In this document: positions 1 to 64,000 of the stretch, one piece after another
Layout of the letters: every line of letters starts with the position of its first letter
Numbering within the stretch: position 1 is the stretch's first letter
DNA from: Deltaproteobacteria bacterium
Lineage (GTDB): Bacteria > Acidobacteriota > Thermoanaerobaculia > Multivoradales > JAHZIX01
Length of the DNA stretch: 64,000 bases
Assembly: GCA_022601195.1 (NCBI GenBank)
Contig: JAHZIX010000045.1
Coordinates: 628,884 to 692,883, forward strand
Reading direction: 5' to 3'
Notes under the pieces: generated by a model
The model's database searches: none
Told to the model about the DNA's origin: nothing
Seen by the model: only the letters and a program-made list of their open reading frames with translations
Translations under genes and position numbers: made by a program

Positions 1-132
1 TCCAGCCTCATCTTAGGCTCGGGCTGCGGTCCGGGTCGCCCAGCGGAGGAGCCGACGCTACCGAGAAGGCATCTGAACCTACCGGGAACCGAGCCAGAGA
101 CGCTCTTCCCGCACCTCCAGAAGGAGGGACAG

Positions 133-918
133 ATGGAGCATAGCGGGGTTTTCTCTCCAGACCAGAAGCAATTCCTGTTCACCACCTCGGATCCCGAATA
201 CCAACAGTTCACGGTTCAGGTCGTGGAGTGGAGCGACATGGGTTGGTCCAAGCCCCGAAAGGCTCATTTCTCTGCACAGTATTCCGACCATGGCACTTCT
301 TTTTCGAGGGATGGGAAGAGGGTTTTCTTCGCGTCCTTGAGACCGGCAGAGGGAGCGGCTGATACTTCAGATTGGCATCTCTGGACAGCGACACGGGGCT
401 CTCGGGGTTGGGGTGAGGCGAACCTGGTGAACCTACCTGGTTGGGGCGCTCATTGGCAGTCGCACCCGGTCCAAGCTGCTGATGGTTCGTTGTACTTCCA
501 TCAATTCTCGGCCCGAAACGATCGGGATTTTGACCTGCTGAGAGCCGTTTGGGAGGGAGACCGGTATGGCAAACCAGCCCCTCTTGGGCCGGCCATCAAC
601 ACGCCCGGGGTCGAAATTTCGCCCTACCTCTCGCCGGATCAGAGCTATCTGCTGTTCGCTGCCTACGATCGCCCCGACGGATTTGGAGGAGGCGACCTCT
701 ACCTCAGCCGTCGAGGTCAGGACGGGGAATGGAGCCCAGCGGAAAACCTTGGGCCGTCCATCAACACCGCCTATGAAGAAAGCAACCCCACGATCACTCC
801 CGACGGCCAGTTCTTGATCTTCTCCAGCTCTCGACCCCAAGGAGGCGAAACCACCGGAGAGGGCTCGCTACTCCATCTCTACTGGGTGAGCACGGAAGCT
901 CTTTCCAGGAGGGGCTAG
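133..918 (+). CDS. TolB-like / PD40 beta-propeller repeat protein
   Basis: Repeated PD40-like motifs (SPDQKQFLFTT, SRDGKRVFFAS, SPDQSYLLFAA, TPDGQFLIFSS). Strong SD (GAAGGAGGG) 5 nt upstream of ATG 133. No in-frame stop between position 1 and 133, so an upstream start outside the window cannot be excluded. Confidence 0.6.
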   Translation: MEHSGVFSPDQKQFLFTTSDPEYQQFTVQVVEWSDMGWSKPRKAHFSAQYSDHGTSFSRDGKRVFFASLRPAEGAADTSDWHLWTATRGSRGWGEANLVNLPGWGAHWQSHPVQAADGSLYFHQFSARNDRDFDLLRAVWEGDRYGKPAPLGPAINTPGVEISPYLSPDQSYLLFAAYDRPDGFGGGDLYLSRRGQDGEWSPAENLGPSINTAYEESNPTITPDGQFLIFSSSRPQGGETTGEGSLLHLYWVSTEALSRRG

Positions 919-1700
919 CCCAAGATCGCTGGGTCCAGGTCCACGCTCACCGGGCAATGGTCGGAGCCCAGGTCGTCCGGGTGGATGGCAGCACCACGCA
1001 GGAACGGCATGGCTCCCTCGGAGGCGAGCACCATATCCAAGCGCCAACCGATGTTCTTCGCGCGCACACCAAAACGCTGACTCCACCAGCTGTAATGATC
1101 GCCTTCTGAAGTGTAGTGGCGAAAGGTATCGGTCCAGCCGGAATCGATCCATCTGTCCAGCTCTTCTCGTTCCTCGGGGCGGAAGCCACTGGTTTTCACA
1201 TTCTGCTTTGGACGGGCCAGATCGATCTCCCGGTGGGCGGTATTGAAGTCCCCCATCACCAAAATGGGTGTGCTTCGCTCCCGGGCCGGCTCTAGGAGCT
1301 CGAAAAGGCAGCGGTAGAAGTCCAATTTGTAGGGAATGCGGGAAAGGTCTCGGTTCTTGCCATTGCCGTTGGGAAAATAGCAGTTGGCTATCAGGAGGCG
1401 ACCGTAGCGAGCCAATTGGAAGCGCCCCTCGACATCGAAACGATCCTCTCCCATGGAGGTCTCGACGGCATCTGGTTCCTGACGAGACAGCAATCCTACG
1501 CCGCTATAGCCCGGGCGTTCCGCGGCTGCCCAATGGCTCGACCAACCTTCCGGGGCTTTGATCTCGGCGGTGAGCTGTTCCTCTTTGGCACGCACCTCCT
1601 GAAGTCCCACGATGTTGCCTTCGCAGCTGCCGAGCCACTCCAGGAAACCCTTTTTGGCGCAGGCCCGAATACCATTGACGTTCCACGAAATGATGCGCAT
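915..1700 (-). CDS. xthA: exodeoxyribonuclease III (AP endonuclease, Xth family)
   Basis: Full-length match to the ExoIII/APE1 fold: MRIISWNVNGIRA, LQEVRAKEEQL, PILVMGDFNTAHREIDL, and C-terminal SDHCPV. Confidence 0.9.
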   Translation of the reverse strand: MRIISWNVNGIRACAKKGFLEWLGSCEGNIVGLQEVRAKEEQLTAEIKAPEGWSSHWAAAERPGYSGVGLLSRQEPDAVETSMGEDRFDVEGRFQLARYGRLLIANCYFPNGNGKNRDLSRIPYKLDFYRCLFELLEPARERSTPILVMGDFNTAHREIDLARPKQNVKTSGFRPEEREELDRWIDSGWTDTFRHYTSEGDHYSWWSQRFGVRAKNIGWRLDMVLASEGAMPFLRGAAIHPDDLGSDHCPVSVDLDPAILG

Positions 1701-1943
1701 TGGGATGCCCTCTTGCTCTACGGATGTTGAGGATGAATGAAGCGCCGCCTATTCTACCCAGCCCCGGGAGGAGAGCGTCATCGTTTCCCTTCCCCGAAAC
1801 TCTGAAGTGTAGAGGGCAGAGCGACAGCTTCCCCGGTTGGGAAGCCCTTGCCCTAGGATGCACTTGAATTTGGTTGAGTTAGGTGGAGCGATCGTTGGGG
1901 TGAGGAGGGCCCTTCCAGAGCGGATCTTGGTAGCGACTCTTGC

Positions 1944-2840
1944 TCAGTCGAAGGCCTTCAAGATCTCCTCCGCCAGCCATCCACCGGACTCCTGAACGAA
2001 ATGACCCGACTCAGCGATCTCCAGGGGGGGCGGGCAGCCCTGAATGACCTTGCGCAGAGCTTGCATGACCGGAGGGCCCAGTACCGGGTCTTCCATGCCG
2101 ATGGCCATGAGGGTGGGGCCCGCCCACTGAGCCGACCACCACCTAGCTGCTCGCCGGGAAAGGGCGGCACCCGGTGCGTCCGGATGGTCCGGAACCAGGT
2201 CTGGAAACCGCCGCACTCCGGCTTTGTAGCGAATGTCCGGAAAGGGTGCATCGTAAGCGGCGAGCTCCCGAGCAGAAAGATCGGGGCAGGATCGTCCCAT
2301 GAGGCGTCCGATGGCCATGTCCGGGTTTTTGGCACTCCAGGCTCGCCAAGCCAAGAAGGCCGGCGGCAAGGCAGTTTCTCCGGTGGCGAGAGAGGTGTTC
2401 ATCACCACCAATCTGGAGTAGCGCTGGGCATCATCCATGGGGATCGTCAAGCCGAGGAGTCCTCCCCAATCCTGAGCCACCAAAGTGATGTTAGAGAGGC
2501 CCAGTCGCTCGACGAAGGTGATCAGCGAGGCACGGTGAAACTCGAAGGTGTAGACGCTTTCATCAGTGGGCTTATCGGAGCGTCCGAAGCCGAAGAAATC
2601 GGGAGCCACCACCCGATGTCCAGCGGCGGTAAAAACCGGCAGCATCTTGCGGTAGAGGTAGCTCCAGGTGGGTTGGCCGTGCAAACAGAGAAACACCGTC
2701 TCGGCATCTCTGGGCCCCTCGTCCAAGTAGTGCATTCGCAGCCCATCGAAACCCGGCAGGTCCTCCAGGTAGTGAGGTTCGAAAGGAAAATCCGGCAGGT
2801 CCGAAAAGAAATTCTCGGGGGTTCTCAAAATCTCATTCAC
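1944..2840 (-). CDS. haloalkane dehalogenase-like alpha/beta hydrolase
   Basis: N-terminal FPFEPHYLE...GLRMHYLDEGP, nucleophile elbow VAQDWGG, 298 aa. GTG start at 2838-2840 overlaps the stop of the upstream giant gene (GTGAATGA). Confidence 0.75.
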   Translation of the reverse strand: MNEILRTPENFFSDLPDFPFEPHYLEDLPGFDGLRMHYLDEGPRDAETVFLCLHGQPTWSYLYRKMLPVFTAAGHRVVAPDFFGFGRSDKPTDESVYTFEFHRASLITFVERLGLSNITLVAQDWGGLLGLTIPMDDAQRYSRLVVMNTSLATGETALPPAFLAWRAWSAKNPDMAIGRLMGRSCPDLSARELAAYDAPFPDIRYKAGVRRFPDLVPDHPDAPGAALSRRAARWWSAQWAGPTLMAIGMEDPVLGPPVMQALRKVIQGCPPPLEIAESGHFVQESGGWLAEEILKAFD

Positions 2841-5800
2841 GAGGAGTCCTTTCGTTGACTGCCGTGGCGGGAAGAGTGGTTCGGAGGTCGATCTTTCGGA
2901 GAGCGCCCACCAGGTCTCTGAGTTGGTCGAGATGTTTCAAGGTGCCATCTAGCTGGTCGCTGAGCAGGCGGTCCTTTTTGGCCTCCGAGCCCTGAACGCG
3001 GCGTCCGAGGCTCCTCACAGCAGGAATGAGTGCCTCTTCGATGGCTCCCACCAAGCGACCCATGAGGTCGTGAACTCCGGGGCCGAGGGTTTGGACGATC
3101 TCTCGGCCTCGAGGCGCCTCGGCGAGGGTGGCCAGTGTCTTGGAGAGGCTTTCCAAATAAGGGGAAAAATCCTGCGCCGGAGCGGCTGCCAGGTTCGTTG
3201 CCAGCCCTGTAGTCGCCGACGGGTCGACGGCGGGGACTCGGTTCTTGAGCTCCGCAGCTGCTCCGGAGAGGACCCGAACGACCTTCTCCATTCCCTTCGA
3301 CAGCGAAGCCAAATGGTGGTCGAGTTTCTGGAGGGCTTCCCCGCCAGCGAGCTCTTCCCCTGTTGAGGATTCTCGAGACAGGGCCAGGCTGGCTTGGATC
3401 TGTTCCAAGATCGGCGTTAAGGTCGCTGCCAGTTCCTCGGTACCCCTATCTTCTGCATCACTCTCTTCCGAACGAGCCGTCTCGCGGGTCGATTCTGCTA
3501 CCTCCTTCAGCTGGGAGCCGATCTCGCCCAAGCGGTCCGACATCAGGCCCAGCTGACCCACCACTCGTGTCGAAGGATCGTCTTCAGCTCCGCCCATGGA
3601 GAGCACGCGGGCAAAGCCCCGCTTGATCTCCGCCCACCGCGCTTGCTCCTCCGGGGTCAGGCGTCCGCGCAACTCCGCTAGCTTGAGGAGGTTGTGCTCC
3701 GCCCCCGTGGTCAGAGTTTGGGCTTCCCCCAAGTAGTGATTGTCGAGAAGGACCTCGAGCTCGTCGTCGTTCATCACCGGCACGATCTTCTCCGCCAACT
3801 TGTTCATGTTGCGGTAGCTGCCCTGGAGTTGAAAGGGAGGCTCGGTGCGAAAAGCCGGATCTTGAGCTGCAGAGAGAATGTACTGGCGATTGACTTCCAG
3901 AAGCACCTGCTGGACGGCTAGGAACTTCCTCAGGACGGCGAGAATCTCCCCCACTTCCGCCGCGGAGTATCCATGGGAAAGTTGATCCGCCTGTATCTGT
4001 TCTCCCTGGGCCATGCGCACCAGCAAGTAGGTATCCTGCGGATCCCGGGTTCCCAGGGGAGCCGTCACCGGGTTGGAGGTGAGAGCATTCTCTAGGTAGC
4101 TGAGGGCGAAAGTCTCCTCCTTGCCTTCCAGAATGTCACCCAGATTGTAGACATCCGCTCGGTTTGCCAACATGTCCGGGACCTGGAACTTATCTCCCGA
4201 TTCCGTGTAGGGGTTGCCGGCCATACAAACAGCGAAGCGCTTTCCCCTCAGGTCATAGGCCTTGGTTTGCCCTTGCCAGACTCCCTCCACCTTACGCTGA
4301 GCGTCGCACAGGGAGATGAACTTCTGTAGCAACTCCGGATGGGTATGCTGAATGTCATCCAAGTAGAGCAACACGTTGTTGCCCATCTCGAAAGAGAGAT
4401 TCATCTTCTCCACCTCGCGCCGGGCAGTCGCATTGGGAGCTTCCGCAGGGTCGAGGGAATGGACGCCGTGCCCAAGGGCCGGGCCGTTGATCTTCATGAA
4501 GACCAACCCCAGGCGATTGGCAACGTACTCCATCAAAGTTGTCTTGCCGTATCCCGGGGGAGAAATGAGCAGCAACAGGCCCATCTGATCGGTTCGCTTG
4601 TCGTCTCCAAGGGCACCCATCTGCTTGGCCAGGTTGTCCCCGACTAGTGGTAGGTAGACCTCGTTCAAAAGACGATTGCGAACGAAGGCGCTCATCACCC
4701 GAGGGCGGTACTCTTCGAGTCGCAATTGTCGGCGGTTCTCTTCCAGCGCTTGGTGTCGGCATTCCTGAAAACGCCGGAAGGCAGGAACTTGCGAGTGGCG
4801 GAAAGCCCCGAGGCGCGCCAGGAATTCATCGAGGCGAAGGGTCATCTTACGCTGAGAGATGCGCCCATGTTGGCCCAGGAGGCCCTCCACTTCGCCCTGT
4901 AGCAGGGCGCTCGAGGGTTCCCGAGACAGGAGGCCTTCGGTGAGAATCAGCGCCACCGCACCATCGACTTCCGCTGCTAGACCCAAGGGGACGTCCTTAG
5001 CCGCTGGCTTAGTCTCGTCGTTGGGACTCTTGGTGGAAGTGCCAGAAACTTGGTGCCTTTGATCCAAATAGGCTTCGATCCAGGCCTTGGCGAGGGAGTA
5101 GCGCTGGGGCAGGTGATCCACCAGCTCGCTCATATCCGCTTGAAACTCTCTCCAAGATCCGGTCTTTTCGAGGTGTACTTCGAAGCTTCGCCGCAGATCC
5201 TGGGCTCCTGCGCTGAGCACGAAAGTAGAGGATTCCTGGCAAATCTCTTCGAAGAGATATTGCCCTGCGGAGCGCTGGTCTTCAGGGTCCAAATGGAAAC
5301 CCAGCTGCTCGGAAAAAGTGCCGATGGCCGTGGCGAGCTCGGAACAGAAACGGACGATCTCCGGACTGTGGGCGAAGGCTCGACGGAGGCGCGCCAGGCT
5401 TTGAGCCCTTCGTTGCCAACGCTTTTTGGCCAGCTCATCTTTGAAACAGGCCCAAAACAGAACCGCGGCAGCTCTCGGTTTCGGCGCAAAGCGGAGAAGC
5501 CCGGCGGTAGCGTAGAGACCGAGGAGCTTGGATAGGATAAGGGTCGCGTCCGCATCGTGGAGGCCTCTTTCATAGCCTTCGTCATAGCGCTCCGCGGAGA
5601 ACCTTCGGACTCGTTCCAAAAGGCTCTCCTGGGACAATGCTGCCTGTTGCAGAACCTGCGGAGACAGCCCTTCGGACTCTTCTTCAGCTGCCGCCAGGAG
5701 GCAAGCCGCCAAATACTCTCCTCGGTAGACCTGGGGGTTCTCAGAGACCAGGTGCTGATCCCACAGTGGCCGCAACTCTTCGAGCTGGGAGTCTTCCAGA

Positions 5801-8550
5801 GGTTGATGGAAGTCCGTGCCCGTGAGGTGAAGCTCTAGATGACCTTCACGGGGAATCAGGGTCAAGTCCAGGTTCTGGGTGTTGACGCTGAAACGATGAC
5901 GCCCCAATTTGAGAACATCTGTGCCCTCTTCGAAGATGTCCTGGCGGTCCCGTAGGGAGCGAACCGCCTCCTGCCGGGCGCCTTTGAGGCGCGCATCTAC
6001 CTCGTCCGCTCGCACGCTGTCGCCCAATTCCCGAAGCCGGGAGGAGAGGTCTCGCAATCGGCTCACCATAGCGTCCGCAGCGAAGTAGCTGTTGAGCTCG
6101 TCACCTTCCGAAAGCGTCGCCGCTCGCCGGGCGATGCCTCCGAGAATGCGCTCCGCTGCTTGCATCAAATGGTTGGCTCGGCGTTGACGTTCGTCCAGCA
6201 GGCGTTGCTTCTTGGCGCTGAAAGCCTCGTAGACGTCTTCCCGCTTGGCTCCCAGCTGCTCCAGGTATTCCTCGAACTCACTGAAGCGACTCTCTAACTC
6301 CTCCAACTGCAGCATGAGCTTCGAAAGTTGCTCGTCACAGGCTTCCGGGGTGTCGCCGAGACTCAGGGCGCCGGCAACGCTCTGGTTGAAGAGTTGAAAC
6401 TGGACCGCGAACTCGGCGACCATTTCATGGGAGAGGAGCTCTTTGCGTCGCGCTTCTTGGAGGGCTCGGCACCGGTTGAGGCCACCGAGAACTTCCGACA
6501 CCCCCTCTAGAATGCCGGTCCGCACGGTGGCGTCGTCGATATCGAGGCCACTTACCACTTCTGCCAGCAGGTCAAACCCGGAGCTAAGGCTGTCGATGGA
6601 TTCTCGAAGCGGTCGGGCCTCGCTGACCTTCTGAACCACCTCTATCTCTTGCTCTAGCTCTTTGAGTCGCCGGTGAAAGGGAGCAAAGGCGTCCTTCTCG
6701 ACCAGGAAAGAAACCGTCGCCTGGCTGACTTGGTCGAACCGATCCGAGACCTGCTCCTCTAGGGAATCGAGGCGCGACGGGTCGGCGTAGCGCAACTCTC
6801 GCAGTGAAATTAGCCTCCCTCTCTGCTGGCGCAACTGGCTCAGGCCTTCCACAAAGGGTTCGATGGCACTCCAATCTTTGGGGCGCATCTGGCCCAATAG
6901 GGTCTCCACCTCGACAGCTGCCTGGTCCACCGCTTCCGTGGCCTGACTGCGGATGGCTTCGACCTTCTCGAATTCATCGACGATCAACTCGGCGGTGGTA
7001 CGTACCTCCTTGAGCTGGTCCAGAGGCTGGCCCACCTCCGGGCTACCGAGCCAGAAGTAGCTGTCGATGACTCGGTTGGCGGAGGCGATGAGATCTTCGT
7101 AGACGAGGCGACTCGCCTGCTGCTCTTCCACCATGCGGCACAGGCTCAGGAGGTCCGAGATTCCCCGAACCAGATCGGCGTTGCCAACCTTCTCTAGATA
7201 GGAACCGGAAGAGGGAGCTGCCGCAGCGTGCTCGGCGCTGGAAAAGGGAGTCTGCCAAACCTGCATGGGGTGGACTCGGGTCGGCTCCTCCGAGAGACAG
7301 CGAAAAATGACCATCTTGCCGTCGTCGAAGAAAGTGAACCCATGGCATTCAACGGGGTTTGACACCTCTTTGCGGATCACGTTGTAGGGCAGCATGACGG
7401 TCCGTCCCTGCTCCCGGTGGTGAAAGAGGTACAACACATCTTCCCCATTGGGGGAGCGCAGGGCGTGTTTGAACTCCAGCTGCGCCACTTTCGCGTCGAA
7501 GGTTCGAGTCTCGCCGCTCTGAAGGTAAAAGCCTCCGGGAAAAATGATGCCGTGGTCCTCCGGCAGCTGCACACAGGCCTGACCGATGGCATCGATGCGC
7601 TGAACCTGCTTGGTGCGGGTATTAAAGACCAGATAGCGCCAGGTTTCCTCCCGGTAGGGCTTCACCTTGAGGAGGATTAGAACCCCCACCTGGGCGTAGT
7701 GAATCTCTGCATCGTCGAGACTCTGGTCGGCATCGTCCACCGGTTCCCGGTAGATTCCCAAACCGTCTTCTGTGTTGTTCTCGATCTTGATGGTGAGATC
7801 GCCGCCTACGGTCTCTACAAAAACCTCATCGAGAATCGTCACGTGGGGGTGCCGGCCGGACACAAAGTGATCCCGGGTGGTTGGAGTCCATTCGAAGTCG
7901 TGAGAAGGTGGGAACTGGTGATCCCGCTCTCCCCGATTGTCGATGTAAGTGATTCGACCGTCCGGTGCAATGGCCCAGCGAAAGACCTTGATGTCACCGA
8001 GGGTCGAACCAGCCTGAAAGACCGCTAGCAAACGATCCTCGACCCGGCGCAGCTGGAGCAACCGAGCCGACTTGTAGTACTGGTAGAGTTCCTCGAATTC
8101 CCGCAGGAAGGTCGGGTCGGCAAGAAAATCGGGTTGAGCGCCATCCTTCAGAGGGGTGAGAGAAAAGCCTTCCTGGGTCGCTTCGAAGGTGTGCAGGCTG
8201 AAGACGTCCCTGACCGTGGTCTGGTGGCGAAGACCTATGAAGACGTTGTAGCCAAACAGCAGCCGATCGCCCACCGCGGCGATGTCTCGGGGCACACAAT
8301 TGTTCTGCGTGCGGATCCGTTCCGAACCGACCACGGACATCTCGGTGCTGCCAAACAGCTCCAAGCGCTCTGTGTTGAGGCGATTCGCCGCAGTCTTGAG
8401 GTTTCCCGCTTGCTCCAGCAGCCGATCGCGGACAACTTCATAGGTGCCCTGCTCCAGGGTCGAGGTTTCGCTCATAGGCTCCCCCATCGCCCGCCGGGCT
8501 CCAAGAAGTTTTTCGGCCAGGAAGTACCTCTCCTCCCGAACCCGGGCCAT
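2833..8550 (-). CDS. giant (1905 aa) protein with a single MoxR/AAA_5-type AAA+ ATPase module; function unknown
   Basis: Walker A LISPPGYGKTT (+ strand ~4541-4570), Walker B VLLYLDDIQH (~4345-4380), AAA_5-like AGNPYTESGDKFQVPDMLANRADVY (~4150-4230). Beta-rich N-terminal region, ~800 aa predicted coiled coil (E/L/R/Q-rich heptads), alpha-helical C-terminus. GGGGGAG SD before ATG 8550. Confidence 0.6.
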   Translation of the reverse strand: MARVREERYFLAEKLLGARRAMGEPMSETSTLEQGTYEVVRDRLLEQAGNLKTAANRLNTERLELFGSTEMSVVGSERIRTQNNCVPRDIAAVGDRLLFGYNVFIGLRHQTTVRDVFSLHTFEATQEGFSLTPLKDGAQPDFLADPTFLREFEELYQYYKSARLLQLRRVEDRLLAVFQAGSTLGDIKVFRWAIAPDGRITYIDNRGERDHQFPPSHDFEWTPTTRDHFVSGRHPHVTILDEVFVETVGGDLTIKIENNTEDGLGIYREPVDDADQSLDDAEIHYAQVGVLILLKVKPYREETWRYLVFNTRTKQVQRIDAIGQACVQLPEDHGIIFPGGFYLQSGETRTFDAKVAQLEFKHALRSPNGEDVLYLFHHREQGRTVMLPYNVIRKEVSNPVECHGFTFFDDGKMVIFRCLSEEPTRVHPMQVWQTPFSSAEHAAAAPSSGSYLEKVGNADLVRGISDLLSLCRMVEEQQASRLVYEDLIASANRVIDSYFWLGSPEVGQPLDQLKEVRTTAELIVDEFEKVEAIRSQATEAVDQAAVEVETLLGQMRPKDWSAIEPFVEGLSQLRQQRGRLISLRELRYADPSRLDSLEEQVSDRFDQVSQATVSFLVEKDAFAPFHRRLKELEQEIEVVQKVSEARPLRESIDSLSSGFDLLAEVVSGLDIDDATVRTGILEGVSEVLGGLNRCRALQEARRKELLSHEMVAEFAVQFQLFNQSVAGALSLGDTPEACDEQLSKLMLQLEELESRFSEFEEYLEQLGAKREDVYEAFSAKKQRLLDERQRRANHLMQAAERILGGIARRAATLSEGDELNSYFAADAMVSRLRDLSSRLRELGDSVRADEVDARLKGARQEAVRSLRDRQDIFEEGTDVLKLGRHRFSVNTQNLDLTLIPREGHLELHLTGTDFHQPLEDSQLEELRPLWDQHLVSENPQVYRGEYLAACLLAAAEEESEGLSPQVLQQAALSQESLLERVRRFSAERYDEGYERGLHDADATLILSKLLGLYATAGLLRFAPKPRAAAVLFWACFKDELAKKRWQRRAQSLARLRRAFAHSPEIVRFCSELATAIGTFSEQLGFHLDPEDQRSAGQYLFEEICQESSTFVLSAGAQDLRRSFEVHLEKTGSWREFQADMSELVDHLPQRYSLAKAWIEAYLDQRHQVSGTSTKSPNDETKPAAKDVPLGLAAEVDGAVALILTEGLLSREPSSALLQGEVEGLLGQHGRISQRKMTLRLDEFLARLGAFRHSQVPAFRRFQECRHQALEENRRQLRLEEYRPRVMSAFVRNRLLNEVYLPLVGDNLAKQMGALGDDKRTDQMGLLLLISPPGYGKTTLMEYVANRLGLVFMKINGPALGHGVHSLDPAEAPNATARREVEKMNLSFEMGNNVLLYLDDIQHTHPELLQKFISLCDAQRKVEGVWQGQTKAYDLRGKRFAVCMAGNPYTESGDKFQVPDMLANRADVYNLGDILEGKEETFALSYLENALTSNPVTAPLGTRDPQDTYLLVRMAQGEQIQADQLSHGYSAAEVGEILAVLRKFLAVQQVLLEVNRQYILSAAQDPAFRTEPPFQLQGSYRNMNKLAEKIVPVMNDDELEVLLDNHYLGEAQTLTTGAEHNLLKLAELRGRLTPEEQARWAEIKRGFARVLSMGGAEDDPSTRVVGQLGLMSDRLGEIGSQLKEVAESTRETARSEESDAEDRGTEELAATLTPILEQIQASLALSRESSTGEELAGGEALQKLDHHLASLSKGMEKVVRVLSGAAAELKNRVPAVDPSATTGLATNLAAAPAQDFSPYLESLSKTLATLAEAPRGREIVQTLGPGVHDLMGRLVGAIEEALIPAVRSLGRRVQGSEAKKDRLLSDQLDGTLKHLDQLRDLVGALRKIDLRTTLPATAVNERTPRE

Positions 8551-8609
8551 CCCAACCGGGCTCGGAAAGAGGTTCGGATTCCGGAAGAGCGGGATTTTCT
8601 AGAGAGGAA

Positions 8610-8669
8610 TGGGCGCCCCTCGGTTTCCTCGACAGCCTTCCGGTGATGGATCCAAACTGGGCGCCCCTC
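8610..8669. promoter_or_regulatory. two copies of the palindrome-containing motif TGGGCGCCCCTC (8610-8621 and 8658-8669) between flotillin and the giant ATPase gene
   Basis: Exact 12-nt direct repeat, 48 bp apart, each containing the perfect palindrome GGGCGCCC. Lies in the 145-bp spacer upstream of the giant gene start. Confidence 0.25.
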
Positions 8670-8695
8670 TTGCTTGTTTAGCGACCCCGCCCCCA

Positions 8696-10741
8696 TCACG
8701 CCTTGAGATCCTCAATCCCCATTTCCCGGGCGACTTCCACGAGCCGGCTCAACTTAGCCTTGCCGTCACCTTCGAGGCCCGAGCCGAGACGTGCCAGGAG
8801 CCCGGCCAGGGTCAAGTCCTTGAGATCTCCGGAAGTCAAGGCCGGTCGGGAAAGAACCTCCTTGATATCTTCCGGGAGGCTGGCATCGCCTTCCAGGTAG
8901 TCCTTGAACAGATTCTGAGTCTGCTCACTGCGTCCCACAAAACCATCCACAGCCTTGCCCATGGAGATGGCGCCCACCAATTTGTCGAGGAAAGCGCCGT
9001 CGCCGCCGACGATATCGATGCGGGCGTTGCTCAAAGCCTCGGCGAGTACCTTGGCTTGAGCCTCGGCGACCTCTCGGCGAGCTTGGATACCTTCCAAACC
9101 GAGTACTCGTTCGTTCTCCAGCTGCAAGCGGTATTCCTCGTGACCTCGGCCTGCCTCGTCCAGAGCCTCCATGGCCGCGGCTTTTGCCGACAAGCCTTGG
9201 GCCTCGGCGCTGAGCCTCGCCTCGATCGCTTCCGCTTCCGCGGTTCCTTTTTGGCGAACCACGGCGGCTTCCGCGGTGCCGTATTTTTCGGTCGCCTCGG
9301 CGTCGACCTCTTTGATCCGCGCCTCGGCCAAGCCCACCTTCTCGATGGCGATGGCGTCCGCCTCTTTGACGGTGACCTGAGCCAACCCGGAAGCGGCTTC
9401 TTCCGCTTTGACGCCTTCCGCCAAACGAATTTTTGCCTGCGCCTCCTTGTCGGCGATCTCCAAGTCCGCCTGGGCCAAGGTCAGTTGTTCGCGGGCCTTA
9501 TGTTCCGCGGCAGCTTCCGCAGCTTCTGCAGCCTTGATGTCTTTGACCAATAGCTCCTGGGCCTCGCCTTCGGCCGTAATGACCGCGGCCTGCTTGGTGC
9601 GCTCAGCATCCTCGACCACTCGCAGTGTCTTGATGCTCTCCTCTTCTTCCGCCACGGTCTTGTCCACCACGACTCGTTCGCGGACCACCATGGCGATTTC
9701 CTTGCGTTCCACCTCGAGCTCTTTCTCCTTGGAGATACGAGACAGCTCCACTTCTCTCTCTCGGACGATGGCTTCCAGGGCCCGGTCTTTTTCCACCCGC
9801 TCCGCCTCTACGCTGACCACTCGCTCCCGGTTTTTCTGGGCAACTTCTACTTGTCGCAGCTTATTTTCCTCAGCGATGGCCAGCTCTTCATCGGTCCTGA
9901 TGCGAGCGGATTCGGAGCGCAGGCTTTCTTCCGCCTGGATCTTCAGAATCTCGGCCTGCTCTCGAGCCTTGACGGTTTCGATTTCCCGTTCTTGTTTGGC
10001 CTCGGCGTCCGCTTGCTGTCGCTCGAGCTCGAGGATCGCCTCCTGGGCTTCGACATCCTGTTTCTTGATCTTCTTGCGCTCATCGTTCTGAAACTCGTTG
10101 GTGCGAACGTGCTCCACGGCGGTCAGCTCGGTGATTTTGCGAATGCCCTGGGCGTCGAGGATATTGTCCGGATCCAGGGACGATAGGGGGGTTTGCTCCA
10201 GGTAGTCGATGGCGGCGTCTTCCAACACGTAGCCATTGAGGTCCCGGCCGATCACCCCGATGATCTGGTCGCGGAACTCTTCTCGCTTGGTGTAGAGGTC
10301 GACGAAATCTAACTGCTTACCGACGGTTTTCAAGGCCTCCGAAAACTTGGCGCTGAAGAGCTCTTCCAGAGTCTTCTGGTCCGAGGCCCGGGCACAGCCA
10401 ATGGCCTGAGCCACCTTGATGACGTCTTCGCGAGTCTTGTTGACCCGAACAAAGAAGGTCACCTTGATGTCTCCACGGATATTGTCCTGGCAGATCAATC
10501 CATCTTTTCCGCGTCGGTCGATCTCGATGGTCTTGACGGAAATGTCCATCGCTTCCGCTTTGTGGATCACCGGGATCACCAAGTCGCCGGTGAAAGTCAC
10601 CTTCGGCTCAGCCCCTAATTTATTGACAATGAGTGCTCTACCCTGCTCCACCTTGCGGTAGAGCCGGGCTACCAGCAAGCCCGCTCCGAGTAGAAAGAAA
10701 ATGAGGATGAGACCAACGACTACGGGAAAAATTAGATCCAT
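8696..10741 (-). CDS. flotillin (SPFH/band-7 domain protein, FloT/YqiK-like)
   Basis: N-terminal membrane hairpin (MDLIFPVVVGLILIFFLLGAGLLVA), an SPFH domain, then a long EA/EAE-repeat coiled coil typical of bacterial flotillins. AAGGAGGG SD upstream. Confidence 0.85.
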   Translation of the reverse strand: MDLIFPVVVGLILIFFLLGAGLLVARLYRKVEQGRALIVNKLGAEPKVTFTGDLVIPVIHKAEAMDISVKTIEIDRRGKDGLICQDNIRGDIKVTFFVRVNKTREDVIKVAQAIGCARASDQKTLEELFSAKFSEALKTVGKQLDFVDLYTKREEFRDQIIGVIGRDLNGYVLEDAAIDYLEQTPLSSLDPDNILDAQGIRKITELTAVEHVRTNEFQNDERKKIKKQDVEAQEAILELERQQADAEAKQEREIETVKAREQAEILKIQAEESLRSESARIRTDEELAIAEENKLRQVEVAQKNRERVVSVEAERVEKDRALEAIVREREVELSRISKEKELEVERKEIAMVVRERVVVDKTVAEEEESIKTLRVVEDAERTKQAAVITAEGEAQELLVKDIKAAEAAEAAAEHKAREQLTLAQADLEIADKEAQAKIRLAEGVKAEEAASGLAQVTVKEADAIAIEKVGLAEARIKEVDAEATEKYGTAEAAVVRQKGTAEAEAIEARLSAEAQGLSAKAAAMEALDEAGRGHEEYRLQLENERVLGLEGIQARREVAEAQAKVLAEALSNARIDIVGGDGAFLDKLVGAISMGKAVDGFVGRSEQTQNLFKDYLEGDASLPEDIKEVLSRPALTSGDLKDLTLAGLLARLGSGLEGDGKAKLSRLVEVAREMGIEDLKA

Positions 10742-10823
10742 CGCAACCCTCCTTGGTTCGTCGTGAAAAGTCGAAGACGCGAGCCGCCGTTCTCGGCAGC
10801 TTGCCCAGCCGGTCTATAGAGCC

Positions 10824-11519
10824 CTAAGTCAAAGCTTCGGCTACAGGGGTGACCAGGTACGTCTCTTTGTGGGCGTCGTACTTGAAAATCAGAGCTTTGG
10901 AGCCGCGGGTCAGAACGTTGGCTTCCAAACAACGAATGGGAACGAGCAGGCCGGCGCCGCCATCTTCGATCTCTGCCTGGCCGAACTCCAGGTCGACCCG
11001 CAAGGTGGTCACCGTACAGAGCTCGCCGACAAAGGCTTGGCGTTTGGGGGCTAGGTGAGAGACCAGCATTTTTCGAAGCGGGCGGGCACTCAAGGCGGCG
11101 GCACCGAGCCCCAATCCCAAAGCACCAGCTCCTACGAGGATCGCGGCCCAAGTCGCTTTCGACCCGCCCTCGATCGCGTCCATTCCGAGGTAGCTAGCCA
11201 TCCAGCCTACGAAGGTGAGAGTCGTTAGGGAGATCGTCAAAGGCACTCCCGAGAGGCCAAGAAGCTGTAGCAGGCCACCGGAAGTCGCCGAATTACCATC
11301 CGCTCCATCCCCACCCCCTTCACCGACGCCTTCCCCAATACCGTCCGCCGCTTCGAGAGCAGCTTCGGAACCTCCCTCCAGGAGGCCGTCCAGATCCAGT
11401 ATGTCGACGTCCAAGATTCCGGCAATGACAAACAGCCAATACACCAGCAGAACGCCTAAGGGAACAGTGAATAACACCGTCGGAAAGGCCAGGATTGCGT
11501 CTAGAAATTCGGTCATCAT
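10824..11519 (-). CDS. NfeD/YqiJ-like membrane protein (flotillin-associated, OB-fold C-terminus)
   Basis: N-terminus MMTEFLDAILAFPTVLFTVPLGVLLVYWLFV resembles YqiJ. It has multiple TM segments, a Gly/Asp-rich linker and a C-terminal beta-rich region. AAGGAA SD before ATGATG at 11519; the track ORF extends to 11552. Sits 82 nt upstream of flotillin, as in yqiJ-yqiK. Confidence 0.55.
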   Translation of the reverse strand: MMTEFLDAILAFPTVLFTVPLGVLLVYWLFVIAGILDVDILDLDGLLEGGSEAALEAADGIGEGVGEGGGDGADGNSATSGGLLQLLGLSGVPLTISLTTLTFVGWMASYLGMDAIEGGSKATWAAILVGAGALGLGLGAAALSARPLRKMLVSHLAPKRQAFVGELCTVTTLRVDLEFGQAEIEDGGAGLLVPIRCLEANVLTRGSKALIFKYDAHKETYLVTPVAEALT

Positions 11520-11928
11520 TTCCTTTTTTGTTCCAAATACAACGAGATACACCTAGCAGCATTATACCATCTCGAGATTCTTTTGCCGGGCGCGGCTGTT
11601 GTATTTGGTCCTGAATAGCAGGAAAGGGTTTAGTTTTTCTAGGAGTAGGTGGGGGAAGGGGGCGCTCTGGCTTGCGGCCAAAGGCTGGGAAAATTTGAGT
11701 CAAGGGGACCGTTGAACTGGCAGCTCGCCAGGCTGGCCGAAGTTCCTGTCTGACGTCGACAGAGCACATCGACCTCTTTAGCCCCGTGGACTCCTCCTCC
11801 AATCGAGTTCAGTGGGTAGGTCGACAAGCCGCATAGCTGGCTGACGGCTTGGCCATCCTCCCCTGACTCTTTTGGTGTCGGCTCGTCGATGGAAGAACGG
11901 ATAGAGCCAAATCTGGAGGTGAACTCGA

Positions 11929-12270
11929 TGGAACATCGCTATAACGCCGTCTTTGCACAGATAGGCGACCTTCGGATGGGCTTGCGGAAGAGGTTCCCGG
12001 TGCGAATAGGCAGGGCGAGAGCCTCGAAGAGGCCCGGGAAAACTTGAAGGAAGCGATTCAGCTGACCCTCGAGGCGAATCGAGACATTGCCCGCCGGCGC
12101 AGCGAAGGTCATACCGTCGTGCGCGAAGAGCTCCTGGTCTCGGTGGCAGGAAGTGTCGCCAGCTCCTCAAACATCTAAAGAAACACGGCTGTGAGCTGCT
12201 ACGAGAAGGTGGTCGCTTCGCACGTGCTCTCTTCGACTCACAAATAGGCCCAGCGTTTTCCGGAGAGTCA
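11929..12270 (+). pseudogene. degenerate hicB-hicA-like type II toxin-antitoxin remnant (frameshifted)
   Basis: Frame 1 from ATG 11929 reads MEHRYNAVFAQIGD. An overlapping frame reads DGLAEEVPGANRQGESLEEARENLKEAIQLTLEANRD (HicB/UPF0150-like). A third frame reads KCRQLLKHLKKHGCELLREGG, then the HicA catalytic GSHH is split between frames (GGRFARALF / ASHVLSSTHK*). At least two frameshifts and no start codon for the HicA part. Confidence 0.4.
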
Positions 12271-12328
12271 AGTCAGGCGAGGCAGAAAGGCGGCCCCCCG
12301 AAGGAGGGGCCGCCGGAAAGGTCGAGAC

Positions 12329-14395
12329 CTAGTGACTTTCGCGAATAGGGGGCGCGAGGAGGTCTTCGATGCCGATAGAGGGCTGGTTTTCCAGCCTCAC
12401 CGGTTCCAGCTCCTTGAAGGGGTCTTCCGGTAGTTTTCCGGTTTCTTCCAGGGCCGTAAGAACGTGGTGACGGTTGAAGGGGCGGAACTTGAAGCACTTC
12501 ATCTTGGCCACGGCCTTGATGTCAGCTTCACGGCGTTCCAGGTCGTCGAAATCCCGCAGTTTCGGTGCGCCGGCCCCGGTGTAGACCGGATCCGCGACGG
12601 TGATTCCGGTCAGGAAGCCGGAAAGGGCAGCCGGTAGCCCTGGGGTAGCCGGGTCGACATGGACGAATACCGTATCCGTCTCGCGAGCATGGCAACCGTT
12701 ACAGGCGGCGACTCCAACCTGGCTTCGCAGGTCCGAGTGGGCCATGTTGTTGGCCCCGTCTAGGGGAAGCGGCCCGTTCCAATGGAAGGGTGGTGGCGGG
12801 GCACCAGGAACCTTGGGATTGGCGGCTAGGAAGTTCAGGTTGTTGAAAATGAGCGGCACCGGCCGGGGGCCGAAGAGAACGTAGTTCGAGAAATCCACCG
12901 TGTTGTTGAAGCCCAGGTCCGGCGTGTCCGCAGCGGTGGTTTCATGAAGCGTATCCCAGGGGATTTGCATCAGACGGAACTCTCGTAGCTCCCATGGGAA
13001 CTCCTGGCCGATCTCGTTGGTGCGCAGCTGGCCGAGGGCGCTGCCATTGGGCCTGGTGGGGTTGGCGTTGCGACGCACGAAGGTATTGGTGAGTCGGTTG
13101 AGAGTCGCATTGTAGCTTGCCGAAGGGAAGGGCAGGTTGGCGAGGCGAACCCACGCTTTGGCCCAGTCCCGGACATCTTCGCACTCACATTTCGGAACCC
13201 GATACTCAAAGATCACCGAGAAGGCGAGGCCTCGGCAGCCACCACCCAGGTTGACGAGAGTTGGTTGGAAGAAAGGGCTGGCGTCGTAGCTCGGAGGCAG
13301 AACCACGCCGAATACGAAGCGGGCTTCACCAGCGTCGAGGAATTTACCGGTGCTGCTACCCAGGTAACCACCGCTGGTTCCCGTGGTGGAGCGCAGGTCG
13401 ACTCTGGAGACGATGGCCAGCAGCCGGAAGGGTGCGATGGAAAGGTCCAAGTCACCGCCGCCACTGGCAGCCCGCCAGTCAGCGATGAGAGAAGCCATGG
13501 CTGCTCGGGCAGGAACGTTGAAGCTATTGACGTTTTGGGCGGTGCCCCACTGCTTCAGCCACTCTTCGGTCATGAAACTGGGGTCGATACCGGTCGCCGG
13601 TTCGTTAGCCATTTCTCTCATCAGGTGACCAAACGTCCACTGCCCCATGGGGGCTCCGGTGCTAGTGCAGGGATCCCAGGTGCGAGCTGGATCCGTCACC
13701 ACACTGACATCGGTGATCATCAGGGAGCGGTCTTGGAAGATATTGGTGCCAGGAGTGAAGGCGTTGGCGACAACGGAGTCGAGGTGCTCACCTTGCTGGC
13801 CCTGGCCAGTTGCGGCGCTCAGGGGGTTGCCCGCCGCCGGAGCCGGCTCTTCGGTGGCCAGCAGGTTCGATGTGAGGGCTCGGCCAAAAGCGACCCGCTC
13901 TCCGGCGAGAAATTTGTTGGCATCGAAGGGAGTCGTCGCCTTGGTACCGACCCGGACCCGACCATCGAAAACCGGGGCCAGTTTGGCTCCTCGGTCGGAT
14001 TCACCGCGGTCATTCTCTCCACGCTCAATGAGCTCGGAGTCGTCAATAGAGATTCGGCCGGTGAAGACTCCATCCCCGTGGCGGTCATCATCCCCCTTGC
14101 CATCGTCGCGGAGCAGCAAGCTCTGGGAGTCGTCACCTACGATAAGAAAGGTCTTTTCACCGGTCACTTTGGCTAGAGCTGTGACCCCTTCATTGTCCAG
14201 AGTGACGAAGATCCGAGCGTTGCCCTGGCCTCCTTCATCGTCAGCTTTCTGAATCGAAACCGACTCCGGTGGTGGTACGAAGGTGGTGAGCTCCCTCGCC
14301 AAGCTCGGCATGGCCACCAAGCTGGTCAGGCTTAGGGCCAGAATCCACGGGATCCCTCTCTGTTTCTTAGGTTTTGCCACGTTTGTTCCCTCCAT
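12329..14395 (-). CDS. secreted hypothetical protein (688 aa) with a single CXXCH motif
   Basis: Signal-peptide-like N-terminus (ILALSLTSLVAMPSLA). No recognisable catalytic domain. C-terminal CNGCH (possible c-type heme site). Confidence 0.5.
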   Translation of the reverse strand: MEGTNVAKPKKQRGIPWILALSLTSLVAMPSLARELTTFVPPPESVSIQKADDEGGQGNARIFVTLDNEGVTALAKVTGEKTFLIVGDDSQSLLLRDDGKGDDDRHGDGVFTGRISIDDSELIERGENDRGESDRGAKLAPVFDGRVRVGTKATTPFDANKFLAGERVAFGRALTSNLLATEEPAPAAGNPLSAATGQGQQGEHLDSVVANAFTPGTNIFQDRSLMITDVSVVTDPARTWDPCTSTGAPMGQWTFGHLMREMANEPATGIDPSFMTEEWLKQWGTAQNVNSFNVPARAAMASLIADWRAASGGGDLDLSIAPFRLLAIVSRVDLRSTTGTSGGYLGSSTGKFLDAGEARFVFGVVLPPSYDASPFFQPTLVNLGGGCRGLAFSVIFEYRVPKCECEDVRDWAKAWVRLANLPFPSASYNATLNRLTNTFVRRNANPTRPNGSALGQLRTNEIGQEFPWELREFRLMQIPWDTLHETTAADTPDLGFNNTVDFSNYVLFGPRPVPLIFNNLNFLAANPKVPGAPPPPFHWNGPLPLDGANNMAHSDLRSQVGVAACNGCHARETDTVFVHVDPATPGLPAALSGFLTGITVADPVYTGAGAPKLRDFDDLERREADIKAVAKMKCFKFRPFNRHHVLTALEETGKLPEDPFKELEPVRLENQPSIGIEDLLAPPIRESH

Positions 14396-14764
14396 ATTTA
14401 CAAAATGAGACGTCGTGATGACGCCTCTATACTCGTAATTATGAGTGTGAAATTTCTAAAAAACGGGACAAGACTTCATGTCAATGCTGCAATAGGCGAG
14501 GGGACGGTAGGGAGTATGCGGGAAGGCGGTGAGGACGATCTAAGGGGGGACCAAGAATCCACTTGGAACCTTCCGGCCCTTGTCGTTGGCGGCCTTCTTT
14601 GCCGAAAGTCGCAGTCGCGTCGAGCTTTGAAATCGCTCGCTCGGGTCGGTGCAAGCATGGATCGGCACCCGATCAAACAGACCCCAAACCTTCCGCCTGT
14701 AGTCTAGCCAGACCCTGGCGGTGTCGAGCCCACGACTCAATCAAAGTCGGACATGGGATGGATT

Positions 14765-15010
14765 TCAGGTCTCTTGCGCTTCCGTGTCGTCGAGGCCCTG
14801 GACGATCTGTGTCACTTCTACTTCCGCTTTGCGGATCTTGCCTCGACAGAGCTCGAGGAGGGCTGCCCCTCGCTGCAGCTCGGTCGCTAGCTGATCGATG
14901 TCGATCTCTTCGCCTTCGATGCGGCGTAGGATCTCTTCAAGGCTCTCCAAGGCCTCACCGAAGCTAAGCTGTTCGTCGGTCCCGTCATCTGACGCCTTTT
15001 TCTCAGTCAA
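14765..15010 (-). CDS. xseB: exodeoxyribonuclease VII small subunit
   Basis: 81 aa, LSFGEALESLEEILRRIE...LLELCRGKIRKAE, typical of XseB. Start overlaps the xseA stop. Confidence 0.85.
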   Translation of the reverse strand: MTEKKASDDGTDEQLSFGEALESLEEILRRIEGEEIDIDQLATELQRGAALLELCRGKIRKAEVEVTQIVQGLDDTEAQET

Positions 15011-16383
15011 ATCGATTCCTCCACACGGCTTTGGATAGTGCCCTGTCCGAGCTCGGTAGTAATGCGGCTTCCCGAGGCGACTTGTTGCGCTTGCCTCAAA
15101 GCCTTGCCGGTTGGGTCTCTGGTAATGCTGAATCCTCGAGCGAGAGTTTTGGCTGGGGACAGCTGCTCGCAGAGCCGCGCCAACCCGTCGAGGGTTGCAT
15201 GAGCATGGGCGAGGCGCCCCCGAGCAAGCGCTGCAATCTGCCGCTGAGTCTCCTGAGGTTTTCTGCGACGGGACTCCAGGAAGCGCGGGCCTTCGTGGGC
15301 GAGGTTTCGGCTCAGATGATCACATTGCTCACGAGCACGGCGCAGGCGAGCTTCGGAAACGAGAGCGAGTAGTCGGGCAGTCTCCCGGAGTCGAGCCGAT
15401 GCGGCTGTCAATCTAGCTTCTGCAACTTTCAGGGCACTCTCGCATCGATTCACGGCTTCGGTCGCGCGCCGTAGGGGTTCGCGGGCCTCCCTTACCAAGC
15501 GGCGGTGGTATTCATGAGCTTCCGCTTCTGCTGTCGCCAAACGCTCTACTAGGAACTCAGCCACTTTGGTCGGCGTCTTGAGGCTGGTGTGGGCGACTCG
15601 GTCAGCGATGCTGGTGTCGATCTCGTGACCTAGACCGGTGAGCACGGGAAAGGGAGTCCTGGCTACCGCTTCGGCGACCTTTCGGGAGTCGAATACGGCG
15701 AGATCGCTCCGCGAGCCACCCCCGCGAATGAGCACCGCTGCCTCTACCGGTCGCTGCAGTGAGGCCAGGGCTTTGAGGGCGGAAGCGATCTCGCCTTCCG
15801 CGGACCGCCCCTGCACCGAGGCGTGAACAAAGACGAGACGAAAGCCGTAGCCGCTCTCCTGGAGCGTGCTGAGGAAGTCGTGAAAGGCGGCGCTACCGTG
15901 GGAGGTGACCAGGCCTAGCCGCAGCGGTAATTCCGGTAGGGCCTGGCGGCGGTTGCGATCCAAAAGCCCGGCGGTTTCCAGAGCTGCCAGGGTTTGTCGT
16001 CGGCGCTGCTCCAGGAGACCTAGGGTGAAAACCGGATCGACCTCCCGAACGACCACTTGCAGGCGGCCACCGGGCGGCCAGAAATCCACCTGTACGCGGC
16101 AGCGAATCTCCAGGCCTTCGGTGATGCTTTGGTCTACCGCCGACATGCTCCGCCGAATCCTGGCGAAGTCGCCGCGCCAGATCACCGCGTCAATCTTGGC
16201 AACGATGCCGTCTGCGGAGTCCTTTTCGATGAGCTCGAAGTAGAAATGACCGCGCTGGCTGGCTCTCGCCCGCTGCACTTCTCCAACCACCCAAATGGAC
16301 GGAAATGCGGAGCTCAAGAGGTCTCGGATCTCTCCACAAAGATCCGAGACTTTATAGGTTGGTTCCCCAGGAAGTCCGTTCAA
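15007..16383 (-). CDS. xseA: exodeoxyribonuclease VII large subunit
   Basis: OB-fold N-terminus (VSDLCGEIRDLL...VWVVGEVQ), catalytic core, C-terminal coiled coil; 458 aa. Confidence 0.9.
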   Translation of the reverse strand: MNGLPGEPTYKVSDLCGEIRDLLSSAFPSIWVVGEVQRARASQRGHFYFELIEKDSADGIVAKIDAVIWRGDFARIRRSMSAVDQSITEGLEIRCRVQVDFWPPGGRLQVVVREVDPVFTLGLLEQRRRQTLAALETAGLLDRNRRQALPELPLRLGLVTSHGSAAFHDFLSTLQESGYGFRLVFVHASVQGRSAEGEIASALKALASLQRPVEAAVLIRGGGSRSDLAVFDSRKVAEAVARTPFPVLTGLGHEIDTSIADRVAHTSLKTPTKVAEFLVERLATAEAEAHEYHRRLVREAREPLRRATEAVNRCESALKVAEARLTAASARLRETARLLALVSEARLRRAREQCDHLSRNLAHEGPRFLESRRRKPQETQRQIAALARGRLAHAHATLDGLARLCEQLSPAKTLARGFSITRDPTGKALRQAQQVASGSRITTELGQGTIQSRVEESI

Positions 16384-16407
16384 AACCAGGTCAAAGTAGC
16401 GATTGGA

Positions 16408-16959
16408 TCAGTGGTAAGACTTGAGCTCCTGGGAGGTCGCCAAGGGTAGGGCTTCCACCCATTCCATGGATTCCTCGTCGCCCATGGTGAGTTTGTCGAG
16501 GAACTCTCGAGCCTCATCGCGTTCGAAGAACAGGCGCCAGATGAAAGTGTGACCAGCGGGCGCAGTGAAATAAGTGTATTTCTTGGCCCCATCGCCACTC
16601 AGATCGAATCCCAAGTTACTTTCGCCGTTGACGCCGACACAGGCCATGCCGATGGCTCGATAGGCCAGTGCGAGGGCTTTGAGGGCGTCATCAAACTCCC
16701 CTAACTCTTCTCTGGACAGAGGGGAGTGGAGCAGTCCGAGCCTAGAGCCGTCCTCTTGGGCGAGGAGGTTGTAGGCAACATCGTTGCGATCCATGGCATC
16801 TTTGGACTCGCTGGTGGTGACGAAGACGTCCTCGGTGCCAGCAACCTTGTAGGTGATGGCGGTAGCCTCCCGGTCGATGCGGGCAAAGGCCTCTGCAAGG
16901 ATGCCTTCATCCTCAATGGTGAAATAGTAGAGCTGGTTCATTAAGCGTCGAGCGCGCAT
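16408..16959 (-). CDS. hypothetical protein (183 aa), 25 nt upstream of xseA
   Basis: Long ORF co-oriented with xseAB. No motif recognised. Confidence 0.4.
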   Translation of the reverse strand: MRARRLMNQLYYFTIEDEGILAEAFARIDREATAITYKVAGTEDVFVTTSESKDAMDRNDVAYNLLAQEDGSRLGLLHSPLSREELGEFDDALKALALAYRAIGMACVGVNGESNLGFDLSGDGAKKYTYFTAPAGHTFIWRLFFERDEAREFLDKLTMGDEESMEWVEALPLATSQELKSYH

Positions 16960-17388
16960 CTTCGGAAATCCTCCAACCGTTCATTGCCTGGCCCTTCGCG
17001 AAGGGGGCTGAATTTCTGGTGTCGCAAAGGCTCTCGGGTGGTTCCGAGCTGATAGAGCCATCGGGCTCCGATCTCGTCCCATGCTTCCAGGGGACCTACT
17101 CGTGGAGATCAGCTGTCTCTTCGATAGCCAGGAAGGAGCCCCGAAACAGGACTCAGGCTGGATTGTAACAAAAAGCGGTTCTCCAATCACCAAAAGAACT
17201 AGAGGGGCGAGTCAGAGTACAATGGTAGAGCGATGTACTCAGAGGCCGATAGTTCTTTTGATCTAGAACTTCATGGCGGTCGCATTTTCTGAGTACATGT
17301 TAGCTGCTAAATGTAGCTGTGAATCTAGAGGTCGATTCGCCGACCCTGTTGACTGGCGATTTTTGGAGCCAATGGAAATACCTTTTCG

Positions 17389-20300
17389 ATGTCTCAAGCC
17401 CCTCAAATACCTTTGAACCTTCCGGCAGTTCTGATCTTTCTCTGGTCTGTCAATGAGGAAGAAGTCCCCCTGAAGGCGCAGAGTCTGAGTGTCGAAATTT
17501 TCCCCGGAGTCCACCGATTGGGACCCCGCTTGATCGCTCTACTGCCCATCGGCGGTGACGCAGCTGAGGTGGATCTTGGGATTCATCTTGCCATCAAGAT
17601 TCAACAGGAGCTGTCGGTCGGCACCCTCGTTCTTCCTGGAGAAGTTCAGCATAGTCTCGAGGGAGTTTCCTCGATCGCTGATCCGTTGCTGCAGGATCTG
17701 GAGCGCCAGCCACCCTCGGTAGATCCCGAGTCTGTCTATTTGACCGGCTACGCGGCGGGCCGTTTGGGTACAGGTTGGACTCTGGAATCCGCGGGTGAAT
17801 ACGGTGGCAAGCTGGTCTCCAAGGTAACGCTGTTACGGGTTGCGGGCCAGGTCGCGTCGCGGGAGCCCTGGCACAATCTGCAACTCCTGGGCAAAGTTAC
17901 CGACTATGTATCTCGGTCCGAATTGGAGCAGGCTCTCCTGAGCCAGGGGTCAAGTCCGGTATTGCGGGTGCAAGGTCCCATTGGTTGCGGCAAATCGCGA
18001 CTGGTGTGGAACACCTTGGGGCCGGGAGCTCGCCCGTTGCATGGTTTGCCAAGCCCTCCCCCTACCAGTGTCTGGCTCAATCTCCAGCCGCCTCGCTACG
18101 AGAGTCGACCATTGAGCTGGGAGCTCCTGAGAGCACTTTGCCAACTATTTGTTGACGAGTCCAAGGCGGACAGCCTGGACGACGCTGCGCAACGGCTTGG
18201 TTTGGAGGATGCTGCTGGTTGGGTACTGGGAGACTCGCCTCCGCCCACATCGAAGGAACTCGGGGAGATCGTGCTTTCGGCCTTTGCTGCCTGTGCCGGT
18301 GCCATCTCTAGGGGATTGCGCATCGTCTTCGACAACCTTCACTGTGCGCCAGCGGAAAGCCTAGAGTTTCTAGACTTCATCCTTCGTCACCGGGGGCCGG
18401 TCCGGGAGCTTCGCCTAGTCCTGATCAATCGCCTTGGAAATCCCTGGCCGGAAGCGGCTTCGAGTGCTCCCATGGTGCCGGTTTCTTCCATGACGGCCGA
18501 GCACTTCCTGAGTTTGGCAAAAAGTCTATTCGAAGGGCTTTCTCTCCCCAAGGGCGTCGAAGATCGCTTGCTCGAAGCCACCGGTGGATTGCCCTTAGCG
18601 CTGGAAGAAGGGCTGGTCAATCTCATTCACCGCAGACTCCTACGTCGTATCTATGGAAGTTTCTTCTTCAACGGCGGCAAGGATACGGACTATGCCCCTT
18701 CGGCTCGTTGGACTCAGCTCGTCGAGGCCGAGGCTCGTCGCCTAGGGGGCTCGGACGCGATGCGCCTACTGGCCCTTAGCGGTTTCGCTCTACCTCCTGG
18801 TGAGCTGGAGTCCGCAGCTTCTCTACTGGCGGTAAAAGTGAGTCCGAAATGGGAGAACCCCTATCTAGAGGCCGGTTGGGTACACCGTGCGTCCTCCCCC
18901 TGGGGAATGGGCCTCTATCCCGTTAGCGCGGCCATCCGGATGCCCCTTGCCGTTTCCGTAGAACCGAACGCAGCGAAAATCGCGCGTCGAACCATCGGCG
19001 AGATACTCGCCCATTCCAGTGACAGCCCGCAGGCTCGGTGGCAGGCCTACAACCTACTATCGGGCACGGAGGCGGCGGTACCTCCGATTCTGGAGCTGGC
19101 TCGTAGTCACGGTGTTGGCCCCGGCTCCGAAGAGCTGCTGGGAGGGATCGCCAAAGAGCTCGAAGCGCACCGCTCCCGGGGAGGAGATGCAGGGGTCGAG
19201 CTACAGCTTCTCTGGGTCCTACTCCCGATGGCCCGGCGTCTCAATCGCTTGGAGGATTTCGAGCAAGATCTCGAGCGGGCTCTGGAGATCAGTGCCGAGA
19301 GTCCGAAGAAACACCTGGCCTTTGCTAGCCTCAAAACCGAGGTCGACTTGCAGAAGGGGCGGTTAGCTCAAGGGGAGAGGACTCTTCGAAGTGCCTTGGA
19401 GCTGGTGGTAGAGGAAGATTCGGGTCGCCAGGCCCTCCTTCTTCTGCAGCTCGGCAGGCTGCAGATCCGCCAGGGCCGTTACGGCGAAGCGAGAGCTCTC
19501 ATGGAGCAACTCTTGCCAGTGCTCGAAAAACGCAAAGCGGTGGCGCAGATCGCATCTTGCCGGTTCCACCTGGGCAATATCGCTCTTCACGAGGACCGCC
19601 TAGAGGAGGCCTTCCAGCTGCATCGGGAAGCTCTCGAAGACCGGCGAAGAGAGGACAATTTCAAGGCTCTGGGGAGCTCTCTTTCAGCCCTTGGAGCGGT
19701 CACGACCGCGATGGGCAGCTACTCGAAAGCTCTGGGTTTCTACCGCAAAGCTCGGGAAGTTCTCGAGGAGCACGGCGAGCCTGGAGAAGTGAGCTTCGCT
19801 CTTCTCGGGAGTGGCCGGGTGCTGCAGCGCCTGGGCGACTACACAGGAGCTTCCCAGCCCCTGCGTCGAGCGTTGGCCCTGCGCAGTGCCGGGTCCGATC
19901 CTGTCGGCGAAGCCATTTCCCGCATGTTCCTGGCCTTCAATTGCCTCGAATTGGGTCAGTTGGATGAGGCTCTGACAGAAACTCGCCGGGCTAGCTTCAA
20001 TTTGAGGCTAGGCCCCGAAGTTTCGCAGCTCGGAGACGCCGAGCAGCTCCTGGGTCGTATCCGCATTCGAATGCGACAACTTCAGCAGGGGCAGGAGCAC
20101 CTAGAGGCGGCGCACGAAATTCATCGGCGTCAACGAGATGCAAGCCGGGCACTCGTGGATCTCAGCTGGCAGCTCAAGGTGGCTCTTCTGGAGGAGAACG
20201 TCGAAGAGATTCTTCGCCTCTACCGAAGGGTGGCCGCTGAGCGCCAAGATCTCAAGCCCTCCGAGCGCGAGGAGACGGTCGACTTTCTCCTTTTTGAAGC

Positions 20301-20490
20301 GGCGGATTGGCTACGGGACAAGGCCATGGCCATCAACGGAGATCCGGTCATCCATCTCCGGCAGGCTTACCAGGAGCTTTCCCGCAAGGCGATGTTATTG
20401 AACACGGAATTACGCCATCGGTTTCTCTTCCAGGTCCCCGCCAACGCGGCCATCGTTCAAGCGGCAACAGAGAGAAATCTAACTCTGTAG
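17389..20490 (+). CDS. STAND-type signalling NTPase with a degenerate cyclase-like N-terminal region and C-terminal TPR repeats
   Basis: P-loop VQGPIGCGKSRLVWN. The N-terminal ~150 aa are weakly class-III-cyclase-like (IGGDAAEV...LSVGTLVLPGEV). The C-terminal third is TPR-like (LGNIALHEDRLEEAFQLHREALE, LGSGRVLQRLGDYTGA). Confidence 0.5.
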   Translation: MSQAPQIPLNLPAVLIFLWSVNEEEVPLKAQSLSVEIFPGVHRLGPRLIALLPIGGDAAEVDLGIHLAIKIQQELSVGTLVLPGEVQHSLEGVSSIADPLLQDLERQPPSVDPESVYLTGYAAGRLGTGWTLESAGEYGGKLVSKVTLLRVAGQVASREPWHNLQLLGKVTDYVSRSELEQALLSQGSSPVLRVQGPIGCGKSRLVWNTLGPGARPLHGLPSPPPTSVWLNLQPPRYESRPLSWELLRALCQLFVDESKADSLDDAAQRLGLEDAAGWVLGDSPPPTSKELGEIVLSAFAACAGAISRGLRIVFDNLHCAPAESLEFLDFILRHRGPVRELRLVLINRLGNPWPEAASSAPMVPVSSMTAEHFLSLAKSLFEGLSLPKGVEDRLLEATGGLPLALEEGLVNLIHRRLLRRIYGSFFFNGGKDTDYAPSARWTQLVEAEARRLGGSDAMRLLALSGFALPPGELESAASLLAVKVSPKWENPYLEAGWVHRASSPWGMGLYPVSAAIRMPLAVSVEPNAAKIARRTIGEILAHSSDSPQARWQAYNLLSGTEAAVPPILELARSHGVGPGSEELLGGIAKELEAHRSRGGDAGVELQLLWVLLPMARRLNRLEDFEQDLERALEISAESPKKHLAFASLKTEVDLQKGRLAQGERTLRSALELVVEEDSGRQALLLLQLGRLQIRQGRYGEARALMEQLLPVLEKRKAVAQIASCRFHLGNIALHEDRLEEAFQLHREALEDRRREDNFKALGSSLSALGAVTTAMGSYSKALGFYRKAREVLEEHGEPGEVSFALLGSGRVLQRLGDYTGASQPLRRALALRSAGSDPVGEAISRMFLAFNCLELGQLDEALTETRRASFNLRLGPEVSQLGDAEQLLGRIRIRMRQLQQGQEHLEAAHEIHRRQRDASRALVDLSWQLKVALLEENVEEILRLYRRVAAERQDLKPSEREETVDFLLFEAADWLRDKAMAINGDPVIHLRQAYQELSRKAMLLNTELRHRFLFQVPANAAIVQAATERNLTL

Positions 20491-20614
20491 CAGGCTGCTG
20501 ACAAAGTCACTCCCTGCAGCTCAGAACCTTCCAGGTGAGGCTTGGGTAGGCTGTCCAACCCTTTCGGGGCAAGAGTGAAGAGCTCTTGGCGCTCCGCCTC
20601 AAGTATCGCGTTGC

Positions 20615-21292
20615 CTACCTTTTGAGGTCGATTTGTTTTAGGAGCTCCAGGGCTTCCGTGAGGTGGCGCATCTGCTGTTTTCGGTCCTGCACTTCGGTGC
20701 GCAGCCCTTCCAGAGTATCTGTGAGTTCCTCGAGCTGACGGCCTCGCACGGCCAGCTGCTCGTCCCGTGCTTGTTTTTCCGCTTCTGCCCTCGCCTGAGC
20801 GTCGGTCGCCACTGCCAGATCTCTGCGCAGGGTGGCTACCATCTCCTGGCTTTTTTCCATCTCTCGGCTCAATTCCCCGACTCTTCTCTCTAAGTAGAAG
20901 GCGTAGGCCACTAAAGAGGCAAAGGGGCTTCCCGGGTCCTCTTCTACCAGGCGGTCAAAAGTGCTGCGAGCCGCTTCGGGGTCATGAGCTTTGCTCTCCG
21001 GAGAGAGATACATCAGCGCCAGGCGGAAGAGGATCTTGGCTTTGTGGGGACTCGAAGGGTTAGAGGCCAAGTAGGCTTCATAGGCCTGGGCAGCCTGCGG
21101 AAAAGACTTGGCTTCGAAGGCCCGATCGGCATCTGTAAAGGCGGTACTGCAGGCGGTGGTGATCCAGCCGAGGCCAAGGAGAAGGCAGACGGAGAGGTAC
21201 CCTGAGGTACGCCGCGTTCTCCACCACCGCAAAGCTAGGCACAGGGTCTGGCGTTGGGGTGAGGAGCCTCGTCGACTCTGCGGGCTCTCCAT
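20615..21292 (-). CDS. hypothetical TPR-like/coiled-coil protein, possible lipoprotein
   Basis: Hydrophobic stretch ending in TTAC. TPR-like AAQAYEAYLASNPSSPHKAKILFRLALMYL. C-terminal coiled coil. Confidence 0.4.
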   Translation of the reverse strand: MESPQSRRGSSPQRQTLCLALRWWRTRRTSGYLSVCLLLGLGWITTACSTAFTDADRAFEAKSFPQAAQAYEAYLASNPSSPHKAKILFRLALMYLSPESKAHDPEAARSTFDRLVEEDPGSPFASLVAYAFYLERRVGELSREMEKSQEMVATLRRDLAVATDAQARAEAEKQARDEQLAVRGRQLEELTDTLEGLRTEVQDRKQQMRHLTEALELLKQIDLKR

Positions 21293-21501
21293 GGTTCCGC
21301 GACTCTATTACACCCGAGGGAGAAAGCTAAGTCCGTTGGTGGTCCTGCCGGCATTTCTGTCGGCAGCTCTCTCGGGCTCGGGCCGGAGCCCGTTGGGTTG
21401 CCTTGGAGCAGGGGGCCTTCTAGATGGATTGGCTTGCCAGCGCCTTCTTGTCCATCTCGGCCATCGTCTCCATCTCGTCATAGCTATTCTGCTACAGCCT
21501 G

Positions 21502-22158
21502 CTATCTCGCCAGATAGGCCTCTAGCTGTTGCCGGTCTTGGGCTGTCAGGAGGTCGTCGGAAAGTAGGAAATTCTCCCCTTCCTCCGGTAGTGGTACGGC
21601 GGCTTCCGCCAGGGAACGTTCCAACTCGGAGCAGCCAAACCCCAAGGGAATGAGCATGGAGAAGCGCTTGCAGGTTTCGACGAGAGAGGTGGCTAGGCGG
21701 CTTCGAATTTTCAGTTTGATCTCCGCTGGTAACTCGACGACCGTAACCTCGTAACCCTTGTCAACTCTCTGCAATCGGATCTGTCCTTCGAGAAATAGGG
21801 TCTGGTGCGGGAGTTGGACGTCGTCTTCTAAGTCCGTTGAGACTCCCGAGATAATCAGATCTGCCTCCAACTGGCCTTCACCGGCCACCTCGAGGGTCAA
21901 AAAGGCGCGGTGTACGCCTCCATCCAAGGGTTGGAGGTTCAACTGATGGCTCATGAGCTCGACTTCGTTGGAGGGGGAGCGCAACTGGATCGTCACCAGG
22001 CCCCTTCGGACGGGAGCGATGTCCGGGTTGGGGTTGTTGTAGACGCCATTGATGAGATCGAAGTGAAAATCTTCTCCCTCCTCGGCGGCGACTACCGGCC
22101 AGCCGAGGAGAATGAAAAAGAAGGTGGCGGCGGCCACCGATAGGACGGTCCACTTCAT
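21502..22158 (-). CDS. secreted hypothetical protein
   Basis: Signal peptide MKWTVLSVAAATFFFILLGWPVVAAEE. Its start overlaps the stop of the VWA gene. Confidence 0.45.
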   Translation of the reverse strand: MKWTVLSVAAATFFFILLGWPVVAAEEGEDFHFDLINGVYNNPNPDIAPVRRGLVTIQLRSPSNEVELMSHQLNLQPLDGGVHRAFLTLEVAGEGQLEADLIISGVSTDLEDDVQLPHQTLFLEGQIRLQRVDKGYEVTVVELPAEIKLKIRSRLATSLVETCKRFSMLIPLGFGCSELERSLAEAAVPLPEEGENFLLSDDLLTAQDRQQLEAYLAR

Positions 22159-24668
22159 TCGTAATACCCTCTCGTAGTGCGGGCCTTGAGGCCTCTTTTC
22201 TTCGTCTTGACCTCCACCGTGCGGTAAGTGCCAGGCTCCGCCTGATTCTTGGAAGCATAGGCGATCAAATACTGGCTGCGCAGTTCTGCTTCGATCGCTT
22301 CGTATACTCCTGCCAGCTCGTCGGCTTTCTTGATCAAGAAGGACTGCCCTCCGGTCTCGGCCGCGAGGCTTTTCAATTTATCGCGAATTCCCAGATCCAG
22401 CCCGCTGACTCCCAGACCGATGGTGTAGATCGCCACTCCGGAACGTCGAGCGTACTCCAGAGCGTCCCGAAACGAGATATGACTCGCTGTGTCGTCCCCA
22501 TCGGAAAGAACCACCAGGGCACGTCTTCCTCGCACTCCCCGAAAGTAGTAGAGGCTGTGAATGACCGCATCGTGAAGGGAGGTAAAGCCGGCAGCTAGAA
22601 GGCCCTCCAGGCTTCTCGACACCGCCTCGGAGTCGTTGGTGGGCGGCATGAGTAGTACCGGACGATCGGCGAAGCTGATGGCGAAGGCTTTGTCTCGACG
22701 GGTGAGGATGTTATCCACGAACCCGATGGCCGCCTGTTGCGCCTCGTAGATGGAATTTGCCATGGAGCCCGAGGTATCTATGGTGAGGCCAACGGTGAGA
22801 GGGAGATTTTCTACCAGCTCGAATTTTGAGATCACCTGCTTTTTTCCCTCTTCCAAGACTTCGAAGTCTTCCATGGCAAGCCCTGGCACCAGGCGACCCT
22901 CCCGATTGGTGACCGTGGTAAACAGCTCCACCAAGCTGACGTCGACTTCCTCCAGATAGTCAGGGCTGTTGAGGAACCGGACGTCCTCCGCACGGCTTTC
23001 GTCATCCAAGTAGGCAACGACGGTGAGGTAGGAGAGCTCGCTGACATCCGGAACGGTGATGGTCGATTCCCAAGGAGGAGACTCCAGAGTCGTGATCAAA
23101 GCATCGTTGACCAGGAACTCGACTCTCTCGACTCGTCTCTCCTCCGGCACGACGACCTCTGCTCGGGCAGTGATGGTGCCCGAGGAGGTGACTCCTCGCT
23201 TGGGCTCTAGGATTCTCGTTCGTAGAGCGCCCCTGGGCTGATTGAGAACCACCTCGTCGGTTAGCACCAGCTCACCGGCTGCGTCGTAGCCTTCGATCCG
23301 AATGACCTGTTCCGTGGGGAATTTGGTCAGCCTGACTTCCGCGGTAAACGGAGGTCGAGTACGGGTGAGTTGGACTTTGTCGTCGACCACGAAAACCACT
23401 TTGGTGATTCTCTCCCCCGCCACCAACGCTTCCGCTCTCCAAAGGCCCACCACAACATCGCTCTCCGGCGGCACCAAGACCAAGGCATCGGCTCCCGCCA
23501 GGCGCTCCATAGAGATCTGTTGGCCAACCGCCGCCACAACGTCATCGGCTCCCAGCTCGCTGCTCAAGTCCTCCGCTTCGGCGGGCACCGTAAAGCTGCG
23601 GTTGAGCCGAGCCTCGGTTCCCGCCACTTCGTCGGAGACCTTGAGCCGCAGTAGGAAGGAGCGATCCGGACGAAGGGCCCGTTCGACCACCAAGGCTACC
23701 GGTGCTGGTTCCTCCGGCGGGTTCAAGGTAAAGCGCACCCGAAAGGTGTCGAAAACCTTGCCATCCTGTTCCACGGACCCCTCCACCGACAGATCCAGCT
23801 CGTCTTCGTCCCCTTCCGTGGCGACTTCAAGGTTGGCGCTGTCCGGCAGGTTGACCGTCACCCGAGTCAACATACGTGGCCCTTTCAGCTTCGGGTATTG
23901 GATCTTGACGTCACCGATCTCCAGTATTCTCGGGACCTTCGGTTCCTCCTCGCTCAGAGCTTTGCTCGCCCAGGCACTGAGATCCGCTGGTGGGTCCAGG
24001 AATCGGGTCATGTCTCGGTCCAGAGGGCGATCTTCCATAAAGCCCGTAAGGCCCCTCACGCCGGTAACTTTGTCGAGAAATTTGGCTCTCTTGCAGAGTT
24101 GGTAGTCGAATCGTTTTCCAGTGATGTACTTCCGAAGCTCTTCCCATTGGTCGAGGAAGTACTCCATCTCCTGGGTGTAGAGAACTCGCTTCGAATCGGT
24201 AGGGACCCACAGGCGAAAGGGCTCATCCGGTCCTGGTTGGTAGATCACCAGGTAGGCAGGATTCTCCTCCGTACCGTAGTTCCATAGCTCCATGGGTCTG
24301 TAGACCAGGCCGCATTCGATCACTTCTCGCGATGGCGGTGGTCCCTGCAAGAACAACAACTGACTGCGGATCTCGCTGGGAGGCAAGTCGTTCGAGGTCA
24401 CGAGTAGTTGCCGTCGGCGAATGGCCTCCTTGAGGCCGCCGTCAGTGGCGGGAATCCGCTCCAAGAAGGAGTCGATGAAGAGCTCTCTTCCGACCTCGTC
24501 GAGACTAGCGAAGGCCTCCCGCTCTTCAGGATCGAGAAGAGATGCTGGGCCGTCCTGGTAGAAAGATCTCTGGGCTTCGGGCCACAGCACCGGATCTTCG
24601 GCGGCTACGAGCGGCGCTAGGGCCAGTAGCACCCAGAAAACCGCAGATATTCTGAAGGGCTGGTACAT
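22155..24668 (-). CDS. secreted von Willebrand factor A domain protein (acidobacterial VWFA-related type)
   Basis: Signal peptide. C-terminal VWA with MIDAS-like TIDTSGSM...SDGDDT...TIGLG. Confidence 0.65.
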   Translation of the reverse strand: MYQPFRISAVFWVLLALAPLVAAEDPVLWPEAQRSFYQDGPASLLDPEEREAFASLDEVGRELFIDSFLERIPATDGGLKEAIRRRQLLVTSNDLPPSEIRSQLLFLQGPPPSREVIECGLVYRPMELWNYGTEENPAYLVIYQPGPDEPFRLWVPTDSKRVLYTQEMEYFLDQWEELRKYITGKRFDYQLCKRAKFLDKVTGVRGLTGFMEDRPLDRDMTRFLDPPADLSAWASKALSEEEPKVPRILEIGDVKIQYPKLKGPRMLTRVTVNLPDSANLEVATEGDEDELDLSVEGSVEQDGKVFDTFRVRFTLNPPEEPAPVALVVERALRPDRSFLLRLKVSDEVAGTEARLNRSFTVPAEAEDLSSELGADDVVAAVGQQISMERLAGADALVLVPPESDVVVGLWRAEALVAGERITKVVFVVDDKVQLTRTRPPFTAEVRLTKFPTEQVIRIEGYDAAGELVLTDEVVLNQPRGALRTRILEPKRGVTSSGTITARAEVVVPEERRVERVEFLVNDALITTLESPPWESTITVPDVSELSYLTVVAYLDDESRAEDVRFLNSPDYLEEVDVSLVELFTTVTNREGRLVPGLAMEDFEVLEEGKKQVISKFELVENLPLTVGLTIDTSGSMANSIYEAQQAAIGFVDNILTRRDKAFAISFADRPVLLMPPTNDSEAVSRSLEGLLAAGFTSLHDAVIHSLYYFRGVRGRRALVVLSDGDDTASHISFRDALEYARRSGVAIYTIGLGVSGLDLGIRDKLKSLAAETGGQSFLIKKADELAGVYEAIEAELRSQYLIAYASKNQAEPGTYRTVEVKTKKRGLKARTTRGYYE

Positions 24669-24872
24669 GAGTCATCTCCTCGGGCGCCACAGGGTGTCCA
24701 TGGACATTTTCTACGGGGCAGGTCTTGCAAAAGTCTCGTTTCGGCCAACTAGGGTCGAAATTTCATGCACGGACGATGCCATGTTTCACGGCTGCTCACC
24801 TGTGCTGGAGTGCATACGGTGCCCCTTGGCAGTGGTCGCCCCGAGCACTACTATTGCGGAAAAGGAGGCGCC

Positions 24873-25883
24873 ATGCCTGAGGTTGAGCACAACACAAGGA
24901 TCAGTTCCTGGCAAGAGGGAGACCACGTTCAGGGCTTTGCTTTTCTGGCGAAGAAAGAACGCCGCCAGGATCGCAACGGCAAGGATTACCTGGACCTCGA
25001 GCTCGCCGATGACACGGGCTCCATGGTTGGAAAGGTCTGGGGTGGAAGCCCGGCTATCACTGCCGAGTTCGAGGCCCACCAGTTCGTTGCCTTCCGCGGC
25101 TCGGTGCGAAGTTACCGGGATCAGCTCCAGCTCAATGTGGACCATTGCCGTATCGCTACGGACGATGATCGCAAATATGGCTTCGATGAAAAGCTCCTCA
25201 TCCCGTCCACACGGGAGGACATCGATGATCTACAGACGCGACTACACGGGGTGCTCGAGAAAGTCGAGCGGCCCGTTCTGCGCCGTCTCGTCAAAGAGAC
25301 TCTGGAAGTGCACGGAGAGGCCCTGCGGGTGCACCCTGCGGCCAAGATGATGCACCACGCCTATTTGGGTGGCCTGCTGGAGCACACGGTATCCATGGCC
25401 GAGCTGGCCGCCAATATCTGCTCCCACTATCGCTACTTGGACCAGGATCTGATCCTGGTTGGAATCCTCTTTCATGATTTAGGGAAGATCCACGAGCTGG
25501 GAGCGATGCCGGCCAACGACTACACCAAAGCCGGCCGCCTCGTGGGCCATGTGGTCATCGGTTGGGACCTACTTCGGGAGCGTTGCAAGGCCATCGAAGA
25601 CTTTCCCGAGGACTTACAGCTTCATCTCGAGCATTTGGTGCTGTCCCACCAGGGCAAGAAAGAGTACAGCGCCGCCGTGGAGCCCATGACCGCCGAAGCC
25701 CTGGCCCTCCACTTCATCGACGACCTAGATTCCAAGCTGGCCCAGGTGATTCAGGCACGGGAGAAGGACGAGCCGATGCAGTTTCTCAAGGGCTTGGGAC
25801 GTTACTTCTTTGTCTCCGAGGGTCTCGAGGCCGCAGCAGGGCCGGAGTCCGAGGAAACTTCCGATTCGACTACGGATCCGTAG
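24873..25883 (+). CDS. YhaM-like 3'-5' exonuclease (OB-fold + HD domain)
   Basis: OB-fold (GDHVQGFAFLAKKERRQDRNGKDYLDLELADDTG), HD motif (HHAYLGGLLEHT...LFHDLGK). AAAGGAGG SD before ATG 24873; the track ORF starts at 24765. Confidence 0.75.
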   Translation: MPEVEHNTRISSWQEGDHVQGFAFLAKKERRQDRNGKDYLDLELADDTGSMVGKVWGGSPAITAEFEAHQFVAFRGSVRSYRDQLQLNVDHCRIATDDDRKYGFDEKLLIPSTREDIDDLQTRLHGVLEKVERPVLRRLVKETLEVHGEALRVHPAAKMMHHAYLGGLLEHTVSMAELAANICSHYRYLDQDLILVGILFHDLGKIHELGAMPANDYTKAGRLVGHVVIGWDLLRERCKAIEDFPEDLQLHLEHLVLSHQGKKEYSAAVEPMTAEALALHFIDDLDSKLAQVIQAREKDEPMQFLKGLGRYFFVSEGLEAAAGPESEETSDSTTDP

Positions 25884-25932
25884 CTGTCTCCGTCCCCATC
25901 TTGAGTCCGTCCCTCTCGGGCGCCTTACCAAC

Positions 25933-26979
25933 CTAGCTCGCTGGGTGAATCCCGCCGCGCAGACTTCCAGCCAAGGTCTGACCAAAGCTGCCGGAAAAAC
26001 TTTGCGGTAGTGGTCGGCTGTTGGGCACCGAAAGCCAGATGCGCAGGAGGAGGCGGTGCCGGGCAGGGTCGTCATGGTTCTCGAAAGCCCCTCTGGAATG
26101 GAAGTTGGTGAAATTGTTCACAAACAGCATGTCTCCGGGCTCTTGAGTGAAGGAGTAGTGAAAGGAAGGGTCCGTGCACAGGGCATCCAGGGTGTCCAGG
26201 GCCTTTTTCTGCTGCCTGGTCATGTCAGGAAGCTCCGGAAGTTGGTAAGCGCGGTCGATGAGGACCCGCAGAATGTAGCTGACGAACCGACCCTCGACTT
26301 GGGCAAATACGGGCTGAAAACACCAAAGGTCGTCGTTGGCGAGATCCACGTTGTGGGTCTTGTAGTACCAGCTCTGGTACAGCAAGGCGAGGAGGTCCGG
26401 GTGGTGACGGAGCATTTCGTTGTGGATGGCGGGAGAACTCACTAGATAGCTCTCACCACCCTTCTTCGCTTGGTGAATGCACAGGAAGCCGATGACATCG
26501 CAGCGGTCGCAATGAAAGTTCAGGGCACGCCGGGTGTTGGGGCCTCGTACCCGCGAGTCACCTTTCGACAAGCCCGCATCTTGGACGTGGAAGATTTTCT
26601 CGCCCTGGGCGCTTTGGGAAATTGGGGTCCCCAGATACTGAGAGAGCCCCCAGAAGACCCGACGATTCCCCTCCAGAGTGTGCTCTCCCACCGGCCAGCC
26701 GCGCATCAAGAAGCTCCCACACCCGTGCTCAAGGCTGTTCTGTGCTGCACCAAGTTGCCCTGCCAAGGTAGGTAGGAGGAAGTTCTTCACCGTGATGTCT
26801 TGGAGGGGCACTTCGTCTCGCTGGGTGCTCTCCAAGGCTGCCCGAATCTCCTGGCATTCCCCTTCAGATAGTGTGTGTTGCCAGTCGGATCGCTCAGCGA
26901 GCTCTCCGCCTCGCCACAGAGCGGGGCCTTCAAATGGCTGGATGGGCGATGGAGAGGCCGGTTCTTTGTTTGTGCTCAT
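25933..26979 (-). CDS. TauD/TfdA-family Fe(II)/2-oxoglutarate dioxygenase
   Basis: HxD facial triad context (LNFHCDRCD), distal His (FTNFHSRGAF), 348 aa. Confidence 0.7.
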   Translation of the reverse strand: MSTNKEPASPSPIQPFEGPALWRGGELAERSDWQHTLSEGECQEIRAALESTQRDEVPLQDITVKNFLLPTLAGQLGAAQNSLEHGCGSFLMRGWPVGEHTLEGNRRVFWGLSQYLGTPISQSAQGEKIFHVQDAGLSKGDSRVRGPNTRRALNFHCDRCDVIGFLCIHQAKKGGESYLVSSPAIHNEMLRHHPDLLALLYQSWYYKTHNVDLANDDLWCFQPVFAQVEGRFVSYILRVLIDRAYQLPELPDMTRQQKKALDTLDALCTDPSFHYSFTQEPGDMLFVNNFTNFHSRGAFENHDDPARHRLLLRIWLSVPNSRPLPQSFSGSFGQTLAGSLRGGIHPAS

Positions 26980-27177
26980 GAGGCAATTCTAGGCGTTGGG
27001 GCAGTCCGGCTGCCAACACAGGATACGGGGGTCGACAGAAACCGGGGAAAGGCTCTGGTATGGTCGCCGTCCAGTCCCGATCATCTAGTCCCGATCATCG
27101 GGCCTGCCGTGTAGCGCGGCGGTAGAACGATCCGTTTGCCGTTGAACCTCTCGACCCAACATTCATCAGAGGCACCC

Positions 27178-28344
27178 ATGATTCTCGACCACTTTCCGCC
27201 TATGGGCGTCTACGAGACGCTGTTCCGCTTCGCAGACGCTGTTGGCAAGTACATGGGAGACCCGGGAACCCACCCGTGGGCTCAGGGCTACCCCATCACC
27301 ACACCTGTACCCGGCGGGCCGGCTCTGCCGGACACCATTGCGATCACTGCCGGCGACCGCATGTATCCCAAAGCCGACGGTCAGCCTCCCCTTCGCGAAG
27401 CCATCGCCAACTATTACAACGAGTTCTATGGAGCGGGTATTACCCCGGATCACGTGGCGGTGTTCGCTGGAGGTCGCCCGGCAATTTTCGCCATCCTGGC
27501 CTTTCTCAAGAAAGGAGTGAAGGTGGCTGTGGAAGAGACCGAGTACACCCCCTATTGGGATGTTCTCGAGCTCCTCGGGCGCGACTACACGCTAATTCCC
27601 AGCAATCTGGACAATCGCTTTCGGCCCAAGTTGGAGGATCACCCGGACGAAGAGCAGGTGCTGCTCCTCAAGAGCAACCCTTGCAACCCAACGGGGGTGG
27701 CCACGTCCGGAGAGGAGCTTCGTGCGCTGGTGCAGCACTACAGCCAGCCTGGGCGGGGCGCTCTCTTGGATGAGGCCTACGAGTTCTACGGCGATCCCGA
27801 ACCGGAAAGCGCTTTGCGCTACATCGAGGACATAGATGCCACAGACCTTTTCGTGGTTGGTGCAGCTACCAAGGGGCTTCAGGTTCCCGGTATGCGGGTG
27901 GGCTGGGTGGTCGCCGCTCGGGAACACATCGAGCTCTTCCGCAACTACTCCTCTCTCGGCATGGGCGGCGTTTCTCGCGCTTCCCAGCTCTACGTGACCG
28001 ACTTGCTCGAGTTGAAGAGAGTGACCCAAGCCCGCAAAGCCATTTCCGCCTTTTTCACCTCCCAGCGGCAGCGCTACGGCGAGGGCCTGGCTCGGTTGGG
28101 CGTCGAGCTCTTCACCGGCGACGGCGGCTTTTACCATTGGGGCCGGCTACCTCAGGGGCTGGACGGTGACTCCTTCAACGAGCGCCTCTTTGAGTACCAG
28201 GCTGGAATCCTTCCGGGCCGTCTTTGCGATATGGCTCGTAGGGGAAACGAGGGCCCCATGGGCTCGCTGATCCGTTTCTCCTTCGGACCCTTGTCGGCGG
28301 ATTCCTTCCCGTCGGATATGGAGATACTCGAGAAGTGCTTATAG
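27178..28344 (+). CDS. PLP-dependent aminotransferase (class I/II fold)
   Basis: LLLKSNPCNPTGV, lysine region VVGAATKGLQVPGMRVGW. ATG 27178 chosen over the TTG at 27136 used by the track. Confidence 0.7.
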   Translation: MILDHFPPMGVYETLFRFADAVGKYMGDPGTHPWAQGYPITTPVPGGPALPDTIAITAGDRMYPKADGQPPLREAIANYYNEFYGAGITPDHVAVFAGGRPAIFAILAFLKKGVKVAVEETEYTPYWDVLELLGRDYTLIPSNLDNRFRPKLEDHPDEEQVLLLKSNPCNPTGVATSGEELRALVQHYSQPGRGALLDEAYEFYGDPEPESALRYIEDIDATDLFVVGAATKGLQVPGMRVGWVVAAREHIELFRNYSSLGMGGVSRASQLYVTDLLELKRVTQARKAISAFFTSQRQRYGEGLARLGVELFTGDGGFYHWGRLPQGLDGDSFNERLFEYQAGILPGRLCDMARRGNEGPMGSLIRFSFGPLSADSFPSDMEILEKCL

Positions 28345-28481
28345 GGCCTTCCGTGCACCAAGGTAGATCGATTCACCTCGCTCTAGAAGATGAGCGACTC
28401 TCATTTAGGGGCCCGTGATGAATAGGCCCACGAGTAAGCTCGGTTCCTAGGCAGCAGATTCCGGGGCTATCGGAGGAAGAC

Positions 28482-28922
28482 ATGATTCGGGAGTATCGAA
28501 GTCAGGATCTCGAGGATCTCATGGCGGCTTGGGAGGCGGCTTCTGCGTTGGCGCATTCCTTTCTGAGCGAGGAGTTTCAGGCTCAGGTTCGAGAGGATAT
28601 CCCCAAGCTGTACCTGCCCAATTCAGAGACTTGGGTTGCTGAGCAGGATGGCCGAGTGGTGGGATTCATTTCTCTGCTGGGCAACGAAGTCGGAGCGATC
28701 TTCCTACAACCCAATTGCCATGGAAAAGGTCTCGGCCGGGCGCTCATGGACAAGGCGCGAGAGCTGAGGGGAGAGTTGGAGGTAGAGGTCTTTACAGCCA
28801 ATGAAATCGGCCGGGCATTCTACGCAAAATATGGCTTCGAGCTGGTGGAAAAGAAGGCTCATCCACCGACGGGACTGGAGCTCCTGCGCTTGCGTCTCGC
28901 GGCGGAGTCGAAAGCGGGTTGA
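28482..28922 (+). CDS. GNAT family N-acetyltransferase
   Basis: Acetyl-CoA motif QPNCHGKGLGRALM; 146 aa. Confidence 0.8.
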   Translation: MIREYRSQDLEDLMAAWEAASALAHSFLSEEFQAQVREDIPKLYLPNSETWVAEQDGRVVGFISLLGNEVGAIFLQPNCHGKGLGRALMDKARELRGELEVEVFTANEIGRAFYAKYGFELVEKKAHPPTGLELLRLRLAAESKAG

Positions 28923-30304
28923 GGCTCTTGAGGGAATCGCCAGCCAAAGGAGCCTTGGGCCATCTGCACGCTTCAGATCTTCGGGCTTTGGTTCAGCTCG
29001 CCGCTCAGGCCACGAGCGGCGTGAGTCGAGTTGTCGAAGGGGTGCATCAATCGGTTTGGAGCACTCTGGGAGCTCCCGGTGGAGACGAGCCGGGGCAGGC
29101 CCGGGGCGTTACCGGTGGGGTGTACCGAGGTATTCAAGGAATCACAAAGCTGGTCGGACGCGTTACGGACGAGCTCTTGGAGAAACTCGAGCCTCTTCTG
29201 AGTGGAATGCAGAGGGGAGAAATCGAGAGGCCGCAACGAGAAGTTGTACTGGCGGCGCTCAACGGGGTGATGGGGGATCGTCTCGTGGAGAGTGGCAACT
29301 CCTTCGCTGTTCCCATGAGCCTTCGCTATCGAGGTGCGGCTCTAGATTGGCAGGCGATGCCGCCGGTTTCATCGGTGTCGAGCAAAGTTCTGTTGCTGGT
29401 TCATGGTTTGTGCTCCAGTGACCGTCACTGGCGAAGAGAGCACGAAGGTCGCGAAGTGGATCATGGCCAGGCCCTGGCCTCGGCAATGGGGGCCACGCCA
29501 CTGTATTTGCGCTACAACACCGGGCTACATATCTCCGTGAACGGTCGCGAGCTAGCAGCTCAGCTAGAGCAGCTAGTGCGCACCTGGCCCGTTCCTTTGG
29601 AGGAGCTCACGGTGGTGTCCTACAGCATGGGGGGACTGGTGACTCGGAGCGCCGCCCACATAGGTCACCAAGAGGGTCAGAGTTGGTTTGGCAGATTGAA
29701 GAGCCTGGTTTTTCTGGGTACCCCTCATCACGGCGCACCCTTGGAGAGGATCGGTAGTTGGCTGGACGAGGTTCTCGGCAGCCTGGCCTACACGGCTCCT
29801 TTTTCCCGGTTGAGCCAGCTTCGCAGTGCCGGCATCACCGATCTACGCTTTGGCCATGTAGTGGACGAAGATTGGCAGGGGCGGGACCGATTCCTTCGCC
29901 ACTCGGACCGCCGCCAGCCGGTGCCGTTGCCGAGTGGAGTGGCCAGCTACGCCATCGCTGCGAGCTTAGCTAGCCAAGACGCTAGGCCGATCCAGAGCGC
30001 TTTGGCAGAGTGCTTTGTTGGAGACGGCCTTGTTCCCCTCCACAGTGCTTTGGGGACCAGTGCTTTAGGGGCCAGTGCTCTAGGGACCAGTGCTCTAGGA
30101 ACCAGCGCCCTAAGAGGGCCTGACGAGGCCGAGCGAAGGCTGCAGTTCCCCAAAGAGGCACAATGGATCGCCAAGGGCATGAATCACCTGGAGTTGTTGA
30201 GCCGCCCCGAGGTGACTCGGCAGCTACTGAGGTGGTTGGCGCCTGAGTCGGGGCAGAGCCTCGTCTCGGATGAAAGCGGCGAGGTTGGACCATCACTTCA
30301 CTAG
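28919..30304 (+). CDS. alpha/beta-hydrolase fold protein (lipase/esterase-like) with a C-terminal (SALGT)n repeat
   Basis: Nucleophile elbow VSYSMGG, LGTPHHGAP. Confidence 0.6.
   Translation: MRLLRESPAKGALGHLHASDLRALVQLAAQATSGVSRVVEGVHQSVWSTLGAPGGDEPGQARGVTGGVYRGIQGITKLVGRVTDELLEKLEPLLSGMQRGEIERPQREVVLAALNGVMGDRLVESGNSFAVPMSLRYRGAALDWQAMPPVSSVSSKVLLLVHGLCSSDRHWRREHEGREVDHGQALASAMGATPLYLRYNTGLHISVNGRELAAQLEQLVRTWPVPLEELTVVSYSMGGLVTRSAAHIGHQEGQSWFGRLKSLVFLGTPHHGAPLERIGSWLDEVLGSLAYTAPFSRLSQLRSAGITDLRFGHVVDEDWQGRDRFLRHSDRRQPVPLPSGVASYAIAASLASQDARPIQSALAECFVGDGLVPLHSALGTSALGASALGTSALGTSALRGPDEAERRLQFPKEAQWIAKGMNHLELLSRPEVTRQLLRWLAPESGQSLVSDESGEVGPSLH
30043..30118. repeat. 15-bp imperfect tandem repeat (agtgctttggggacc x ~4.5) encoding SALGT/SALGA units
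   Basis: Read directly: agtgctttggggacc agtgctttaggggcc agtgctctagggacc agtgctctaggaacc agcgccctaaga. Confidence 0.8.
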
Positions 30305-30354
30305 CCCCTAGGGGCTTTGAGGTCGACGTCCTGCTACTTCACTCCTGGTCAAAT

Positions 30355-30903
30355 TCACCTTTCTGAATGTTTCAGGGTCAGCTCCATCTGGCTCCCGACT
30401 CCCCCGGATTGGGAAGCTTCCAAGTCCAGTAACAACCTCTTGGCCTCTAGCCCCCCGCCAAAGCCGGTGAGGGAGCCGTTGGAGCCCACCACGCGATGGC
30501 AAGGTACGACGATGGATATCGGGTTGGCACCGTTGGCACCTCCCACGGCGCGACTGGCAGAAGGATTACCGATCTGTTGGGAAAGGATGCCGTAGCTCGT
30601 CGTTTCGCCGTAGGGAATCTGCACCAGGCGGTCCCAGACGCTCTTTTGGAATGGAGTCCCCTGGGCGTTGAGCTCTAGCTCGAAGGCGGTGCGGTCACCG
30701 GCAAAGTATTCGTCCAACTGGAGTCGCAAGTGGGCGAGGCGGTCCGGCGCTTCCTCGAGATCGTCTTCCTGTTCTGCATCGAGGCGAATTTTCTGGGCGC
30801 TTCGGCCTTTTGGGAAGTCGATCCGAACCACGGCGCCTGCTTCGTCGACGACCAGTAGAAGAGGCCCACAGGGTGAGTCCATTAGGTCCCAATAACAATT
30901 CAT
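30355..30903 (-). CDS. ogt: methylated-DNA--protein-cysteine methyltransferase
   Basis: Active site PCHRVVGSNGSLTGFGGG. N-terminal DSPCGPLLLVVDEAG. ATGA overlap with the upstream ada-alkA gene. Confidence 0.85.
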   Translation of the reverse strand: MNCYWDLMDSPCGPLLLVVDEAGAVVRIDFPKGRSAQKIRLDAEQEDDLEEAPDRLAHLRLQLDEYFAGDRTAFELELNAQGTPFQKSVWDRLVQIPYGETTSYGILSQQIGNPSASRAVGGANGANPISIVVPCHRVVGSNGSLTGFGGGLEAKRLLLDLEASQSGGVGSQMELTLKHSER

Positions 30904-32348
30904 GGTTCTACCTCCTTAGCCAAAGATTGCCACAGGTGAAAGGTTGCGAGGCTGCGATGAGGAGAAAAAGGGCGCATCAATTTTTCAGTCACTTCACCTC
31001 GCGGCCGCTCCTCGAGGTTGAAAAAGCGCCACAACCCCTGAGTCAGCCCCGTGTCCCCCAGTGGCAGACAATCCTCGAAACCGAAGGCTCGCATCATCAG
31101 GTAGTTGGCAGACCAGGGGCCGATGCCGCGCACCGCCTTGAGGGTTTGTTCGGTAGCGGTGGCACTTCCCATGGCGAGATCTTCCAGACAAAGCTTGCCC
31201 TGGGCTACCAATGTTGCGGTGTCGATGAGGTACTCCGCCTTGCGGCCGGAAAACTGTTGGGCGGTCAGCTCGGAAATCTCGATGGCAGCGACGGCTTCCG
31301 GGGTCGGTGGCGCAAACAGGCCTTCGCCCACCGGTTGCCCAGCCCGCTCCACCAGGCGGCGAAACAGGGTCAGGGCAAAAGCGAGGTTGATCTGTTGACC
31401 GAGGATCGTCCAGGCGAGCCCTTCGAAGAAGGTGGCGGTTTGAGGAATGCGTAGCCCTCGACGCCCCTCAACGAGTGGCGCGAGGGCTGGGGAGCGAGAG
31501 ACATGGCGCTCGAAAGGAGCCGGGTCGATGGTCAGCCCGAGGATCCGCAGGACGATCCCTTGGGCCGCGATGGCGGCGGTCTCCGGCAGAGCCTTCTTGG
31601 AAACCAAGTCGCAGGTAGCCCTAGAGTCACCTAGGTCTACACGAAGCAGGGTCGGGGTTCCCTCCAAGCAAACTCCCATCTGCAAAGAATCGCCTTGGAT
31701 CTGCTGCACCGGGCTCTGGGGATCTCTTCCCAAGTAGGTGAGGATTCTTCGGCGGTGCCAGTTTTCGGGCAAGCGCACCTCGAAGCGTTTCGCTCCCGGC
31801 AAGCTGCGGTAGTCCGTGGGTTGGGTAGCGGAGAGCCGGAGGAAGCTCTCGTTGAAGGAGGAGAGGCTTTCGAAGCCGACATCGCAGGCAATTTGCGAGA
31901 GGGGCCGATCCGTTTCTGTCAGCAGCCGCTGGGCTGCTGGGATGCGAGCCCGAGTTAGGAGCGCTGCCGGGGTGTTGTGAAAATGCCGCTGAAACAGCTG
32001 GTTGAGCTGCGATGTGCCAAGGCCTGCCGATTTCGCCAGATCTTTAGCATGGCGAAAATTCTCCGGAGCCTGCCGAAGTTCTTTCACCAACTGCAGGACT
32101 CGGTCCTGGTCCGGGTCGTATTGGCGGTAAAAGTGATCGGGTCGGCAGCGACGGCAAGCTCTCAGGCCTTTCTTTTGGGCAGCTTGGGGATCTGTGAAAA
32201 ACCTCACGTCTTCGGGTTTAGGTTTGCAAGCTTGGCAGGAGGGCAGACAGTAGATACCAGTACCCACCACTCCAGCCAGGAAGCGGCCGTCATAGGTCGC
32301 GTCGCGGGCCAGCATTCGATCGATCTTCTGCTCTCTACTGAGGTCCAT
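30900..32348 (-). CDS. Ada-type regulatory methyltransferase / AraC HTH / DNA-3-methyladenine glycosylase II (AlkA) fusion
   Basis: Ada Zn site (GRFLAGVVGTGIYCLPSC...CRRCRP), AraC-type HTH (LARLRRAFAHSPE region), HhH-GPD with catalytic Asp (VRGIGPWSANYLMMRAFGFEDCLPLGDTGL). Start set at MDLSREQ (32348); the track ORF extends to 32465. Confidence 0.75.
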   Translation of the reverse strand: MDLSREQKIDRMLARDATYDGRFLAGVVGTGIYCLPSCQACKPKPEDVRFFTDPQAAQKKGLRACRRCRPDHFYRQYDPDQDRVLQLVKELRQAPENFRHAKDLAKSAGLGTSQLNQLFQRHFHNTPAALLTRARIPAAQRLLTETDRPLSQIACDVGFESLSSFNESFLRLSATQPTDYRSLPGAKRFEVRLPENWHRRRILTYLGRDPQSPVQQIQGDSLQMGVCLEGTPTLLRVDLGDSRATCDLVSKKALPETAAIAAQGIVLRILGLTIDPAPFERHVSRSPALAPLVEGRRGLRIPQTATFFEGLAWTILGQQINLAFALTLFRRLVERAGQPVGEGLFAPPTPEAVAAIEISELTAQQFSGRKAEYLIDTATLVAQGKLCLEDLAMGSATATEQTLKAVRGIGPWSANYLMMRAFGFEDCLPLGDTGLTQGLWRFFNLEERPRGEVTEKLMRPFSPHRSLATFHLWQSLAKEVEP

Positions 32349-32454
32349 GGTCAGACTATAGCGAGGGCCCTTCCATCCTGGCCACCGGATTTCTCCGCGG
32401 GAATCAATCCTCGACTTCATTCGAGATAGGATCACGAAGGAGCTTGGCCCAACG

Positions 32455-33207
32455 ATGATCGACACCCCAACAAGAACTTCACCACCCGTTTCGGTAGCCG
32501 TTGCTGCGGCTGGAGCTCTACTGGCCCTCGGTGCCGTCGTCGCAGCGCGGTTGGGCTGGGCCGCTCCCTACAGTGCCTTTCGAGTCTTCGGCTTGGCGAT
32601 TTTTACCGGCGGTTTCTTAGGCCTGGGAACCGGTCTCTTCGCCCTCTCCCGAACTTGGAACGACGAGTCTCCTGTCCAGCGGAGGACTGCCTGGGCGGGA
32701 ACCCTCATGGGTGCTGCCATGATCTTCTCCTTGGCCATGGCGGGGTCTTCAGCAGCCAAGGTGCCGCCGATTCACGACTTGACCACGGATCTCGAAGATC
32801 CTCCGGTTTTCGTCCAGGCTGCGGATCTACCAGCCAATCGAAGTCGAGATTTGAGCTATCCCCACGGTGACCCGGAAACGCCGAGTCGCCAGGGAGACGC
32901 CTATCCGGACCTGCACCCCATTCGGCTTTGGCTAGAGCCGCAAGAGGCCTACGAGGCGTGTCACCAAGTGCTGGAGCAGGTCGGGTGGACGCTGACTGGA
33001 ACGGACGAGTCGTTGGGGTTCTTGGAAGCTACCGAGACCTCTCGGATCTTTCGATTTGTCGACGACATCGTCATCCGAATCCGTCCTCACTCGAACGGTG
33101 GCTCCGTCATCGACTTGCGTTCGACTTCCCGGGACGGAATTAGCGATCTGGGGGTCAACGCCGAACGCATCCGTCTCTTTAGAGACACTCTGAAGGCAGG
33201 CCAGTAA
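32455..33207 (+). CDS. DUF1499 family membrane protein
   Basis: IHDLTTDLEDPPVF, YPDLHPIRL, IFRFVDDIVIRIRP...VIDLRSTSRDGISDLGVNAERIR. Confidence 0.65.
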   Translation: MIDTPTRTSPPVSVAVAAAGALLALGAVVAARLGWAAPYSAFRVFGLAIFTGGFLGLGTGLFALSRTWNDESPVQRRTAWAGTLMGAAMIFSLAMAGSSAAKVPPIHDLTTDLEDPPVFVQAADLPANRSRDLSYPHGDPETPSRQGDAYPDLHPIRLWLEPQEAYEACHQVLEQVGWTLTGTDESLGFLEATETSRIFRFVDDIVIRIRPHSNGGSVIDLRSTSRDGISDLGVNAERIRLFRDTLKAGQ

Positions 33208-33274
33208 TGGCTCGGTGAAGGCAACCCCGGAACCCAGCTCATAGAGAAATCCAATCCATGAAAAAGACCAGTCC

Positions 33275-33784
33275 ATGAAAAGGGAGGCACCCCCTTTCCA
33301 AGGAAGATATCTCCAGGCCGCCTGCGCTTATGCAGCCCTCGGCTCAGTCGTCATGGCGATTACCGTAGCTTCCCCCGGTATGTTAACGGCAGAGAGGCGG
33401 GTCGACCTGGCTCATCTGTTGGCTGCCCTTCCTTTCTTTCTCGCTGCTGGGGCGCTCATTGCTTGGGGGCATCAGTGGTTTGCCGGCCTCGCTCGGTTGT
33501 TTGGGGTGGGGTCTGAGAAAGCGGCCCGAATGGGGGCCGGGGTGCGAGAGAAGGTCGTGATGTTGCTCACTCTCTCGGCTCTGGGCCGAGTGACGGTCTT
33601 TGCTGCCAACGCCTTGGGGTGGCGCTTGCGGCTCGGCGGTGGGGCTGGAGGTGTCAGTTGGGAGTCGGTGCCGGCGAAACCCCGAATGTTCGTGGCGGCT
33701 TTGCTCATGATCGTGATCGCCACTCTTTTGGCTCGGGCTTCGTGGGTCCCTTTTTTGACTCGTCGCCGCAATCGAACACAATAA
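33275..33784 (+). CDS. hypothetical membrane protein
   Basis: Four predicted TM segments. No motif recognised. Confidence 0.35.
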   Translation: MKREAPPFQGRYLQAACAYAALGSVVMAITVASPGMLTAERRVDLAHLLAALPFFLAAGALIAWGHQWFAGLARLFGVGSEKAARMGAGVREKVVMLLTLSALGRVTVFAANALGWRLRLGGGAGGVSWESVPAKPRMFVAALLMIVIATLLARASWVPFLTRRRNRTQ

Positions 33785-33863
33785 TGAGTGTCGTCAAGAT
33801 TGGCCCTTCGTACCCATGCGACGGATCCAAGTCAAACTAGGACGCTAGCCAAGAAGGATCTTC

Positions 33864-35141
33864 ATGACCAGCCTCAACACGACTGAACCGAGCCCCTTCC
33901 CAGCCGCCGCTCTGACGGATTCCTTCCGTCCTTCTCTGGTTTCCTGGAATCTCACCAAGAGATGCAACCTACGTTGCCCCCACTGCTACCTGAGCGCTGG
34001 AAAAAAGGCAGAGGAAGAGCTCACCACGGAGGAGTGTTTTGCCCTCATCGACGAGATGAAGGAGCTCGGCACCGAGATGGTGATTCTCACCGGCGGGGAA
34101 CCGCTGCTGCGCAAGGACATCTTCGATCTGGCTCAGCGTTGTGCCGAAAAAGGGTTGTGGGTGGTGATGGGCACCAACGGAGTCCTGATCAACGACCGGG
34201 TGGCGGCAAAGATGGTGGAGTGCGGCATCAAGGGCGTCGGCATCAGCATCGACTCGATACACCCGGAAAAGCACAATAGCTTTCGCGGTGGGCCCAACTC
34301 TTGGGAGCACTCCGTGAGGGCCTTGGAGATCTGCCGATCCCATGGCCTCGAAGTCTTGGTTCAGTCCACGGTCATGGCCGACAACTTCGAGGAAGTGCCC
34401 CAGCTGATCGAATTCGCTCGCGATAAGGGAGCTTGGTCTTTCAATCTCTACTTCCTGGTGCAGACCGGCCGTGGTCAACTCATGAACGACCTATCGGCGC
34501 CGCAGACCGAAGCCATTCTCGGGCAGTTGGTCGAATCCCAGGAGGCCTATCGGCCGATGCTGGTCCGTTCCAAATGTGCACCTCACTTCAAGCGCTTGGC
34601 CTATGAGCAGGGGTTGGGGGGTCTCGAGAGCGGGGGCTGTATGGCGGGCACTCAGTACTGCCGCATCACCCCGGAGGGTGAGGTCACCCCCTGCCCTTAC
34701 ATGGATCTTTCCGCGGGCAATGTTCGGGACTCCAGTTTCACGGAGATCTGGCAGGGCTCGACCCTTCTCCAGGAACTTCGAGATGTCGCCAAGTTAGGAG
34801 GCCGGTGCGGCGACTGTGAGTTCAACGAGCTTTGCGGTGGTTGTCGATGTCGTGCCTATGCTGCCTACGAAGACCCTCTCGCCGAGGACCCCGCTTGCAC
34901 TTACCAGCCGACGGGAAAGCCTTTGGACAACCAGGAGGTCTTGTGGGATTCGGAGGCGCGCGCTCGGCTGGACCGCATTCCCATCGCATTCATCCGCAAC
35001 AAGGTGCGCTCCGGCCTCGAGAGCTTTGCCCGTCGTAAGTCTTTGACTCTGATTACCGCGGAGGTGATGAAACAAGGACTGCAGGGGGGCGCCAGGCCGA
35101 GGGCCTTTCCTGGCATGCCGCCTTTCGGGCCCCCGAAGTAG
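33864..35141 (+). CDS. radical SAM / SPASM-domain protein, AhbD/NirJ-like (candidate O2-independent coproheme decarboxylase)
   Basis: CNLRCPHCY radical-SAM cluster site. C-terminal Cys-rich SPASM (CGDCEFNELCGGCRCRAY). AAGAAGGA SD. Followed within 1 kb by hemQ-hemH-hemY. Confidence 0.6.
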   Translation: MTSLNTTEPSPFPAAALTDSFRPSLVSWNLTKRCNLRCPHCYLSAGKKAEEELTTEECFALIDEMKELGTEMVILTGGEPLLRKDIFDLAQRCAEKGLWVVMGTNGVLINDRVAAKMVECGIKGVGISIDSIHPEKHNSFRGGPNSWEHSVRALEICRSHGLEVLVQSTVMADNFEEVPQLIEFARDKGAWSFNLYFLVQTGRGQLMNDLSAPQTEAILGQLVESQEAYRPMLVRSKCAPHFKRLAYEQGLGGLESGGCMAGTQYCRITPEGEVTPCPYMDLSAGNVRDSSFTEIWQGSTLLQELRDVAKLGGRCGDCEFNELCGGCRCRAYAAYEDPLAEDPACTYQPTGKPLDNQEVLWDSEARARLDRIPIAFIRNKVRSGLESFARRKSLTLITAEVMKQGLQGGARPRAFPGMPPFGPPK

Positions 35142-35164
35142 GGGAGCCCTTAGCAATGGAGCCT

Positions 35165-35908
35165 TCACCCTCCGAAGCGCTGCACCAGGTGATACCGCGC
35201 TTCGCGCTTCCACCATCCCCAATCGTGGGCGACGTCGTGGCCCCAGATATCCCTCTGGTGGCTGATTCCTTTCGATTCCAGGATGTCTGCGAGGGCCTGA
35301 GTTTCTTCGATACAGCCCTCTTCCCAGGCACCTTGACCGCAAACCAACGCCAAGTGAGCATGCTTCCTGACTCGCTCCAAGTGCTGCCCTTCCAGATTGG
35401 AGGCGTAAGCGAGGGGATTGTTGAAATAGACGTCGAGGTTGGAGAAACCACCGGTGAACCCAGTGATGTCGTAGCGGCCGCTCATGCACAAGGCATAGTG
35501 AAAGATCTCAGGAAACTTTAGGGCGAAGTTGGCGGCGTAATAGCCGCCAAGGCTACACCCGGTCGCTCCAATGCGGATCTCCGGAGCCTGGCAGTCTCGA
35601 CGAATGAAAGGCACCAGCTCCGAAATAACGTATTCCTCGAAAGCCTGGTGGCGCTTGATTCTCCATTCCGGAGGGTTTTGTTGCCGAGTCCAAGCCTCTG
35701 CGACGTTGCTTTCACAGCAATAGAGCTTGATACGGCCCTCTTGGATCAGATCGCTGAGGGTGCTGACCATGCCTTGGGCATCCCACTCGTGGGCCATGCC
35801 CGCTGCCGAGGGAAAGACCAGAATCGGTACTCCCCAGTGGCCGTAGCACCACACATGCATCCTGCGGCCCATCACCTGGCTCGGAATCAATTCATGTCGC
35901 CGTTTCAC
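35165..35908 (-). CDS. esterase-family alpha/beta hydrolase (putative esterase)
   Basis: GATGCSLGGYYA nucleophile motif; 247 aa. Confidence 0.65.
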   Translation of the reverse strand: MKRRHELIPSQVMGRRMHVWCYGHWGVPILVFPSAAGMAHEWDAQGMVSTLSDLIQEGRIKLYCCESNVAEAWTRQQNPPEWRIKRHQAFEEYVISELVPFIRRDCQAPEIRIGATGCSLGGYYAANFALKFPEIFHYALCMSGRYDITGFTGGFSNLDVYFNNPLAYASNLEGQHLERVRKHAHLALVCGQGAWEEGCIEETQALADILESKGISHQRDIWGHDVAHDWGWWKREARYHLVQRFGG

Positions 35909-36134
35909 GGTATGAGAGCTCCTCCCTGGAGAGTTTGAGGGGAACGACTGAGCAACGCTGCTGCTTTCGCCCCCGTGCTAGCATCAAAGCTCCGTGCCGG
36001 GGCTCGGAGGCTTGCTGAAAACGCTCGTTTCTTCGCCGAGTGACGCCCGGGCAGCGGCCGAGTTCTCGGCGCTCCGAACGCGCTGAGGAAAATCGTTCGA
36101 AGTCGTTTCACGAGAGTACTATGGGAAGGTATCC

Positions 36135-36872
36135 TTGGCTAGAAAAGAGCTAGAAAACAAACCAGTGGTGTCCTCGGGAGAGGAGCCGGTCTTGAGTCGT
36201 CGGACCCTCAACCATTTTGCCTTTTTCCGCTTTCGGAAAGCTCACGAGACGATGGCTGCGGAGGATCGGGCCCAGTTTCACCGACGTTGGCTGGAGGCTC
36301 TTCGCAGCGCCGCAGCTCAAGTGGAGGTTTACCAGGTCTTCCCGACTCGCGCAGATGCAGATATTTTGGTCTGGAGTGCACTGCCTTACGAGGACGACCA
36401 GACCCCTCGCCATTTCTTTGAGGCTTTCGCCAAGGCGACCCTTCCTTTCCGCCGCTATGTGAAGAGTACCGAGATCCTGTGGGGGATGACGCGGCCTTCG
36501 CCCTATGTGGGTGGCAAGAAGCCCCGCGGTATGGACCCTATTGAAGGCAAGAGGCAGAGTTATCTGACCCTCTACCCCTTCGTGAAGACCGCCGAGTGGT
36601 ACGGCATGGGTCGAGAGGCTCGTCAAGGAATGATGAATGAGCACATTCGCATCGGGCGGCAGTTTCCCGAAGTCGATCAACTGCTGCTCTACTCCTTCGG
36701 TCTTCAGGACCAGGAGTTCGTCGTGGTCTACGAGATGGAAGACCTGCCTCGCTACTCGGAGCTCGTTTCGCAGTTAAGAGGTTGTGATGGTCGCCCCTTT
36801 ACGGAGCGAGATACACCGATCTACACGGCGGTGCATCACGCTGCCGAAGACACTCTGGCACTATGGGAATAG
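36135..36872 (+). CDS. chdC: coproheme decarboxylase (HemQ / chlorite-dismutase family)
   Basis: RTLNHFAFFRF...YLTLYPFVKTAEWY typical of HemQ. Start uncertain: TTG at 36135 or GTG at ~36165. Confidence 0.75.
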   Translation: MARKELENKPVVSSGEEPVLSRRTLNHFAFFRFRKAHETMAAEDRAQFHRRWLEALRSAAAQVEVYQVFPTRADADILVWSALPYEDDQTPRHFFEAFAKATLPFRRYVKSTEILWGMTRPSPYVGGKKPRGMDPIEGKRQSYLTLYPFVKTAEWYGMGREARQGMMNEHIRIGRQFPEVDQLLLYSFGLQDQEFVVVYEMEDLPRYSELVSQLRGCDGRPFTERDTPIYTAVHHAAEDTLALWE

Positions 36873-36876
36873 AGCT

Positions 36877-37845
36877 GTGGAGGTAAAGGACTCACAAGCT
36901 TTGGATCCAGGACCTTCGGACACCGCTTCCTGGGCTGTCCTGCTGATGGCCTATGGGGGGCCGGACTCTCTGGCCGATGTAGAGCCCTTCCTGCTGGATA
37001 TCCGCGGTGGCCGGCCAACTTCCCAGGATCTCATCGACGAAATAAAGAGTCGTTACGAACAGATCGGTGGTCGGTCGCCCCTGCTCGAGATCTCTCGGGC
37101 ACAGGCAGCAGCCCTCGAGGAGTTGCTCCAGTCTGGTGATCATCCTGAGACATTTCAGGTGTATCTCGGCATGCGTCATTGGCATCCTTATATTTCCCAA
37201 GCGGTTCGCCAAATTGTCGCGGACGGCCACCGTCGCATCATCGCCCTCTGTCTGGCACCTCACTTCTCACGGATGAGCGTCGGGGCCTATTTTAGGAAGG
37301 TCGAGGAGGCCATTGCTGAGGTCGGGGCTGAGGTCGAGGTACGGTGGGTGCGGGGCTATGGTGATCACCCCCTCTTTCAGGAGTCTCTGGCTTATCGGGC
37401 CAAGCTGGGCCTACAGAAGTTCCCTGTTGACGAACCCGAGGAGGTGCGGGTTCTCTTTACCGCTCACAGCCTCCCGGCGAGGATTTTGGCGGAAGGAGAC
37501 CCTTACGATGCCCAATTGCGAGCGACGGCGAGAGGGGTCGCGGATTTGTTGGGGGACGAGGTTTGGGAGATGTGCTACCAAAGCGCCGCAGCGGGAGCCG
37601 TCGATTGGTTGGGGCCCCATTTGGACCAGCGCATTGGTGAATTGGCCGCGGAGGGTTGTCGCAACGTGCTGGTCGCCCCCATCGGTTTCATCTCCGACCA
37701 CGTAGAAATTCTCTTCGACATTGACATCGAAGCCCGAGCGCTGGCAGAACAAGCCGGGATCCGTCTGGAAAGAACCGAGTCCCTAAATACCGCTCCCGGT
37801 CTCATCGAAGCCATGGCCGACATCGTCCAACGCATCGCCTCCTGA
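36877..37845 (+). CDS. cpfC: coproporphyrin ferrochelatase
   Basis: WAVLLMAYGGPDSLADVEPFL, HSLP, LVAPIGFISDHVEILFDIDIE. GTG 36877 chosen, 4 nt after the hemQ stop. Confidence 0.75.
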   Translation: MEVKDSQALDPGPSDTASWAVLLMAYGGPDSLADVEPFLLDIRGGRPTSQDLIDEIKSRYEQIGGRSPLLEISRAQAAALEELLQSGDHPETFQVYLGMRHWHPYISQAVRQIVADGHRRIIALCLAPHFSRMSVGAYFRKVEEAIAEVGAEVEVRWVRGYGDHPLFQESLAYRAKLGLQKFPVDEPEEVRVLFTAHSLPARILAEGDPYDAQLRATARGVADLLGDEVWEMCYQSAAAGAVDWLGPHLDQRIGELAAEGCRNVLVAPIGFISDHVEILFDIDIEARALAEQAGIRLERTESLNTAPGLIEAMADIVQRIAS

Positions 37846-37887
37846 TCTCGGATCGAACTTCTAAGGCCGCCTCTTGAGCTCTCCCCG

Positions 37888-39342
37888 ATGACTGCGGAAA
37901 AAACGTCGCCGAAGGAGCGAGGCAGGCCTCGAGTGGTGATCGTCGGTGGTGGTCTCACCGGGCTCACCGCTGCCTATGCCTTGCAGATGCGAGCCGCAGA
38001 GACCGGCGAGACGATCCCTTTCACCGTGCTGGAGAGCGGTTCCCGATGGGGGGGCAACCTGGTCACGGAAGAGGTCGATGGCTTCCTGGTTGAAGGGGGG
38101 GCGGACTCTTTCATCGCGCGCAAGCCTTGGGCCATGGAGTTGGCGCGCGAGTTGGGGCTGGAGGGGGAGATCATTCGTACTCCGGCTGCCCATGGGCGAG
38201 TCTACGTCCTGCGACGGGGCCGGCTGGTGCCCTTGCCAACAGGAATGCGCTTCGTAGTTCCTACTCAGATTCGACCGCTCCTGGCTTCGCCGCTCCTCTC
38301 CTGGCCCGGGAAGCTGCGCATGGCGCTGGAGCGATGGGTTCCCAAGAAGAGGGTCGATGTTTCCGGGGGAAGCGACGAGAGCCTCGCGAGTTTCATTCGA
38401 CGTCGGTTCGGTCGGGAGGCTCTGGAGGTGATAGGAGAACCTCTCATGGCAGGCATCCACGCTGCCGACCCGGAGCATCTGAGCCTAGAAGCCGCCTTCC
38501 CCGATGTCGCCGTCCTGGAACAACGTTTCGGTAGCCTGATCCGCGGTATGAAGGCGGTTCACAGCTCGCTGCCGAGGCGAGGGCAGACGGAGAACTCCTC
38601 CCGAGTCACCCTTCGCGGTGGAGTGCAGCAACTGGTGACCGGCCTGGTGGAGCGAATCGATCCGGCATCCTTGCGACTGCGGTCATCGGTGAGGAACCTG
38701 CGGCGCCAGGGAGCCGGCATCGAGATCGAGCTGGAGGCCGGGGAGCGTCTCCATGCCGAGGCGGTGATCCTTGCGACGTCTGCCTTTGTTGCAGCGAAGT
38801 TGGTAGGCGAGCTGGATGGGGCCCTAGGGGAGGGGCTCGGGGCGATTCCCTACATCTCCTCGGCGACCGTTTCCCTCGGTTTTCGAGAAGAACACGTCGG
38901 GAGGGCCATGGACGCCCTGGGCTTCGTCATTCCTGGTAGCGAGCCGAGCCGCCTGCAGGCTTGCACCTGGAGCTCCGCCAAGTTTGACGGTCGGGCACCA
39001 GCGGGCCACGTCTTGATGAGGGCTTTCGTCGGTGGTGCTCGCAACGAAGAGTTAGTCGAGTGGAGCGATGACGATTTGAAATCTTTGGTTCTGGCAGAGC
39101 TGGGCCCCCTCATGAGGCTTTCGGGAGATCCTGTCCTAGTTCGCATTCATAGATGGCGAAAGGGAATACCCCAATACCATCTCGGCCACTCGGAGCGTCT
39201 CGCCCGCATCGAAGCCCACGACGTGAATGGCCTGTTTCTGGCCGGCAACGCCTACCGTGGTGTGGGACTGCCCGATTGCATCCACAGTGGCCGCCAGGCG
39301 GCCGATGAGGTGGTAGATTTCCTCGGCAGGAGGGTCGAGTGA
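37888..39342 (+). CDS. cgoX: coproporphyrinogen III / protoporphyrinogen oxidase (HemY family)
   Basis: FAD dinucleotide fold VVIVGGGLTGLTAAYAL; 484 aa HemY-like. Confidence 0.8.
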   Translation: MTAEKTSPKERGRPRVVIVGGGLTGLTAAYALQMRAAETGETIPFTVLESGSRWGGNLVTEEVDGFLVEGGADSFIARKPWAMELARELGLEGEIIRTPAAHGRVYVLRRGRLVPLPTGMRFVVPTQIRPLLASPLLSWPGKLRMALERWVPKKRVDVSGGSDESLASFIRRRFGREALEVIGEPLMAGIHAADPEHLSLEAAFPDVAVLEQRFGSLIRGMKAVHSSLPRRGQTENSSRVTLRGGVQQLVTGLVERIDPASLRLRSSVRNLRRQGAGIEIELEAGERLHAEAVILATSAFVAAKLVGELDGALGEGLGAIPYISSATVSLGFREEHVGRAMDALGFVIPGSEPSRLQACTWSSAKFDGRAPAGHVLMRAFVGGARNEELVEWSDDDLKSLVLAELGPLMRLSGDPVLVRIHRWRKGIPQYHLGHSERLARIEAHDVNGLFLAGNAYRGVGLPDCIHSGRQAADEVVDFLGRRVE

Positions 39343-39559
39343 ATCTTGAGCCATTTTTCACCTCCGGCCTCCAAGGGCAAAGATCCTGCAACTTACCCAC
39401 AGGTGAAATTCTGTTGGCTTTCGATGCCGTGTGATCGAAGGAAAGCCCTATCCAACAAGGGGTTCGCGGGCTTTTGTCGTCGCTCCCAGGGCTCCGATTG
39501 GGGCGCTTCAACAATGGGAAGGCTGTTGACCGACTAACAACCCTATGCTAAATACCTGA

Positions 39560-41053
39560 GTGAATTTCCGACTATGCCAGTTTCGCGAGGCGAAAGAGAG
39601 CATGCAAGCTGTTGCCGACATTGATCCGGTAGAAGGTCGTCCCGCGCTTATCGCAGGCGACCCCGACTTTCATTCCATCACCGAGACCGTAGCGGCTCCC
39701 ATGGAATGGACCCCTCCCAGGGGTTGGTACATCGCCCTGGGTGTTTCTCTATTGATGCTGTCCATGCTCGGTGTGAGCATCGGCTGGCTCTTCTGGGAAG
39801 GGGTTGGAATTTGGGGAAACAACCAGCCGGTAGCGTGGGGTTGGCCAATCGTCAATTTCGTGTTCTGGGTGGGTATCGGCCATGCCGGTACGTTGATCTC
39901 CGCGGTCCTGTTCCTGTTTCGCCAGAAATGGCGAACCTCGATCAACCGAACAGCGGAGGCCATGACCATTTTTGCGGTCATGTGCGCTCTGATCTTCCCC
40001 GGGATCCACATCGGTCGTCCTTGGCTGCCCTATTGGATGATGCCGGTGCCCAATTCGATGGACATGTGGCCTCAATTCCGCAGTCCTCTCATGTGGGATG
40101 TCTTCGCAGTCAGCATCTATGGAACGGTCTCTTTACTGTTCTGGTACCTCGGCCTCATTCCCGATCTCGCCACCATGCGCGATCGGGCCAAGACCAAGGT
40201 TCGCCGCATCGCTTACGGCGTCTTCTCCATGGGCTGGCGGGGCTCTCAGCGCCAATGGCACCACTATGAGAAGGCCTACCTATTGCTGGCAGGTTTGGCG
40301 ACGCCTCTGGTGCTTTCCGTGCACTCGGTGGTGTCCTTCGATTTCGCCACCTCCCAGCTGCCCGGCTGGCACACGACGATTTTCCCGCCGTACTTCGTAG
40401 CGGGAGCCATTTTTTCGGGCATCGCCATGGTGGTGACCCTGATGGTCATCTGTCGAGTGCTCTTCAAGCTCGAGTCGATCGTCAATCTGTTGCATTTCGA
40501 CCGCATGGCGAAACTTCTGTTGGTGACCGGCAGCATCGTCGGCTACGCCTACAGCATCGAGTTCTTCATCGCCTGGTATAGCGGCAACCCTTACGAAGGT
40601 TTCACCTTTTTGAATCGCGCCTTTGGCCCCTACGCCTGGGCCTACTGGATCATGGTGAGTTGCAACGTCATCACGCCGCAGATCTTCTGGTTCAAGAAGG
40701 CGCGCACCAATATGACGATCTTGTTCATCGCTTCGATCTTCATCAACATCGGCATGTGGTTCGAGCGTTTCGTCATCGTAGTGACCTCCCTGCACCGAGA
40801 CTTCCTTCCCTCCAGTTGGGGCTATTTCCGCCCGACTTTTTGGGATATCGCCACTTTCGTTGGCAGCTTTGGCCTGTTCTTCACCATGTTCTGCCTTTTC
40901 GTTCGCTTCTTGCCGATGGTTGCCATGGCGGAGGTCAAGGGAGTTCTTCCAGAAGCGCACGGACGGCCGCCGGAGCCGGAGACAGATATGCCTGCAATCG
41001 ACGTGTCTGCGACCGAAACGGCGCAGGTCGCTGGGACGGCTAGGGTGCCATGA
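39560..41053 (+). CDS. actC: NrfD/PsrC-family membrane subunit, alternative-complex-III ActC-like
   Basis: Ten predicted TM helices, NrfD-like [26 protein letters not shown] 39560 or ATG 39602 as start. Confidence 0.7.
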
Positions 41054-41595
41054 GCGGTCAAGCAGCATCGACGGAATACGGCTTGCTGGCCGAATTCCAG
41101 ACGCCGGAGCACCTCTATCAAGCCTGCGAGAAGGTGAGGGATGCGGGTTTCTCCCATTGGGATGCCCATTCACCGTTCCCCATTCACGGGCTGGACAAAG
41201 CCATGGGACTCAAGAAGTCTCCAGTGTCCCTCTTCGTGCTCGTTTTAGGACTCAGCGGCGCTACCATTGGCATGTTGATGCAGTGGTGGGTGGCCACCAA
41301 GGCGTACCCACTGGTGATCAGTGGCAAGCCCCTGTTCAGCTGGCCCGCGTTCATTCCCATCGCCTTCGAGTGCGGTATTCTCGGCGGGGCTGTTGGTGCC
41401 TTGTTGGGGTTCCTGAGCCAAGCTCGGCTACCCAGGCCTCACCATGCGCTCTTCAACGCTTCTCGCCTCGAGCGGGTCACGGATGATGCGTTTTTCATCT
41501 CCATCGAAACGGCGGACCCCAATTTTGATCGCGAATCGACAGCACAGTTGCTGAAGGATCTCGGAGCGACCCACGTAGAGGCCGTTGCCGCCTAG
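41050..41595 (+). CDS. actD: ActD-like (DUF3341) alternative-complex-III subunit
   Basis: [50 protein letters not shown] overlap with actC. Confidence 0.7.
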
Positions 41596-41615
41596 GAAAG
41601 AGGGCTGAAGAAACC

Positions 41616-42824
41616 ATGCATCACGAGCCCATAACTGTGCCCACGGCATCAGTCACACTGCCGGAGGGCAATTCTTGGGGGCGTCTGTCCAGGATCAGCG
41701 CGGTCGTCGGGGTGGTGGCCCTGCTGGCTACCTTCGCGCTCTATTTCAAGGATGGCCACACTTTCTTTCCGTCTTATCTGGTGGCCTTTCTCTTCTGGTT
41801 GAGCATCGCTCTGGGTGGATTGATTTTCGTTCTCATCCAGTACGCCACCCGCGCCGGTTGGAGCGTGGCTGTGAGGCGCCTGGCAGAGCACGTGATGGGG
41901 ACCCTGCCGGTTTTTGGGCTGCTATTTCTGCCCCTCCTGCTGGGAATTCACGATCTCTACCATTGGAGCCACCACGAAGCTGTGGAGGCGGATCGTCTCC
42001 TCGAACACAAGAGCGCGTTTCTCAACTCCTTCGGCTTTTCCACCCGGTCCGTCGTCTACCTGGTCATTTGGTCTCTGCTGGCCTGGTGGTTTCGCCGTCA
42101 GTCCATTGCCCAGGATCAGAGTAAGGACCCGCAGGTCACTCGTCGTCTTCAGGCTCGCAGCGCACCCGCCATTTTGGTGTTTGCCCTTACAGTGACCTTC
42201 GCCTCCTTCGACTGGATCATGTCCCTAGATCCCCATTGGTACTCCACCGTATTCGGTGTCTACCTCTTCGCCGGCTGTTTCCTAGCGATTCACGCGGTGC
42301 TGGCTCTGCTGTGTTTGAGGCTCCAGAACCAGAAGTTACTGGCCGGGGTGGTGAGCTTCGAGCACTACCACGATCTGGGCAAAATGCTTTTCGCGATGGT
42401 GGTGTTCTGGGCCTACATAGGCTTTTCCCAGTACATGCTGATTTGGTACGCCAATATTCCCGAGGAGACGGCGTTCTTCCAGGAGCGCTTGACCCACGGC
42501 TGGAAGGGCATCACGGTGGCATTGGTCTTGGGCCATTTCGTCCTGCCCTTTCTCTTCCTGCTCCTCCGAGGAGTGAAGAGGCGTAGAGCAACACTTCGGT
42601 TTGCGGCCCTTTGGCTACTAGCGGTCCACTGGTTAGACCTCTATTGGCTGGTCATGCCGCCTCTGAATCACGATGGACCGCATTTCAGCTTTGCTGACGT
42701 GACGGCCTTTGTCGGGATCGGTGGTTTGTTTTTGGCTGTTTTGGCGACTCTGATGCAAAAGAGTGCCTTAGTTCCGATAGGTGATCCGCGACTCACGGAG
42801 TCCCTATCGTTCGAGAATGTCTAG
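41616..42824 (+). CDS. actF: ActF-like NrfD-family membrane subunit (quinol:cytochrome c oxidoreductase membrane subunit 2)
   Basis: Polytopic membrane protein with NrfD-like topology, immediately after actD. Confidence 0.65.
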   Translation: MHHEPITVPTASVTLPEGNSWGRLSRISAVVGVVALLATFALYFKDGHTFFPSYLVAFLFWLSIALGGLIFVLIQYATRAGWSVAVRRLAEHVMGTLPVFGLLFLPLLLGIHDLYHWSHHEAVEADRLLEHKSAFLNSFGFSTRSVVYLVIWSLLAWWFRRQSIAQDQSKDPQVTRRLQARSAPAILVFALTVTFASFDWIMSLDPHWYSTVFGVYLFAGCFLAIHAVLALLCLRLQNQKLLAGVVSFEHYHDLGKMLFAMVVFWAYIGFSQYMLIWYANIPEETAFFQERLTHGWKGITVALVLGHFVLPFLFLLLRGVKRRRATLRFAALWLLAVHWLDLYWLVMPPLNHDGPHFSFADVTAFVGIGGLFLAVLATLMQKSALVPIGDPRLTESLSFENV

Positions 42825-43028
42825 ATCTGTTGAGGTTGGTACGATTCAGGCACTGCTGAGGGACCGGGAACGAATAGAATCTTGAGACGCGATCTTTGGA
42901 GTCGCAATTCTTTGGAGCCAAGATCTCCAAAGGAGGCGTTTCTAGAGACGCTGTCGGAAGTAACATCAGCTCCCCTCGGTGGAACCCAGAAAACCTACGA
43001 CTCATCCCCTATGAAGGAGAGAGAGCCC

Positions 43029-43751
43029 ATGCTTCGCAATCAAAGAAACCTAGTCCTCGCCGCCGTATTGTTGGCGGCTGGAAGTCTGCTCATGGCCTCC
43101 GTCGCGCAGGCCGGCTCGGTGACCGGGAAAGTGACCTATGACGACCGGGTACCCAAGCTGAAGCCCATCAGCATGGGGGCCGACCCCAGCTGTGCCTCCA
43201 AGCACGATGGGCCCGTCTATCCCGAGGTTTTGGTGATCGGCGACAACAATGCCCTCGCCAATGTTTTCGTGCAGGTCAAGAACCCGCCGGCCGGCAACCA
43301 TTCCACTCCCAGCAAGCCTGTGGTCATCGACCAGAAGGGCTGCCTCTACGAGCCTCATGTGGCCGGCGTTATGGTTGGGCAGCCAATCCAGTTTCGTAAC
43401 TCCGACGGAATTCTTCACAACGTCCACGGGCTTCCCAAGGAGAACCGAGAGTTCAACATTGGCATGCCTCCGACCTTGAAAGAGAAGGACCAGGTGCTCA
43501 ACAAGCCCGAACCTTTCTTCAAGGTCAAGTGTGACGTTCATCCCTGGATGAATTCCTACGTCGCGGTCATGACCCATCCGTACTTTTCAGTCAGCGGCAA
43601 AGACGGGAGCTTCAACATCCCGGATCTACCTGCCGGTACCTATGAGATCGAGGCCTGGCACGAGAAGCTCGGTACCAAGAAGGCCAGCATCACGGTTGCT
43701 GCGAGCGGCGCCGCCAGCACGGATTTCTCGTTTACGATTCCGAAGAAATAA
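43029..43751 (+). CDS. secreted cupredoxin-like (type-1 copper) protein
   Basis: Signal peptide MLRNQRNLVLAAVLLAAGSLLMASVAQA. Candidate T1Cu ligands HNVHG ... CDVHPWM (C-x2-H-x2-M). GGAGAGAGAG SD before ATG 43029. Confidence 0.55.
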   Translation: MLRNQRNLVLAAVLLAAGSLLMASVAQAGSVTGKVTYDDRVPKLKPISMGADPSCASKHDGPVYPEVLVIGDNNALANVFVQVKNPPAGNHSTPSKPVVIDQKGCLYEPHVAGVMVGQPIQFRNSDGILHNVHGLPKENREFNIGMPPTLKEKDQVLNKPEPFFKVKCDVHPWMNSYVAVMTHPYFSVSGKDGSFNIPDLPAGTYEIEAWHEKLGTKKASITVAASGAASTDFSFTIPKK

Positions 43752-43825
43752 GACCCAACCGAGGCGGCAAGCCTAGGCCCGAGTCAGCAAGGATAGAGAT
43801 CTCAAGGAAGTAGAAGGAAACGCCC

Positions 43826-45598
43826 ATGGAAGAAACTCACCACGACGACCATCACCACGAAGAGCTGGGCTTCTGGAGGAAGTACGTCTTCTCCGTGGAC
43901 CATAAGGTGATCGGCATTCAATATGCCATCACCGGATTGGTGTTCCTCTTCTTCGGCTTCTGTCTGATGATGCTGATGCGGTGGCAGATTGCCTACCCGG
44001 GCCGCGCCTTGCCGATCATCGGAGGCCTGCTCGGAGATACCCGCATGCCTGGTGGTGTCATGCTGCCGGAGTTCTACAACCAGCTGGGAGCGATGCACGG
44101 CACTATCATGGTGTTCCTCGGCGTCGTTCCCCTGGGTGTCGGCGGCTTCGGGAATTTCGTCGTACCGCTGCAAATCGGCGCTCCGGATATGGCTTTCCCA
44201 CGACTCAACATGGCGAGCTATTGGTCGTTCTTGGTTGGCGGCGTGATCATGTGTCTGAGCTTCTTCGCCCCTGGTGGAGCCGCTCAGGCCGGTTGGACTT
44301 CCTATCCGCCCCTTTCCGAGATCACTCCGGTCGCCGGCCAGGTGATGTGGTTGGTGGGCATGGTGTTCTTGATCACCTCGTCCTTGCTCGGTTCGGTGAA
44401 TTTCATCGTCACGATCATTCAGCTGCGGGCCAAGGGCTTGAGTTTCATGCGACTGCCCTTCTTCGTGTGGGCGCAGTTCGTGACCTCCTTTCTCTTGCTG
44501 CTCGCTTTTCCGCCCCTGGAAGCCGCGGGCTTCATGCAGCTCATGGACAGGCTCCTGGACACGAGTTTCTTTCTCCCCAGTGGCCTGGTGGTAAGTGGAG
44601 AAGTTCTAGCGGTGAGTGGCGGAGGTAGCCCCATTCTCTGGCAGCATCTTTTCTGGTTCCTGGCTCATCCAGAGGTCTACGTGTTGATTCTGCCAGCCTT
44701 GGGAATCGTCGCAGAGATCGTTGCCAACAACACCCGCAAGCCTCTCTGGGGCTATAAGTCGCTGGTCTACTCGGTGATCTTCCTCGGTTTCATGTCCTTT
44801 GTCGTGTGGGCTCACCACATGTTCATCACTGGCATGGGTACCGTGATGTCGGCCTTCTTCCAGACCACCACGATGATCATCTCGATTCCATCGGTAGTTA
44901 TCTTGACGGTATTGATCCTGTCTCTGTGGGGAGGCTCGATACGATTCAACACGCCGATGCTCTTCGCCTTGGCCTTTCTTCCGATGTTCGCGATCGGAGG
45001 TCTAACGGGCCTGCCGCTGGGCTTTTCGTCGACGGATATTCATCTTCACGATACCTACTACGTCATCGGTCACTTTCACTACGTGGTGGCACCGGGAACC
45101 ATCTTTGCTCTCTTTGCAGGGATCTACTATTGGTATCCAAAGGCGACCGGGCGAAAAATGAACGAGACTCTGGGCAAATTACATTTTTGGCCCAGTTTTA
45201 TCTGCATGAACCTGATCTTCTTCCCCATGTTGATGCAGGGTCTTGCCGGTCTCAACCGCCGAATGTACGACGGTGGTGAGATCTATGCTCATGCCCAGCC
45301 GGTGATTCACTTGAACGAAGTGATTTCCATAGCTGCTTGGGTGATGGCCTTGGCGCAGATCTTTTTTATCGTTAACTTCTTCCTGAGTCTCAAGACCGGA
45401 GAGAAGATTGGCGAGAACCCGTGGCGAGCTACGACCCTGGAGTGGGCCGCGCCGTCGCCGCCACCCCACGGAAACTTTCTCACCGAGCCGGTGGTTTACC
45501 GGGGCCCCTATGAATACAGTGTGCCGGGAGCTAGCGAAGACTTCTCCCCCCAATTCGATGAGGCTGCAGCGCCCAACAGCGAGCCTGTAACAGCTTAG
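43826..45598 (+). CDS. ctaD: cytochrome c oxidase subunit I (heme-copper oxidase)
   Basis: Twelve-TM HCO subunit I: WFFGHPEVY-like WFLAHPEVYVLILPALG, HH motif region. 590 aa. Confidence 0.9.
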   Translation: MEETHHDDHHHEELGFWRKYVFSVDHKVIGIQYAITGLVFLFFGFCLMMLMRWQIAYPGRALPIIGGLLGDTRMPGGVMLPEFYNQLGAMHGTIMVFLGVVPLGVGGFGNFVVPLQIGAPDMAFPRLNMASYWSFLVGGVIMCLSFFAPGGAAQAGWTSYPPLSEITPVAGQVMWLVGMVFLITSSLLGSVNFIVTIIQLRAKGLSFMRLPFFVWAQFVTSFLLLLAFPPLEAAGFMQLMDRLLDTSFFLPSGLVVSGEVLAVSGGGSPILWQHLFWFLAHPEVYVLILPALGIVAEIVANNTRKPLWGYKSLVYSVIFLGFMSFVVWAHHMFITGMGTVMSAFFQTTTMIISIPSVVILTVLILSLWGGSIRFNTPMLFALAFLPMFAIGGLTGLPLGFSSTDIHLHDTYYVIGHFHYVVAPGTIFALFAGIYYWYPKATGRKMNETLGKLHFWPSFICMNLIFFPMLMQGLAGLNRRMYDGGEIYAHAQPVIHLNEVISIAAWVMALAQIFFIVNFFLSLKTGEKIGENPWRATTLEWAAPSPPPHGNFLTEPVVYRGPYEYSVPGASEDFSPQFDEAAAPNSEPVTA

Positions 45599-45629
45599 TC
45601 GGAACGAGAGACCGAGGAGATCTGAGACT

Positions 45630-46229
45630 ATGTCAGCAACCGAAATTCCCTATACCGTAGAGGCTCGGCCCGACACTGGCCTGAATAATGTCAAGATCGG
45701 CATCTGGCTCTTTCTAGCCTCCGAGGTAATGCTCTTTGGTGCGCTCTTTGCCAGCTACATCATGTTGCGGGTCGGAGCCGCAGAATGGCCCCATGGCTCG
45801 CACTACTTGAGTGTTCCCTGGGCGACCCTCAATACCGTCGTCCTGATCAGCTCCAGTGTCTCTATGGTCATGGCCTGGGCTTCTTTGATCCGTAAGGATT
45901 TCGGTAAGTACCGGCTCTACATGGGACTGACGATTCTGGCTGCCTTTGGCTTCCTGGGTATCAAATTCATCGAGTACTCGTCGAAGTTTGCCCACGGCTA
46001 CTTGCCGGAGACGAATACCTTCTTAGCGATCTACTTCACGCTGACCGGTCTTCACGGCCTTCACGTTATTGGTGGCATGCTCTACAACCTCTATCTCTGG
46101 GGACCTGGAGCGAAGATGTGGAAGACCAACCCGCAGCAGTTCATCAACCGGGTCGAGGTTTCTGGCCTCTTCTGGCATTTCGTCGACTTGGTGTGGATCT
46201 TCCTCTTTCCGATTTTGTATCTTCTGTAG
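45630..46229 (+). CDS. ctaE: cytochrome c oxidase subunit III
   Basis: LFLASEVMLFGALFASY, HVIGGMLYNLYLWG; 199 aa. Confidence 0.85.
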   Translation: MSATEIPYTVEARPDTGLNNVKIGIWLFLASEVMLFGALFASYIMLRVGAAEWPHGSHYLSVPWATLNTVVLISSSVSMVMAWASLIRKDFGKYRLYMGLTILAAFGFLGIKFIEYSSKFAHGYLPETNTFLAIYFTLTGLHGLHVIGGMLYNLYLWGPGAKMWKTNPQQFINRVEVSGLFWHFVDLVWIFLFPILYLL

Positions 46230-46285
46230 CTCCAAGGACTGTCGAGGGTATCGAAAAGAAGTTGTTGGAGAGAAAGGGAAAGCCA

Positions 46286-46581
46286 TGAGTCACGAACAAG
46301 ACATCGACAAACACGTCCGCACCTACATCAAGGTGTTTGGGGCCCTCTTGGTACTGACGGTGGTCACCGTAGCCGTTTCATATCTTCATTTGTCTACGGG
46401 CGCAGCTATCGCCCTCGCTTTGGTGGTGGCTACGGTGAAGGGGTCGCTGGTAGCGTGCTACTTCATGCATCTGCTGGATGAACGGAAGTTGATTCTTTCG
46501 GTCCTCTTGCTGACTGTGCTCTTCTTCTTCTTTGTTCTCATTGGCCCCTGGGCCACTGAGTTGAACCCCATCGTCCTCTAG
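46286..46581 (+). CDS. cytochrome c oxidase subunit IV (prokaryotic caa3-type subunit IV family)
   Basis: 98 aa, three TM, YIKVFGALLVLTVVTVAVS...VKGSLVACYFMHL. ATG 46286 with AAAGGGAAAG SD. The track ORF starts spuriously upstream. Confidence 0.65.
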
Positions 46582-46594
46582 AGAGCTAAAGAAG

Positions 46595-46801
46595 ATGTCC
46601 CTCAAGACACTGCACGTAGTCTTCGTGATCTCTTCGACCCTGTTGTCACTGGGTTTTGGAGTCTGGTCGTGGACCCATCACCAGAATGGTGCCGGGGCGG
46701 GCTATCTCTGGGCAGCCATAGCCGCCTTTCTCGCGGCGATCATGCTGGTGGTCTATGGCAAGTGGTTTCTCAACAAGTTGAAGGATGTGAGCTTTCTATG
46801 A
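46595..46801 (+). CDS. small membrane protein (68 aa) in the oxidase operon
   Basis: Two predicted TM helices. Stop overlaps the next ORF start (ATGA). Confidence 0.35.
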   Translation: MSLKTLHVVFVISSTLLSLGFGVWSWTHHQNGAGAGYLWAAIAAFLAAIMLVVYGKWFLNKLKDVSFL

Positions 46802-47043
46802 GAAGGCGAACGTTGGCCCTGTCAGCCGCTGTCGCGGTGTGCCTACTGTTGATTTGTGGCGATGCCTTTGGTTGCCCGGTCTGCTATGGCGAATCCGACG
46901 ATGAGATTCTTCGCGGCGCGGAGCTTTCCGTGCTGTTCATGGTAGGCCTGACCTACATGCTATTGGTGGGCGGCGGAGTTCTGTCGTTCTTCCTCTATCG
47001 CCGTCACGTTCGTCGCAGCTCCGCAGCGCTGGAGACGGGTTAG
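46799..47043 (+). CDS. small membrane protein (81 aa) with a CPVC motif, in the oxidase operon
   Basis: N-terminal TM plus GCPVCYGESDDE, second TM. Translationally coupled to the previous ORF. Confidence 0.35.
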
Positions 47044-47066
47044 TTGGTAAAGGAGCTCTTCGAGCT

Positions 47067-47876
47067 ATGAATGAATTCCTCGGACTTCCGCAAGTTGCCT
47101 CCGCTCACGGCGGAGCCCTCGACTCGCTAAACAGCCTGGTGCACTGGATGATGTTCATCATCTTCATCGGATGGGGTCTTCTCTTTCTCTACATGCTGTT
47201 TCGGTTCAGCGCGAAGCGAAATCCCAAAGCGGACTACCATGGGTTGAAGAGTCGTGCCTCTACCTATGGTGAAGTGGCCGTGGCCTTGGTCGAGGCTATT
47301 CTCCTCATTGGCTTTTCGATTCCTCTCTGGTCGGACCGGGTAGATGACTTTCCAGACCCCAGCGCCGCGGTGCAAGTACGAGTTGTCGCTGAGCAATTTG
47401 CCTGGAACATGCATTATCCAGGGCCTGACGGCACTTTTGGACGAACCGCAGTGGATTTGGTGGATGCGGAGACGAATCCCCTTGGGTTGGATTCAGAAGA
47501 CCCGGCGGCGGCGGACGACATCACGACCATCAACCAGCTTCACCTACCGGTAGACAAACCTGCGCTCATCTATGTGAGCTCCAAGGATGTGATCCACAGC
47601 TTCACTCTCAATCGCATGAGGGTGAAGCAAGACACCATCCCCGGGCTCGAGACACCGGTTTGGTTTACCCCCACGGTCACCACTGCTGAGATGGCAGAGC
47701 TGGAGGGGGCAGGCGACGACTTTAGCTATGAGATCTCCTGTTCTCAGCTCTGTGGGCTCGGTCACTACCGCATGCGTGGATTCTTGAAGATTCACACCCA
47801 GGAAGACTTCGATACCTGGCTGGTGGAGAACGCTCCCAGCGAAGATGCTGGCGACGAAGACGACTTCTGGAACTAG
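47067..47876 (+). CDS. ctaC: cytochrome c oxidase subunit II (CuA-containing, no fused cytochrome c domain)
   Basis: CuA ligands VIHSF ... CSQLCGLGHYRM. Two N-terminal TM helices. 269 aa. Confidence 0.85.
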   Translation: MNEFLGLPQVASAHGGALDSLNSLVHWMMFIIFIGWGLLFLYMLFRFSAKRNPKADYHGLKSRASTYGEVAVALVEAILLIGFSIPLWSDRVDDFPDPSAAVQVRVVAEQFAWNMHYPGPDGTFGRTAVDLVDAETNPLGLDSEDPAAADDITTINQLHLPVDKPALIYVSSKDVIHSFTLNRMRVKQDTIPGLETPVWFTPTVTTAEMAELEGAGDDFSYEISCSQLCGLGHYRMRGFLKIHTQEDFDTWLVENAPSEDAGDEDDFWN

Positions 47877-47948
47877 CGCCTTCTCTTCTTAGATGGAGTC
47901 GCTTTCGACCGGGAGTTGATGCGGTCGATCTTGCAGAAGGTTCCCTAG

Positions 47949-47975
47949 GCCTCAGCTGCTAGGCGCAGCTGAGGC
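47949..47975. terminator. perfect 11-bp inverted repeat hairpin (gcctcagctgc-taggc-gcagctgaggc) between convergent genes
   Basis: Read directly. No U-tract follows, so its terminator function is uncertain. Confidence 0.3.
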
Positions 47976-48052
47976 TCTATCCCAATCTGGACACACCACC
48001 CTACCGCCATGGTCAACAGGCCTTGGGTTCCGCTCCTCAGGCTTCAGCCCAT

Positions 48053-48820
48053 TCAACGGCCGGCGGGTACTTTGAGTACCTGGCCTGGCCGGATGGTATT
48101 GGAGCGAAGGCCATTGTCTGCCTTGAGGCGATGCACCGTCGTTCTGTGACGCTGGGCGATCCTCCAAAGCGTATCCCCGGGGGAGACTCGATAGTTGCCG
48201 GTTCCGGGCGCAGAGGCCTTTCGTTTTAGGTAGGCTGAGTATTGCTGCGGAAATAGCGCTACATGATAGTGCGGTGGGAAGCGCTCATAATTTGCCTCGA
48301 GCACGCCCTTTCCTTCAAGGGAAAGCAGGACCCCCTCGAGCCAGCGCCGGCAAGCGCGGCGGCGGCTACGGCGTAAATCCAGAGCCATCCCAGTTGGGTG
48401 AACGGAGCGAGGAGAAGCGTTCCGGGGCTGGTGGGATCTGGGCCGGGTCAAGCTGGTTACCACCAGCTTTTCACCGCATGCACCTTGGTACTGCCGGGCG
48501 AGCCGCTGGACAAAAGTCCGGACCTCGGGCCGAGCGTAGGGAAATGAAACTCCAGCCAAGTCGAAATGGCTATTTGCCTTCACGGGTACCAACCAGCCCT
48601 TCCGGACGAATCGCCGCACCGCGGTTGGGTTAGACAGGTAAGTGAAATCGTGCACCTTCGCTGCTCGAGCCTGGCGATCCATGGATCCTCGCCCGCCTCG
48701 CAAGCTCGTAGAAGCCAGCAGGTCTCCTCCAAGAAAGACTGAGATCACTAAGATGCAGAGGATTCGGAAAGGATGGGGTCGAGAGTGCTCGAAGGATTTC
48801 TTTGACAGAGAAAAGGGCAC
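48053..48820 (-). CDS. LysM-domain peptidoglycan-binding protein with an M15-like (Hedgehog/DD-peptidase) region
   Basis: C-terminal LysM (YRVSPGDTLWRIAQRHRTTVHRLKADNGL). SVHPTGMALDL resembles the M15 zinc-ligand context. Confidence 0.5.
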   Translation of the reverse strand: MPFSLSKKSFEHSRPHPFRILCILVISVFLGGDLLASTSLRGGRGSMDRQARAAKVHDFTYLSNPTAVRRFVRKGWLVPVKANSHFDLAGVSFPYARPEVRTFVQRLARQYQGACGEKLVVTSLTRPRSHQPRNASPRSVHPTGMALDLRRSRRRACRRWLEGVLLSLEGKGVLEANYERFPPHYHVALFPQQYSAYLKRKASAPGTGNYRVSPGDTLWRIAQRHRTTVHRLKADNGLRSNTIRPGQVLKVPAGR

Positions 48821-49045
48821 GATAGTGACTCGATGGAAATCTCGGGCAGCTCGTCCAGCTCATTCATAGGGCCGCTAAACCATTCAGAATCTATAGTTTC
48901 CAACAATCAGGCAGAACTTGTCAATCCTTCTAGCCATGGGTTGCTGTTTCCAAAGGCCTCACGGTGGGAGGTACAGCAGTAAGAAACGCGTAACGTTCTA
49001 CGCGGTCGTGTACTACTTTTCAAACCGAGATCAGGTTCTGTTGGT

Positions 49046-49954
49046 CTAGGAGCCCTCGAGGATGGGATAGCCTTCCGTGGCTACCCGCTTACGGAAGAGC
49101 TCCGTTAGCTGGCCGGTAAGATCACCAGGGGTGCCGAGACCAATCTTTCTACCGTCAACCTCTGTTACGGCGGCCAACTCACCCATGGTTCCGGTACAGA
49201 ACATTTCTTCGGCTCGATAGATCTCGGTCAAAGAGAGATCACGTATCTGGTGCTCTATCTCGTTGGCCTGGCAAATTTCGAGCACAGTGGCTCGAGTGAT
49301 GCCCTCCGGGCAGGCGTGGGTAAAGCCGGTCACGACCTTCTTTCCTTCGACGATAAACACGTGGGTAGCATTCGTTTCCGCAACGAAACCTCGTAGATCG
49401 AGCATCAGGGCATCGTCGGCACCGGCGGCGTTGGCTTGAATCTTAGCCAATATCGATTGAAGGAGGTTGGCGTGGTGGATCTTCGGGTCGAGGCAATCGG
49501 GGGGAAACCGTCGCATGGCGCTGGTTGCCAACTTCAAGCCTGCCGTCGAATAAACCGGAGCCTTGAACTCCGGGAGAACAATCAGAGTCGGGCCCGCCTG
49601 ATTGAGACGAGGATCCATGCCGGAGGTAATCTTCTCTCCTCGAGTCAGAGTGAGCCGGAGATGAACGCCGTCCTCCATCTCGTTGGCCTCGAGAGTTCGC
49701 CGAATCTCATCGGTGAGCTGCTCGTGGCTCGGAATTTCCGTAAAGGCCAGTGCCTTTGCCGAGTCCCGTAGTCGGTCCAGGTGCTCGATGAGCTTGAAGA
49801 TACGGCCCCGGTACAGGCGGAGGCCTTCCCAGACCGCATCCCCTCCTTGGACTGAGCTATCGAAAGGGCTAACTCTGGCTTGGTCCCGGTGGACCAACTC
49901 TCCATTGACGTTGACGATCAGGTGACGATTTCGGGCATCGAATTTCTGTAGCAT
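49046..49954 (-). CDS. class IV aminotransferase (branched-chain / D-amino-acid aminotransferase family)
   Basis: IFKLIEHLDRLRDSAK, EMFCTGTMGELAAVTEVDGRKIG. 302 aa. Confidence 0.75.
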   Translation of the reverse strand: MLQKFDARNRHLIVNVNGELVHRDQARVSPFDSSVQGGDAVWEGLRLYRGRIFKLIEHLDRLRDSAKALAFTEIPSHEQLTDEIRRTLEANEMEDGVHLRLTLTRGEKITSGMDPRLNQAGPTLIVLPEFKAPVYSTAGLKLATSAMRRFPPDCLDPKIHHANLLQSILAKIQANAAGADDALMLDLRGFVAETNATHVFIVEGKKVVTGFTHACPEGITRATVLEICQANEIEHQIRDLSLTEIYRAEEMFCTGTMGELAAVTEVDGRKIGLGTPGDLTGQLTELFRKRVATEGYPILEGS

Positions 49955-49966
49955 GTCGCTCGTCTT

Positions 49967-50719
49967 TCAGGCGTTGAGGAGGCGATGAGAATGGAGTTTC
50001 TGGTAGTACTCAACGCACTGCCGGTGAACCTCTTTCAACGGTTCCGGAAGAGACAGGTCTTTGGGGACGAAGGGTTTGAAGCCGGAAGACTGCGCCACCG
50101 TGGAGTACCAATGCTTAGCCCAGACTCCATCGGTATCCCGGGGGCCTGGTTTCCAAGACAGCATGGATTCCCGAAACGGCACTCCTAGGCTTTCACAGAG
50201 CCTAGTCAACATGCCGTGAGGGTTCTCCAGGATATCTTTGGAGTCAAGAACCGGCGGCGGGCTACCGGTGGTTCGACGAACTCGCTCAAACAGCTCCCAT
50301 TGTTGAGGGAGGCCCGTGTCTGAAAGCTCAGGCCGTGGGGTTACCTGCATGAGAGAAGTCAGCATTTCCAGAGGGTCCCGGATCAGGAAGCAATGGCTGA
50401 GGGAACTCAACCACTCTCTACCAACCTCCGGGAGGAGGTGATGGGCCATGTGTTTCTGGTAGAAGATGCTCTTGCCCTGGGGAATCGGCCCTAGCAGCCA
50501 TTGAGCTACGACTCTCCAGTCCTGTTCATGGGCGGCGAGAACTTCGTCTCGGCCGGGATGATCCAGCTGGGTCTCCCGAAGATAGTGAGCATAGAGTGGC
50601 TCATCGCAGACGAAGGTGTCACTTCTAGCTCCCCAGGACCGCATCATCGCCGTGGAGATATTTCGAGGACCGGACCACATGGCGATGCGTATCTCACTGG
50701 GTGTGCTCGTTGGAGGCAT
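49967..50719 (-). CDS. sulfotransferase-family protein
   Basis: 5'-PSB-like IAMWSGPRNISTAMMRSW; 250 aa. Confidence 0.5.
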   Translation of the reverse strand: MPPTSTPSEIRIAMWSGPRNISTAMMRSWGARSDTFVCDEPLYAHYLRETQLDHPGRDEVLAAHEQDWRVVAQWLLGPIPQGKSIFYQKHMAHHLLPEVGREWLSSLSHCFLIRDPLEMLTSLMQVTPRPELSDTGLPQQWELFERVRRTTGSPPPVLDSKDILENPHGMLTRLCESLGVPFRESMLSWKPGPRDTDGVWAKHWYSTVAQSSGFKPFVPKDLSLPEPLKEVHRQCVEYYQKLHSHRLLNA

Positions 50720-51055
50720 GAGCCTGGATTCTCCTAGTCTAGTTTTGTCGGTAGGAGTCTATCGTCTGCGATTCAACGGCCGAGGGAAAAACGGACTCTG
50801 TCTCCGAAGGGGCCCCAGGTTGCAGCTTTCTGTTGGAGTAGCCCAGGCCACCTCGGGGTTGCTGGCGGTTCTTTACTTTGATCCACCAGCAAATCTGCCC
50901 TTTCTGGTCCAGGAGCAACCTTCACCACCCTCCAAAGAGTGAGCTGATGACTGCTTCGGTACGTCCAGGCCCGTCACCATCTAGATGGGTGGGAGCGACG
51001 GCCACTCACCTTCCCAGGCTGCCGGGCAAAAAAGCATCTGCCGAGGCGCTGGATC

Positions 51056-52252
51056 TCAGGACTCGGAATGCCACCCTTGCAGCCAGGGCAAGAGCATCTC
51101 ACGGGCCATTGGGCGGGAGATCAAGTAGCCCTGAACCTCATCACAGCCGAGTTGAGCTGCCAGCACCCAATCCTGCTGGGTCTCGACTCCTTCGGCAACC
51201 ACCCTCATTTCCAACTTGTGGGCTAACTCCACGCTCGAGCTGAGAATTGCCCTGGCGCCAGTCCCTTCCACGGCCCCGCGAATGAAGCTGCGATCTAGCT
51301 TCAGCTCCCCGAAAGGGATTCGCTCGAGCTGTTGAAGGGTCGAGTAGCCGGTGCCAAAGTCGTCGATAGAAAGGCCGAATCCCTTCAAGCGGAACCGGGT
51401 CAAGATATCCAAAGCTCGAATCGGTTCCTGGGCTAGGCTGCTCTCCGTAATCTCGACGGTGAACTGGCTCGGCGCTACGCCATGGGTAAGGGCCAGGGCG
51501 GTCAATTCGTCTGGGAGAGCCAGGTGGTGCAGGGATTGAACGGAGAAATTTACCGAAACTCCCATCTCCTGGCCAGCTTTCTTCCATTGGCCACAATCTT
51601 CAAAGGCCCGTTCGAAGACCAGCTGAGTCAGCTCGTCGATGAGCCCCAGCTTCTCTACCTGCGCAATGAATGCCCCCGCGGTGAGGAGGCCAAGGTCAGG
51701 ATGGTTCATCCTCGCTAGAGCTTCCACTCCACAGACTCGGCGGGAGCTCAGGTGGACCTTCGGTTGGTAGTGAACATCGATCGCTCCTTCGTTGACCGCG
51801 CGACGCACTTCCTCGTCCGACAGTTGTGGAATCGGAGTCTGGGGGGTTGGCAAAGAGGTTCGCCGGGAGGCCTGGAGGAACTTTCGGAGCTCCGTGGGGT
51901 GAAATGGCTTGGTGAGCGATCCGACGACCCTCAACCCCCGCTCTCGGGCAATTTTCTCTGCCGCCTTGATCAACCGCTTATCGACTCCACTGACTAGAAT
52001 CAGCCCGGCTTGACACTCTTCTGCCGCCAGGAAGCGAATGATCTCCACGCCGTCGACTCTCGGCAGGTGTAAATCGAGAATGACGACGCTGTAGGAGGCC
52101 AGATTTTCCCCATGAAGGGTCTCGAAATCGGCTGAGATGGCAGTCTCAAAGCCACATTTTTCGGCGATGCGGCCAATGAGAGCGCCAATCTCGGGATCGT
52201 CTTCGACAATGAGCAGTCGCTCCCGCAGCTCTGGTCCCGGACTACTGTCCAC
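51056..52252 (-). CDS. response regulator receiver + EAL domain protein (c-di-GMP phosphodiesterase)
   Basis: REC (LLIVEDDPEIG...ILDLHLPRVDG). EAL with EALAR (GVEALARM), DDFGTGYS, and EGVE of the EAL catalytic motifs. Start likely GTG at ~52252 (VDSSPGPELRERLLIVEDD) rather than the track's 52441. Confidence 0.75.
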   Translation of the reverse strand: MDSSPGPELRERLLIVEDDPEIGALIGRIAEKCGFETAISADFETLHGENLASYSVVILDLHLPRVDGVEIIRFLAAEECQAGLILVSGVDKRLIKAAEKIARERGLRVVGSLTKPFHPTELRKFLQASRRTSLPTPQTPIPQLSDEEVRRAVNEGAIDVHYQPKVHLSSRRVCGVEALARMNHPDLGLLTAGAFIAQVEKLGLIDELTQLVFERAFEDCGQWKKAGQEMGVSVNFSVQSLHHLALPDELTALALTHGVAPSQFTVEITESSLAQEPIRALDILTRFRLKGFGLSIDDFGTGYSTLQQLERIPFGELKLDRSFIRGAVEGTGARAILSSSVELAHKLEMRVVAEGVETQQDWVLAAQLGCDEVQGYLISRPMAREMLLPWLQGWHSES

Positions 52253-52332
52253 AGGCCAACTCGTCGACTCGAGCTCGCCTACACCTCCCTGAGCCTCTGT
52301 CTTCCGTTTCGGCTCGTCGCCGGTGGGAGTAG

Positions 52333-55300
52333 TCAATGGACCTCCTGTCGAGATTCGACGGGTCGTTGATCCAGGGCTTGGCGGACCAGCTTGCCCAATT
52401 CGTGTACGACGAAAGGTTTTTGCATAGAGAAGTCTACGCACTCGGAAGAGACAGAACCAGTCAAGAAGCCGCTGACGACAATGACCGGTATCTTTGGGTT
52501 AGCGACCTTGGCTGCTTGAGCGAGTTCCGTTCCGGAAACTCCAGGCATGGTCTGATCTGTGATCAACAGATCATAGCCCATGGGCGAGTCTCGGAACGCC
52601 TGAAGGGCTTCAGTACCACTTGTCAGAACCTTCACATTGTAGCCAAGGCCTTCCAGTACCACCCCGAGCATTTCAGCGATATCTTCTTCGTCATCCACCA
52701 CCAGTATCCGCTCCCGGCCAGACAGGGCAACTTCTTCCGAAGAGGTTTCCTCTTCCAGGTCAGCCGTGCAGCAGGGAAGATAAACCTTGAATTCGGACCC
52801 CGCTCCAACTTCCGAGGAGACGAAAACCTTGCCGCCGATACCTTTGACGATACCGTGGACCACAGATAGCCCCAAGCCGGTACCGCTACCCACTTTTCGG
52901 GTGGTGAAGAAGGGGTCGAATATCTTGTCCAGCATCGACCGCTCCATCCCTTGGCCGGTGTCGCGAACGGTTAATCGAGCATTCTGCCCCACGGACAGCT
53001 CCGGATTGGCTTTCCGGTCGTTGGCCGTGAGGCATACCATCTCGAGGACGATCGTGAGCTTGCCCGGTTGTCCATCCATCGCTTGGTAGGCGTTAGTGCA
53101 GAGATTCATGATGACTTGGTGAACCTGGGTTGGGTCCGCCAAGACGGGAAGGCAATCAGGCTGAATGCTCTCTTGAATCTCAATGTTGGACGGTAGGGAA
53201 GGTCTCAACAATTCCAAGGCCTCCGCTACCACTGCCTGAACATGGATGGGGCGATGCTCCTGCTTCTCTTGATGACTAAAGGTAAGAATGTGACCAATGA
53301 GTTTCTTGGCTCTCTCCCCGGCCTTGATGACTCTTCGGAGGTAGTCGGAGGTTTCCGAGTGAGCCGGCAGAGTCTCCAGGGAAATGATCGTGTAGCCGAG
53401 AATGGACTGAAGGATGTTGTTGAAATCGTGGGCGATGCCTCCCGCCAAGGTGCCTATGGCATCCATTTTCTGGCTTAGGTAGAGCTGCTTCTCCAACTGT
53501 CTGACCTGAGTGATGTCGGTTCCGGAGCTAATCACACTGGCTTCAGAGCCTTCCTCGGTCGGTAGAGTACTGGTGTGCCAGGCTACGACTCTTCGACTTT
53601 GGTCGCAGGTGATCAACGAGTGTTCGGAGTATTCGTCCTCCTCGCAGTTCAGCATTCGGCGCCGAGCTTCTTCGCGGTCTTTCTCGGGAACAAAGTTGTC
53701 AAACCAGTCTTTTCCGATGATCTCGTGGTCTGAATACCCCAGCACTCGACAGCCCTTGCGGTTGATAGCGGCGACGGTGCCAGAGGGAGTCAAGGCCACC
53801 ATGAGTGTTTCAACCACCTCAAAGTAGGTCTGTGCTCTTTCCTTCTCCTGGTTCAGGGCCCGTTCTTTGGCGAGCCGTTCGGCCATCTCTCCCTTCAGAG
53901 CTTCGTTGGTACGGTTGAGCTCCGAGGCCCAACGCAGTTTTCTCGCTTGGGAGCGAAGTAGTAGAGCGACAGCAGCACCGATGGCCAGGCTGTAGAAGAG
54001 ATAGGCCCACTTCGTCTGCCAGGGTGCGGCTAGAGCTTCGACCTGAATACTGAGGCCGTCTTCATTCCACAGGCCGTCATTGTTGGAGGCCTTGACGCGG
54101 AACAAGTATTGGCCGGCGTCCAGATTGGTGTAGGTGGCCCTACGGCGGGTGCCCGCATCGACCCAATCCGGGTCGAATCCCTCCAGCTTGTGCATGTAGC
54201 GATTCTTCTCCGGTGCGGTGTAGTCGAGGGCCGAGAATTCGAACGCCACCACCCGGTCTTGGTGCGTCAGAGTTACCTCTCGGAGGTCCACGAGAGCTCC
54301 CTCCGGGGCGACCGCTTGGTTGAGTTTCAGAAATGCCGTGAGCACCACCGGAGGAGGGTGCTGATTGCCGCGGATCTCCGCTGGGAAAAAAGAGTTGAAG
54401 CCGTTGATGCCGCCAAAGAACATCTCTCCATTTCCCGCCCGAAAGACAGCAGCAAAGTTGAATTCGCCGCTTTGCAGGCCATGGCTCGCGTCGTAATTGA
54501 CCACAGTCCGCGTAGCCGGGTCCAGCTTTGAAAGCCCTCCATTGGTGCTGACCCAAAGAGCTCCGGAATCGTCCCAGAGAGTTGCGTTGACGATTCCGCT
54601 GGGGAGCCCGTCCCGCTTGGTGAAGTGGCTAAATCGAACCGTTCCTTGTTCAAAGTCCTTTCTGTCCCACCGATTGAGGCCCCCTCCCTGAGTACCGAGC
54701 CAGAGGTTCCCGGCAGGGTCTTCATCCAGGCTCCAGATGTTGTCGCTACTCAGGCTCAAGGGGTCATCGGGGTCATGGCGATAGGAGGTGAAGGTCTTTG
54801 TTTCCGGATGAAAACGGTTGAGGCCTCCCCCGTCTGTACCCACCCAGAGGTGACCTCGGCGGTCTTCCAAGAGTGTGAGGACACGATCGCTGCCCAAGCT
54901 GCTGGAGTCCCCTGGGTCGTGCCGAAACCTCTCAAAGGTCCCGGAAGGGCTGTCCATACGGTTGAGGCCCCCTCGATAGGTGCCGACCCAGAGATGTTCT
55001 GAGCTGTCCTCGAATACCACCGTCACCGCGTTGGAAGATAGGCTTCGAGGATTCGATGGATCGTTTTGGAAGCGGTCGAAGCTCTGGCCGTCCTCCGCCA
55101 ACCTATTCAAGCCACCACTGATCGTGCCGGCCCAAAGGGTGCCCCCACGATCCGAAAACAAGGACATGACACGGTCGTCGCTGAGGCTGCGTGGGTCGGA
55201 AGCCTGATGACGGAAGTGTTTGAAGGTCCCGTCCGCAGGGTCCATGAGATTGAGGCCACCTCCATGGGTACCGATCCAGATCTTCCCGTCGAGGGCCTCG

Positions 55301-56634
55301 CTGAAGGAAGTCACGTAGTTATTGCTCAGTCCCTTCAGGTTTCCTGGCCAGCTGCGAACATGGCGAAAAGTCGGGTTAAAGGTGTTCCACTTGTTGAGGC
55401 CGCCAAATGTGCCCACCCAGAGAACGCCACCGGCATCCTGAAACAAAGAAAGCACCGTGTTGTGACTCAGAGTGAAGGAGTCGACGGGGTTGTGCTGATA
55501 TCGCACGAAGCTTTCCGTATCGGGGCGCCACTCGAGGAGCCCTTCGTCGGTGCCTATCCATAGGATCCCCTGTCGATCCTGAAAGATCGACCGGACGCCG
55601 TTTGCGGGCAGGCAGGTGGGATCATCGGGTTTGGCCCTGAAAGTGTCGAAGGTCCCCGTTTTCCGGTCTAAGCGGGACAGTCCGCTTTCGTAGGTCCCAA
55701 CCCAGAGAGTCTGGGAACTGTCTTCGAACACCGCCCTTACTTTGTTTCCACTCAGGGAGGTGGGGTCCTCAGGGTGGTGACGAAAGTGGGTGAAGGTTTC
55801 GCTGTCGGCTTCGAAGCGATCCAGGCCTCCCCCTTCGGAGCCGATCCAAAGTGTGCCCTCGCGGTCTCGGAAGATGCTTCGAATAGCATTGTGCCCAAGA
55901 CTCGAGGGGTCGTCGGGATGGTGAACAAATCGTTGGAACCGACCTGTTTCAGGGTCAAAGCGATTGAGGCCGCCACCGTCCGTGCCGACCCAGAACTGGC
56001 CTAGGCCATCGAGGTGTAGGGCTCTGACGCGGTTGTCGCTAAGGCTCGTTGGGTCAGAGGGATCGTGTTGAAATCGGGTGAAGCTTCCGGTAGCTCTATC
56101 CAGCAGATTCAAGCCACCGCCATCGGTGCCGACCCAGAGGCGGCCTTCTTGATCCACGAGTACAGCCTTGATCGAGTCATGAGCTAGGGAAGACGGGTCT
56201 CTGGGGTCGTGGAGGAAGGTGTGGAACTCATAGCCATCATAGCGATTGAGGCCTTCCTGGGTTCCGAACCACATAAAGCCGTCGTGGTCCTGAGTCGTGC
56301 TAGTGACAAAAGCTTGGGAAAGACCACTTTCGAGCGAAATTCTCTGAAAGCGGAGGCTCTTCCCTGGTTCCTCCGAGGCGGTCGCCCCAAAACCTAGGGA
56401 GAGAGCCAACGAGATAGAGAGAGCGATAGGAAGGGATCCTCTGGTCCACCTAGAAGGTTCTTTCACCTTTCCCTGTGGGAATCGCTTCGGCCTCGCTCCG
56501 CCCCACGGCTTGGTAGAAATCGCTTCCCGGTGGGGTCCAGCTGTCGGTCGAATATTGCCAAAGGCGTAGGGAAGCATAGGGTATTTCTGGACTTGAGTGG
56601 GGCTAGGAGCCATTCCAGACCGCGGAGTCTCCAA
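52333..56634 (-). CDS. hybrid sensor histidine kinase with a large periplasmic two-component-regulator beta-propeller (Reg_prop/Y_Y_Y) sensor, PAS, HisKA, HATPase and C-terminal receiver
   Basis: About 14 repeats of ~45 aa ending L(W/F)(V/I)GT..GGL.R(F/L). One TM (WAYLFYSLAIGAAVALLL). H-box AHDFNN. G-box GTGLGLS. REC ILVVDDEEDI...D. Confidence 0.8.
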   Translation of the reverse strand: METPRSGMAPSPTQVQKYPMLPYAFGNIRPTAGPHREAISTKPWGGARPKRFPQGKVKEPSRWTRGSLPIALSISLALSLGFGATASEEPGKSLRFQRISLESGLSQAFVTSTTQDHDGFMWFGTQEGLNRYDGYEFHTFLHDPRDPSSLAHDSIKAVLVDQEGRLWVGTDGGGLNLLDRATGSFTRFQHDPSDPTSLSDNRVRALHLDGLGQFWVGTDGGGLNRFDPETGRFQRFVHHPDDPSSLGHNAIRSIFRDREGTLWIGSEGGGLDRFEADSETFTHFRHHPEDPTSLSGNKVRAVFEDSSQTLWVGTYESGLSRLDRKTGTFDTFRAKPDDPTCLPANGVRSIFQDRQGILWIGTDEGLLEWRPDTESFVRYQHNPVDSFTLSHNTVLSLFQDAGGVLWVGTFGGLNKWNTFNPTFRHVRSWPGNLKGLSNNYVTSFSEALDGKIWIGTHGGGLNLMDPADGTFKHFRHQASDPRSLSDDRVMSLFSDRGGTLWAGTISGGLNRLAEDGQSFDRFQNDPSNPRSLSSNAVTVVFEDSSEHLWVGTYRGGLNRMDSPSGTFERFRHDPGDSSSLGSDRVLTLLEDRRGHLWVGTDGGGLNRFHPETKTFTSYRHDPDDPLSLSSDNIWSLDEDPAGNLWLGTQGGGLNRWDRKDFEQGTVRFSHFTKRDGLPSGIVNATLWDDSGALWVSTNGGLSKLDPATRTVVNYDASHGLQSGEFNFAAVFRAGNGEMFFGGINGFNSFFPAEIRGNQHPPPVVLTAFLKLNQAVAPEGALVDLREVTLTHQDRVVAFEFSALDYTAPEKNRYMHKLEGFDPDWVDAGTRRRATYTNLDAGQYLFRVKASNNDGLWNEDGLSIQVEALAAPWQTKWAYLFYSLAIGAAVALLLRSQARKLRWASELNRTNEALKGEMAERLAKERALNQEKERAQTYFEVVETLMVALTPSGTVAAINRKGCRVLGYSDHEIIGKDWFDNFVPEKDREEARRRMLNCEEDEYSEHSLITCDQSRRVVAWHTSTLPTEEGSEASVISSGTDITQVRQLEKQLYLSQKMDAIGTLAGGIAHDFNNILQSILGYTIISLETLPAHSETSDYLRRVIKAGERAKKLIGHILTFSHQEKQEHRPIHVQAVVAEALELLRPSLPSNIEIQESIQPDCLPVLADPTQVHQVIMNLCTNAYQAMDGQPGKLTIVLEMVCLTANDRKANPELSVGQNARLTVRDTGQGMERSMLDKIFDPFFTTRKVGSGTGLGLSVVHGIVKGIGGKVFVSSEVGAGSEFKVYLPCCTADLEEETSSEEVALSGRERILVVDDEEDIAEMLGVVLEGLGYNVKVLTSGTEALQAFRDSPMGYDLLITDQTMPGVSGTELAQAAKVANPKIPVIVVSGFLTGSVSSECVDFSMQKPFVVHELGKLVRQALDQRPVESRQEVH

Positions 56635-56774
56635 AGCCTGTCCACAGGCGGTGGATTTCCTAAACTCATTCCTTCCTCTTGAGTCATGCCGGGTAGCACA
56701 AGAGCCTCATTCTTCCACGGTTGTAGGCTTTTCGAGAAATCCGCAATCCTCGATTTTCTTTAAGCGAAGAGACG

Positions 56775-58400
56775 CTATTCCGGGTCGACCCAATGGCCCA
56801 CCCTGGAGCTCTCCGAGAGAGCTTCGCTCCATGCTTCAGAGCCATTCCAAGCGAAAGCCCCGTTCCAGGCAAACGCCCCATTCCAAGCGAAGGCCCCGTT
56901 CCATGCGAAGGCGCCATTCCATGCGAAGGCTCCATTCCAAGCAAAGGCCCCGTTCCAAGCGAAGGCTCCATTCCAGGCGAAGGCATCGACACCTTCCAGG
57001 TAGAAGCTACCGTCTTCAGCTTCTCTAGCCAGGCCGACGAAGTGCTGCTCTCCAAGGAGCTCCTCTTCGATGTCGAGACCGGTGTTTGCGCAGCCATACT
57101 GCTCCGACTGAACCGCATCGAAGGCATCTGCAACCCCTGCTCCTTGTTGAAAAATGCTGTAGCCCAACGTCCCATCTTCCTTGAGGGCTGGCCGGGCAGA
57201 AGACATGAGACGGCATTTGACATCATTCGGGCTCAAGCTCGGCTCGGCCTCCAACATCAGGGCAGCGATACCGGAGGTCACGGCAGCGGCCTGCGAAGTC
57301 CCCGACATCTCGAAAAAGCTTCCGCTGGCCCAGAACTCTGGGTGTTCAGAAGCGAGTTGTGCGTGATCCGGCATGTAGGCGAGGATATGGCCGCCCGGAG
57401 CCACTAGGTCTGGTTTCACAAAGCCCTCGGCTGTCGGTCCGGCGGCTGAGAAAGTGGTGAGTTTGTCGTCTGATAGATCCTCGGGAGTGTAGGAATCCGT
57501 CATAGCGCCCACCGAGATGACATAGGGCACGTTACCGGGAGCACCTATGGTCACCGGGTCCGGTCCTCCATTACCCGCCGCGGCCACCACCACAATGCCG
57601 CTCTGCCAGGCCTTCATGACAGCTAAGTTCATCGGGTCATCCCAATAGGCGGAGCGAGGAGTGGCGCTGAAAGACAGATTGACGATGCGGATGCCATAGG
57701 CTTCCTTATTTGAAACGACCCAGTCGAGGGCTCGAATGACGTCCGCATAGGTACCCCGCCCATCGCTGTCAAAGGCTTTCACGGAGACGAGATCCGCGTT
57801 GGGCGCGATGCCGTTGAATTCTCCGGAATCCAGACCCACGGCACTGCTCAGGCTGGCGCCAACGATATGAGTACCGTGGCCGTTGTCGTCATCGGAGGTG
57901 TAGTACACCTCTCGGTCGTCAATGGCATTGTATTGCGCTAGGAGCCGAGTCCGATTTCTCGTGTTCCTGGTGAGGGACTTGTGGGCACTGATTCCAGTAT
58001 CAATGAAGGCAATCGTGACCCCTGAGCCCGTTAGACCTTCATCGTGAACCTCATCAGCTCGAATCAGGCTGGGGAAATTTGTCGAGGGGCAGCTTTCGCC
58101 GTGGCCTGCAGATTTCACGGGACTATTCACGAAAATACGGAGGTTACCTGGCATCTCCTGCAGGGCCACGCGCTGCCTCTCGGTAACGACCGCCGCCACT
58201 GAATGGATAATGCCTAGCTCATGGGTCGTCGTGCCCCCCACGGCTGCGACGGCCAGGCGAGCTTGGGCTACATCCTGTGCCTGGACGAGAATGGCAATGG
58301 GCGTTGGATCGACTCGAGGGGCACTCGAGGGAGAGCCTGCTATCCAAGAGGCCAGGAGTAGCAAGAGCACGGACAAGAGAGAGTTGTTTCTGAACCACAT
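56775..58400 (-). CDS. secreted subtilisin-like serine protease (S8) with C-terminal (AFAWNG)x8 repeat
   Basis: Signal peptide. Catalytic D (AFIDTGI), H (HGTHIVG), S (GTSQAAAVTSG). Confidence 0.8.
   Translation of the reverse strand: MWFRNNSLLSVLLLLLASWIAGSPSSAPRVDPTPIAILVQAQDVAQARLAVAAVGGTTTHELGIIHSVAAVVTERQRVALQEMPGNLRIFVNSPVKSAGHGESCPSTNFPSLIRADEVHDEGLTGSGVTIAFIDTGISAHKSLTRNTRNRTRLLAQYNAIDDREVYYTSDDDNGHGTHIVGASLSSAVGLDSGEFNGIAPNADLVSVKAFDSDGRGTYADVIRALDWVVSNKEAYGIRIVNLSFSATPRSAYWDDPMNLAVMKAWQSGIVVVAAAGNGGPDPVTIGAPGNVPYVISVGAMTDSYTPEDLSDDKLTTFSAAGPTAEGFVKPDLVAPGGHILAYMPDHAQLASEHPEFWASGSFFEMSGTSQAAAVTSGIAALMLEAEPSLSPNDVKCRLMSSARPALKEDGTLGYSIFQQGAGVADAFDAVQSEQYGCANTGLDIEEELLGEQHFVGLAREAEDGSFYLEGVDAFAWNGAFAWNGAFAWNGAFAWNGAFAWNGAFAWNGAFAWNGAFAWNGSEAWSEALSESSRVGHWVDPE
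56845..56990. repeat. eight tandem 18-bp units encoding AFAWNG; DNA units differ at synonymous sites while the peptide is invariant
   Basis: Read directly on the minus-strand coding sequence: units such as gccattccaagcgaaagc / cccgttccaggcaaacgc / cccattccaagcgaaggc ... Confidence 0.85.
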
Positions 58401-58715
58401 AGCGGGCTCCTATTCGGTATTCACAAATAATGACAGCCAAATGCAGGAAGAACAACTATCGCAAGTTGTATTCCATCGATCTCCTACTATTTCCGTAAGT
58501 GAGAGTGTTGCTGTAAGGAAGACGAATTCTGAGAGAAATCAATAGGAGACGAGGAAAAACGAACCTGCCAGGGAGCTAGGTGATCTGGCTTTGTCTTTGG
58601 AGAGAATTGTGCCCCATTGAGGGAGGAAGTGGAGGTGGGAGTTAGCCTCAATGGGGTTGCAAAAAATTGGTGTTTCCGGTTGTCGTTTTGGGTAGTTGAC
58701 AAAAAATCGGTGCCT

Positions 58716-59126
58716 CTACATGCCAAATTTTCCCCGCGCCTGCTCCAAAACGCTTTCGTCGACCACGCCATGGCCATTCGTCTGAGCGAAATGTTCGACT
58801 CCCTGTTTAGCCATGGGACGGACGAAATCAGGAATGTTCTCCAGACGAGCCAGAGCTTCCGGTGTCCAGGCGATTCCCTCGGAGGGTGTCGCCTCCATCT
58901 GAGCGACCACATCGGAGAAGGGGCATTTTCCTGGGGTGTTATCCGCGGCTGGGCCAATCTTGACTCCGAGGGATTGGACCATCTGGGTCTCGGAGGGGTT
59001 TGTCAGCATGGCGATTTGAGAGGAGCAGATCGGGCATTGGAAAACGGCGCTCAAGGTACCACTCTGCGGCGTTTCCGTCGCCTGTAGTTTCATTGCTTCG
59101 TCGCACTGCACACAGAGAAATTTCAT
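58716..59126 (-). CDS. zinc-ribbon + PCP_red-domain protein (136 aa)
   Basis: CxxC...CxxC (CVQCDE...CPICSS). C-terminal WTPEALARLENIPDFVRPMAKQGVEHFAQTNGHGVVD resembles the C-terminal domain of protochlorophyllide reductase subunit B. Confidence 0.5.
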   Translation of the reverse strand: MKFLCVQCDEAMKLQATETPQSGTLSAVFQCPICSSQIAMLTNPSETQMVQSLGVKIGPAADNTPGKCPFSDVVAQMEATPSEGIAWTPEALARLENIPDFVRPMAKQGVEHFAQTNGHGVVDESVLEQARGKFGM

Positions 59127-59995
59127 GATCGTCTTCCTTCCAGAGCTAGAACCAGGTTTTGAGCGACCGCCTCGATAGCCTGCGCGGAGGGGCGGTCTTG
59201 GCTTTCGGCCTCGGGCCAGCCGCGATCGCAGAGCTCGGCTAGGGCCGGATCAAAGGGAATCCGTCCTAAAAGAGGCAATGGAATCGGCGTCGTGGCAGCG
59301 GGAAAAAGAGGCTTGATTTCATCGCAATCTTGGCAATAGTAGCCGGCCATGTTCTCTACGTAGCCGACCATGTCTGCGCCCGCAGCTTCCAGCGCCGCGA
59401 CAGAACGAGCCACCACCCCTCGAGCGACATCCGAGGGAACCGTAACCAGGGCAAACAGCGTATCGGCAGGCAGAAAGTCCGCGAACTGAACACTCCGCTC
59501 TGCTCCGGGTGGTAGATCGAAGAGCAGATAGTCGAGAGACCCCCAATCTAGGCTTCCCATGAGCTGGCCTAGAAAGGCAAACTCCTTGGTGGAGCGCCAA
59601 ACGTGCTCGTCCCCTTGTGAGACTGTCTCCAAGGAAACTGGCCGGTCGGCAGGGACCAGGCTGCCCATGGAGACGACCCCGATTCCATCCGGCCGACGAG
59701 GCACTGACAAGCCACGGGCACCAGGAACCCAGGGCGCTGCCGTGAGACCGGCGAGGTGAGCTTGGCAGGGCCCATTGAAGTCCGCATCGAGGATCGCCAC
59801 GGTAGCTCCACCGGCTCGTAGGGCCTGAGCGAGGGCCATGGTCACTGTGCTCTTGCCGACTCCCCCTTTGCCAGATCCTACGGCAACCCGGAAACGAACG
59901 CCCGCCAGGGCGCTCTGAATCGCTTCCAGTTGGGCTTCAACTTGGGCTACGACGTTGGAACCGCCGTCTCCCTGAATATCGAAATAGCTCTTCAT
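59123..59995 (-). CDS. Mrp/NBP35-family P-loop ATPase (iron-sulfur cluster carrier, ApbC-like)
   Basis: Deviant Walker A VGSGKGGVGKST, Mrp C-terminal CxxC (YYCQDCDE). ATG at 59995 (MKSYFDIQGD) preferred; the track ORF extends to 60058. Confidence 0.8.
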   Translation of the reverse strand: MKSYFDIQGDGGSNVVAQVEAQLEAIQSALAGVRFRVAVGSGKGGVGKSTVTMALAQALRAGGATVAILDADFNGPCQAHLAGLTAAPWVPGARGLSVPRRPDGIGVVSMGSLVPADRPVSLETVSQGDEHVWRSTKEFAFLGQLMGSLDWGSLDYLLFDLPPGAERSVQFADFLPADTLFALVTVPSDVARGVVARSVAALEAAGADMVGYVENMAGYYCQDCDEIKPLFPAATTPIPLPLLGRIPFDPALAELCDRGWPEAESQDRPSAQAIEAVAQNLVLALEGRRS

Positions 59996-60094
59996 GGTGT
60001 GGTCATCACGGATTTGTCTTCTGTCTCTCGTTTCTCTTCTGCCCACTCCCTCCCCCATCGCCGTGATGCCGGGTATGTTGGCGGTGGGCTAGGC

Positions 60095-60955
60095 TCAGAG
60101 GGGCGTCGCAGTCGCTTCGAGTCGATCATACTTGGCCTGAGGTTCAAATCCCAGGTTCGCCAGAACCTCAGTATCCATTTCCCCAGGGAGCAGGCGAGGG
60201 ATTCGCAGTGGCAAATTGCCGATGCTTGCCAGGTGGCCGACCAGGATGCCGAGAAGTAGCTCGCTCCGGCTTGGATCCCGGCACCCGGAAGCGAGAATGT
60301 CGATCACTTCGTCCGGCGGGTCAGCGGTGCGAAACAGAACGAAGGCTTCGGTTTGCTCCGGGGAAGCGATACAAAGGCCTTGCAGGCTTTCCTCTCGATT
60401 CAGGAGGGTCTGGAGGGTGCGCTCCCAGGCTGCTCCGGATGGTGGCTGCAGGAGTCCTTGATCGACCAACTCCGCCACGGTAGTGGGCAGAAGAAGACCC
60501 TCCGGGGCTGGAGTTCCCGGCGTCCGAGGCCGTTGGTAGTCGGTCAGGGGTTCCCCGGCTCGGGAGTAGCCTGCTGAGGCGAATAGCGAATTCACCTCGG
60601 GGCGATCCAAGGGGATCTCGGCAATCAGTCGCTCCGGTCCTAGGACAGCTAATTTTTGACTCAGGGAGGTCAGCATGTGTCGAGCGTGGCCTCGTCGCTG
60701 GTAGTCCTGCCGCACGCCAACGAGGTGAATCAACACCTCTTCTGGACGCTTGGTCCCCATCATGATGCCAATAGGCTCCTTGCCCTCCGTGGCCACCATG
60801 GCGTTGCTGACCCAGACATTGAGCTCTTTTACTTTGGTTCGCAGGCCGTCGACGGTCAGGGGGAGCGTACCGGGAAGATGAACATTGAAACATTCATTGA
60901 CCGCTTGGCACAGGAGGGGCATGTCGTCCGGGCGGCAAAAGCGATAGGAAACCAT
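60095..60955 (-). CDS. GNAT-family acetyltransferase-like protein
   Basis: LVGVRQDYQRRGHARHML acetyl-CoA-binding-like motif. Start at MVSYRF (60955). The track's N-terminal extension overlaps the upstream gene and is Arg/Pro-rich junk. Confidence 0.5.
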   Translation of the reverse strand: MVSYRFCRPDDMPLLCQAVNECFNVHLPGTLPLTVDGLRTKVKELNVWVSNAMVATEGKEPIGIMMGTKRPEEVLIHLVGVRQDYQRRGHARHMLTSLSQKLAVLGPERLIAEIPLDRPEVNSLFASAGYSRAGEPLTDYQRPRTPGTPAPEGLLLPTTVAELVDQGLLQPPSGAAWERTLQTLLNREESLQGLCIASPEQTEAFVLFRTADPPDEVIDILASGCRDPSRSELLLGILVGHLASIGNLPLRIPRLLPGEMDTEVLANLGFEPQAKYDRLEATATPL

Positions 60956-61034
60956 AATGAAGGAGCCCCGACGGCTGGTCTCGCCATCGGGGCCCGTAAT
61001 TCTCTCTTGGTCAGTCCAGTCTTGGGTCCTGGAT

Positions 61035-63122
61035 CTAGTTCTCGTTGAGCTCGCGTCGTTTCTTTTCCATCGCGGACATGAGGCCGACCTCATTGAGGGC
61101 CGGGCCAGGAGAGGAGTCCGCCGCATCGACGGGACAGGATTCCTCCGCCGGGGTCTCCGGGGCCGCTTCCGCGGCTGGCTTGGTAGCTTCCCCGCCGCCG
61201 TATTGGCCAAGCATTTCGGCCATCATTTGCTTGCCGTATTCGATGCCATCTTCTACCAGGGCGAGATCGATCTCGACGGCCCCTCTTTCCTCGGCAACCT
61301 CCTCGATACGGCTCTGGGTGCGGTCCCGCATGAAGCCCGAAGGGACGCGCAAGACTCTCTCGATGGCACCCTCTGTCCAGTCAAAGGCTGAAATCAGAGG
61401 AACATTCTTGGAATCTCGAGCGAGGATACGTAGCTCCGGATCTTCCTCGAGGGAGGTCGCCGTTACCGGTTCCGGGCTCGCGATGGAGTTGTCATCTGAC
61501 TCTGCGATCTCCGGGCGCACTGGAGGGGTGTAGAGAACGCCAGTCTCTTCCTCCACGAAGCGTTGGGCAAAGTCGAGGGTGATGGGATCGAGCTTCTTGA
61601 CCCGGGCTGATTTTTCGATCCGGGCTTTGGCTCGACGTCGCTGGTATTTGTCTTCGATGGAGCGTAGGGCGCCTCGGGCGTCCTTGGTCCAACGCAGCTT
61701 GCGGCCATCGTAGGTGATTTCTTCTTCGATACCCCCTTCGGACCGGGCGATCTTCTCGAGAATCTCCTGAGACACCGTTTCGAAGTCTTCTGCGTTGCAA
61801 ACGGTGCACTTGGCGGGATCTGGAACGCGGGCGGCAACGCCGCACTGCTTGCAGATTGCCACCGGCTCCCGGCTCGCTTTGTCGAGGGCTAGAGCCTCCG
61901 CCAGCTTGGTGGTGGATTTGCCGGTTTGCTTCGGCATAAAGCGCTCCATAGCCTCTGTCACCAAGTCACTGGTCACGACGCTATGCCCTTTTTCTAGAGC
62001 GAGTCGGAGAATTGCGGTCTTAGCGATACCGAGCACCATTTCTGGAACCCGCACCATGCGTGCCTCCGCCTCTTCCGTCCAATGGATGCTCTCTTCCGCC
62101 TTGAGATCGATTTCCGGGGTGACTTCAGAGGTGGTCAGCAGTACGTCGCAAGGGCTGAAGCGAAGCAGGTTCTCGGTATTGCTGCCCAAGCCTTCGTAGC
62201 CATCTTCCCGGTGTACGCCGGTCCGGCCCATGATCATGAGCCAGGGGTTGGTTTTGCGGGCATGATCGAGGACCTTCTGGAAGGCCTTGCCATCCAGAAG
62301 GGTCTTGGTGACTTCCAAGCCTTCCTCTCGCACCATGGTCTCAGCTACGTTGAGGTGGCTTTGGTAGATCTCCGCCAGACCGGTATCGATAATCTCTTCG
62401 TGGAGCTGGTTTTGCTCTTCGAAGCGGAAAATCTTCGCAGCCTTGTCCGTCAAGACCTCGACGATTCCCTTGAACACGGCATAGTGCAAATAGGGATCGT
62501 AGACGCCGATGACTTCGACCTTCTTGTTGAAGCGCTTGGCCATCTCGACGCCCGTCATCAGAGACCCAAAGGATTGGGGACTACCGTCGACACAAACCAG
62601 AATCGTGTCGCTTTCAACTTCCCCCTTCTTGGGAAGATTCTTGACCACCCAGACGTCTCGATCCGCTTCCTGGGCGACGCTGCGGCAGACGGCACCCAAC
62701 TGGCTATCTTTCGTCCGGCCGATGCCGACAGCTCCAAGAACCACCAGGTCGTAGCTGCTCTCGCCGATGTCCTTGAGGATCTCGACGGTGTGCTTGCCGT
62801 CCATCATCTTGCGCTCGCACTCGAGGCCGTTTTTCTGGCACTGCTCATCCATAGACTGCAGGTAGCAGTCGGAAATCAGCTCCAGTCCCATGGTGATCAG
62901 GCTGTCGTGAATCTTTCGCTGGCGATGGAGCTCATTCTCTACCAGATACTCTTCCGGCAGGGTGAACTCCATCTGGCGAAAACGATAGTCGTGCATTTTG
63001 GCGGCGTAGACATGGCAGCCAACCAGCTTCGATTGGTACTCCTTACCCAGGCGCACGGCGCAATCGATGGCACGATTGGAATGGGGCGAATTGTCGACCG
63101 GAACATAAATCGTTTCGTACAT
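61035..63122 (-). CDS. tandem universal-stress-protein (UspA x2) domains fused to PCP_red - zinc ribbon - PCP_red
   Basis: Two Usp-like modules (IYVPVDNSPHS...; ILVCVDGSPQS...), each followed by VVLGAVG / MIMGRTG. PCP_red-like IHWTEEAEARMVRVPEMVLGIAKTAILRLALEKGHSVV and FDWTEGAIERVLRVPSGFMRDRTQSRIEEVAEERGAVEI flank CKQCG...CTVCN. Confidence 0.6.
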   Translation of the reverse strand: MYETIYVPVDNSPHSNRAIDCAVRLGKEYQSKLVGCHVYAAKMHDYRFRQMEFTLPEEYLVENELHRQRKIHDSLITMGLELISDCYLQSMDEQCQKNGLECERKMMDGKHTVEILKDIGESSYDLVVLGAVGIGRTKDSQLGAVCRSVAQEADRDVWVVKNLPKKGEVESDTILVCVDGSPQSFGSLMTGVEMAKRFNKKVEVIGVYDPYLHYAVFKGIVEVLTDKAAKIFRFEEQNQLHEEIIDTGLAEIYQSHLNVAETMVREEGLEVTKTLLDGKAFQKVLDHARKTNPWLMIMGRTGVHREDGYEGLGSNTENLLRFSPCDVLLTTSEVTPEIDLKAEESIHWTEEAEARMVRVPEMVLGIAKTAILRLALEKGHSVVTSDLVTEAMERFMPKQTGKSTTKLAEALALDKASREPVAICKQCGVAARVPDPAKCTVCNAEDFETVSQEILEKIARSEGGIEEEITYDGRKLRWTKDARGALRSIEDKYQRRRAKARIEKSARVKKLDPITLDFAQRFVEEETGVLYTPPVRPEIAESDDNSIASPEPVTATSLEEDPELRILARDSKNVPLISAFDWTEGAIERVLRVPSGFMRDRTQSRIEEVAEERGAVEIDLALVEDGIEYGKQMMAEMLGQYGGGEATKPAAEAAPETPAEESCPVDAADSSPGPALNEVGLMSAMEKKRRELNEN

Positions 63123-63172
63123 TGATGCTCTCCAAAGAGGCTGCTCTCGAGCGGTCAGGCGGACCTGCCTGG

Positions 63173-64000
63173 CTACGCTCTCGCCGCCTCCGATTTCTTC
63201 TTCCTACGTACCCAGCCGATGATGAGTAGCTCGAGGGCGAGAACGCCTAGGCCCGCCTTGACCATAGGGGCCACGGGGGACGGAGCTTCTCGCGGTTTCA
63301 GATAGACGTTGTACCAGGGAGTCAGCGCGCGCTTGTTGCCGCGCTCCCGATTGAAGCCGTTCCAGACCGAAAAGGCAACCGGCAGGAAGACTCCTTCTTC
63401 GAAAGTCATGCTCGACCCGCTCCGAAGCTTGCGCTTGAAGATCACGGACCACTGGCCTTCCTCATAGCTGGCGACCATCTCCGGAGCCTTGGATTCCGAT
63501 TCCACGACACTGACGCTGCCTCGCGCCTCGTAGAGCTTGGAGCGTTGGTCGGCGAGGTCTGCGTACCAGAGCTCAACCGGCAACTCGGTGTCACCAAAGA
63601 GAAAGTAGGGCTTGCGAATCCCCTCGGGGCTCGTTTTTGGGAATTGGAGGGCGACCGCATCGGAGAACTCGCTGGTGGAGGATGCTGCCGAGGCGTCGGC
63701 CGTGTCATCGTCATCCCCCCAAAAGCTGTCGTCGCCTCCCGCGTCGTCAGCTGCCTCTTCCTCGCCCCAGAAGTCCTCGCTGCTATCTTCCTCTGCCTCT
63801 TCCTCGTCCCCCCAAAAGCCGCCGCCATCTTCCTCTTCTTCGTCCGCCACGGAGGCGCCTTCCGGTTGGTCTTCCTCCCAAAGAGGGATCGCCAACTCGG
63901 GGCCATTGAGGCCGGTGGTCTCCGCCGCCATATCGTTCCAGGTGACCTGGAAGGCGATCTCTTCGCGGCTATGAATAGCTCGCACCGAGATGGACGTGGC
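63173..64000 (-). CDS. partial (N-terminus beyond window) membrane-anchored protein with an ethylbenzene-dehydrogenase-like heme-binding domain and an acidic FWG(D/E) repeat insert
   Basis: C-terminal LPVAFSVWNGFNRERGNKRALTPWYNVYL resembles EB_dh/DMSO-reductase heme-b-subunit-like domains. C-terminal TM anchor. The reading frame stays open to the window edge. Confidence 0.35.
   Translation of the reverse strand, partial: ATSISVRAIHSREEIAFQVTWNDMAAETTGLNGPELAIPLWEEDQPEGASVADEEEEDGGGFWGDEEEAEEDSSEDFWGEEEAADDAGGDDSFWGDDDDTADASAASSTSEFSDAVALQFPKTSPEGIRKPYFLFGDTELPVELWYADLADQRSKLYEARGSVSVVESESKAPEMVASYEEGQWSVIFKRKLRSGSSMTFEEGVFLPVAFSVWNGFNRERGNKRALTPWYNVYLKPREAPSPVAPMVKAGLGVLALELLIIGWVRRKKKSEAARA

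Follow-up and report, generated by a model that had tools for sequence, protein, structure and literature searches.

A probable remnant of a Class 2 hicBA toxin–antitoxin module with a toxin gene cut short after codon 23

The stretch of DNA analysed here (the window, 64,000 nt) contains a 776-nt gap between two minus-strand genes, and within this gap lie the decayed parts of two small plus-strand genes, an antitoxin gene (hicB) followed by a toxin gene (hicA). The original prediction, made from the letters of the window, had described a hicB-then-hicA toxin–antitoxin relic in which neither gene keeps an intact open reading frame, and this identification was upheld both by family HMMs and by a DNA profile. 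The peptides on which it was based were all found verbatim in the three plus-strand frames when 11860–12330 was translated. Its outer limits need to be moved: the relic had been given as 11929–12270, and we find that the ATG of hicB lies at 11928 and that recognisable hicA stops at 12216. The features of the locus are collected in Table 1.

Table 1. Features of the relic and its surroundings, with positions counted in the window
Feature	Position	Strand	Basis or remark
Gene for 242-aa membrane protein, divergent, first of the so-called flotillin operon	10824..11552	-	Conserved upstream of the 681-aa gene in relatives
TAGAGC, decayed counterpart of the -10-like TAnAAT hexamer	11902..11907	+	20 nt to the ATG, spacing as in intact loci
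Shine-Dalgarno GGAGGT of hicB, retained	11915..11920	+	7 nt before ATG 11928
hicB part 1, codons 1-18 (MEHRYNAVFAQIGDLRMG) and two bases of codon 19	11928..11983	+	HicB HMM positions 1-24
hicB part 2, codons 20-74 (AEEVPGANRQGESLEEARENLKEAIQLTLEANRDIARRRSEGHTVVREELLVSVA), -1 relative to part 1	11984..12148	+	HicB HMM, E = 5e-28
AGGA, formerly the ATGA overlap of hicB stop and hicA start	12148..12151	+	T-to-G at 12149, length unchanged
hicA relic, first 23 codons only (ATG start replaced by AGG; KCRQLLKHLKKHGCELLREGGR)	12148..12216	+	HicA HMM, E = 1.9e-8
Read-through tail of the hicB frame (GSVASSSNI) to TAA 12176-12178	12149..12178	+	Translation; nine extra codons
Junction, end of hicBA homology and start of homology to the relative's hicBA-free region	12215..12216	.	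nhmmer and blastn
Spacer, downstream region of the 688-aa gene, not hicA; contains ASHVLSSTHK and a stop	12217..12288	.	Conserved with L171/L172
GC-rich hairpin, 11-bp stem, probable terminator of the convergent 688-aa gene	12289..12314	-	Folding
Gene for 688-aa secreted protein, convergent, function unassigned	12329..14395	-	ORF; 100% to P0149, 88% to P0150

The 681-aa and 242-aa proteins of the ‘flotillin operon’ matched no Pfam family (E ≤ 1e-3) and nothing in NCBIfam or PADLOC (E ≤ 0.01), and the 688-aa protein matched no Pfam family and gave only a weak NCBIfam match to ‘choice-of-anchor X’ (16.8 bits against a cut-off of 25). The 688-aa protein has a CNGCH (CxxCH-like) motif and more than 700 homologs, mostly in genomes assembled from metagenomes (MAGs) that are labelled Thermoanaerobaculia. 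The protein identical to it, P0149, is labelled ‘Deltaproteobacteria bacterium’; the closest relatives of the neighbouring genes are Thermoanaerobaculia, and the ‘Deltaproteobacteria’ label of the MAG that carries P0149 looks doubtful. On the other side of the gap, a cluster of genes for the 242-, 681- and 1905-aa proteins (2833–11552, minus strand) is conserved in the closest relatives checked, which are MAGs of Thermoanaerobaculia, Planctomycetota, Polyangiaceae and Pseudomonadota. Taken by itself, the 681-aa protein has relatives of 44–70% identity across Planctomycetota, Bacteroidota and other phyla. In the 1905-aa protein, DUF3686 (‘ATPase involved in DNA repair’), DUF7902 and AAA domains were recognised. 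We also noted a perfect 11-nt inverted repeat, CCAAATACAAC / GTTGTATTTGG, at 11533–11543 and 11598–11608, the two arms being 54 nt apart. The repeat spans the beginning of the 242-aa gene and lies in the stretch of lowest GC content in the region (0.49), where it might act as an operator or as a 5′-UTR structure; by our own estimate, about 0.14 such 11-nt pairs would be expected by chance in 1.1 kb.

The relic resembles hicBA much more closely than chance would allow. A profile made from the DNA of five intact hicB–hicA loci matched 11902–12215 on the plus strand with E = 2.6e-75 and a single 1-nt gap (nhmmer), and no other match below E = 0.2 was seen in the 64 kb. For the proteins, family HMMs were built from homologs with the window sequence left out, and were run on the window translated in six frames and cut at its stops into 2405 pieces. 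The HicB HMM matched a frame-2 piece with E = 5e-28 (profile positions 18–73 of 74) and the frame-0 piece MEHRYNAVFAQIGDLRMG with E = 0.05 (positions 1–24), and the HicA HMM matched the frame-1 piece KCRQLLKHLKKHGCELLREGGR with E = 1.9e-8 (positions 2–24 of 61). These matches stand in the expected order and frames, and no second copy of hicB or hicA was significant among the six-frame pieces.

Family-specific profiles were needed because the generic collections gave sub-threshold matches or none. The relic scored 18.4 bits with HicB_lk_antitox and 18.9 bits with HicA_toxin, the cut-off being 27 for each, and the NCBIfam scan of its frame pieces found nothing. Weak matches to two cognate families side by side gave a lead and no more. 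For the small HicB type (PF15919 / PF21748 UPF0150), the generic Pfam scores of the HicB part were this 18.4 and 14.5–14.9 bits, all sub-threshold. The match to HicA_toxin (PF07927) was not only below the cut-off but covered no more than profile positions 2–23 of 58, and we take the hicA relic to be derived from this family without being a complete member of it. The HicA/HicB similarity that had been proposed is therefore significant with family-specific HMMs and sub-threshold with generic Pfam.

Searching with the joined HicB-like frames returned 28 proteins, nearly all of them 72–76 residues long, the best being 77% identical over 97% of the query. Complete hicB–hicA pairs were present in all five of the distinct family members that we examined. 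In four of these (L004, L165/L166, L167/L168 and L169/L170), a hicB gene of 73–74 codons is followed by a gene of 61–62 codons that matches Pfam HicA_toxin; in the fifth (L001/L002), hicA is uncalled but intact and scores 49.1 bits to the same model. The scores of intact HicA homologs were 42.6 and 49.1 bits against the cut-off of 27, and the HicB homolog P0002 reached 28.4 bits against the UPF0150 cut-off of 27.3. The HicA of L004 has 411 relatives. Two intact hicA genes of 61–62 codons are missing from the public gene tables, at 5222–5407 (plus strand) of L001 and at about 1415–1603 of L170, and the toxin genes of this family may be under-annotated.

Comparison with the intact loci allowed the lesions of the relic to be placed base by base. 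In hicB, codon 19 consists of two bases only (TT, 11982–11983) and Ala20 begins at 11984. The alignment shows that the pieces are to be joined as MEHRYNAVFAQIGDLRMG + (L)AEEVPGAN...; the protein so obtained has exactly the family length and, compared over 97% of its length, is 77% identical to P0001, an intact 74-aa homolog. The frameshift had originally been sought at 11968–11975; the DNA profile alignment puts it at 11983/11984. In the alignments, this 1-nt deletion in codon 19 is the sole true frameshift of the relic. It sits in a short T run, TT being found where homologs have TTT, TTC or TTTT, and a homopolymer sequencing error may lie behind it. With the assembly taken at face value, relic hicB has no intact reading frame, owing to this deletion and to the change of its stop codon from TGA to GGA.

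The repaired HicB sequence keeps all of the invariant columns of the family and departs from it at five columns with a conservation of 85% or more (E10A, W16R, L23V, T28R and T32S). The ten closest homologs deviate at zero to two such columns, and more distant intact homologs reach three to nine, so the excess of unusual substitutions is modest. Decay had been described as fairly recent. This fits hicB, which is disabled by one lesion and still 77% identical to an intact homolog; no date can be assigned to it, and synonymous sites are saturated at the ∼75% DNA identity that separates the relic from its nearest homolog.

Upstream of hicB, the retained Shine-Dalgarno sequence has its counterpart in the intact loci, where GGAGG occupies the same position. 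A second element has fared less well. In L001, L004, L165, L166 and L167 a TAGAAT or TACAAT hexamer stands at −26/−27 from the hicB start, and in the window the corresponding hexamer, TAGAGC, has lost the last two conserved bases of TAnAAT. The hexamer may be the −10 promoter element of the module itself; a consensus scan of 11400–12500 found no sigma-70-like promoter. TAGAAT/TACAAT keeps its fixed spacing to hicB across unrelated genomic contexts. This putative −10 hexamer bears on a question that is still open in the literature, namely how Class 2 hicBA modules are regulated when they have no DNA-binding domain (PMC10865869).

The presence of three frames does not imply two frameshifts. In the intact loci, hicB and hicA natively occupy different frames and overlap by four bases (ATGA) or, in L169, by one base, and the step from the frame of the HicB peptide to that of the HicA peptide is therefore native and not a lesion. 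Order and spacing in the window match those of the intact loci, with hicB codon 74 abutting hicA codon 1. What has changed is the overlap itself: the intact loci read ...ggATGAag... and the window reads ...gcAGGAag..., the T-to-G substitution at 12149 abolishing both the stop codon of hicB and the start codon of hicA. The tail that would result from read-through of the hicB frame is without counterpart in intact homologs, which end at residue 72–74.

The damage to hicA is of a different kind. Codons 2–23 (12151–12216) are well conserved except for a change of the invariant Arg3 to Cys. Homology then ends at codon 23, one codon before the invariant catalytic His24, the DNA profile alignment ending at 12215; codon 24 is TTC (Phe) in the window and His in 30 out of 30 aligned homologs. 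The last 38 codons, including His24, are absent. The relic hicA thus encodes residues 2–23, corresponding to helix 1 and strand 1 only, an incomplete HicA fold, and its frame contains no ATG, GTG or TTG start codon and no called ORF. Because the gene is truncated, neither RNase activity nor toxicity would be expected from it.

The toxin gene had been thought inactivated by indels, with a catalytic GSH(H) motif displaced into another frame. Neither part of this holds. The gene is truncated at the 12215/12216 junction and has lost its start through the substitution of ATG by AGG. The motif of the subfamily is G-x-x-H (GGRH, GKRH), and the frame-2 ‘SH’ is not above chance: when 12216–12330, which includes ASHVLSSTHK, was compared with the HicA HMM in three frames, no score exceeded −1.6 bits, a value equalled or bettered by 75% of 300 shuffles. 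An alignment with MAFFT had suggested that the 3′ part of hicA survives in another frame after a 4-nt insertion. This was rejected, the profile score being that of shuffled sequence, and survival of the 3′ part is also ruled out by the homology of this stretch to DNA without hicBA in a relative.

That relative was reached through the convergent gene. In protein searches, the 688-aa protein gave a 100% match to P0149 (K0U98_22750) and an 88% match to P0150. P0150 is encoded on two 2.6-kb contigs, L171 and L172 (GCA_020423325.1 JAIOUG010063248.1 and GCA_020423345.1 JAIOUI010055342.1), which extend 275 nt past the stop of the gene. Bases 162–330 of the reverse complement of L171 align with 12215–12383 of the window at 80% identity (blastn, E = 3e-37). 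Homology to hicBA thus gives way to homology to the relative at one and the same base. The 161 nt that the relative's contig holds past this point gave no match to the hicBA profile or to any part of the window.

Because the two homologies meet in this way, the toxin gene must have been truncated at a recombination or deletion junction. The sequence from 12217 to 12328 is the native downstream region of the 688-aa gene, and a single deletion or recombination event fused hicA to it. A hairpin in this region is conserved in L171/L172. The minus strand of 12262–12330 folds at −30.6 kcal/mol (z = −3.1), and none of 200 shuffles folded as well; the T-tract of the hairpin is weak (TTTCT), which is why it was not listed by a consensus terminator scan.

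No genome showing the full orthologous site was found, the contig of the sole close relative ending 161 nt past the junction. What it covers fits truncation in place of a complete cassette as well as insertion of an already truncated fragment. A search for the orthologous site through the 681-aa neighbour, in genome and metagenome contigs, gave nothing closer than 70% identity, and the loci at or below 70% share the 242/681/1905-aa cluster and not the region upstream of it. The suggestion that the relic marks a former boundary of mobile or accessory DNA is supported by the homology breakpoint at 12215/12216 and by the absence of upstream synteny in more distant Thermoanaerobaculia, and found no other support: scans of the region gave no tRNA, Rfam family, GC anomaly or PADLOC match, and no integrase was present among the neighbouring genes scanned. 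Inverted repeats at 11857–11870 and 12264–12277 were considered as the ends of an element and rejected, since such a pair is close to chance expectation in 1.1 kb. The relic marks a site of past acquisition or rearrangement, and 12215/12216 can be flagged as a rearrangement breakpoint between two related genomes.

Taken as a whole, the locus is very probably the remnant, now without function, of a type II toxin–antitoxin module of Class 2 hicBA whose toxin gene was cut after codon 23. The most serious competitor is that the frameshift in hicB is an error of sequencing or assembly, and that hicB still works as a solitary antitoxin gene next to the stump of a dead toxin gene. Such a gene would encode 83 aa, with a 9-residue tail arising from the lost stop, and might neutralise the HicA of incoming elements. 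It would have a single disabling lesion to explain away in 222 nt, and that within a short T run; its Shine-Dalgarno sequence and start codon are intact and the invariant HicB columns are all retained. The contig from which the window comes is 1.17 Mb long, which may mean long-read data. Solitary hicB genes have been reported (PMC10865869), and one occurs in a relative (L013, 2268–2453). Against this, about 92% of the window is in long open frames (of 1921, 1457 and 1045 codons, for example), which gives no sign of an indel-prone assembly; the changes E10A, W16R and T28R are non-conservative and fall at conserved positions; and hicB has lost its stop codon and has a damaged −10-like hexamer. 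We therefore regard a live solitary hicB as unlikely. A related proposal, in which hicB is still expressed, through an assembly-error frameshift or low-level ribosomal slippage, as a solitary antitoxin against phage or plasmid HicA, and in which the cassette arrived without its toxin after recombination inside hicA, is a distinctly long shot.

The solitary gene of the relative deserves a separate description. It is a 61-codon hicB-like ORF on the plus strand of L013, from a Thermoanaerobaculia MAG, and matches the family HMM with E = 1.1e-16. It lies ∼7 kb upstream of the conserved 242/681/1905-aa cluster, no hicA is detectable, and several otherwise invariant residues are changed (EARENLKEAI to EGRANLGEPI). 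Here, too, an antitoxin that no longer has its toxin may be in decay.

Two open frames run over the relic, one of 130 codons in antisense (11778–12170, minus strand) and one of 52 codons in sense (11889–12047, plus strand), the latter running from an upstream ATG through the frameshifted start of hicB. Either could be reported as a hypothetical protein by a gene caller, and both look spurious. If the antisense ORF were the real gene, the hicBA similarity would be incidental. The minus strand does have an open frame of 164 codons over the relic, but a chance origin has to be set against plus-strand hicBA homology with E = 2.6e-75, and the antisense product is rich in Arg and Pro and of low complexity, as is typical of the reverse strand of GC-rich coding DNA; we give this reading very little credence. 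That the pair is live and only looks broken through sequencing indels is close to inconceivable, given that 38 hicA codons, among them the one for the catalytic His, have given way to sequence that a relative also has, in a region free of hicBA, and that the start codon was lost by substitution and not by an indel, and for hicA it is already refuted unless the assembly is chimeric at 12215/12216.

For the remnant reading, a simple course of events can be proposed. The toxin gene was cut after codon 23 by deletion or recombination and joined to the downstream region of the 688-aa gene, a truncation that took away His24 and three-fifths of the HicA fold. The toxin was presumably disabled first, most simply through the truncating junction, because in a live module the antitoxin cannot be the first to go. 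Once there was no toxin to be neutralised, nothing would have kept the remaining cassette from decaying. Drift would then have changed the shared ATGA to AGGA, removed one base from codon 19 of hicB, altered several conserved HicB residues and deprived the −10-like hexamer of its two last conserved bases.

The hicBA relic is a decayed pseudogene pair of a known family, an ordinary genomic fossil, and most likely does nothing at present. The appropriate annotation is a hicB pseudogene with a hicA fragment, and not the 52-aa or antisense 130-aa ORFs. Beyond annotation its importance is small, and its interest lies mainly in its value as a marker of past rearrangement. If the proposed order is correct, it also offers a base-resolved view of the death of a toxin–antitoxin module, in which one truncating junction, a codon ahead of the catalytic residue, removes the toxin, and erosion of the antitoxin, of the shared start/stop and of the promoter follows.

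Structural models of intact homologs tie the family to solved toxins and antitoxins. The HicA toxin is a small protein that cleaves RNA; it resembles double-stranded-RNA-binding domains in its fold and has a catalytic histidine, and HicB neutralises it by covering the catalytic site with a partial RNase H fold (PMC11594946, PMC10865869). The AlphaFold2 model of the HicB homolog P0001, which is 77% identical to the relic, has a pLDDT of 94.6 and shows strands at 7–12, 15–20 and 27–30 followed by a helix at 33–59, i.e. the strand-strand-strand-helix arrangement of a partial RNase H fold. Its top 19 PDB matches are all HicB or UPF0150 proteins, the best being TTHA1756 and the HicB antitoxins of Burkholderia pseudomallei, E. 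coli and Y. pestis. The sequence profile agrees, matching solved HicB chains with E = 1e-3 to 1e-2. For the HicA homolog P0029, the model (pLDDT 92.4) has a helix at 3–12, strands at 16–20, 24–29 and 34–39 and a helix at 46–55. This helix-strand-strand-strand-helix fold superposes on 6g26_E with a TM score of 0.83, the highest among its seven best PDB matches, all of which are HicA-type (solved toxins and the uncharacterised T. thermophilus 1whz). His24 of the family aligns with His23 of E. coli HicA; this residue and its equivalents (His23/His24) in B. pseudomallei and S. meliloti are reported to be required for activity or toxicity (PMC11594946).

Among the known systems, the classical HicAB modules of E. 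coli K-12 and B. pseudomallei (6hpb, 6g26) resemble the family in the fold of the toxin model of P0029 (TM 0.72–0.83, rmsd 1.3–1.4 Å), and the model of the HicB homolog matches the N-terminal domain of the antitoxin 6hpb_B with an rmsd of 0.8 Å over 44 columns. Sequence identity to these systems is only 22–30%. In the classical modules hicA lies upstream of hicB, and HicB ends in a DNA-binding domain of the HTH or RHH kind, in contrast to the window on both counts. The UPF0150-like protein TTHA1756 of Thermus thermophilus (2yzt) is the best solved match both to the HicB family profile (E = 1.3e-4) and to the model; at 67 aa it is of similar size, it is 28% identical, and it is functionally uncharacterised. 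The family matches Class 2 hicBA (Gerdes 2024, mBio), which is defined by reversed gene order and by a small HicB of 63–103 codons without a DNA-binding domain (PMC10865869). The relic likewise has hicB before hicA, its HicB has 74 codons and consists of the strand-strand-strand-helix core only, with no HTH or RHH domain, and the HicA of its intact relatives has 61 codons, the HicA fold and the conserved His. Unlike a live Class 2 module, the window has a hicA that is truncated at codon 23 and lacks its start, beside a hicB that is frameshifted and has lost its stop.

Follow-up and report, generated by a model that had tools for sequence, protein, structure and literature searches.

The coproporphyrin-dependent (CPD) pathway built on the coproheme decarboxylase HemQ/ChdC is described from Firmicutes, Actinobacteria and Acidobacteria, and hemY has been described as the oxygen-dependent enzyme of its step in Gram-positive bacteria. 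AhbD is accepted in the literature as an alternative last enzyme of the pathway, and in Haloferax volcanii deletions showed that ChdC (PitA) is used aerobically and AhbD anaerobically; the service of AhbD in the coproporphyrin pathway and its division of labor with ChdC are, thus, already published. Here, we analyzed a stretch of bacterial DNA of 64 kb (the window) in which a radical-SAM gene lies beside hemQ, hemH and hemY. The initial annotation of this stretch had regarded the CPD pathway as notable in an Acidobacteria-like genome, a claim that is overstated because HemQ in Acidobacteria has been published.

The putative hemQ-hemH-hemY operon and its flanks

All five genes (radical-SAM, esterase, hemQ, hemH and hemY) were found among the open reading frames of the window where the initial annotation had placed them and in the orientations that it had given. 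The three hem genes are adjacent and co-oriented, as it had claimed: all lie on the plus strand, and because the gaps are only 28 bp (hemQ-hemH) and 42 bp (hemH-hemY) they look like one operon. Its further claim of a same-strand radical-SAM gene approximately 1 kb upstream, with only an opposite-strand esterase gene between, agrees with the coordinates (Table 1). The radical-SAM and esterase genes converge with a gap of 23 bp and, therefore, the radical-SAM gene is a transcription unit separate from hemQHY. The gene order of the window, including the position of the esterase (a weak match to enterochelin esterase in NCBIfam), is retained in L057 and L058, loci of relatives that are 78 to 82% identical.

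Table 1. Positions of the features discussed, in window coordinates
Feature	Coordinates	Strand	Evidence or remark
orf169, small membrane protein	33275..33784	+	directly upstream of radical-SAM gene
Radical-SAM/SPASM/PCP_red protein, 425 aa	33864..35141	+	Pfam Radical_SAM, SPASM, PCP_red
CX3CX2C radical-SAM motif codons, CNLRCPHC (residues 34-41; C34/C38/C41)	33963..33986	+	
SPASM region, eight Cys	34575..34898	+	residues 238, 259, 277, 315, 318, 324, 327, 345
C-terminal PCP_red domain (PF08369), residues 361-404	34944..35075	+	Pfam 46.9 bits, cutoff 32.5
Putative esterase	35165..35908	-	Pfam Esterase; convergent with radical-SAM gene, divergent from hemQ
hemQ/chdC, coproheme decarboxylase	36135..36872	+	Chlor_dismutase 133 bits (Pfam)
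hemH/cpfC, ferrochelatase	36901..37845	+	314 aa; start from gene caller and homologues
hemY/cgoX, FAD-dependent coproporphyrinogen/protoporphyrinogen oxidase	37888..39342	+	Amino_oxidase 213 bits
ActC (NrfD)-like, ActD, ActF-like membrane subunits	39560..42824	+	Pfam of syntenic L057 and window proteins
Small PCP_red protein, 136 aa	58716..59126	-	PCP_red 58.6 bits
Mrp/NUBPL-type iron-sulfur cluster carrier ATPase	59123..60058	-	NCBIfam MrpORP 150 bits, ApbC 106 bits
GNAT acetyltransferase-like gene	60095..61210	-	gene caller: 286 aa, about 60095-60955
Usp + PCP_red protein, 695 aa	61035..63122	-	Pfam Usp, PCP_red
Dihaem cytochrome c + EB_dh domain protein	63173..64000, cut by window end	-	

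The adjacent, co-oriented hemQ, hemH and hemY are shared with the described HemQ/ChdC-based pathway, but there are differences. The window hemQ scores below the NCBIfam HemQ cutoff (100.6 bits against 235 for HemQ_actino), and the operon continues directly into ActC/ActD/ActF-like and cox genes, with the ActC-like gene directly after hemY and the Cox1, Cox3 and Cox2 genes farther downstream at 43826-47876. The hemY-ActC junction was also found in L009 and L023. The solved structures closest to hemQ are the actinobacterial coproheme decarboxylases 9MHQ and 6XUB; in alignments to these, the catalytic-type Tyr (YPFV) and the proximal His are retained, while the residue aligned with the actinobacterial ChdC "LHRP" His is Thr. 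An alternative hemQ start at 36192 (the NCBI call), 19 codons later, gives a protein of 226 aa. The hemH reading frame extends back to 36784 (36784-37845; 288 bits on that frame with the Pfam Ferrochelatase model), and from the 36901 start hemH reaches 243 bits with TIGR00109 against a cutoff of 125. Similarly, hemY passes TIGR00562 (297 bits, cutoff 98). Upstream of the radical-SAM gene, orf169 belongs to no family in Pfam or NCBIfam, and jackhmmer placed its homologues immediately 5' of the radical-SAM gene in seven loci of Anaerolineae, Myxococcales and Opitutales (L001, L002, L005, L013, L019, L027 and L048); homologues are also present in L058 and L060.

A radical-SAM/SPASM protein with a PCP_red domain

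The CNLRCPHC motif and the SPASM Cys cluster reported initially are both present, at residues 34-41 and 238-345. In an alignment of 55 sequences, C34, C38 and C41 are invariant, as are seven of the eight SPASM Cys residues, with C345 nearly so. By regular-expression match, the SPASM region fits the full published AhbD motif, CX20-33CX17CX36-37CX2CX5CX2CX17-35C, exactly, and its eight Cys residues are the predicted ligands of two auxiliary [4Fe-4S] clusters. The AlphaFold2 model has the SPASM radical-SAM fold (pLDDT 88.8).

The C-terminal PCP_red domain is absent from the initial annotation. In the model it consists of helices at 363-369, 375-391 and 399-406, whose block pLDDT values range between the low 80s and the mid 90s, and other members of the clade described below carry up to four such domains. 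Its homology extends over approximately 47 residues to the very end of the C terminus of BchB/ChlB, a subunit of DPOR, and to 2KRU and 2L09, stand-alone PCP_red domains for which we found no stated function (E values for the PDB chains of 1e-4 to 2e-3). In DPOR, a C-terminal helix of BchB covers the protochlorophyllide cavity; the sequence homology with the BchB/ChlB C terminus is shared, but equating the cavity helix with the PCP_red segment is an assumption, and DPOR carries PCP_red on a nitrogenase-like subunit whereas here it is fused to a radical-SAM enzyme.

The proposed likeness to AhbD/NirJ-class enzymes was supported by model scores, by the AhbD Cys spacing and by recurrent linkage to coproporphyrin genes. 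The best NCBIfam models, both aligned end to end, were NirJ2 (TIGR04055, 347 bits) and the AhbD model for methanogens (TIGR04545, 302 bits), with lower scores for NirJ (219 bits), AhbC (201), MftC (177) and PqqE (146). The two best scores are both under the 500-bit equivalog cutoffs. For calibration, we used the protein P0157, which exceeds the NirJ2 cutoff with 533 bits and reaches 348 bits with the AhbD model for methanogens; therefore, the window protein is about as distant from NirJ2-type proteins as the two AhbD model families are from each other. We take the NirJ2 type to be AhbD as it occurs in sulfate reducers and Firmicutes. Of the 150 nearest clusters, 10 representatives were sampled, and AhbD-type models were best for every one; a haloarchaeal homologue (L055) passes TIGR04053, a further model of this group.

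Homologues 65 to 75% identical to the window protein occur across many phyla. The suggested phylogenetic check set the protein apart: the PCP_red-carrying proteins form a separate clade (bootstrap 95/100), which took no supported position relative to the characterized AhbD clades and was sister to the NirJ2-type group in only 3 of 100 replicates. We found no characterized member of this clade, and the sources label its members only "radical SAM protein." As judged from the models, the protein belongs to the AhbD (SAM-dependent haem b synthase) superfamily, as part of a distinct, widespread clade that has no name of its own. With AhbD/NirJ2 it shares the radical-SAM core, the eight-Cys SPASM spacing, the top model matches and coproheme-producing neighbor genes. 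Unlike AhbD/NirJ2, it combines subthreshold scores and a clade of its own with the extra C-terminal domain, and the clade is linked to hemY/hemH and a bd-like oxidase cluster, not to ahbABC, with conserved partners of its own (a Usp-PCP_red protein, Mrp and a small PCP_red protein). No ahbA, ahbB or ahbC gene was found within the 64-kb window.

Neighbors of the radical-SAM gene across genomes

Of 55 species-level loci, 14, from several phyla, have hemY no more than 10 kb from the radical-SAM gene, and 8 have hemH near it. By our own estimate, which assumes unlinked single-copy genes and a genome of a few Mb, hemY would fall within 10 kb by chance in approximately 0.5%. Because the order is kept in the relatives and hemY is found at 14 of 55 loci against this expectation, the adjacency of radical-SAM and hem genes is beyond chance. 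Same-strand rows of ferrochelatase, hemY and radical-SAM genes occur in L017, L020, L024 and L033, and in L022 a fragment matching ferrochelatase stands just ahead of hemY, which the radical-SAM gene follows. In L026 and L027 hemH is upstream of the radical-SAM gene, in L009 and L028 hemY is downstream within a few hundred bases, and in L060 the radical-SAM gene is 2 kb upstream of hemA-C-D...B-Q-E. The linkage to hemQ proposed at the outset held for the lineage of the window itself and for one looser locus with hemQ approximately 9 kb away, but not beyond: hemQ was within 10 kb of the radical-SAM gene in none of the 55 loci.

Hem genes were present in only 7 of the 29 well-flanked loci. The commonest context was a PCP_red/Mrp module beside the radical-SAM gene (22 of 29), with the Usp-PCP_red protein adjoining the gene in 21 and the Mrp-type carrier, recorded under the ParA/CbiA Pfam families, as a neighbor in 17. 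A cluster of CydA-like, cytochrome c and EB_dh genes surrounds the radical-SAM gene in 21 loci, where it usually comes directly after the EB_dh gene. Thus, the placement of the radical-SAM gene with hem genes in the window is real, but it stands outside the hemQHY operon, and the dominant context is the PCP_red/Mrp module and the bd-like cluster.

The window genome holds this module and cluster without the radical-SAM gene, at 58.7-64 kb and beyond, 24 kb away. Its small PCP_red protein is 55% identical to copies adjoining the radical-SAM gene in Myxococcota loci, and its Usp-PCP_red protein shares 58% identity with that of L032; the homologue at other loci contains two stretches of Usp and three of PCP_red, and it matches a rubredoxin-like family weakly, under the Pfam cutoff. 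The GNAT-like gene takes the same position in L017, L024, L026 and L027. Two cytochrome c genes and a CydA-like gene come next, outside the window; this region is covered by L059, which is 100% identical to window positions 51035-64000 and runs 4 kb further, and whose CydA-like gene is 71% identical to Rhodothermales copies. The CydA-like protein of the cluster (Cyt_bd_oxida_I, about 600 aa) and the separate cytochrome c subunits are shared with the bd-like oxidases that lack a quinol site (OR-N/OR-C; Murali et al.), a likeness of composition and not a subfamily assignment. The main text of the Murali et al. preprint has no mention of a radical-SAM gene, and "bd-like" and "AhbD" were not found together in the literature searched.

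Possible roles of the radical-SAM enzyme

We favor, with somewhat better than even confidence, the reading that the protein represents an AhbD-type haem b synthase clade with PCP_red that works beside HemQ/ChdC. Architecture, motifs, family-level similarity, clade and synteny are observed, whereas we infer the substrate, the reaction, what PCP_red does and how the work is divided with HemQ. The [4Fe-4S] cluster of the CX3CX2C motif would cleave SAM reductively, and the 5'-deoxyadenosyl radical would take hydrogen from the propionates of coproheme rings A and B. Oxidative decarboxylation would convert the propionate of each ring to vinyl, so that haem b would form independently of O2 and H2O2, and the two auxiliary clusters would carry off the leftover electron. 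The enzyme would act beside the H2O2-dependent HemQ/ChdC encoded 1 kb downstream in the hemQ-hemH-hemY operon. The Usp-PCP_red, Mrp and small PCP_red proteins may load its clusters, dock it or supply it, and the cytochrome bd-like/cytochrome c-EB_dh respiratory cluster, here 24 kb away, would be a further partner.

A less probable reading is that the enzyme does not supply bulk haem b but matures a cofactor specifically for the bd-like/cytochrome c-EB_dh complex. With the Usp-PCP_red, Mrp and small PCP_red proteins as partners, it would make or modify a tetrapyrrole, for instance through a side-chain change of the NirJ kind; its position beside hemQHY would be a secondary rearrangement. This would suit the frequency of the cluster around the gene, the retention of the whole cluster minus the radical-SAM gene in the window genome, the PCP_red domain common to three different module proteins, and the presence of NirJ and AhbC, with other side-chain chemistry, in the same superfamily. 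However, the scores of the AhbD-type models are clearly above those of NirJ and AhbC, the AhbD-specific Cys spacing is present, and a gene for a haem synthase can lie among genes for haem proteins without any special chemistry. Additionally, L017, L027 and the short locus L022 have the module with hemH, hemY and the radical-SAM gene, and L060 likewise has the PCP_red/Mrp module, with no CydA-like gene detected nearby in any of the four; the module with hem genes but no CydA-like gene therefore agrees with a haem synthase of general function that is assisted by helper proteins.

We consider it improbable that the enzyme decarboxylates metal-free coproporphyrinogen III to protoporphyrinogen IX, as a HemN/CgdH analogue on an AhbD scaffold, with the neighboring hemY a protoporphyrinogen oxidase and hemH a protoporphyrin ferrochelatase. 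The reaction would be unchanged (conversion of the ring A and ring B propionates to vinyl groups), AhbD and CgdH have been likened to each other in reviews, all hemY NCBIfam matches carry the product name protoporphyrinogen oxidase, the scores do not reveal the substrate specificity of hemY or hemH, and no hemQ gene lies near the radical-SAM gene at the 55 loci. Against this, hemQ with intact catalytic-type residues in the window, L057, L058 and L060 marks the coproheme route, and the characterized enzymes that the literature consulted assigns to this superfamily (AhbC, AhbD and NirJ) all act on an iron-containing tetrapyrrole. Very improbable, in our judgment, is a haem-unrelated SPASM peptide or cofactor maturase (PqqE/MftC/sactisynthase type) that adjoins hemQHY by coincidence. 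Among solved structures, PqqE, SkfB, SuiB and anSME are nearest in sequence as well as in fold, and AhbD, AhbC and NirJ chains are absent from the PDB matches of both searches; however, in the comparison with peptide-maturase models, the AhbD types were best (302 to 347 bits) and the maturase models reached 93 to 177 bits, all far under their own cutoffs. Conserved maturase-type neighbors are absent, and the hemY/hemH linkage recurs across phyla.

As an AhbD-type haem b synthase, the enzyme would make the locus comparable to H. volcanii, whose genome likewise encodes an AhbD-type radical-SAM enzyme together with a coproheme decarboxylase of the chlorite dismutase family. The duality is shown genetically in that archaeon and is predicted here, and coproheme comes from the siroheme (Ahb) route there but would come from hemY-hemH in this bacterium. 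The radical-SAM gene of the window sits among aerobic respiratory genes, and for the oxygen-responsive switching suggested initially no FNR-type site or other regulatory clue was found. A strict anaerobic role is doubtful because of these neighbors and because an operon is shared elsewhere with hemY, the enzyme described as oxygen-dependent; the putative radical-SAM-hemY operons of other genomes argue against a simple aerobic/anaerobic split. Overall, the arrangement is known in principle, and what is new here is the PCP_red-bearing subgroup with its own conserved partner genes.

Gene content of the heme locus

The five genes named in the initial annotation were confirmed at the positions and in the order that it gave: the radical-SAM (rSAM) gene, the esterase gene, hemQ (chdC), hemH (cpfC), and hemY (cgoX). 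All three terminal genes of the coproporphyrin pathway (cgoX-cpfC-chdC) are together in the window and contiguous on the same strand. Only 28 bp separate hemQ from hemH and 42 bp hemH from hemY, and the three genes have the same order at the closely related loci L057 and L058. The rSAM gene and the esterase gene converge and are 23 bp apart, which places the rSAM gene outside the hemQHY transcript. The PCP_red domain at the C terminus of the rSAM protein was absent from the initial annotation.

Features of the window, with coordinates counted from its start (L059 is a locus that overlaps and extends the window end)
Feature	Position	Strand	Content
DUF3686 gene	2833-8550	-	1905-aa protein; DUF3686 ("ATPase involved in DNA repair", 710 bits), DUF7902, AAA domain
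ORFs downstream of DUF3686 gene	8696-10741; 12329-14395		No family matches
Hydrolase gene	28919-30304	+	PGAP1/DUF676-like alpha/beta hydrolase; short tandem peptide repeat ALGTSALGASALGTSALGTSAL in C-terminal part
Alkylation repair genes	30355-32465	-	Ada Zn-binding/AraC-HTH/AlkA-type glycosylase fusion (521 aa), then O6-methylguanine methyltransferase
orf169	33275-33784	+	Small membrane protein of no known family
rSAM gene	33864-35141	+	425 aa; Radical_SAM 116 bits, SPASM 46 bits, C-terminal PCP_red 47 bits at residues 361-404 (Pfam)
Esterase gene	35165-35908	-	Between rSAM gene and hemQ
hemQ	36135-36872 (NCBI call starts at 36192)	+	Chlor_dismutase 133 bits
hemH	Starts at 36901	+	Ferrochelatase
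hemY	37888-39342	+	Third gene of hemQ-hemH-hemY
Act and cox genes	39560-47876	+	After hemY: ActC(NrfD)-like, ActD, ActF-like; CarboxypepD_reg-domain protein; Cox1, Cox3, Cox2
bd-like cluster	58716-64000 and L059 1-4005	-	CydA-like, two cytochrome c, dihaem cytochrome c-EB_dh, Usp-PCP_red, GNAT, Mrp, small PCP_red protein

The closest solved structures to the window HemQ were actinobacterial coproheme decarboxylases, with which the tyrosine of YPFV and the proximal histidine align; against 9MHQ, LYPFV pairs with VYPFV and NEHIR with ADHVK. The catalytic roles of this tyrosine and histidine are presumably those of actinobacterial ChdC. HemQ scored below the NCBIfam equivalog cutoffs (100.6 versus 235 bits for HemQ_actino and 34.7 versus 253 bits for PRK12276), and the scores of HemY and HemH did not separate coproporphyrin-specific from protoporphyrin-specific types. 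Judged from these alignments, HemQ looks functional, which would give the genome two versions of the last heme step, one dependent on H2O2 and one on SAM.

The esterase gene keeps its place in close relatives and its product weakly matches enterochelin esterase (E = 2e-5); speculatively, it may be linked to the iron supply for ferrochelatase. In Anaerolineae, Myxococcales, and Opitutales loci, a homologue of orf169 comes right before the rSAM gene, and because of this conserved position the small membrane protein may be a functional partner of the rSAM protein. L057 and L058 also keep the adaptive-response alkylation repair pair ahead of their rSAM region.

The initial annotation had proposed oxygen-responsive switching of the last heme step. 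FNR/CRP boxes (TTGATN4ATCAA, at most 2 mismatches) gave 18 matches compared with 15.2 expected, none of them at the relevant promoters, and counts in a sigma-70 promoter and terminator scan of 32.3 to 39.7 kb were at background level. A single weak promoter-like site at 33755-33782, ahead of the rSAM gene, was not relied on. Thus, the oxygen switch is without support from any regulatory signal scanned. The place of the rSAM gene among aerobic respiratory genes weakens the idea further, as does its presence elsewhere in one operon with hemY, whose product is, according to the literature consulted, the oxygen-dependent enzyme of its step.

Family assignment of the radical-SAM protein

When the window protein was compared with 18,950 NCBIfam models, the two highest-scoring models, both aligned end to end, were of the AhbD type: NirJ2 (TIGR04055, 347 bits) and AhbD (TIGR04545, 302 bits). 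We take NirJ2 to be the AhbD of sulfate reducers. Lower scores were obtained for TIGR04053 (279 bits), NirJ (219 bits), AhbC (201 bits), NirJ1 (190 bits), MftC (177 bits; cutoff, 265), and PqqE (146 bits; cutoff, 381). The protein reached no NCBIfam cutoff, that of the two AhbD-type equivalog models being 500 bits, and all 10 sampled relatives likewise had an AhbD-type model as their best match. For calibration, P0157, a representative of the clusters nearest to the window protein, exceeded the NirJ2 cutoff with 533 bits and had a score of 348 bits with the methanogen AhbD model, so that the distance of the window protein from NirJ2-type proteins is similar to that between the two AhbD model families. 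The P0157 gene adjoins an iron-siderophore/heme-type ABC importer (Peripla_BP_2, FecCD, ABC_tran; 2770-6614 of its locus, L063) on an 8.7-kb contig on which no ahbABC genes were found and whose choline-binding/NlpC-P60 cell-wall protein suggests a Gram-positive host.

The radical-SAM motif CX3CX2C corresponds to C34, C38, and C41 in CNLRCPHC, and these cysteines were invariant in an alignment of 55 homologues. The full SPASM motif of methanogen and sulfate-reducer AhbD, CX20-33CX17CX36-37CX2CX5CX2CX17-35C (PMC10452713), fits Cys238 to Cys345 of the window protein with spacings of 20, 17, 37, 2, 5, 2, and 17, and these cysteines were conserved in the same 55 homologues. An AlphaFold2 model (pLDDT, 88.8) had the SPASM radical-SAM fold, and a PDB fold search with it returned only generic SPASM enzymes, the nearest being PqqE, SkfB, SuiB, and anSME; SuiB is also the first match published for an AhbD model (PMC10452713). 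No AhbD, AhbC, or NirJ chain was among the PDB matches in either sequence or fold searches.

A SPASM peptide or cofactor maturase was rejected on the HMM scores, which for MftC and PqqE, as for AlbA (94 versus 850 bits), were far under the family cutoffs, and the conserved neighbors, which are respiratory, heme, and PCP_red genes, also argue against it. A peptide maturase is therefore very unlikely. The AhbD-like assignment of the initial annotation holds with regard to the best models and the SPASM spacing, but the protein scores below the curated cutoffs and falls in a clade of its own.

To delimit this clade, a HMMER scan of 1.84 billion representatives yielded the 150 nearest clusters, 34 of which carried one to four PCP_red repeats. 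In a neighbor-joining tree of 131 sequences (129 representatives, the window protein, and the proteins of loci L053 and L055), built without an AhbC or NirJ outgroup, the PCP_red-bearing proteins formed a single clade, with a bootstrap value of 95/100 in a 65-sequence subset. A sister relationship of the clade to NirJ2-type AhbD, seen in the first tree, had a value of 3/100 in that subset and was withdrawn; the branching order among the deeper AhbD-like clades was without bootstrap support in this outgroup-free tree. Identity within the family of the window protein was 65 to 75% across Anaerolineae, Latescibacterota, Rhodothermales, Thermoanaerobaculia, Marinimicrobia, Myxococcota, Calditrichia, Opitutales, and Spirochaetales, and nearly all naming sources call its members merely "radical SAM protein." PCP_red is homologous to the extreme C terminus of BchB, the DPOR subunit in which a C-terminal helix covers the protochlorophyllide cavity, and by analogy it could serve as a substrate lid or docking domain.

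Genomic neighbors in other lineages

We compared 55 species-level loci, each with at most 21 kb of sequence surrounding the match. hemQ was within 10 kb of the rSAM gene at none of them, including by an iterated profile search; hemY was nearby at 14 and ferrochelatase at 8. The linkage to hemQ was kept in relatives of 78 to 82% identity (L057 and L058), where the order is rSAM, esterase, hemQ, hemH, hemY, and ActC, but not in the wider set. These closest same-order loci belong to Thermoanaerobaculia, a class of Acidobacteriota; NCBI lists the MAG that contains the window under Deltaproteobacteria. In L057, a toxin-antitoxin pair and two further small genes come between the rSAM and esterase genes. 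Ferrochelatase, hemY, and the rSAM gene follow each other on one strand in four loci from Myxococcota, "Deltaproteobacteria," and Desulfobacterales MAGs (L017, L020, L024, and L033); in L022, the ferrochelatase match ahead of hemY-rSAM is only a fragment. In the Thermoanaerobaculia locus L009, hemY lies approximately 150 bp past the rSAM gene, with ActC after it, and in L023 hemY-ActC is about 2.5 kb downstream. At L060 (73% identity), the row Pyr_redox_2, orf152, rSAM, and ferredoxin stands 2 kb upstream of hemA-hemC-hemD...hemB-hemQ-hemE. A genomic association of the clade with coproheme-producing enzymes is therefore present, in these rows and in the hemQHY genes of the window. The genes flanking the rSAM gene in L060 (8346-11539) encode a pyridine-nucleotide-disulfide-type flavoprotein and a 2x[4Fe-4S] ferredoxin, which may form a dedicated reducing system for the rSAM protein, and LarB-like (AIRC) and LarC-like (Ni_insertion) genes are found within the hem cluster of that locus (13281-21266). 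Neither ahbA/ahbB (AsnC-like decarboxylase) nor ahbC was found among the scanned window ORFs or the syntenic loci; AhbD is also found in organisms without the other Ahb enzymes.

The commonest neighbors of the rSAM gene were not hem genes. For 29 loci, 5 kb or more of sequence was available on each side of it. Of these, 7 had hemY or hemH, and 22 encoded one or more of a Usp-PCP_red protein, an Mrp/NUBPL Fe-S carrier, and a small PCP_red protein. In 21, a CydA-like gene (cytochrome bd subunit I family), a dihaem cytochrome c-EB_dh gene, or both were present, usually directly upstream. The rSAM-PCP_red gene usually lies inside this CydA-like/EB_dh cluster, right after the EB_dh gene. The window genome has its own copy, 24 kb from the rSAM gene and running 4 kb past the window end, which is complete save for the rSAM gene, found beside hemQHY instead. 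Between them are the ActC/ActD/ActF-like and cox genes. Neither ActA nor ActB precedes the ActC(NrfD)-like gene, and the Act genes would constitute an alternative-complex-III-like set whose heme and Fe-S subunits are apparently missing at this locus. In L036 to L046 and other loci, from Rhodothermales, Calditrichia, and Anaerolineae, three conserved proteins of approximately 264, 198, and 134 aa are encoded just downstream of the rSAM gene (e.g., L042 11293-12087); the trio had no Pfam or NCBIfam matches and no detectable copy in the window.

Proposed role in heme completion

The best-supported reading is that the rSAM-PCP_red protein is an AhbD-type coproheme decarboxylase. The mechanism of AhbD is established: SAM is cleaved at the CX3CX2C cluster, hydrogen is abstracted from propionate, and the electron leaves via auxiliary clusters (PMC10452713). 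By extension, HemY and HemH would make coproheme, the CX3CX2C cluster of the rSAM protein would cleave SAM to generate a radical that takes hydrogen from the propionates of rings A and B, and two auxiliary clusters would remove the electron. Mrp plausibly loads the three clusters of the protein, and in L060 the flanking flavoprotein and ferredoxin could supply electrons. Against a plain AhbD stand the failed curated cutoffs, the separate clade, and its members being so far uncharacterized. As a whole, the interpretation in the initial annotation is supported in part: the AhbD-like enzyme remains, and the connection to hemQ is kept only in the lineage of the window and, more loosely, at L060.

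Since the main context of the rSAM gene is a respiratory cluster, the protein could instead have a specialized cofactor role for the bd-like complex, which we regard as unlikely. That it acts on coproporphyrinogen III rather than coproheme seems quite improbable. In a broader proposal, which we make only tentatively and consider doubtful, the rSAM-PCP_red protein would join Usp-PCP_red, the small zinc-ribbon PCP_red protein, and the Mrp carrier in an undescribed heme-finishing module, with PCP_red as its shared tetrapyrrole-handling or docking domain, tied to the cytochrome bd-like/cytochrome c-EB_dh oxidase cluster. The module occurs in many diderm phyla, among them Rhodothermales, Latescibacterota, Calditrichia, Anaerolineae, Myxococcota, Thermoanaerobaculia, and Gemmatimonadota. 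In these largely aerobic lineages, it could act as the main coproheme decarboxylase, independent of HemQ, or could provide a modified heme for the oxidase. The literature searched contained no description of the PCP_red-fused clade, its partner module, or the tie to bd-like oxidase clusters, and a search with the Pfam name and accession (PCP_red, PF08369) returned nothing relevant.

The question of how organisms with the coproporphyrin pathway complete heme under a shortage of H2O2 or O2 has been answered only in part. HemQ in Acidobacteria has already been published, deletions in Haloferax volcanii showed that ChdC is used aerobically and AhbD anaerobically, and genome surveys, mostly of Gram-positive bacteria, propose AhbD as the finisher of the coproporphyrin-dependent pathway. 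The window offers a concrete and very conserved candidate in diderm phyla, of a clade that in some lineages is in an operon with ferrochelatase and hemY with no hemQ nearby, while the window lineage has both enzymes. If the protein is merely an AhbD orthologue, this is a useful annotation fix and no surprise. If the candidate is confirmed, the pathway annotation of many uncultured lineages would change. PCP_red, known until now only from the end of an enzyme of chlorophyll synthesis, would then have a second setting in tetrapyrrole metabolism, and a module for cofactor supply would be linked to the bd-like oxidase clusters, which are poorly understood.

Follow-up and report, generated by a model that had tools for sequence, protein, structure and literature searches.

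A tryptophan-repeat module at the C-terminus of secreted bacterial S8 proteases, constant in peptide sequence through synonymous turnover of its DNA

What keeps eight copies of one hexapeptide identical at the end of a secreted protease when the DNA units that encode them differ from one another? This question is raised by a gene of the 64-kb stretch of DNA analysed here (hereafter, the window), in which an initial annotation had described eight AFAWNG units at the C-terminus of a subtilase. The gene and its parts were delimited as follows.

56775..58400, minus strand: S8 subtilase precursor gene, encoding a secreted, tail-bearing protein of 541 amino acids (open reading frame, Pfam PF00082, AF2, Foldseek)
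58320..58400, minus strand: Sec-type signal peptide, approximately residues 1-27, MWFRNNSLLSVLLLLLASWIAGSPSSA (sole hydrophobic 19-mer in the protein; putative cleavage site)
58086..58319, minus strand: I9-like propeptide, approximately residues 28-105 (beta-alpha-beta in the AF2 model, pLDDT 87-95; Foldseek; approximate boundaries)
57168..58028, minus strand: S8 catalytic domain, residues 125-411 (Pfam match; triad D134/H175/S369 and oxyanion N277)
56985..57092, minus strand: structured, conserved extension, residues 437-472, CANTGLDIEEELLGEQHFVGLAREAEDGSFYLEGVD, linking the catalytic domain to the repeats (family consensus; AF2 pLDDT 84-93)
56841..56984, minus strand: eight AFAWNG units, residues 473-520 (Tandem Repeats Finder, translation, unit comparison)
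56823..56840, minus strand: ninth, degenerate unit, SEAWSE, residues 521-526 (invariant W still in register)
56778..56822, minus strand: terminal motif ALSESSRVGHWVDPE, corresponding to the 'LTE..SIN.WV.QE' end motif of the family (family alignment)

The protein matched the PF00082 profile over residues 125-411 with 177.3 bits (cutoff 21.8) and exhibited the canonical motifs of the triad, namely D134 (IDTG), H175 (HGTH), and S369 (GTSQA), as well as the oxyanion N277; in the family alignment (A1), the D, H, and N residues and the GTS motif were invariant or nearly so. The full-length AF2 model (mean pLDDT 81.9) was characterized by a pro-subtilisin fold, its top Foldseek match being ProN-Tk-SP (3afg, E 1e-30), and its I9-type propeptide region superposed on the pro-forms of Tk-SP and subtilisin E. 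Assignment to the T7SS mycosins (TIGR03921) was rejected, with a score of 132.8 bits below the curated cutoff of 278.75. The nearest PDB sequences were 9ues and 3afg (E~1e-48), in alignments confined to residues 113-436. Among solved structures, Tk-SP from Thermococcus kodakarensis, to which both entries correspond, comes closest to the propeptide and catalytic domain; it is also a secreted pro-subtilase with a C-terminal accessory region. However, this region is a folded beta-jelly-roll in Tk-SP, whereas the window protein carries a 36-residue extension, Trp hexarepeats, and a WVxQE cap; the C-terminal jelly-roll of Tk-SP-type subtilases was not found, the match to 3afg stopping at residue 436. 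Within the family, the extension follows the consensus CANxGLDIxxDLAGxxHYGGPAxxDxxGxYY.

Translation of the open reading frame placed the eight perfect units at nucleotides 56841-56984, a few bases from where they had been reported, in a C-terminus that reads ...EGVD-(AFAWNG)x8-SEAWSE-ALSESSRVGHWVDPE*. Tandem Repeats Finder identified the array at 56842-56984, with a period of 18, 7.9 copies, 83% matches, and no indels. The 18-nt units varied at columns 3, 6, 9, 15, and 18, which are all third codon positions, and 8 out of 8 translate to AFAWNG; the divergence at wobble positions under a constant peptide, which the initial annotation had described, is thus real. At least eight substitution events are required among these units and every one is synonymous, with no non-synonymous change across 48 codons. 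As synonymous changes represent just 11 of the 54 possible single substitutions per unit, this pattern has a probability of about 3e-6 under neutrality. The mean pairwise difference between units was 2.86 nt per 18, versus 2.87 expected at complete synonymous saturation when codons are drawn randomly from the gene's own codon usage (ratio of 0.99). An assembly artefact, which had been named as one possible refutation of the observation, is excluded, because mis-assembly or collapse could not confine the differences to synonymous sites. The idea that codon diversification limits recombination or slippage between units was likewise abandoned: divergence did not exceed neutral saturation, either in the window (0.99) or on average in the family (0.80), and adjacent units were no more different than distant ones.

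The AFAWNG motif was found in none of the other open reading frames of the window. The array had been presented as a feature of a single protein; instead, it proved to be one dialect of a module common to a very large family of S8 proteases. This family was recovered by a search with the full-length protein, as a tail-only homology search yielded 675 word candidates, none of which scored, probably owing to composition correction. At least 598 matching genome loci were obtained, in Acidobacteriota, Chloroflexota, Gammaproteobacteria, Gemmatimonadota, and Acidimicrobiia, and most tailed S8 genes in 80 genome loci from these five phyla bear the same type of array. The unit pattern across the family is [GAS]-[YF]-x-W-[SNT]-[DNG], in 5-13 copies, most often followed by 'LTE..SIN.WV.QE'. 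W was present in 100% of units, with Y/F at position -2 in 75% and G/A/S at position -3 in 94%. At least three hexa-spaced W residues were counted in 107 of the 121 proteins examined, and 102 of them ended with W[VIAL]x1-2[EQKM], the alignment consensus of the end motif being LxExxxxNxWVxQE. The period is mostly 6, but is 5 within the tail of one protein (P0212) and 7 in two others (P0058 and P0083). Many tails contain differing units or two units in alternation, and in three proteins (P0123, P0025, and P0041) the tail is internal and followed by further folded domains. Tailed S8 genes often occur as arrays of 5-8 paralogs. One homolog belongs to a cultured strain, Thiocystis violacea DSM 208 (L053). 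The only other AFAWNG carrier found was P0212, with a catalytic identity of 39%.

Neither the window tail nor typical tail variants matched any entry in Pfam, NCBIfam, or the PDB, and no paper describing the tail was found in the literature searched (repeat strings, subtilase with hexapeptide repeat, Reg_prop with subtilisin). Apparent non-S8 carriers in the 80 loci and the window turned out to be regex misses, truncated open reading frames, or out-of-frame readings, and those inspected from a library of 1.84 billion proteins were unrelated low-complexity proteins. The tail is an uncatalogued Trp-repeat module, both old and widespread, on hundreds of secreted bacterial proteases.

The pattern of the window array recurs in many relatives, and the proposal that selection holds the peptide while the DNA drifts was borne out. 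Among 1804 pairs of units with identical peptides from across the loci, the mean saturation ratio was 0.80, and perfect arrays with scrambled codons were also observed at four other loci (L004, L048, L058, and L072). Unit identity is under very strong purifying selection. Some relatives (e.g., L009, L005, and L016) carry units that are nearly identical in DNA, with ratios of 0.05-0.3; these arrays are freshly expanded, which shows that units do arise by slippage or duplication. Such arrays are what one would expect if the repeats were a functionless low-complexity expansion, but the exclusively synonymous, saturated differences of the window array and the conservation of the module over five phyla with an invariant W make this explanation, like that of an artefact, extremely improbable.

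The sequence of the unit was then compared between genomes in 16 multi-paralog MAGs, using simple ORF calling. At 55-70% catalytic identity, proteins of one genome had a unit similarity of 0.60-0.65, as against 0.38-0.41 for proteins of different genomes. The tail still followed the genome in cases where the catalytic domain lay closer to a foreign protein (784 versus 216 triplets; 13 versus 2 when counted by genome, p = 0.007). The unit sequence thus tracks the genome and not the protease lineage. Recent gene conversion was ruled out as the cause of these shared dialects, since the identical units shared by paralogs had a synonymous ratio of 0.77, which is near saturation.

A C-terminal location and, in most members, a sharply conserved W-V-x-Q-E end are what a sorting or secretion signal would show if it were recognized by dedicated machinery of the exosortase, T9SS, sortase, rhombosortase, or T1SS type. 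The initial annotation had considered the tail to be unlike described sorting domains, and our results agree: models for PEP-CTERM, LPXTG, GlyGly-CTERM, and the T9SS CTD did not match the protein or typical tails, even at E <= 10. The protein ends in ...HWVDPE, without a hydrophobic helix or basic tail, and the lone hydrophobic 19-mer is that of the N-terminal Sec signal peptide. No sortase, exosortase, or T9SS gene was present among the annotated window neighbours scanned, and no candidate sorting enzyme recurred across the 80 loci. Moreover, the family spans diderm and monoderm-type phyla, and the motif is internal in the three proteins mentioned above. A sorting signal for such machinery is therefore very unlikely. 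A regular beta-solenoid, beta-roll, or amyloid-like self-assembling domain, possibly Ca2+-dependent, which would stabilise or oligomerise the protease, has more in its favour: the periodicity is strict, the composition is rich in aromatic, Asn, Asp, and Gly residues, 12-residue super-repeats (two units) occur in many homologs, DNA similarity dips slightly at a unit distance of 2, and stacked ladders of identical residues would favour uniform units. The single-sequence AF2 model also draws one short strand per unit. We nevertheless consider such a domain unlikely. The structure prediction suggested in the initial annotation returned no confident beta-solenoid, with tail pLDDT values of 33-46 in the full-length model (84-sequence alignment), a low confidence that may stem from a poorly aligned repeat MSA and not from real disorder, and of 53-63 for the tail alone; Foldseek with the whole model confirmed pro-subtilisin only. 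The PF00132 hexapeptide left-handed beta-helix, the RTX nonapeptide beta-roll, and WXXGXW (PF12779) likewise consist of short units in tandem, with Gly, Asn, or Asp at the turns; however, none of these models matched the window tail. For PF00132, a fold with 18-residue turns, the consensus ([LIV]-[GAED]-x2-[STAV]-x) differs from that of the tail units and the AF2 models contain no confident helix of strands. The [LIV]-G-x4 and GGxGxD patterns of PF00132 and RTX are missing, and the period is not 9. The best score for PF12779, obtained on a typical GYLWSD tail, was E = 3 with 8.5 bits (cutoff 18). Periods of 5 and 7 fit poorly with a single solenoid of fixed geometry, and self-stacking by itself gives no reason for paralogs to use one dialect. 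The tail is neither a known sorting signal nor a known fold; judging from sequence and models, its varying period (5, 6, or 7) and the absence of a confident fold suggest the character of a linear motif.

The gene that follows the protease offers a possible context for such a motif.

52333..56634, minus strand: hybrid sensor histidine kinase, downstream neighbour of the protease on the same strand, with a gap of 141 nt (Pfam, topology)

From the N- to the C-terminus, this sensor consists of a Reg_prop double beta-propeller with Y_Y_Y (residues ~87-874), PAS, HisKA, HATPase_c, and REC domains, as indicated by Pfam scores of 206 bits for Reg_prop (cutoff 20.4) and 60.7 bits for Y_Y_Y (cutoff 26.6) and by matches to HATPase_c, HisKA, PAS, and Response_reg. 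The ectodomain is flanked by hydrophobic segments at residues 68-86 and 875-897, and is thus predicted to be extracytoplasmic. A sensor of this type was the next non-S8 gene in 17 of the 56 evaluable tailed-S8 loci and lay within 10 kb in 31 of the 56, with ~45% having no sensor inside this distance. Sensor density near tailed S8 genes was 0.34 per 10 kb versus 0.02 in the background, the latter taken from a different collection (~16-fold). The sensor domain was constant across loci while the output varied (HK or GGDEF). In the reverse direction, of the 80 relatives closest to the sensor, only ~8 (~10%) were accompanied by a tailed S8 gene, and the existence of a sensor subfamily dedicated to tailed proteases was therefore rejected. 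In Chloroflexota loci, the sensor is absent and cytoplasmic STAND/TPR regulators occupy its place. Covariation between units and sensors was not significant (partial Mantel r = 0.175, p = 0.11). The double-propeller and Y_Y_Y architecture is the same as that of the Bacteroides hybrid two-component sensors (HTCS) and PorZ, and HTCS genes likewise adjoin those of secreted hydrolases; in contrast, the partner hydrolase here is a protease and not a glycosidase, and the output is either a hybrid HK that lacks an AraC domain or GGDEF. The other window neighbours are unrelated (LysM, aminotransferase, sulfotransferase, Mrp ATPase, PCP_red). The sensor is probably a functional partner or regulator of the protease and, as a kinase or a diguanylate cyclase, most likely governs, or reports on, this system of extracellular proteolysis.

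Our preferred, though still tentative, explanation is that the AFAWNG array is a putative multivalent array of aromatic motifs through which the protease would be held to an extracellular partner specific to the lineage. The module, carried by Tk-SP-like S8 proteases, consists of a short folded extension, 5-13 aromatic motifs, and the 'LTE..SIN.WV.QE' cap. Each unit would be an equivalent short binding motif, so that the array would work multivalently, as an avidity tether. After Sec export and removal of the propeptide, the tether would hold the protease on its repetitive partner, the likeliest candidate being an envelope or matrix polymer (glycan) of the producer itself; alternatively, the partner would be a protein offering several sites, the adjacent propeller sensor for example. 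If this repetitive partner differed between lineages, units would be expected to be uniform within each protein, to be the same across the paralogs of a genome, and to differ between genomes. The setting is extracellular, with a signal peptide on the protease and a sensor ectodomain flanked by two hydrophobic segments, and anchoring to the cell surface or a glycan would be a plausible role, although no obvious glycan partner is encoded in the window. Choline- or cell-wall-binding repeats (PF01473), GW modules, and the aromatic-rich adhesive loop of Vibrio Bap1 tether secreted enzymes or adhesins. These are tandem, aromatic-rich, and multivalent on a repetitive envelope or matrix polymer, which is the mode proposed for the AFAWNG array; however, they match it neither in sequence nor by model, the units are of 5-7 residues here versus ~20 or >80, and binding by the array is putative. 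Units of the small-aromatic-small/Pro-aromatic type also resemble good subtilisin substrates (AAPF-type), and the tail may therefore be cleaved and not retained, which counts against a tether.

This resemblance to substrates bears on two further readings. In the first, the tail would be a C-terminal pro-region or pseudo-substrate that occupies or shields the active site, or helps the enzyme to fold or be exported, and is broken down during maturation, with no later role. C-terminal pro-sequences are known in secreted subtilases of the aqualysin type, and the tail is flexible in the AF2 models as well as substrate-like in composition; however, this reading, which seems doubtful, leaves unexplained the identity of the units and the single dialect of paralogs whose catalytic domains are 55-65% identical, and it is at odds with a copy number of 5-13 and with the folded domains that follow the tail in P0123, P0025, and P0041. 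In the second, the tail would be peptide cargo: the protease or its paralogs would cut after each Trp, and the released hexapeptide would be a lineage-specific signal read by the neighbouring sensor, so that the exported enzyme would itself signal how abundant and active it is. Identical units under strong selection and pherotype-like, genome-specific dialects common to paralogs are consistent with this, as are spacerless units with aromatic residues at P1-like positions, the compartment shared by the protease and the sensor ectodomain, and the enriched, directly adjoining, same-strand sensor with its variable output modules. Tandem-copy peptide precursors cut by S8 proteases include yeast alpha-factor (Kex2), Bacillus Phr (subtilisin/Epr/Vpr), and fungal Kex2-processed repeat proteins. 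Like the array, they combine many identical tandem units, conservation at the peptide level, an S8 protease, and lineage-specific sequences; here, in contrast, the repeats form part of the protease, without spacers or dibasic sites, and the link with the sensor is statistical. The eight identical hexapeptides also recall the tandem identical cores of multi-core RiPPs or pheromones, but no modifying or processing enzyme or transporter was found in the cluster, where the neighbours are unrelated. Peptide cargo is nonetheless improbable, given the non-significant covariation of units and sensors, the scarcity of tailed S8 genes near the closest sensor relatives, the replacement of the sensor by STAND/TPR regulators in Chloroflexota, and the many tails that are heterogeneous or alternate between two units. 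In addition, the known ligands of the Reg_prop/Y_Y_Y sensor class are glycans (Bacteroides HTCS, PorZ). We are equally wary of a broader proposal, judged quite unlikely, in which the unit would be a genome-specific peptide code on a public-good enzyme, read by the Reg_prop sensor either as the intact tail or as self-cleaved hexapeptides. If this were true, the cell would gauge how much of its own active protease is still close by and tune its kinase or c-di-GMP output; the protease would carry an autoinducer, and the Reg_prop/Y_Y_Y sensors would gain their first peptide ligand.

In sediments and soils, secreted subtilases play a major part in protein turnover; lineages that bear the tail, among them Woeseiaceae, Thermoanaerobaculia, and Anaerolineae, are abundant in these habitats, and hundreds of species encode it. 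Its signature is unusual: perfect peptide identity is maintained through complete synonymous turnover, and the units follow the genome instead of the enzyme phylogeny, which together point to a specific, co-evolving extracellular partner. The module merits a family model whatever its function, as its carriers are currently labelled just 'AprX' or 'S8 peptidase'. The tail could supply a short, tunable, lineage-specific tag for tethering or signalling, and its partner, once known, would show by what means bacteria retain or survey their costly extracellular enzymes.

The repeats form the C-terminus of a secreted S8 subtilase, which reads ...EGVD-(AFAWNG)x8-SEAWSE-ALSESSRVGHWVDPE, with a degenerate unit and an end motif following the eight perfect units (together, the tail).

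56775-58400, minus strand: S8 subtilase, ORF call of 541 aa
56841-56984, minus strand: eight perfect AFAWNG units in the sequence, residues 473-520

Tandem Repeats Finder described the array with a period of 18, 7.9 copies, 83% matches and no indels. Five DNA columns varied among the eight units, each at a third codon position, and no amino-acid change was observed across the 48 codons. At least 8 substitutions are required, every one synonymous; synonymous changes make up 11 of the 54 single changes possible in a unit, and an all-synonymous outcome has a probability of about 3e-6 under neutrality. The mean pairwise difference between units (2.86 nt) matched that expected for random codons under the gene's own codon usage (2.87 nt), which indicates complete synonymous saturation with an unchanged peptide. 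The initial annotation, which described one peptide encoded by units differing at wobble positions, was thus correct. These synonymous-only, fully saturated differences rule out both recent slippage and an assembly artefact as the source of the array, and leave virtually no likelihood that the tail is a neutral product of either. Two plus-strand ORFs opposite the repeat (56597..57028 and 56793..57407, one of them PSEGP/IPSE-rich and 204 aa long) are mirror-image by-products and do not represent genes; several other loci likewise showed ORFs that read the repeat out of frame or in antisense.

The protease itself is ordinary and of a known class; the novelty lies in its tail, a variant accessory module. 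The Pfam S8 domain covers residues 125-411, with the Asp/His/Ser triad and the oxyanion Asn, and the sole strongly hydrophobic segment is the N-terminal signal peptide. The nearest solved sequences (9ues and 3afg) matched residues 113-436 only, and the top structural match of the model was ProN-Tk-SP. With an 84-sequence alignment, AlphaFold2 modelled the propeptide, the catalytic domain and a short extension confidently to about residue 472; the entire repeat tail had a pLDDT of 33-46, a low confidence that may partly stem from misaligned repeats. Structure prediction, which had been proposed as a check, gave a chain of short strands when the tail was modelled alone (pLDDT 53-63, still low), but no confident fold.

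At E ≤ 1e-10, a full-length protein search found 2149 relatives, and the C-termini of the best 120 were read (counts on 121 proteins). In nearly all of them, tandem hexapeptides led into a conserved end, with at least three Trp at six-residue spacing in 107 of the 121 proteins, a W-[VIAL]-x(1-2)-[EQKM] ending in 102, and a median length of 7 units. The unit logo was G/A/S (94%), Y/F (75%), L/V/A/P/I, W (100%), S/N/T (79%) and D/N/G/E. When one genome per species was scanned, at least 598 loci matched. The best 80 loci, which were fetched (ORFs called mechanically, genomes mostly MAGs), belonged to Acidobacteriota/Thermoanaerobaculia, Chloroflexota, Gammaproteobacteria (Woeseiaceae, Halieaceae, Thiocystis), Gemmatimonadota and Acidimicrobiia. 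True carriers in these loci were S8 proteins without exception, and the non-S8 matches inspected from a library of 1.84 billion proteins were unrelated low-complexity sequences. Pfam, NCBIfam and PDB sequences held no match to the tail, not even to GYLWSD as its most typical form, and text searches of the literature returned nothing relevant. The tail is a widespread, uncatalogued, extracellular accessory module, of which the AFAWNG array is one atypical, genome-specific form (dialect). In two loci (L022, ORF from 380; L043, ORF from 10401), masked or unknown bases, translated as X, were found within the arrays. Breaks or masking in some public assemblies thus fall exactly on the repeats, which makes copy numbers unreliable there.

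Identical peptide over scrambled codons is the general pattern in the family. In a first pass over 701 unit pairs with identical peptides, the DNA was also identical in just 14%. The within-protein ratio to synonymous saturation averaged 0.80, ranging from 0.05, in arrays of recent duplication, up to about 1 or marginally higher; units therefore arise by duplication and then stay peptide-identical through complete synonymous turnover. This bears out the earlier proposal that selection maintains the peptide while the DNA drifts. The codon diversification proposed with it found no evidence, since adjacent units were neither more nor less different than distant ones and ratios did not systematically exceed 1.

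Tailed S8 genes were frequently arranged in tandem, with up to eight paralogs among the best 80 loci. In five loci (L012, L052, L054, L009 and L058), 4-8 paralogs on one strand had nearly alike units at a catalytic identity of only 55-70%; likewise, one MAG carried four AYFWND paralogs (57-70%). Across 16 multi-paralog genomes, unit similarity at 55-70% catalytic identity was 0.60-0.65 within a genome versus 0.38-0.41 between genomes. Where the catalytic domain was closer to a foreign protein, the tail still resembled that of its own paralog in 784 versus 216 triplets (13 versus 2 genomes, p = 0.007). Identical units common to paralogs stood at 0.77 of synonymous saturation, which rules out recent gene conversion and points to selection for a genome-wide unit. 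The tail is thus under strong selection for identical, genome-specific units, consistent with protein P0212, whose catalytic domain is 39% identical to that of the window protein, yet which has (A)FAWNG units. P0212 (JGI sample 3300071325, 4-kb contig), the only other AFAWNG carrier found, is a distant S8 with large insertions, a CAN motif without Cys and no WVxQE end.

The repeat period is not rigid: hexamers change to FAWNG pentamers within the tail of P0212, and P0058 and P0083 carry GGFIWRD heptamers. Nor is the module strictly C-terminal, further domains following the repeats and a W-V-x-[DE][DE] cap in P0123, P0025 and P0041. P0123 (1704 aa) consists of an N-terminal propeller-like region, S8, about 16 alternating GAFIWS/GAFAWA units, 'ISANDWVEDE' and about 570 residues of repeated Ig-like modules, so that the module can be internal. 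A second end type, '...D.DPL.......L.L.DD', replaces 'LTE..SIN.WV.QE' in L054 (ORFs from 0 and 5357), L058 (ORFs from 12021 and 14411) and L034 (ORF from 11609); arrays of these paralogs open with a D-x-x-W-[SG]-A unit, and both end types occur side by side in one locus.

The other genes considered in the window were as follows.

52333-56634, minus strand: hybrid histidine kinase with an extracytoplasmic Reg_prop double beta-propeller and Y_Y_Y, next downstream of the protease (141-nt gap)
58716-59126, minus strand: small Cys-rich PCP_red-domain protein, directly upstream of the protease
59123-60058, minus strand: Mrp/NUBPL-type P-loop ATPase, overlapped by the PCP_red gene
61035-63122, minus strand: USP-USP-PCP_red protein, further upstream
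2833-8550, minus strand: giant ATPase of 1905 aa with DUF3686 ('ATPase involved in DNA repair', 710 bits), DUF7902 and AAA, unrelated to the tail

The three upstream genes look like an Fe-S or redox-related cluster, which does not recur beside the protease in other loci. The kinase, the sole Reg_prop/Y_Y_Y sensor in the 64-kb window, belongs to a type that is statistically linked to the tail: such a sensor was the next non-S8 gene in 17 of the 56 evaluable loci and lay within 10 kb in 31, with a density per 10 kb of 0.34 around tailed S8 genes versus 0.02 in control flanks from a different collection. From the side of the window sensor the link was weak: a tailed S8 lay near only about 8 of its 80 closest metagenomic relatives. 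Covariation between unit and sensor was not significant (p = 0.11). The linkage is thus genuine, without the sensors being reserved for tailed proteases. The sensor domain was constant across loci, the output being a hybrid kinase or GGDEF. In gammaproteobacterial loci (L015, L030, L034, L058 and L022), REC-GGDEF-EAL genes flank the tailed S8 besides a Reg_prop-Y_Y_Y-GGDEF sensor, which suggests c-di-GMP control. Seven Chloroflexota loci (L003, L011, L019, L049, L050, L060 and L076) were without a propeller sensor and had large AAA_16/TPR (STAND, MalT-like) regulators directly upstream of the tailed S8 genes.

The tail corresponds to no known fold and, as the initial annotation had surmised, to no known sorting signal: it matched no Pfam or NCBIfam model and has neither a hydrophobic helix nor a basic tail. 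The tailed family occurs in diderm and monoderm-type phyla alike, and no sorting enzyme was found among the window neighbours or recurrently across the 80 loci. Together with the internal position and the flexible period, these features argue against a sorting signal, which is very improbable, and against a solenoid of single fixed geometry; a solenoid or self-assembly domain is accordingly unlikely. Self-cleaved hexapeptides acting as signals, with the sensor as their reader, are also unlikely. That the tail is a disposable C-terminal pro-region is given similarly little weight.

The same features speak instead for a series of short linear motifs, all equivalent. On the tentatively preferred reading, such an array would be a multivalent tether, whose units bind a repetitive, lineage-specific extracellular partner; the most economical candidate would be an envelope or matrix glycan of the producer itself. 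A repetitive partner varying by lineage would explain why units are uniform within a protein, shared among paralogs and different between genomes.
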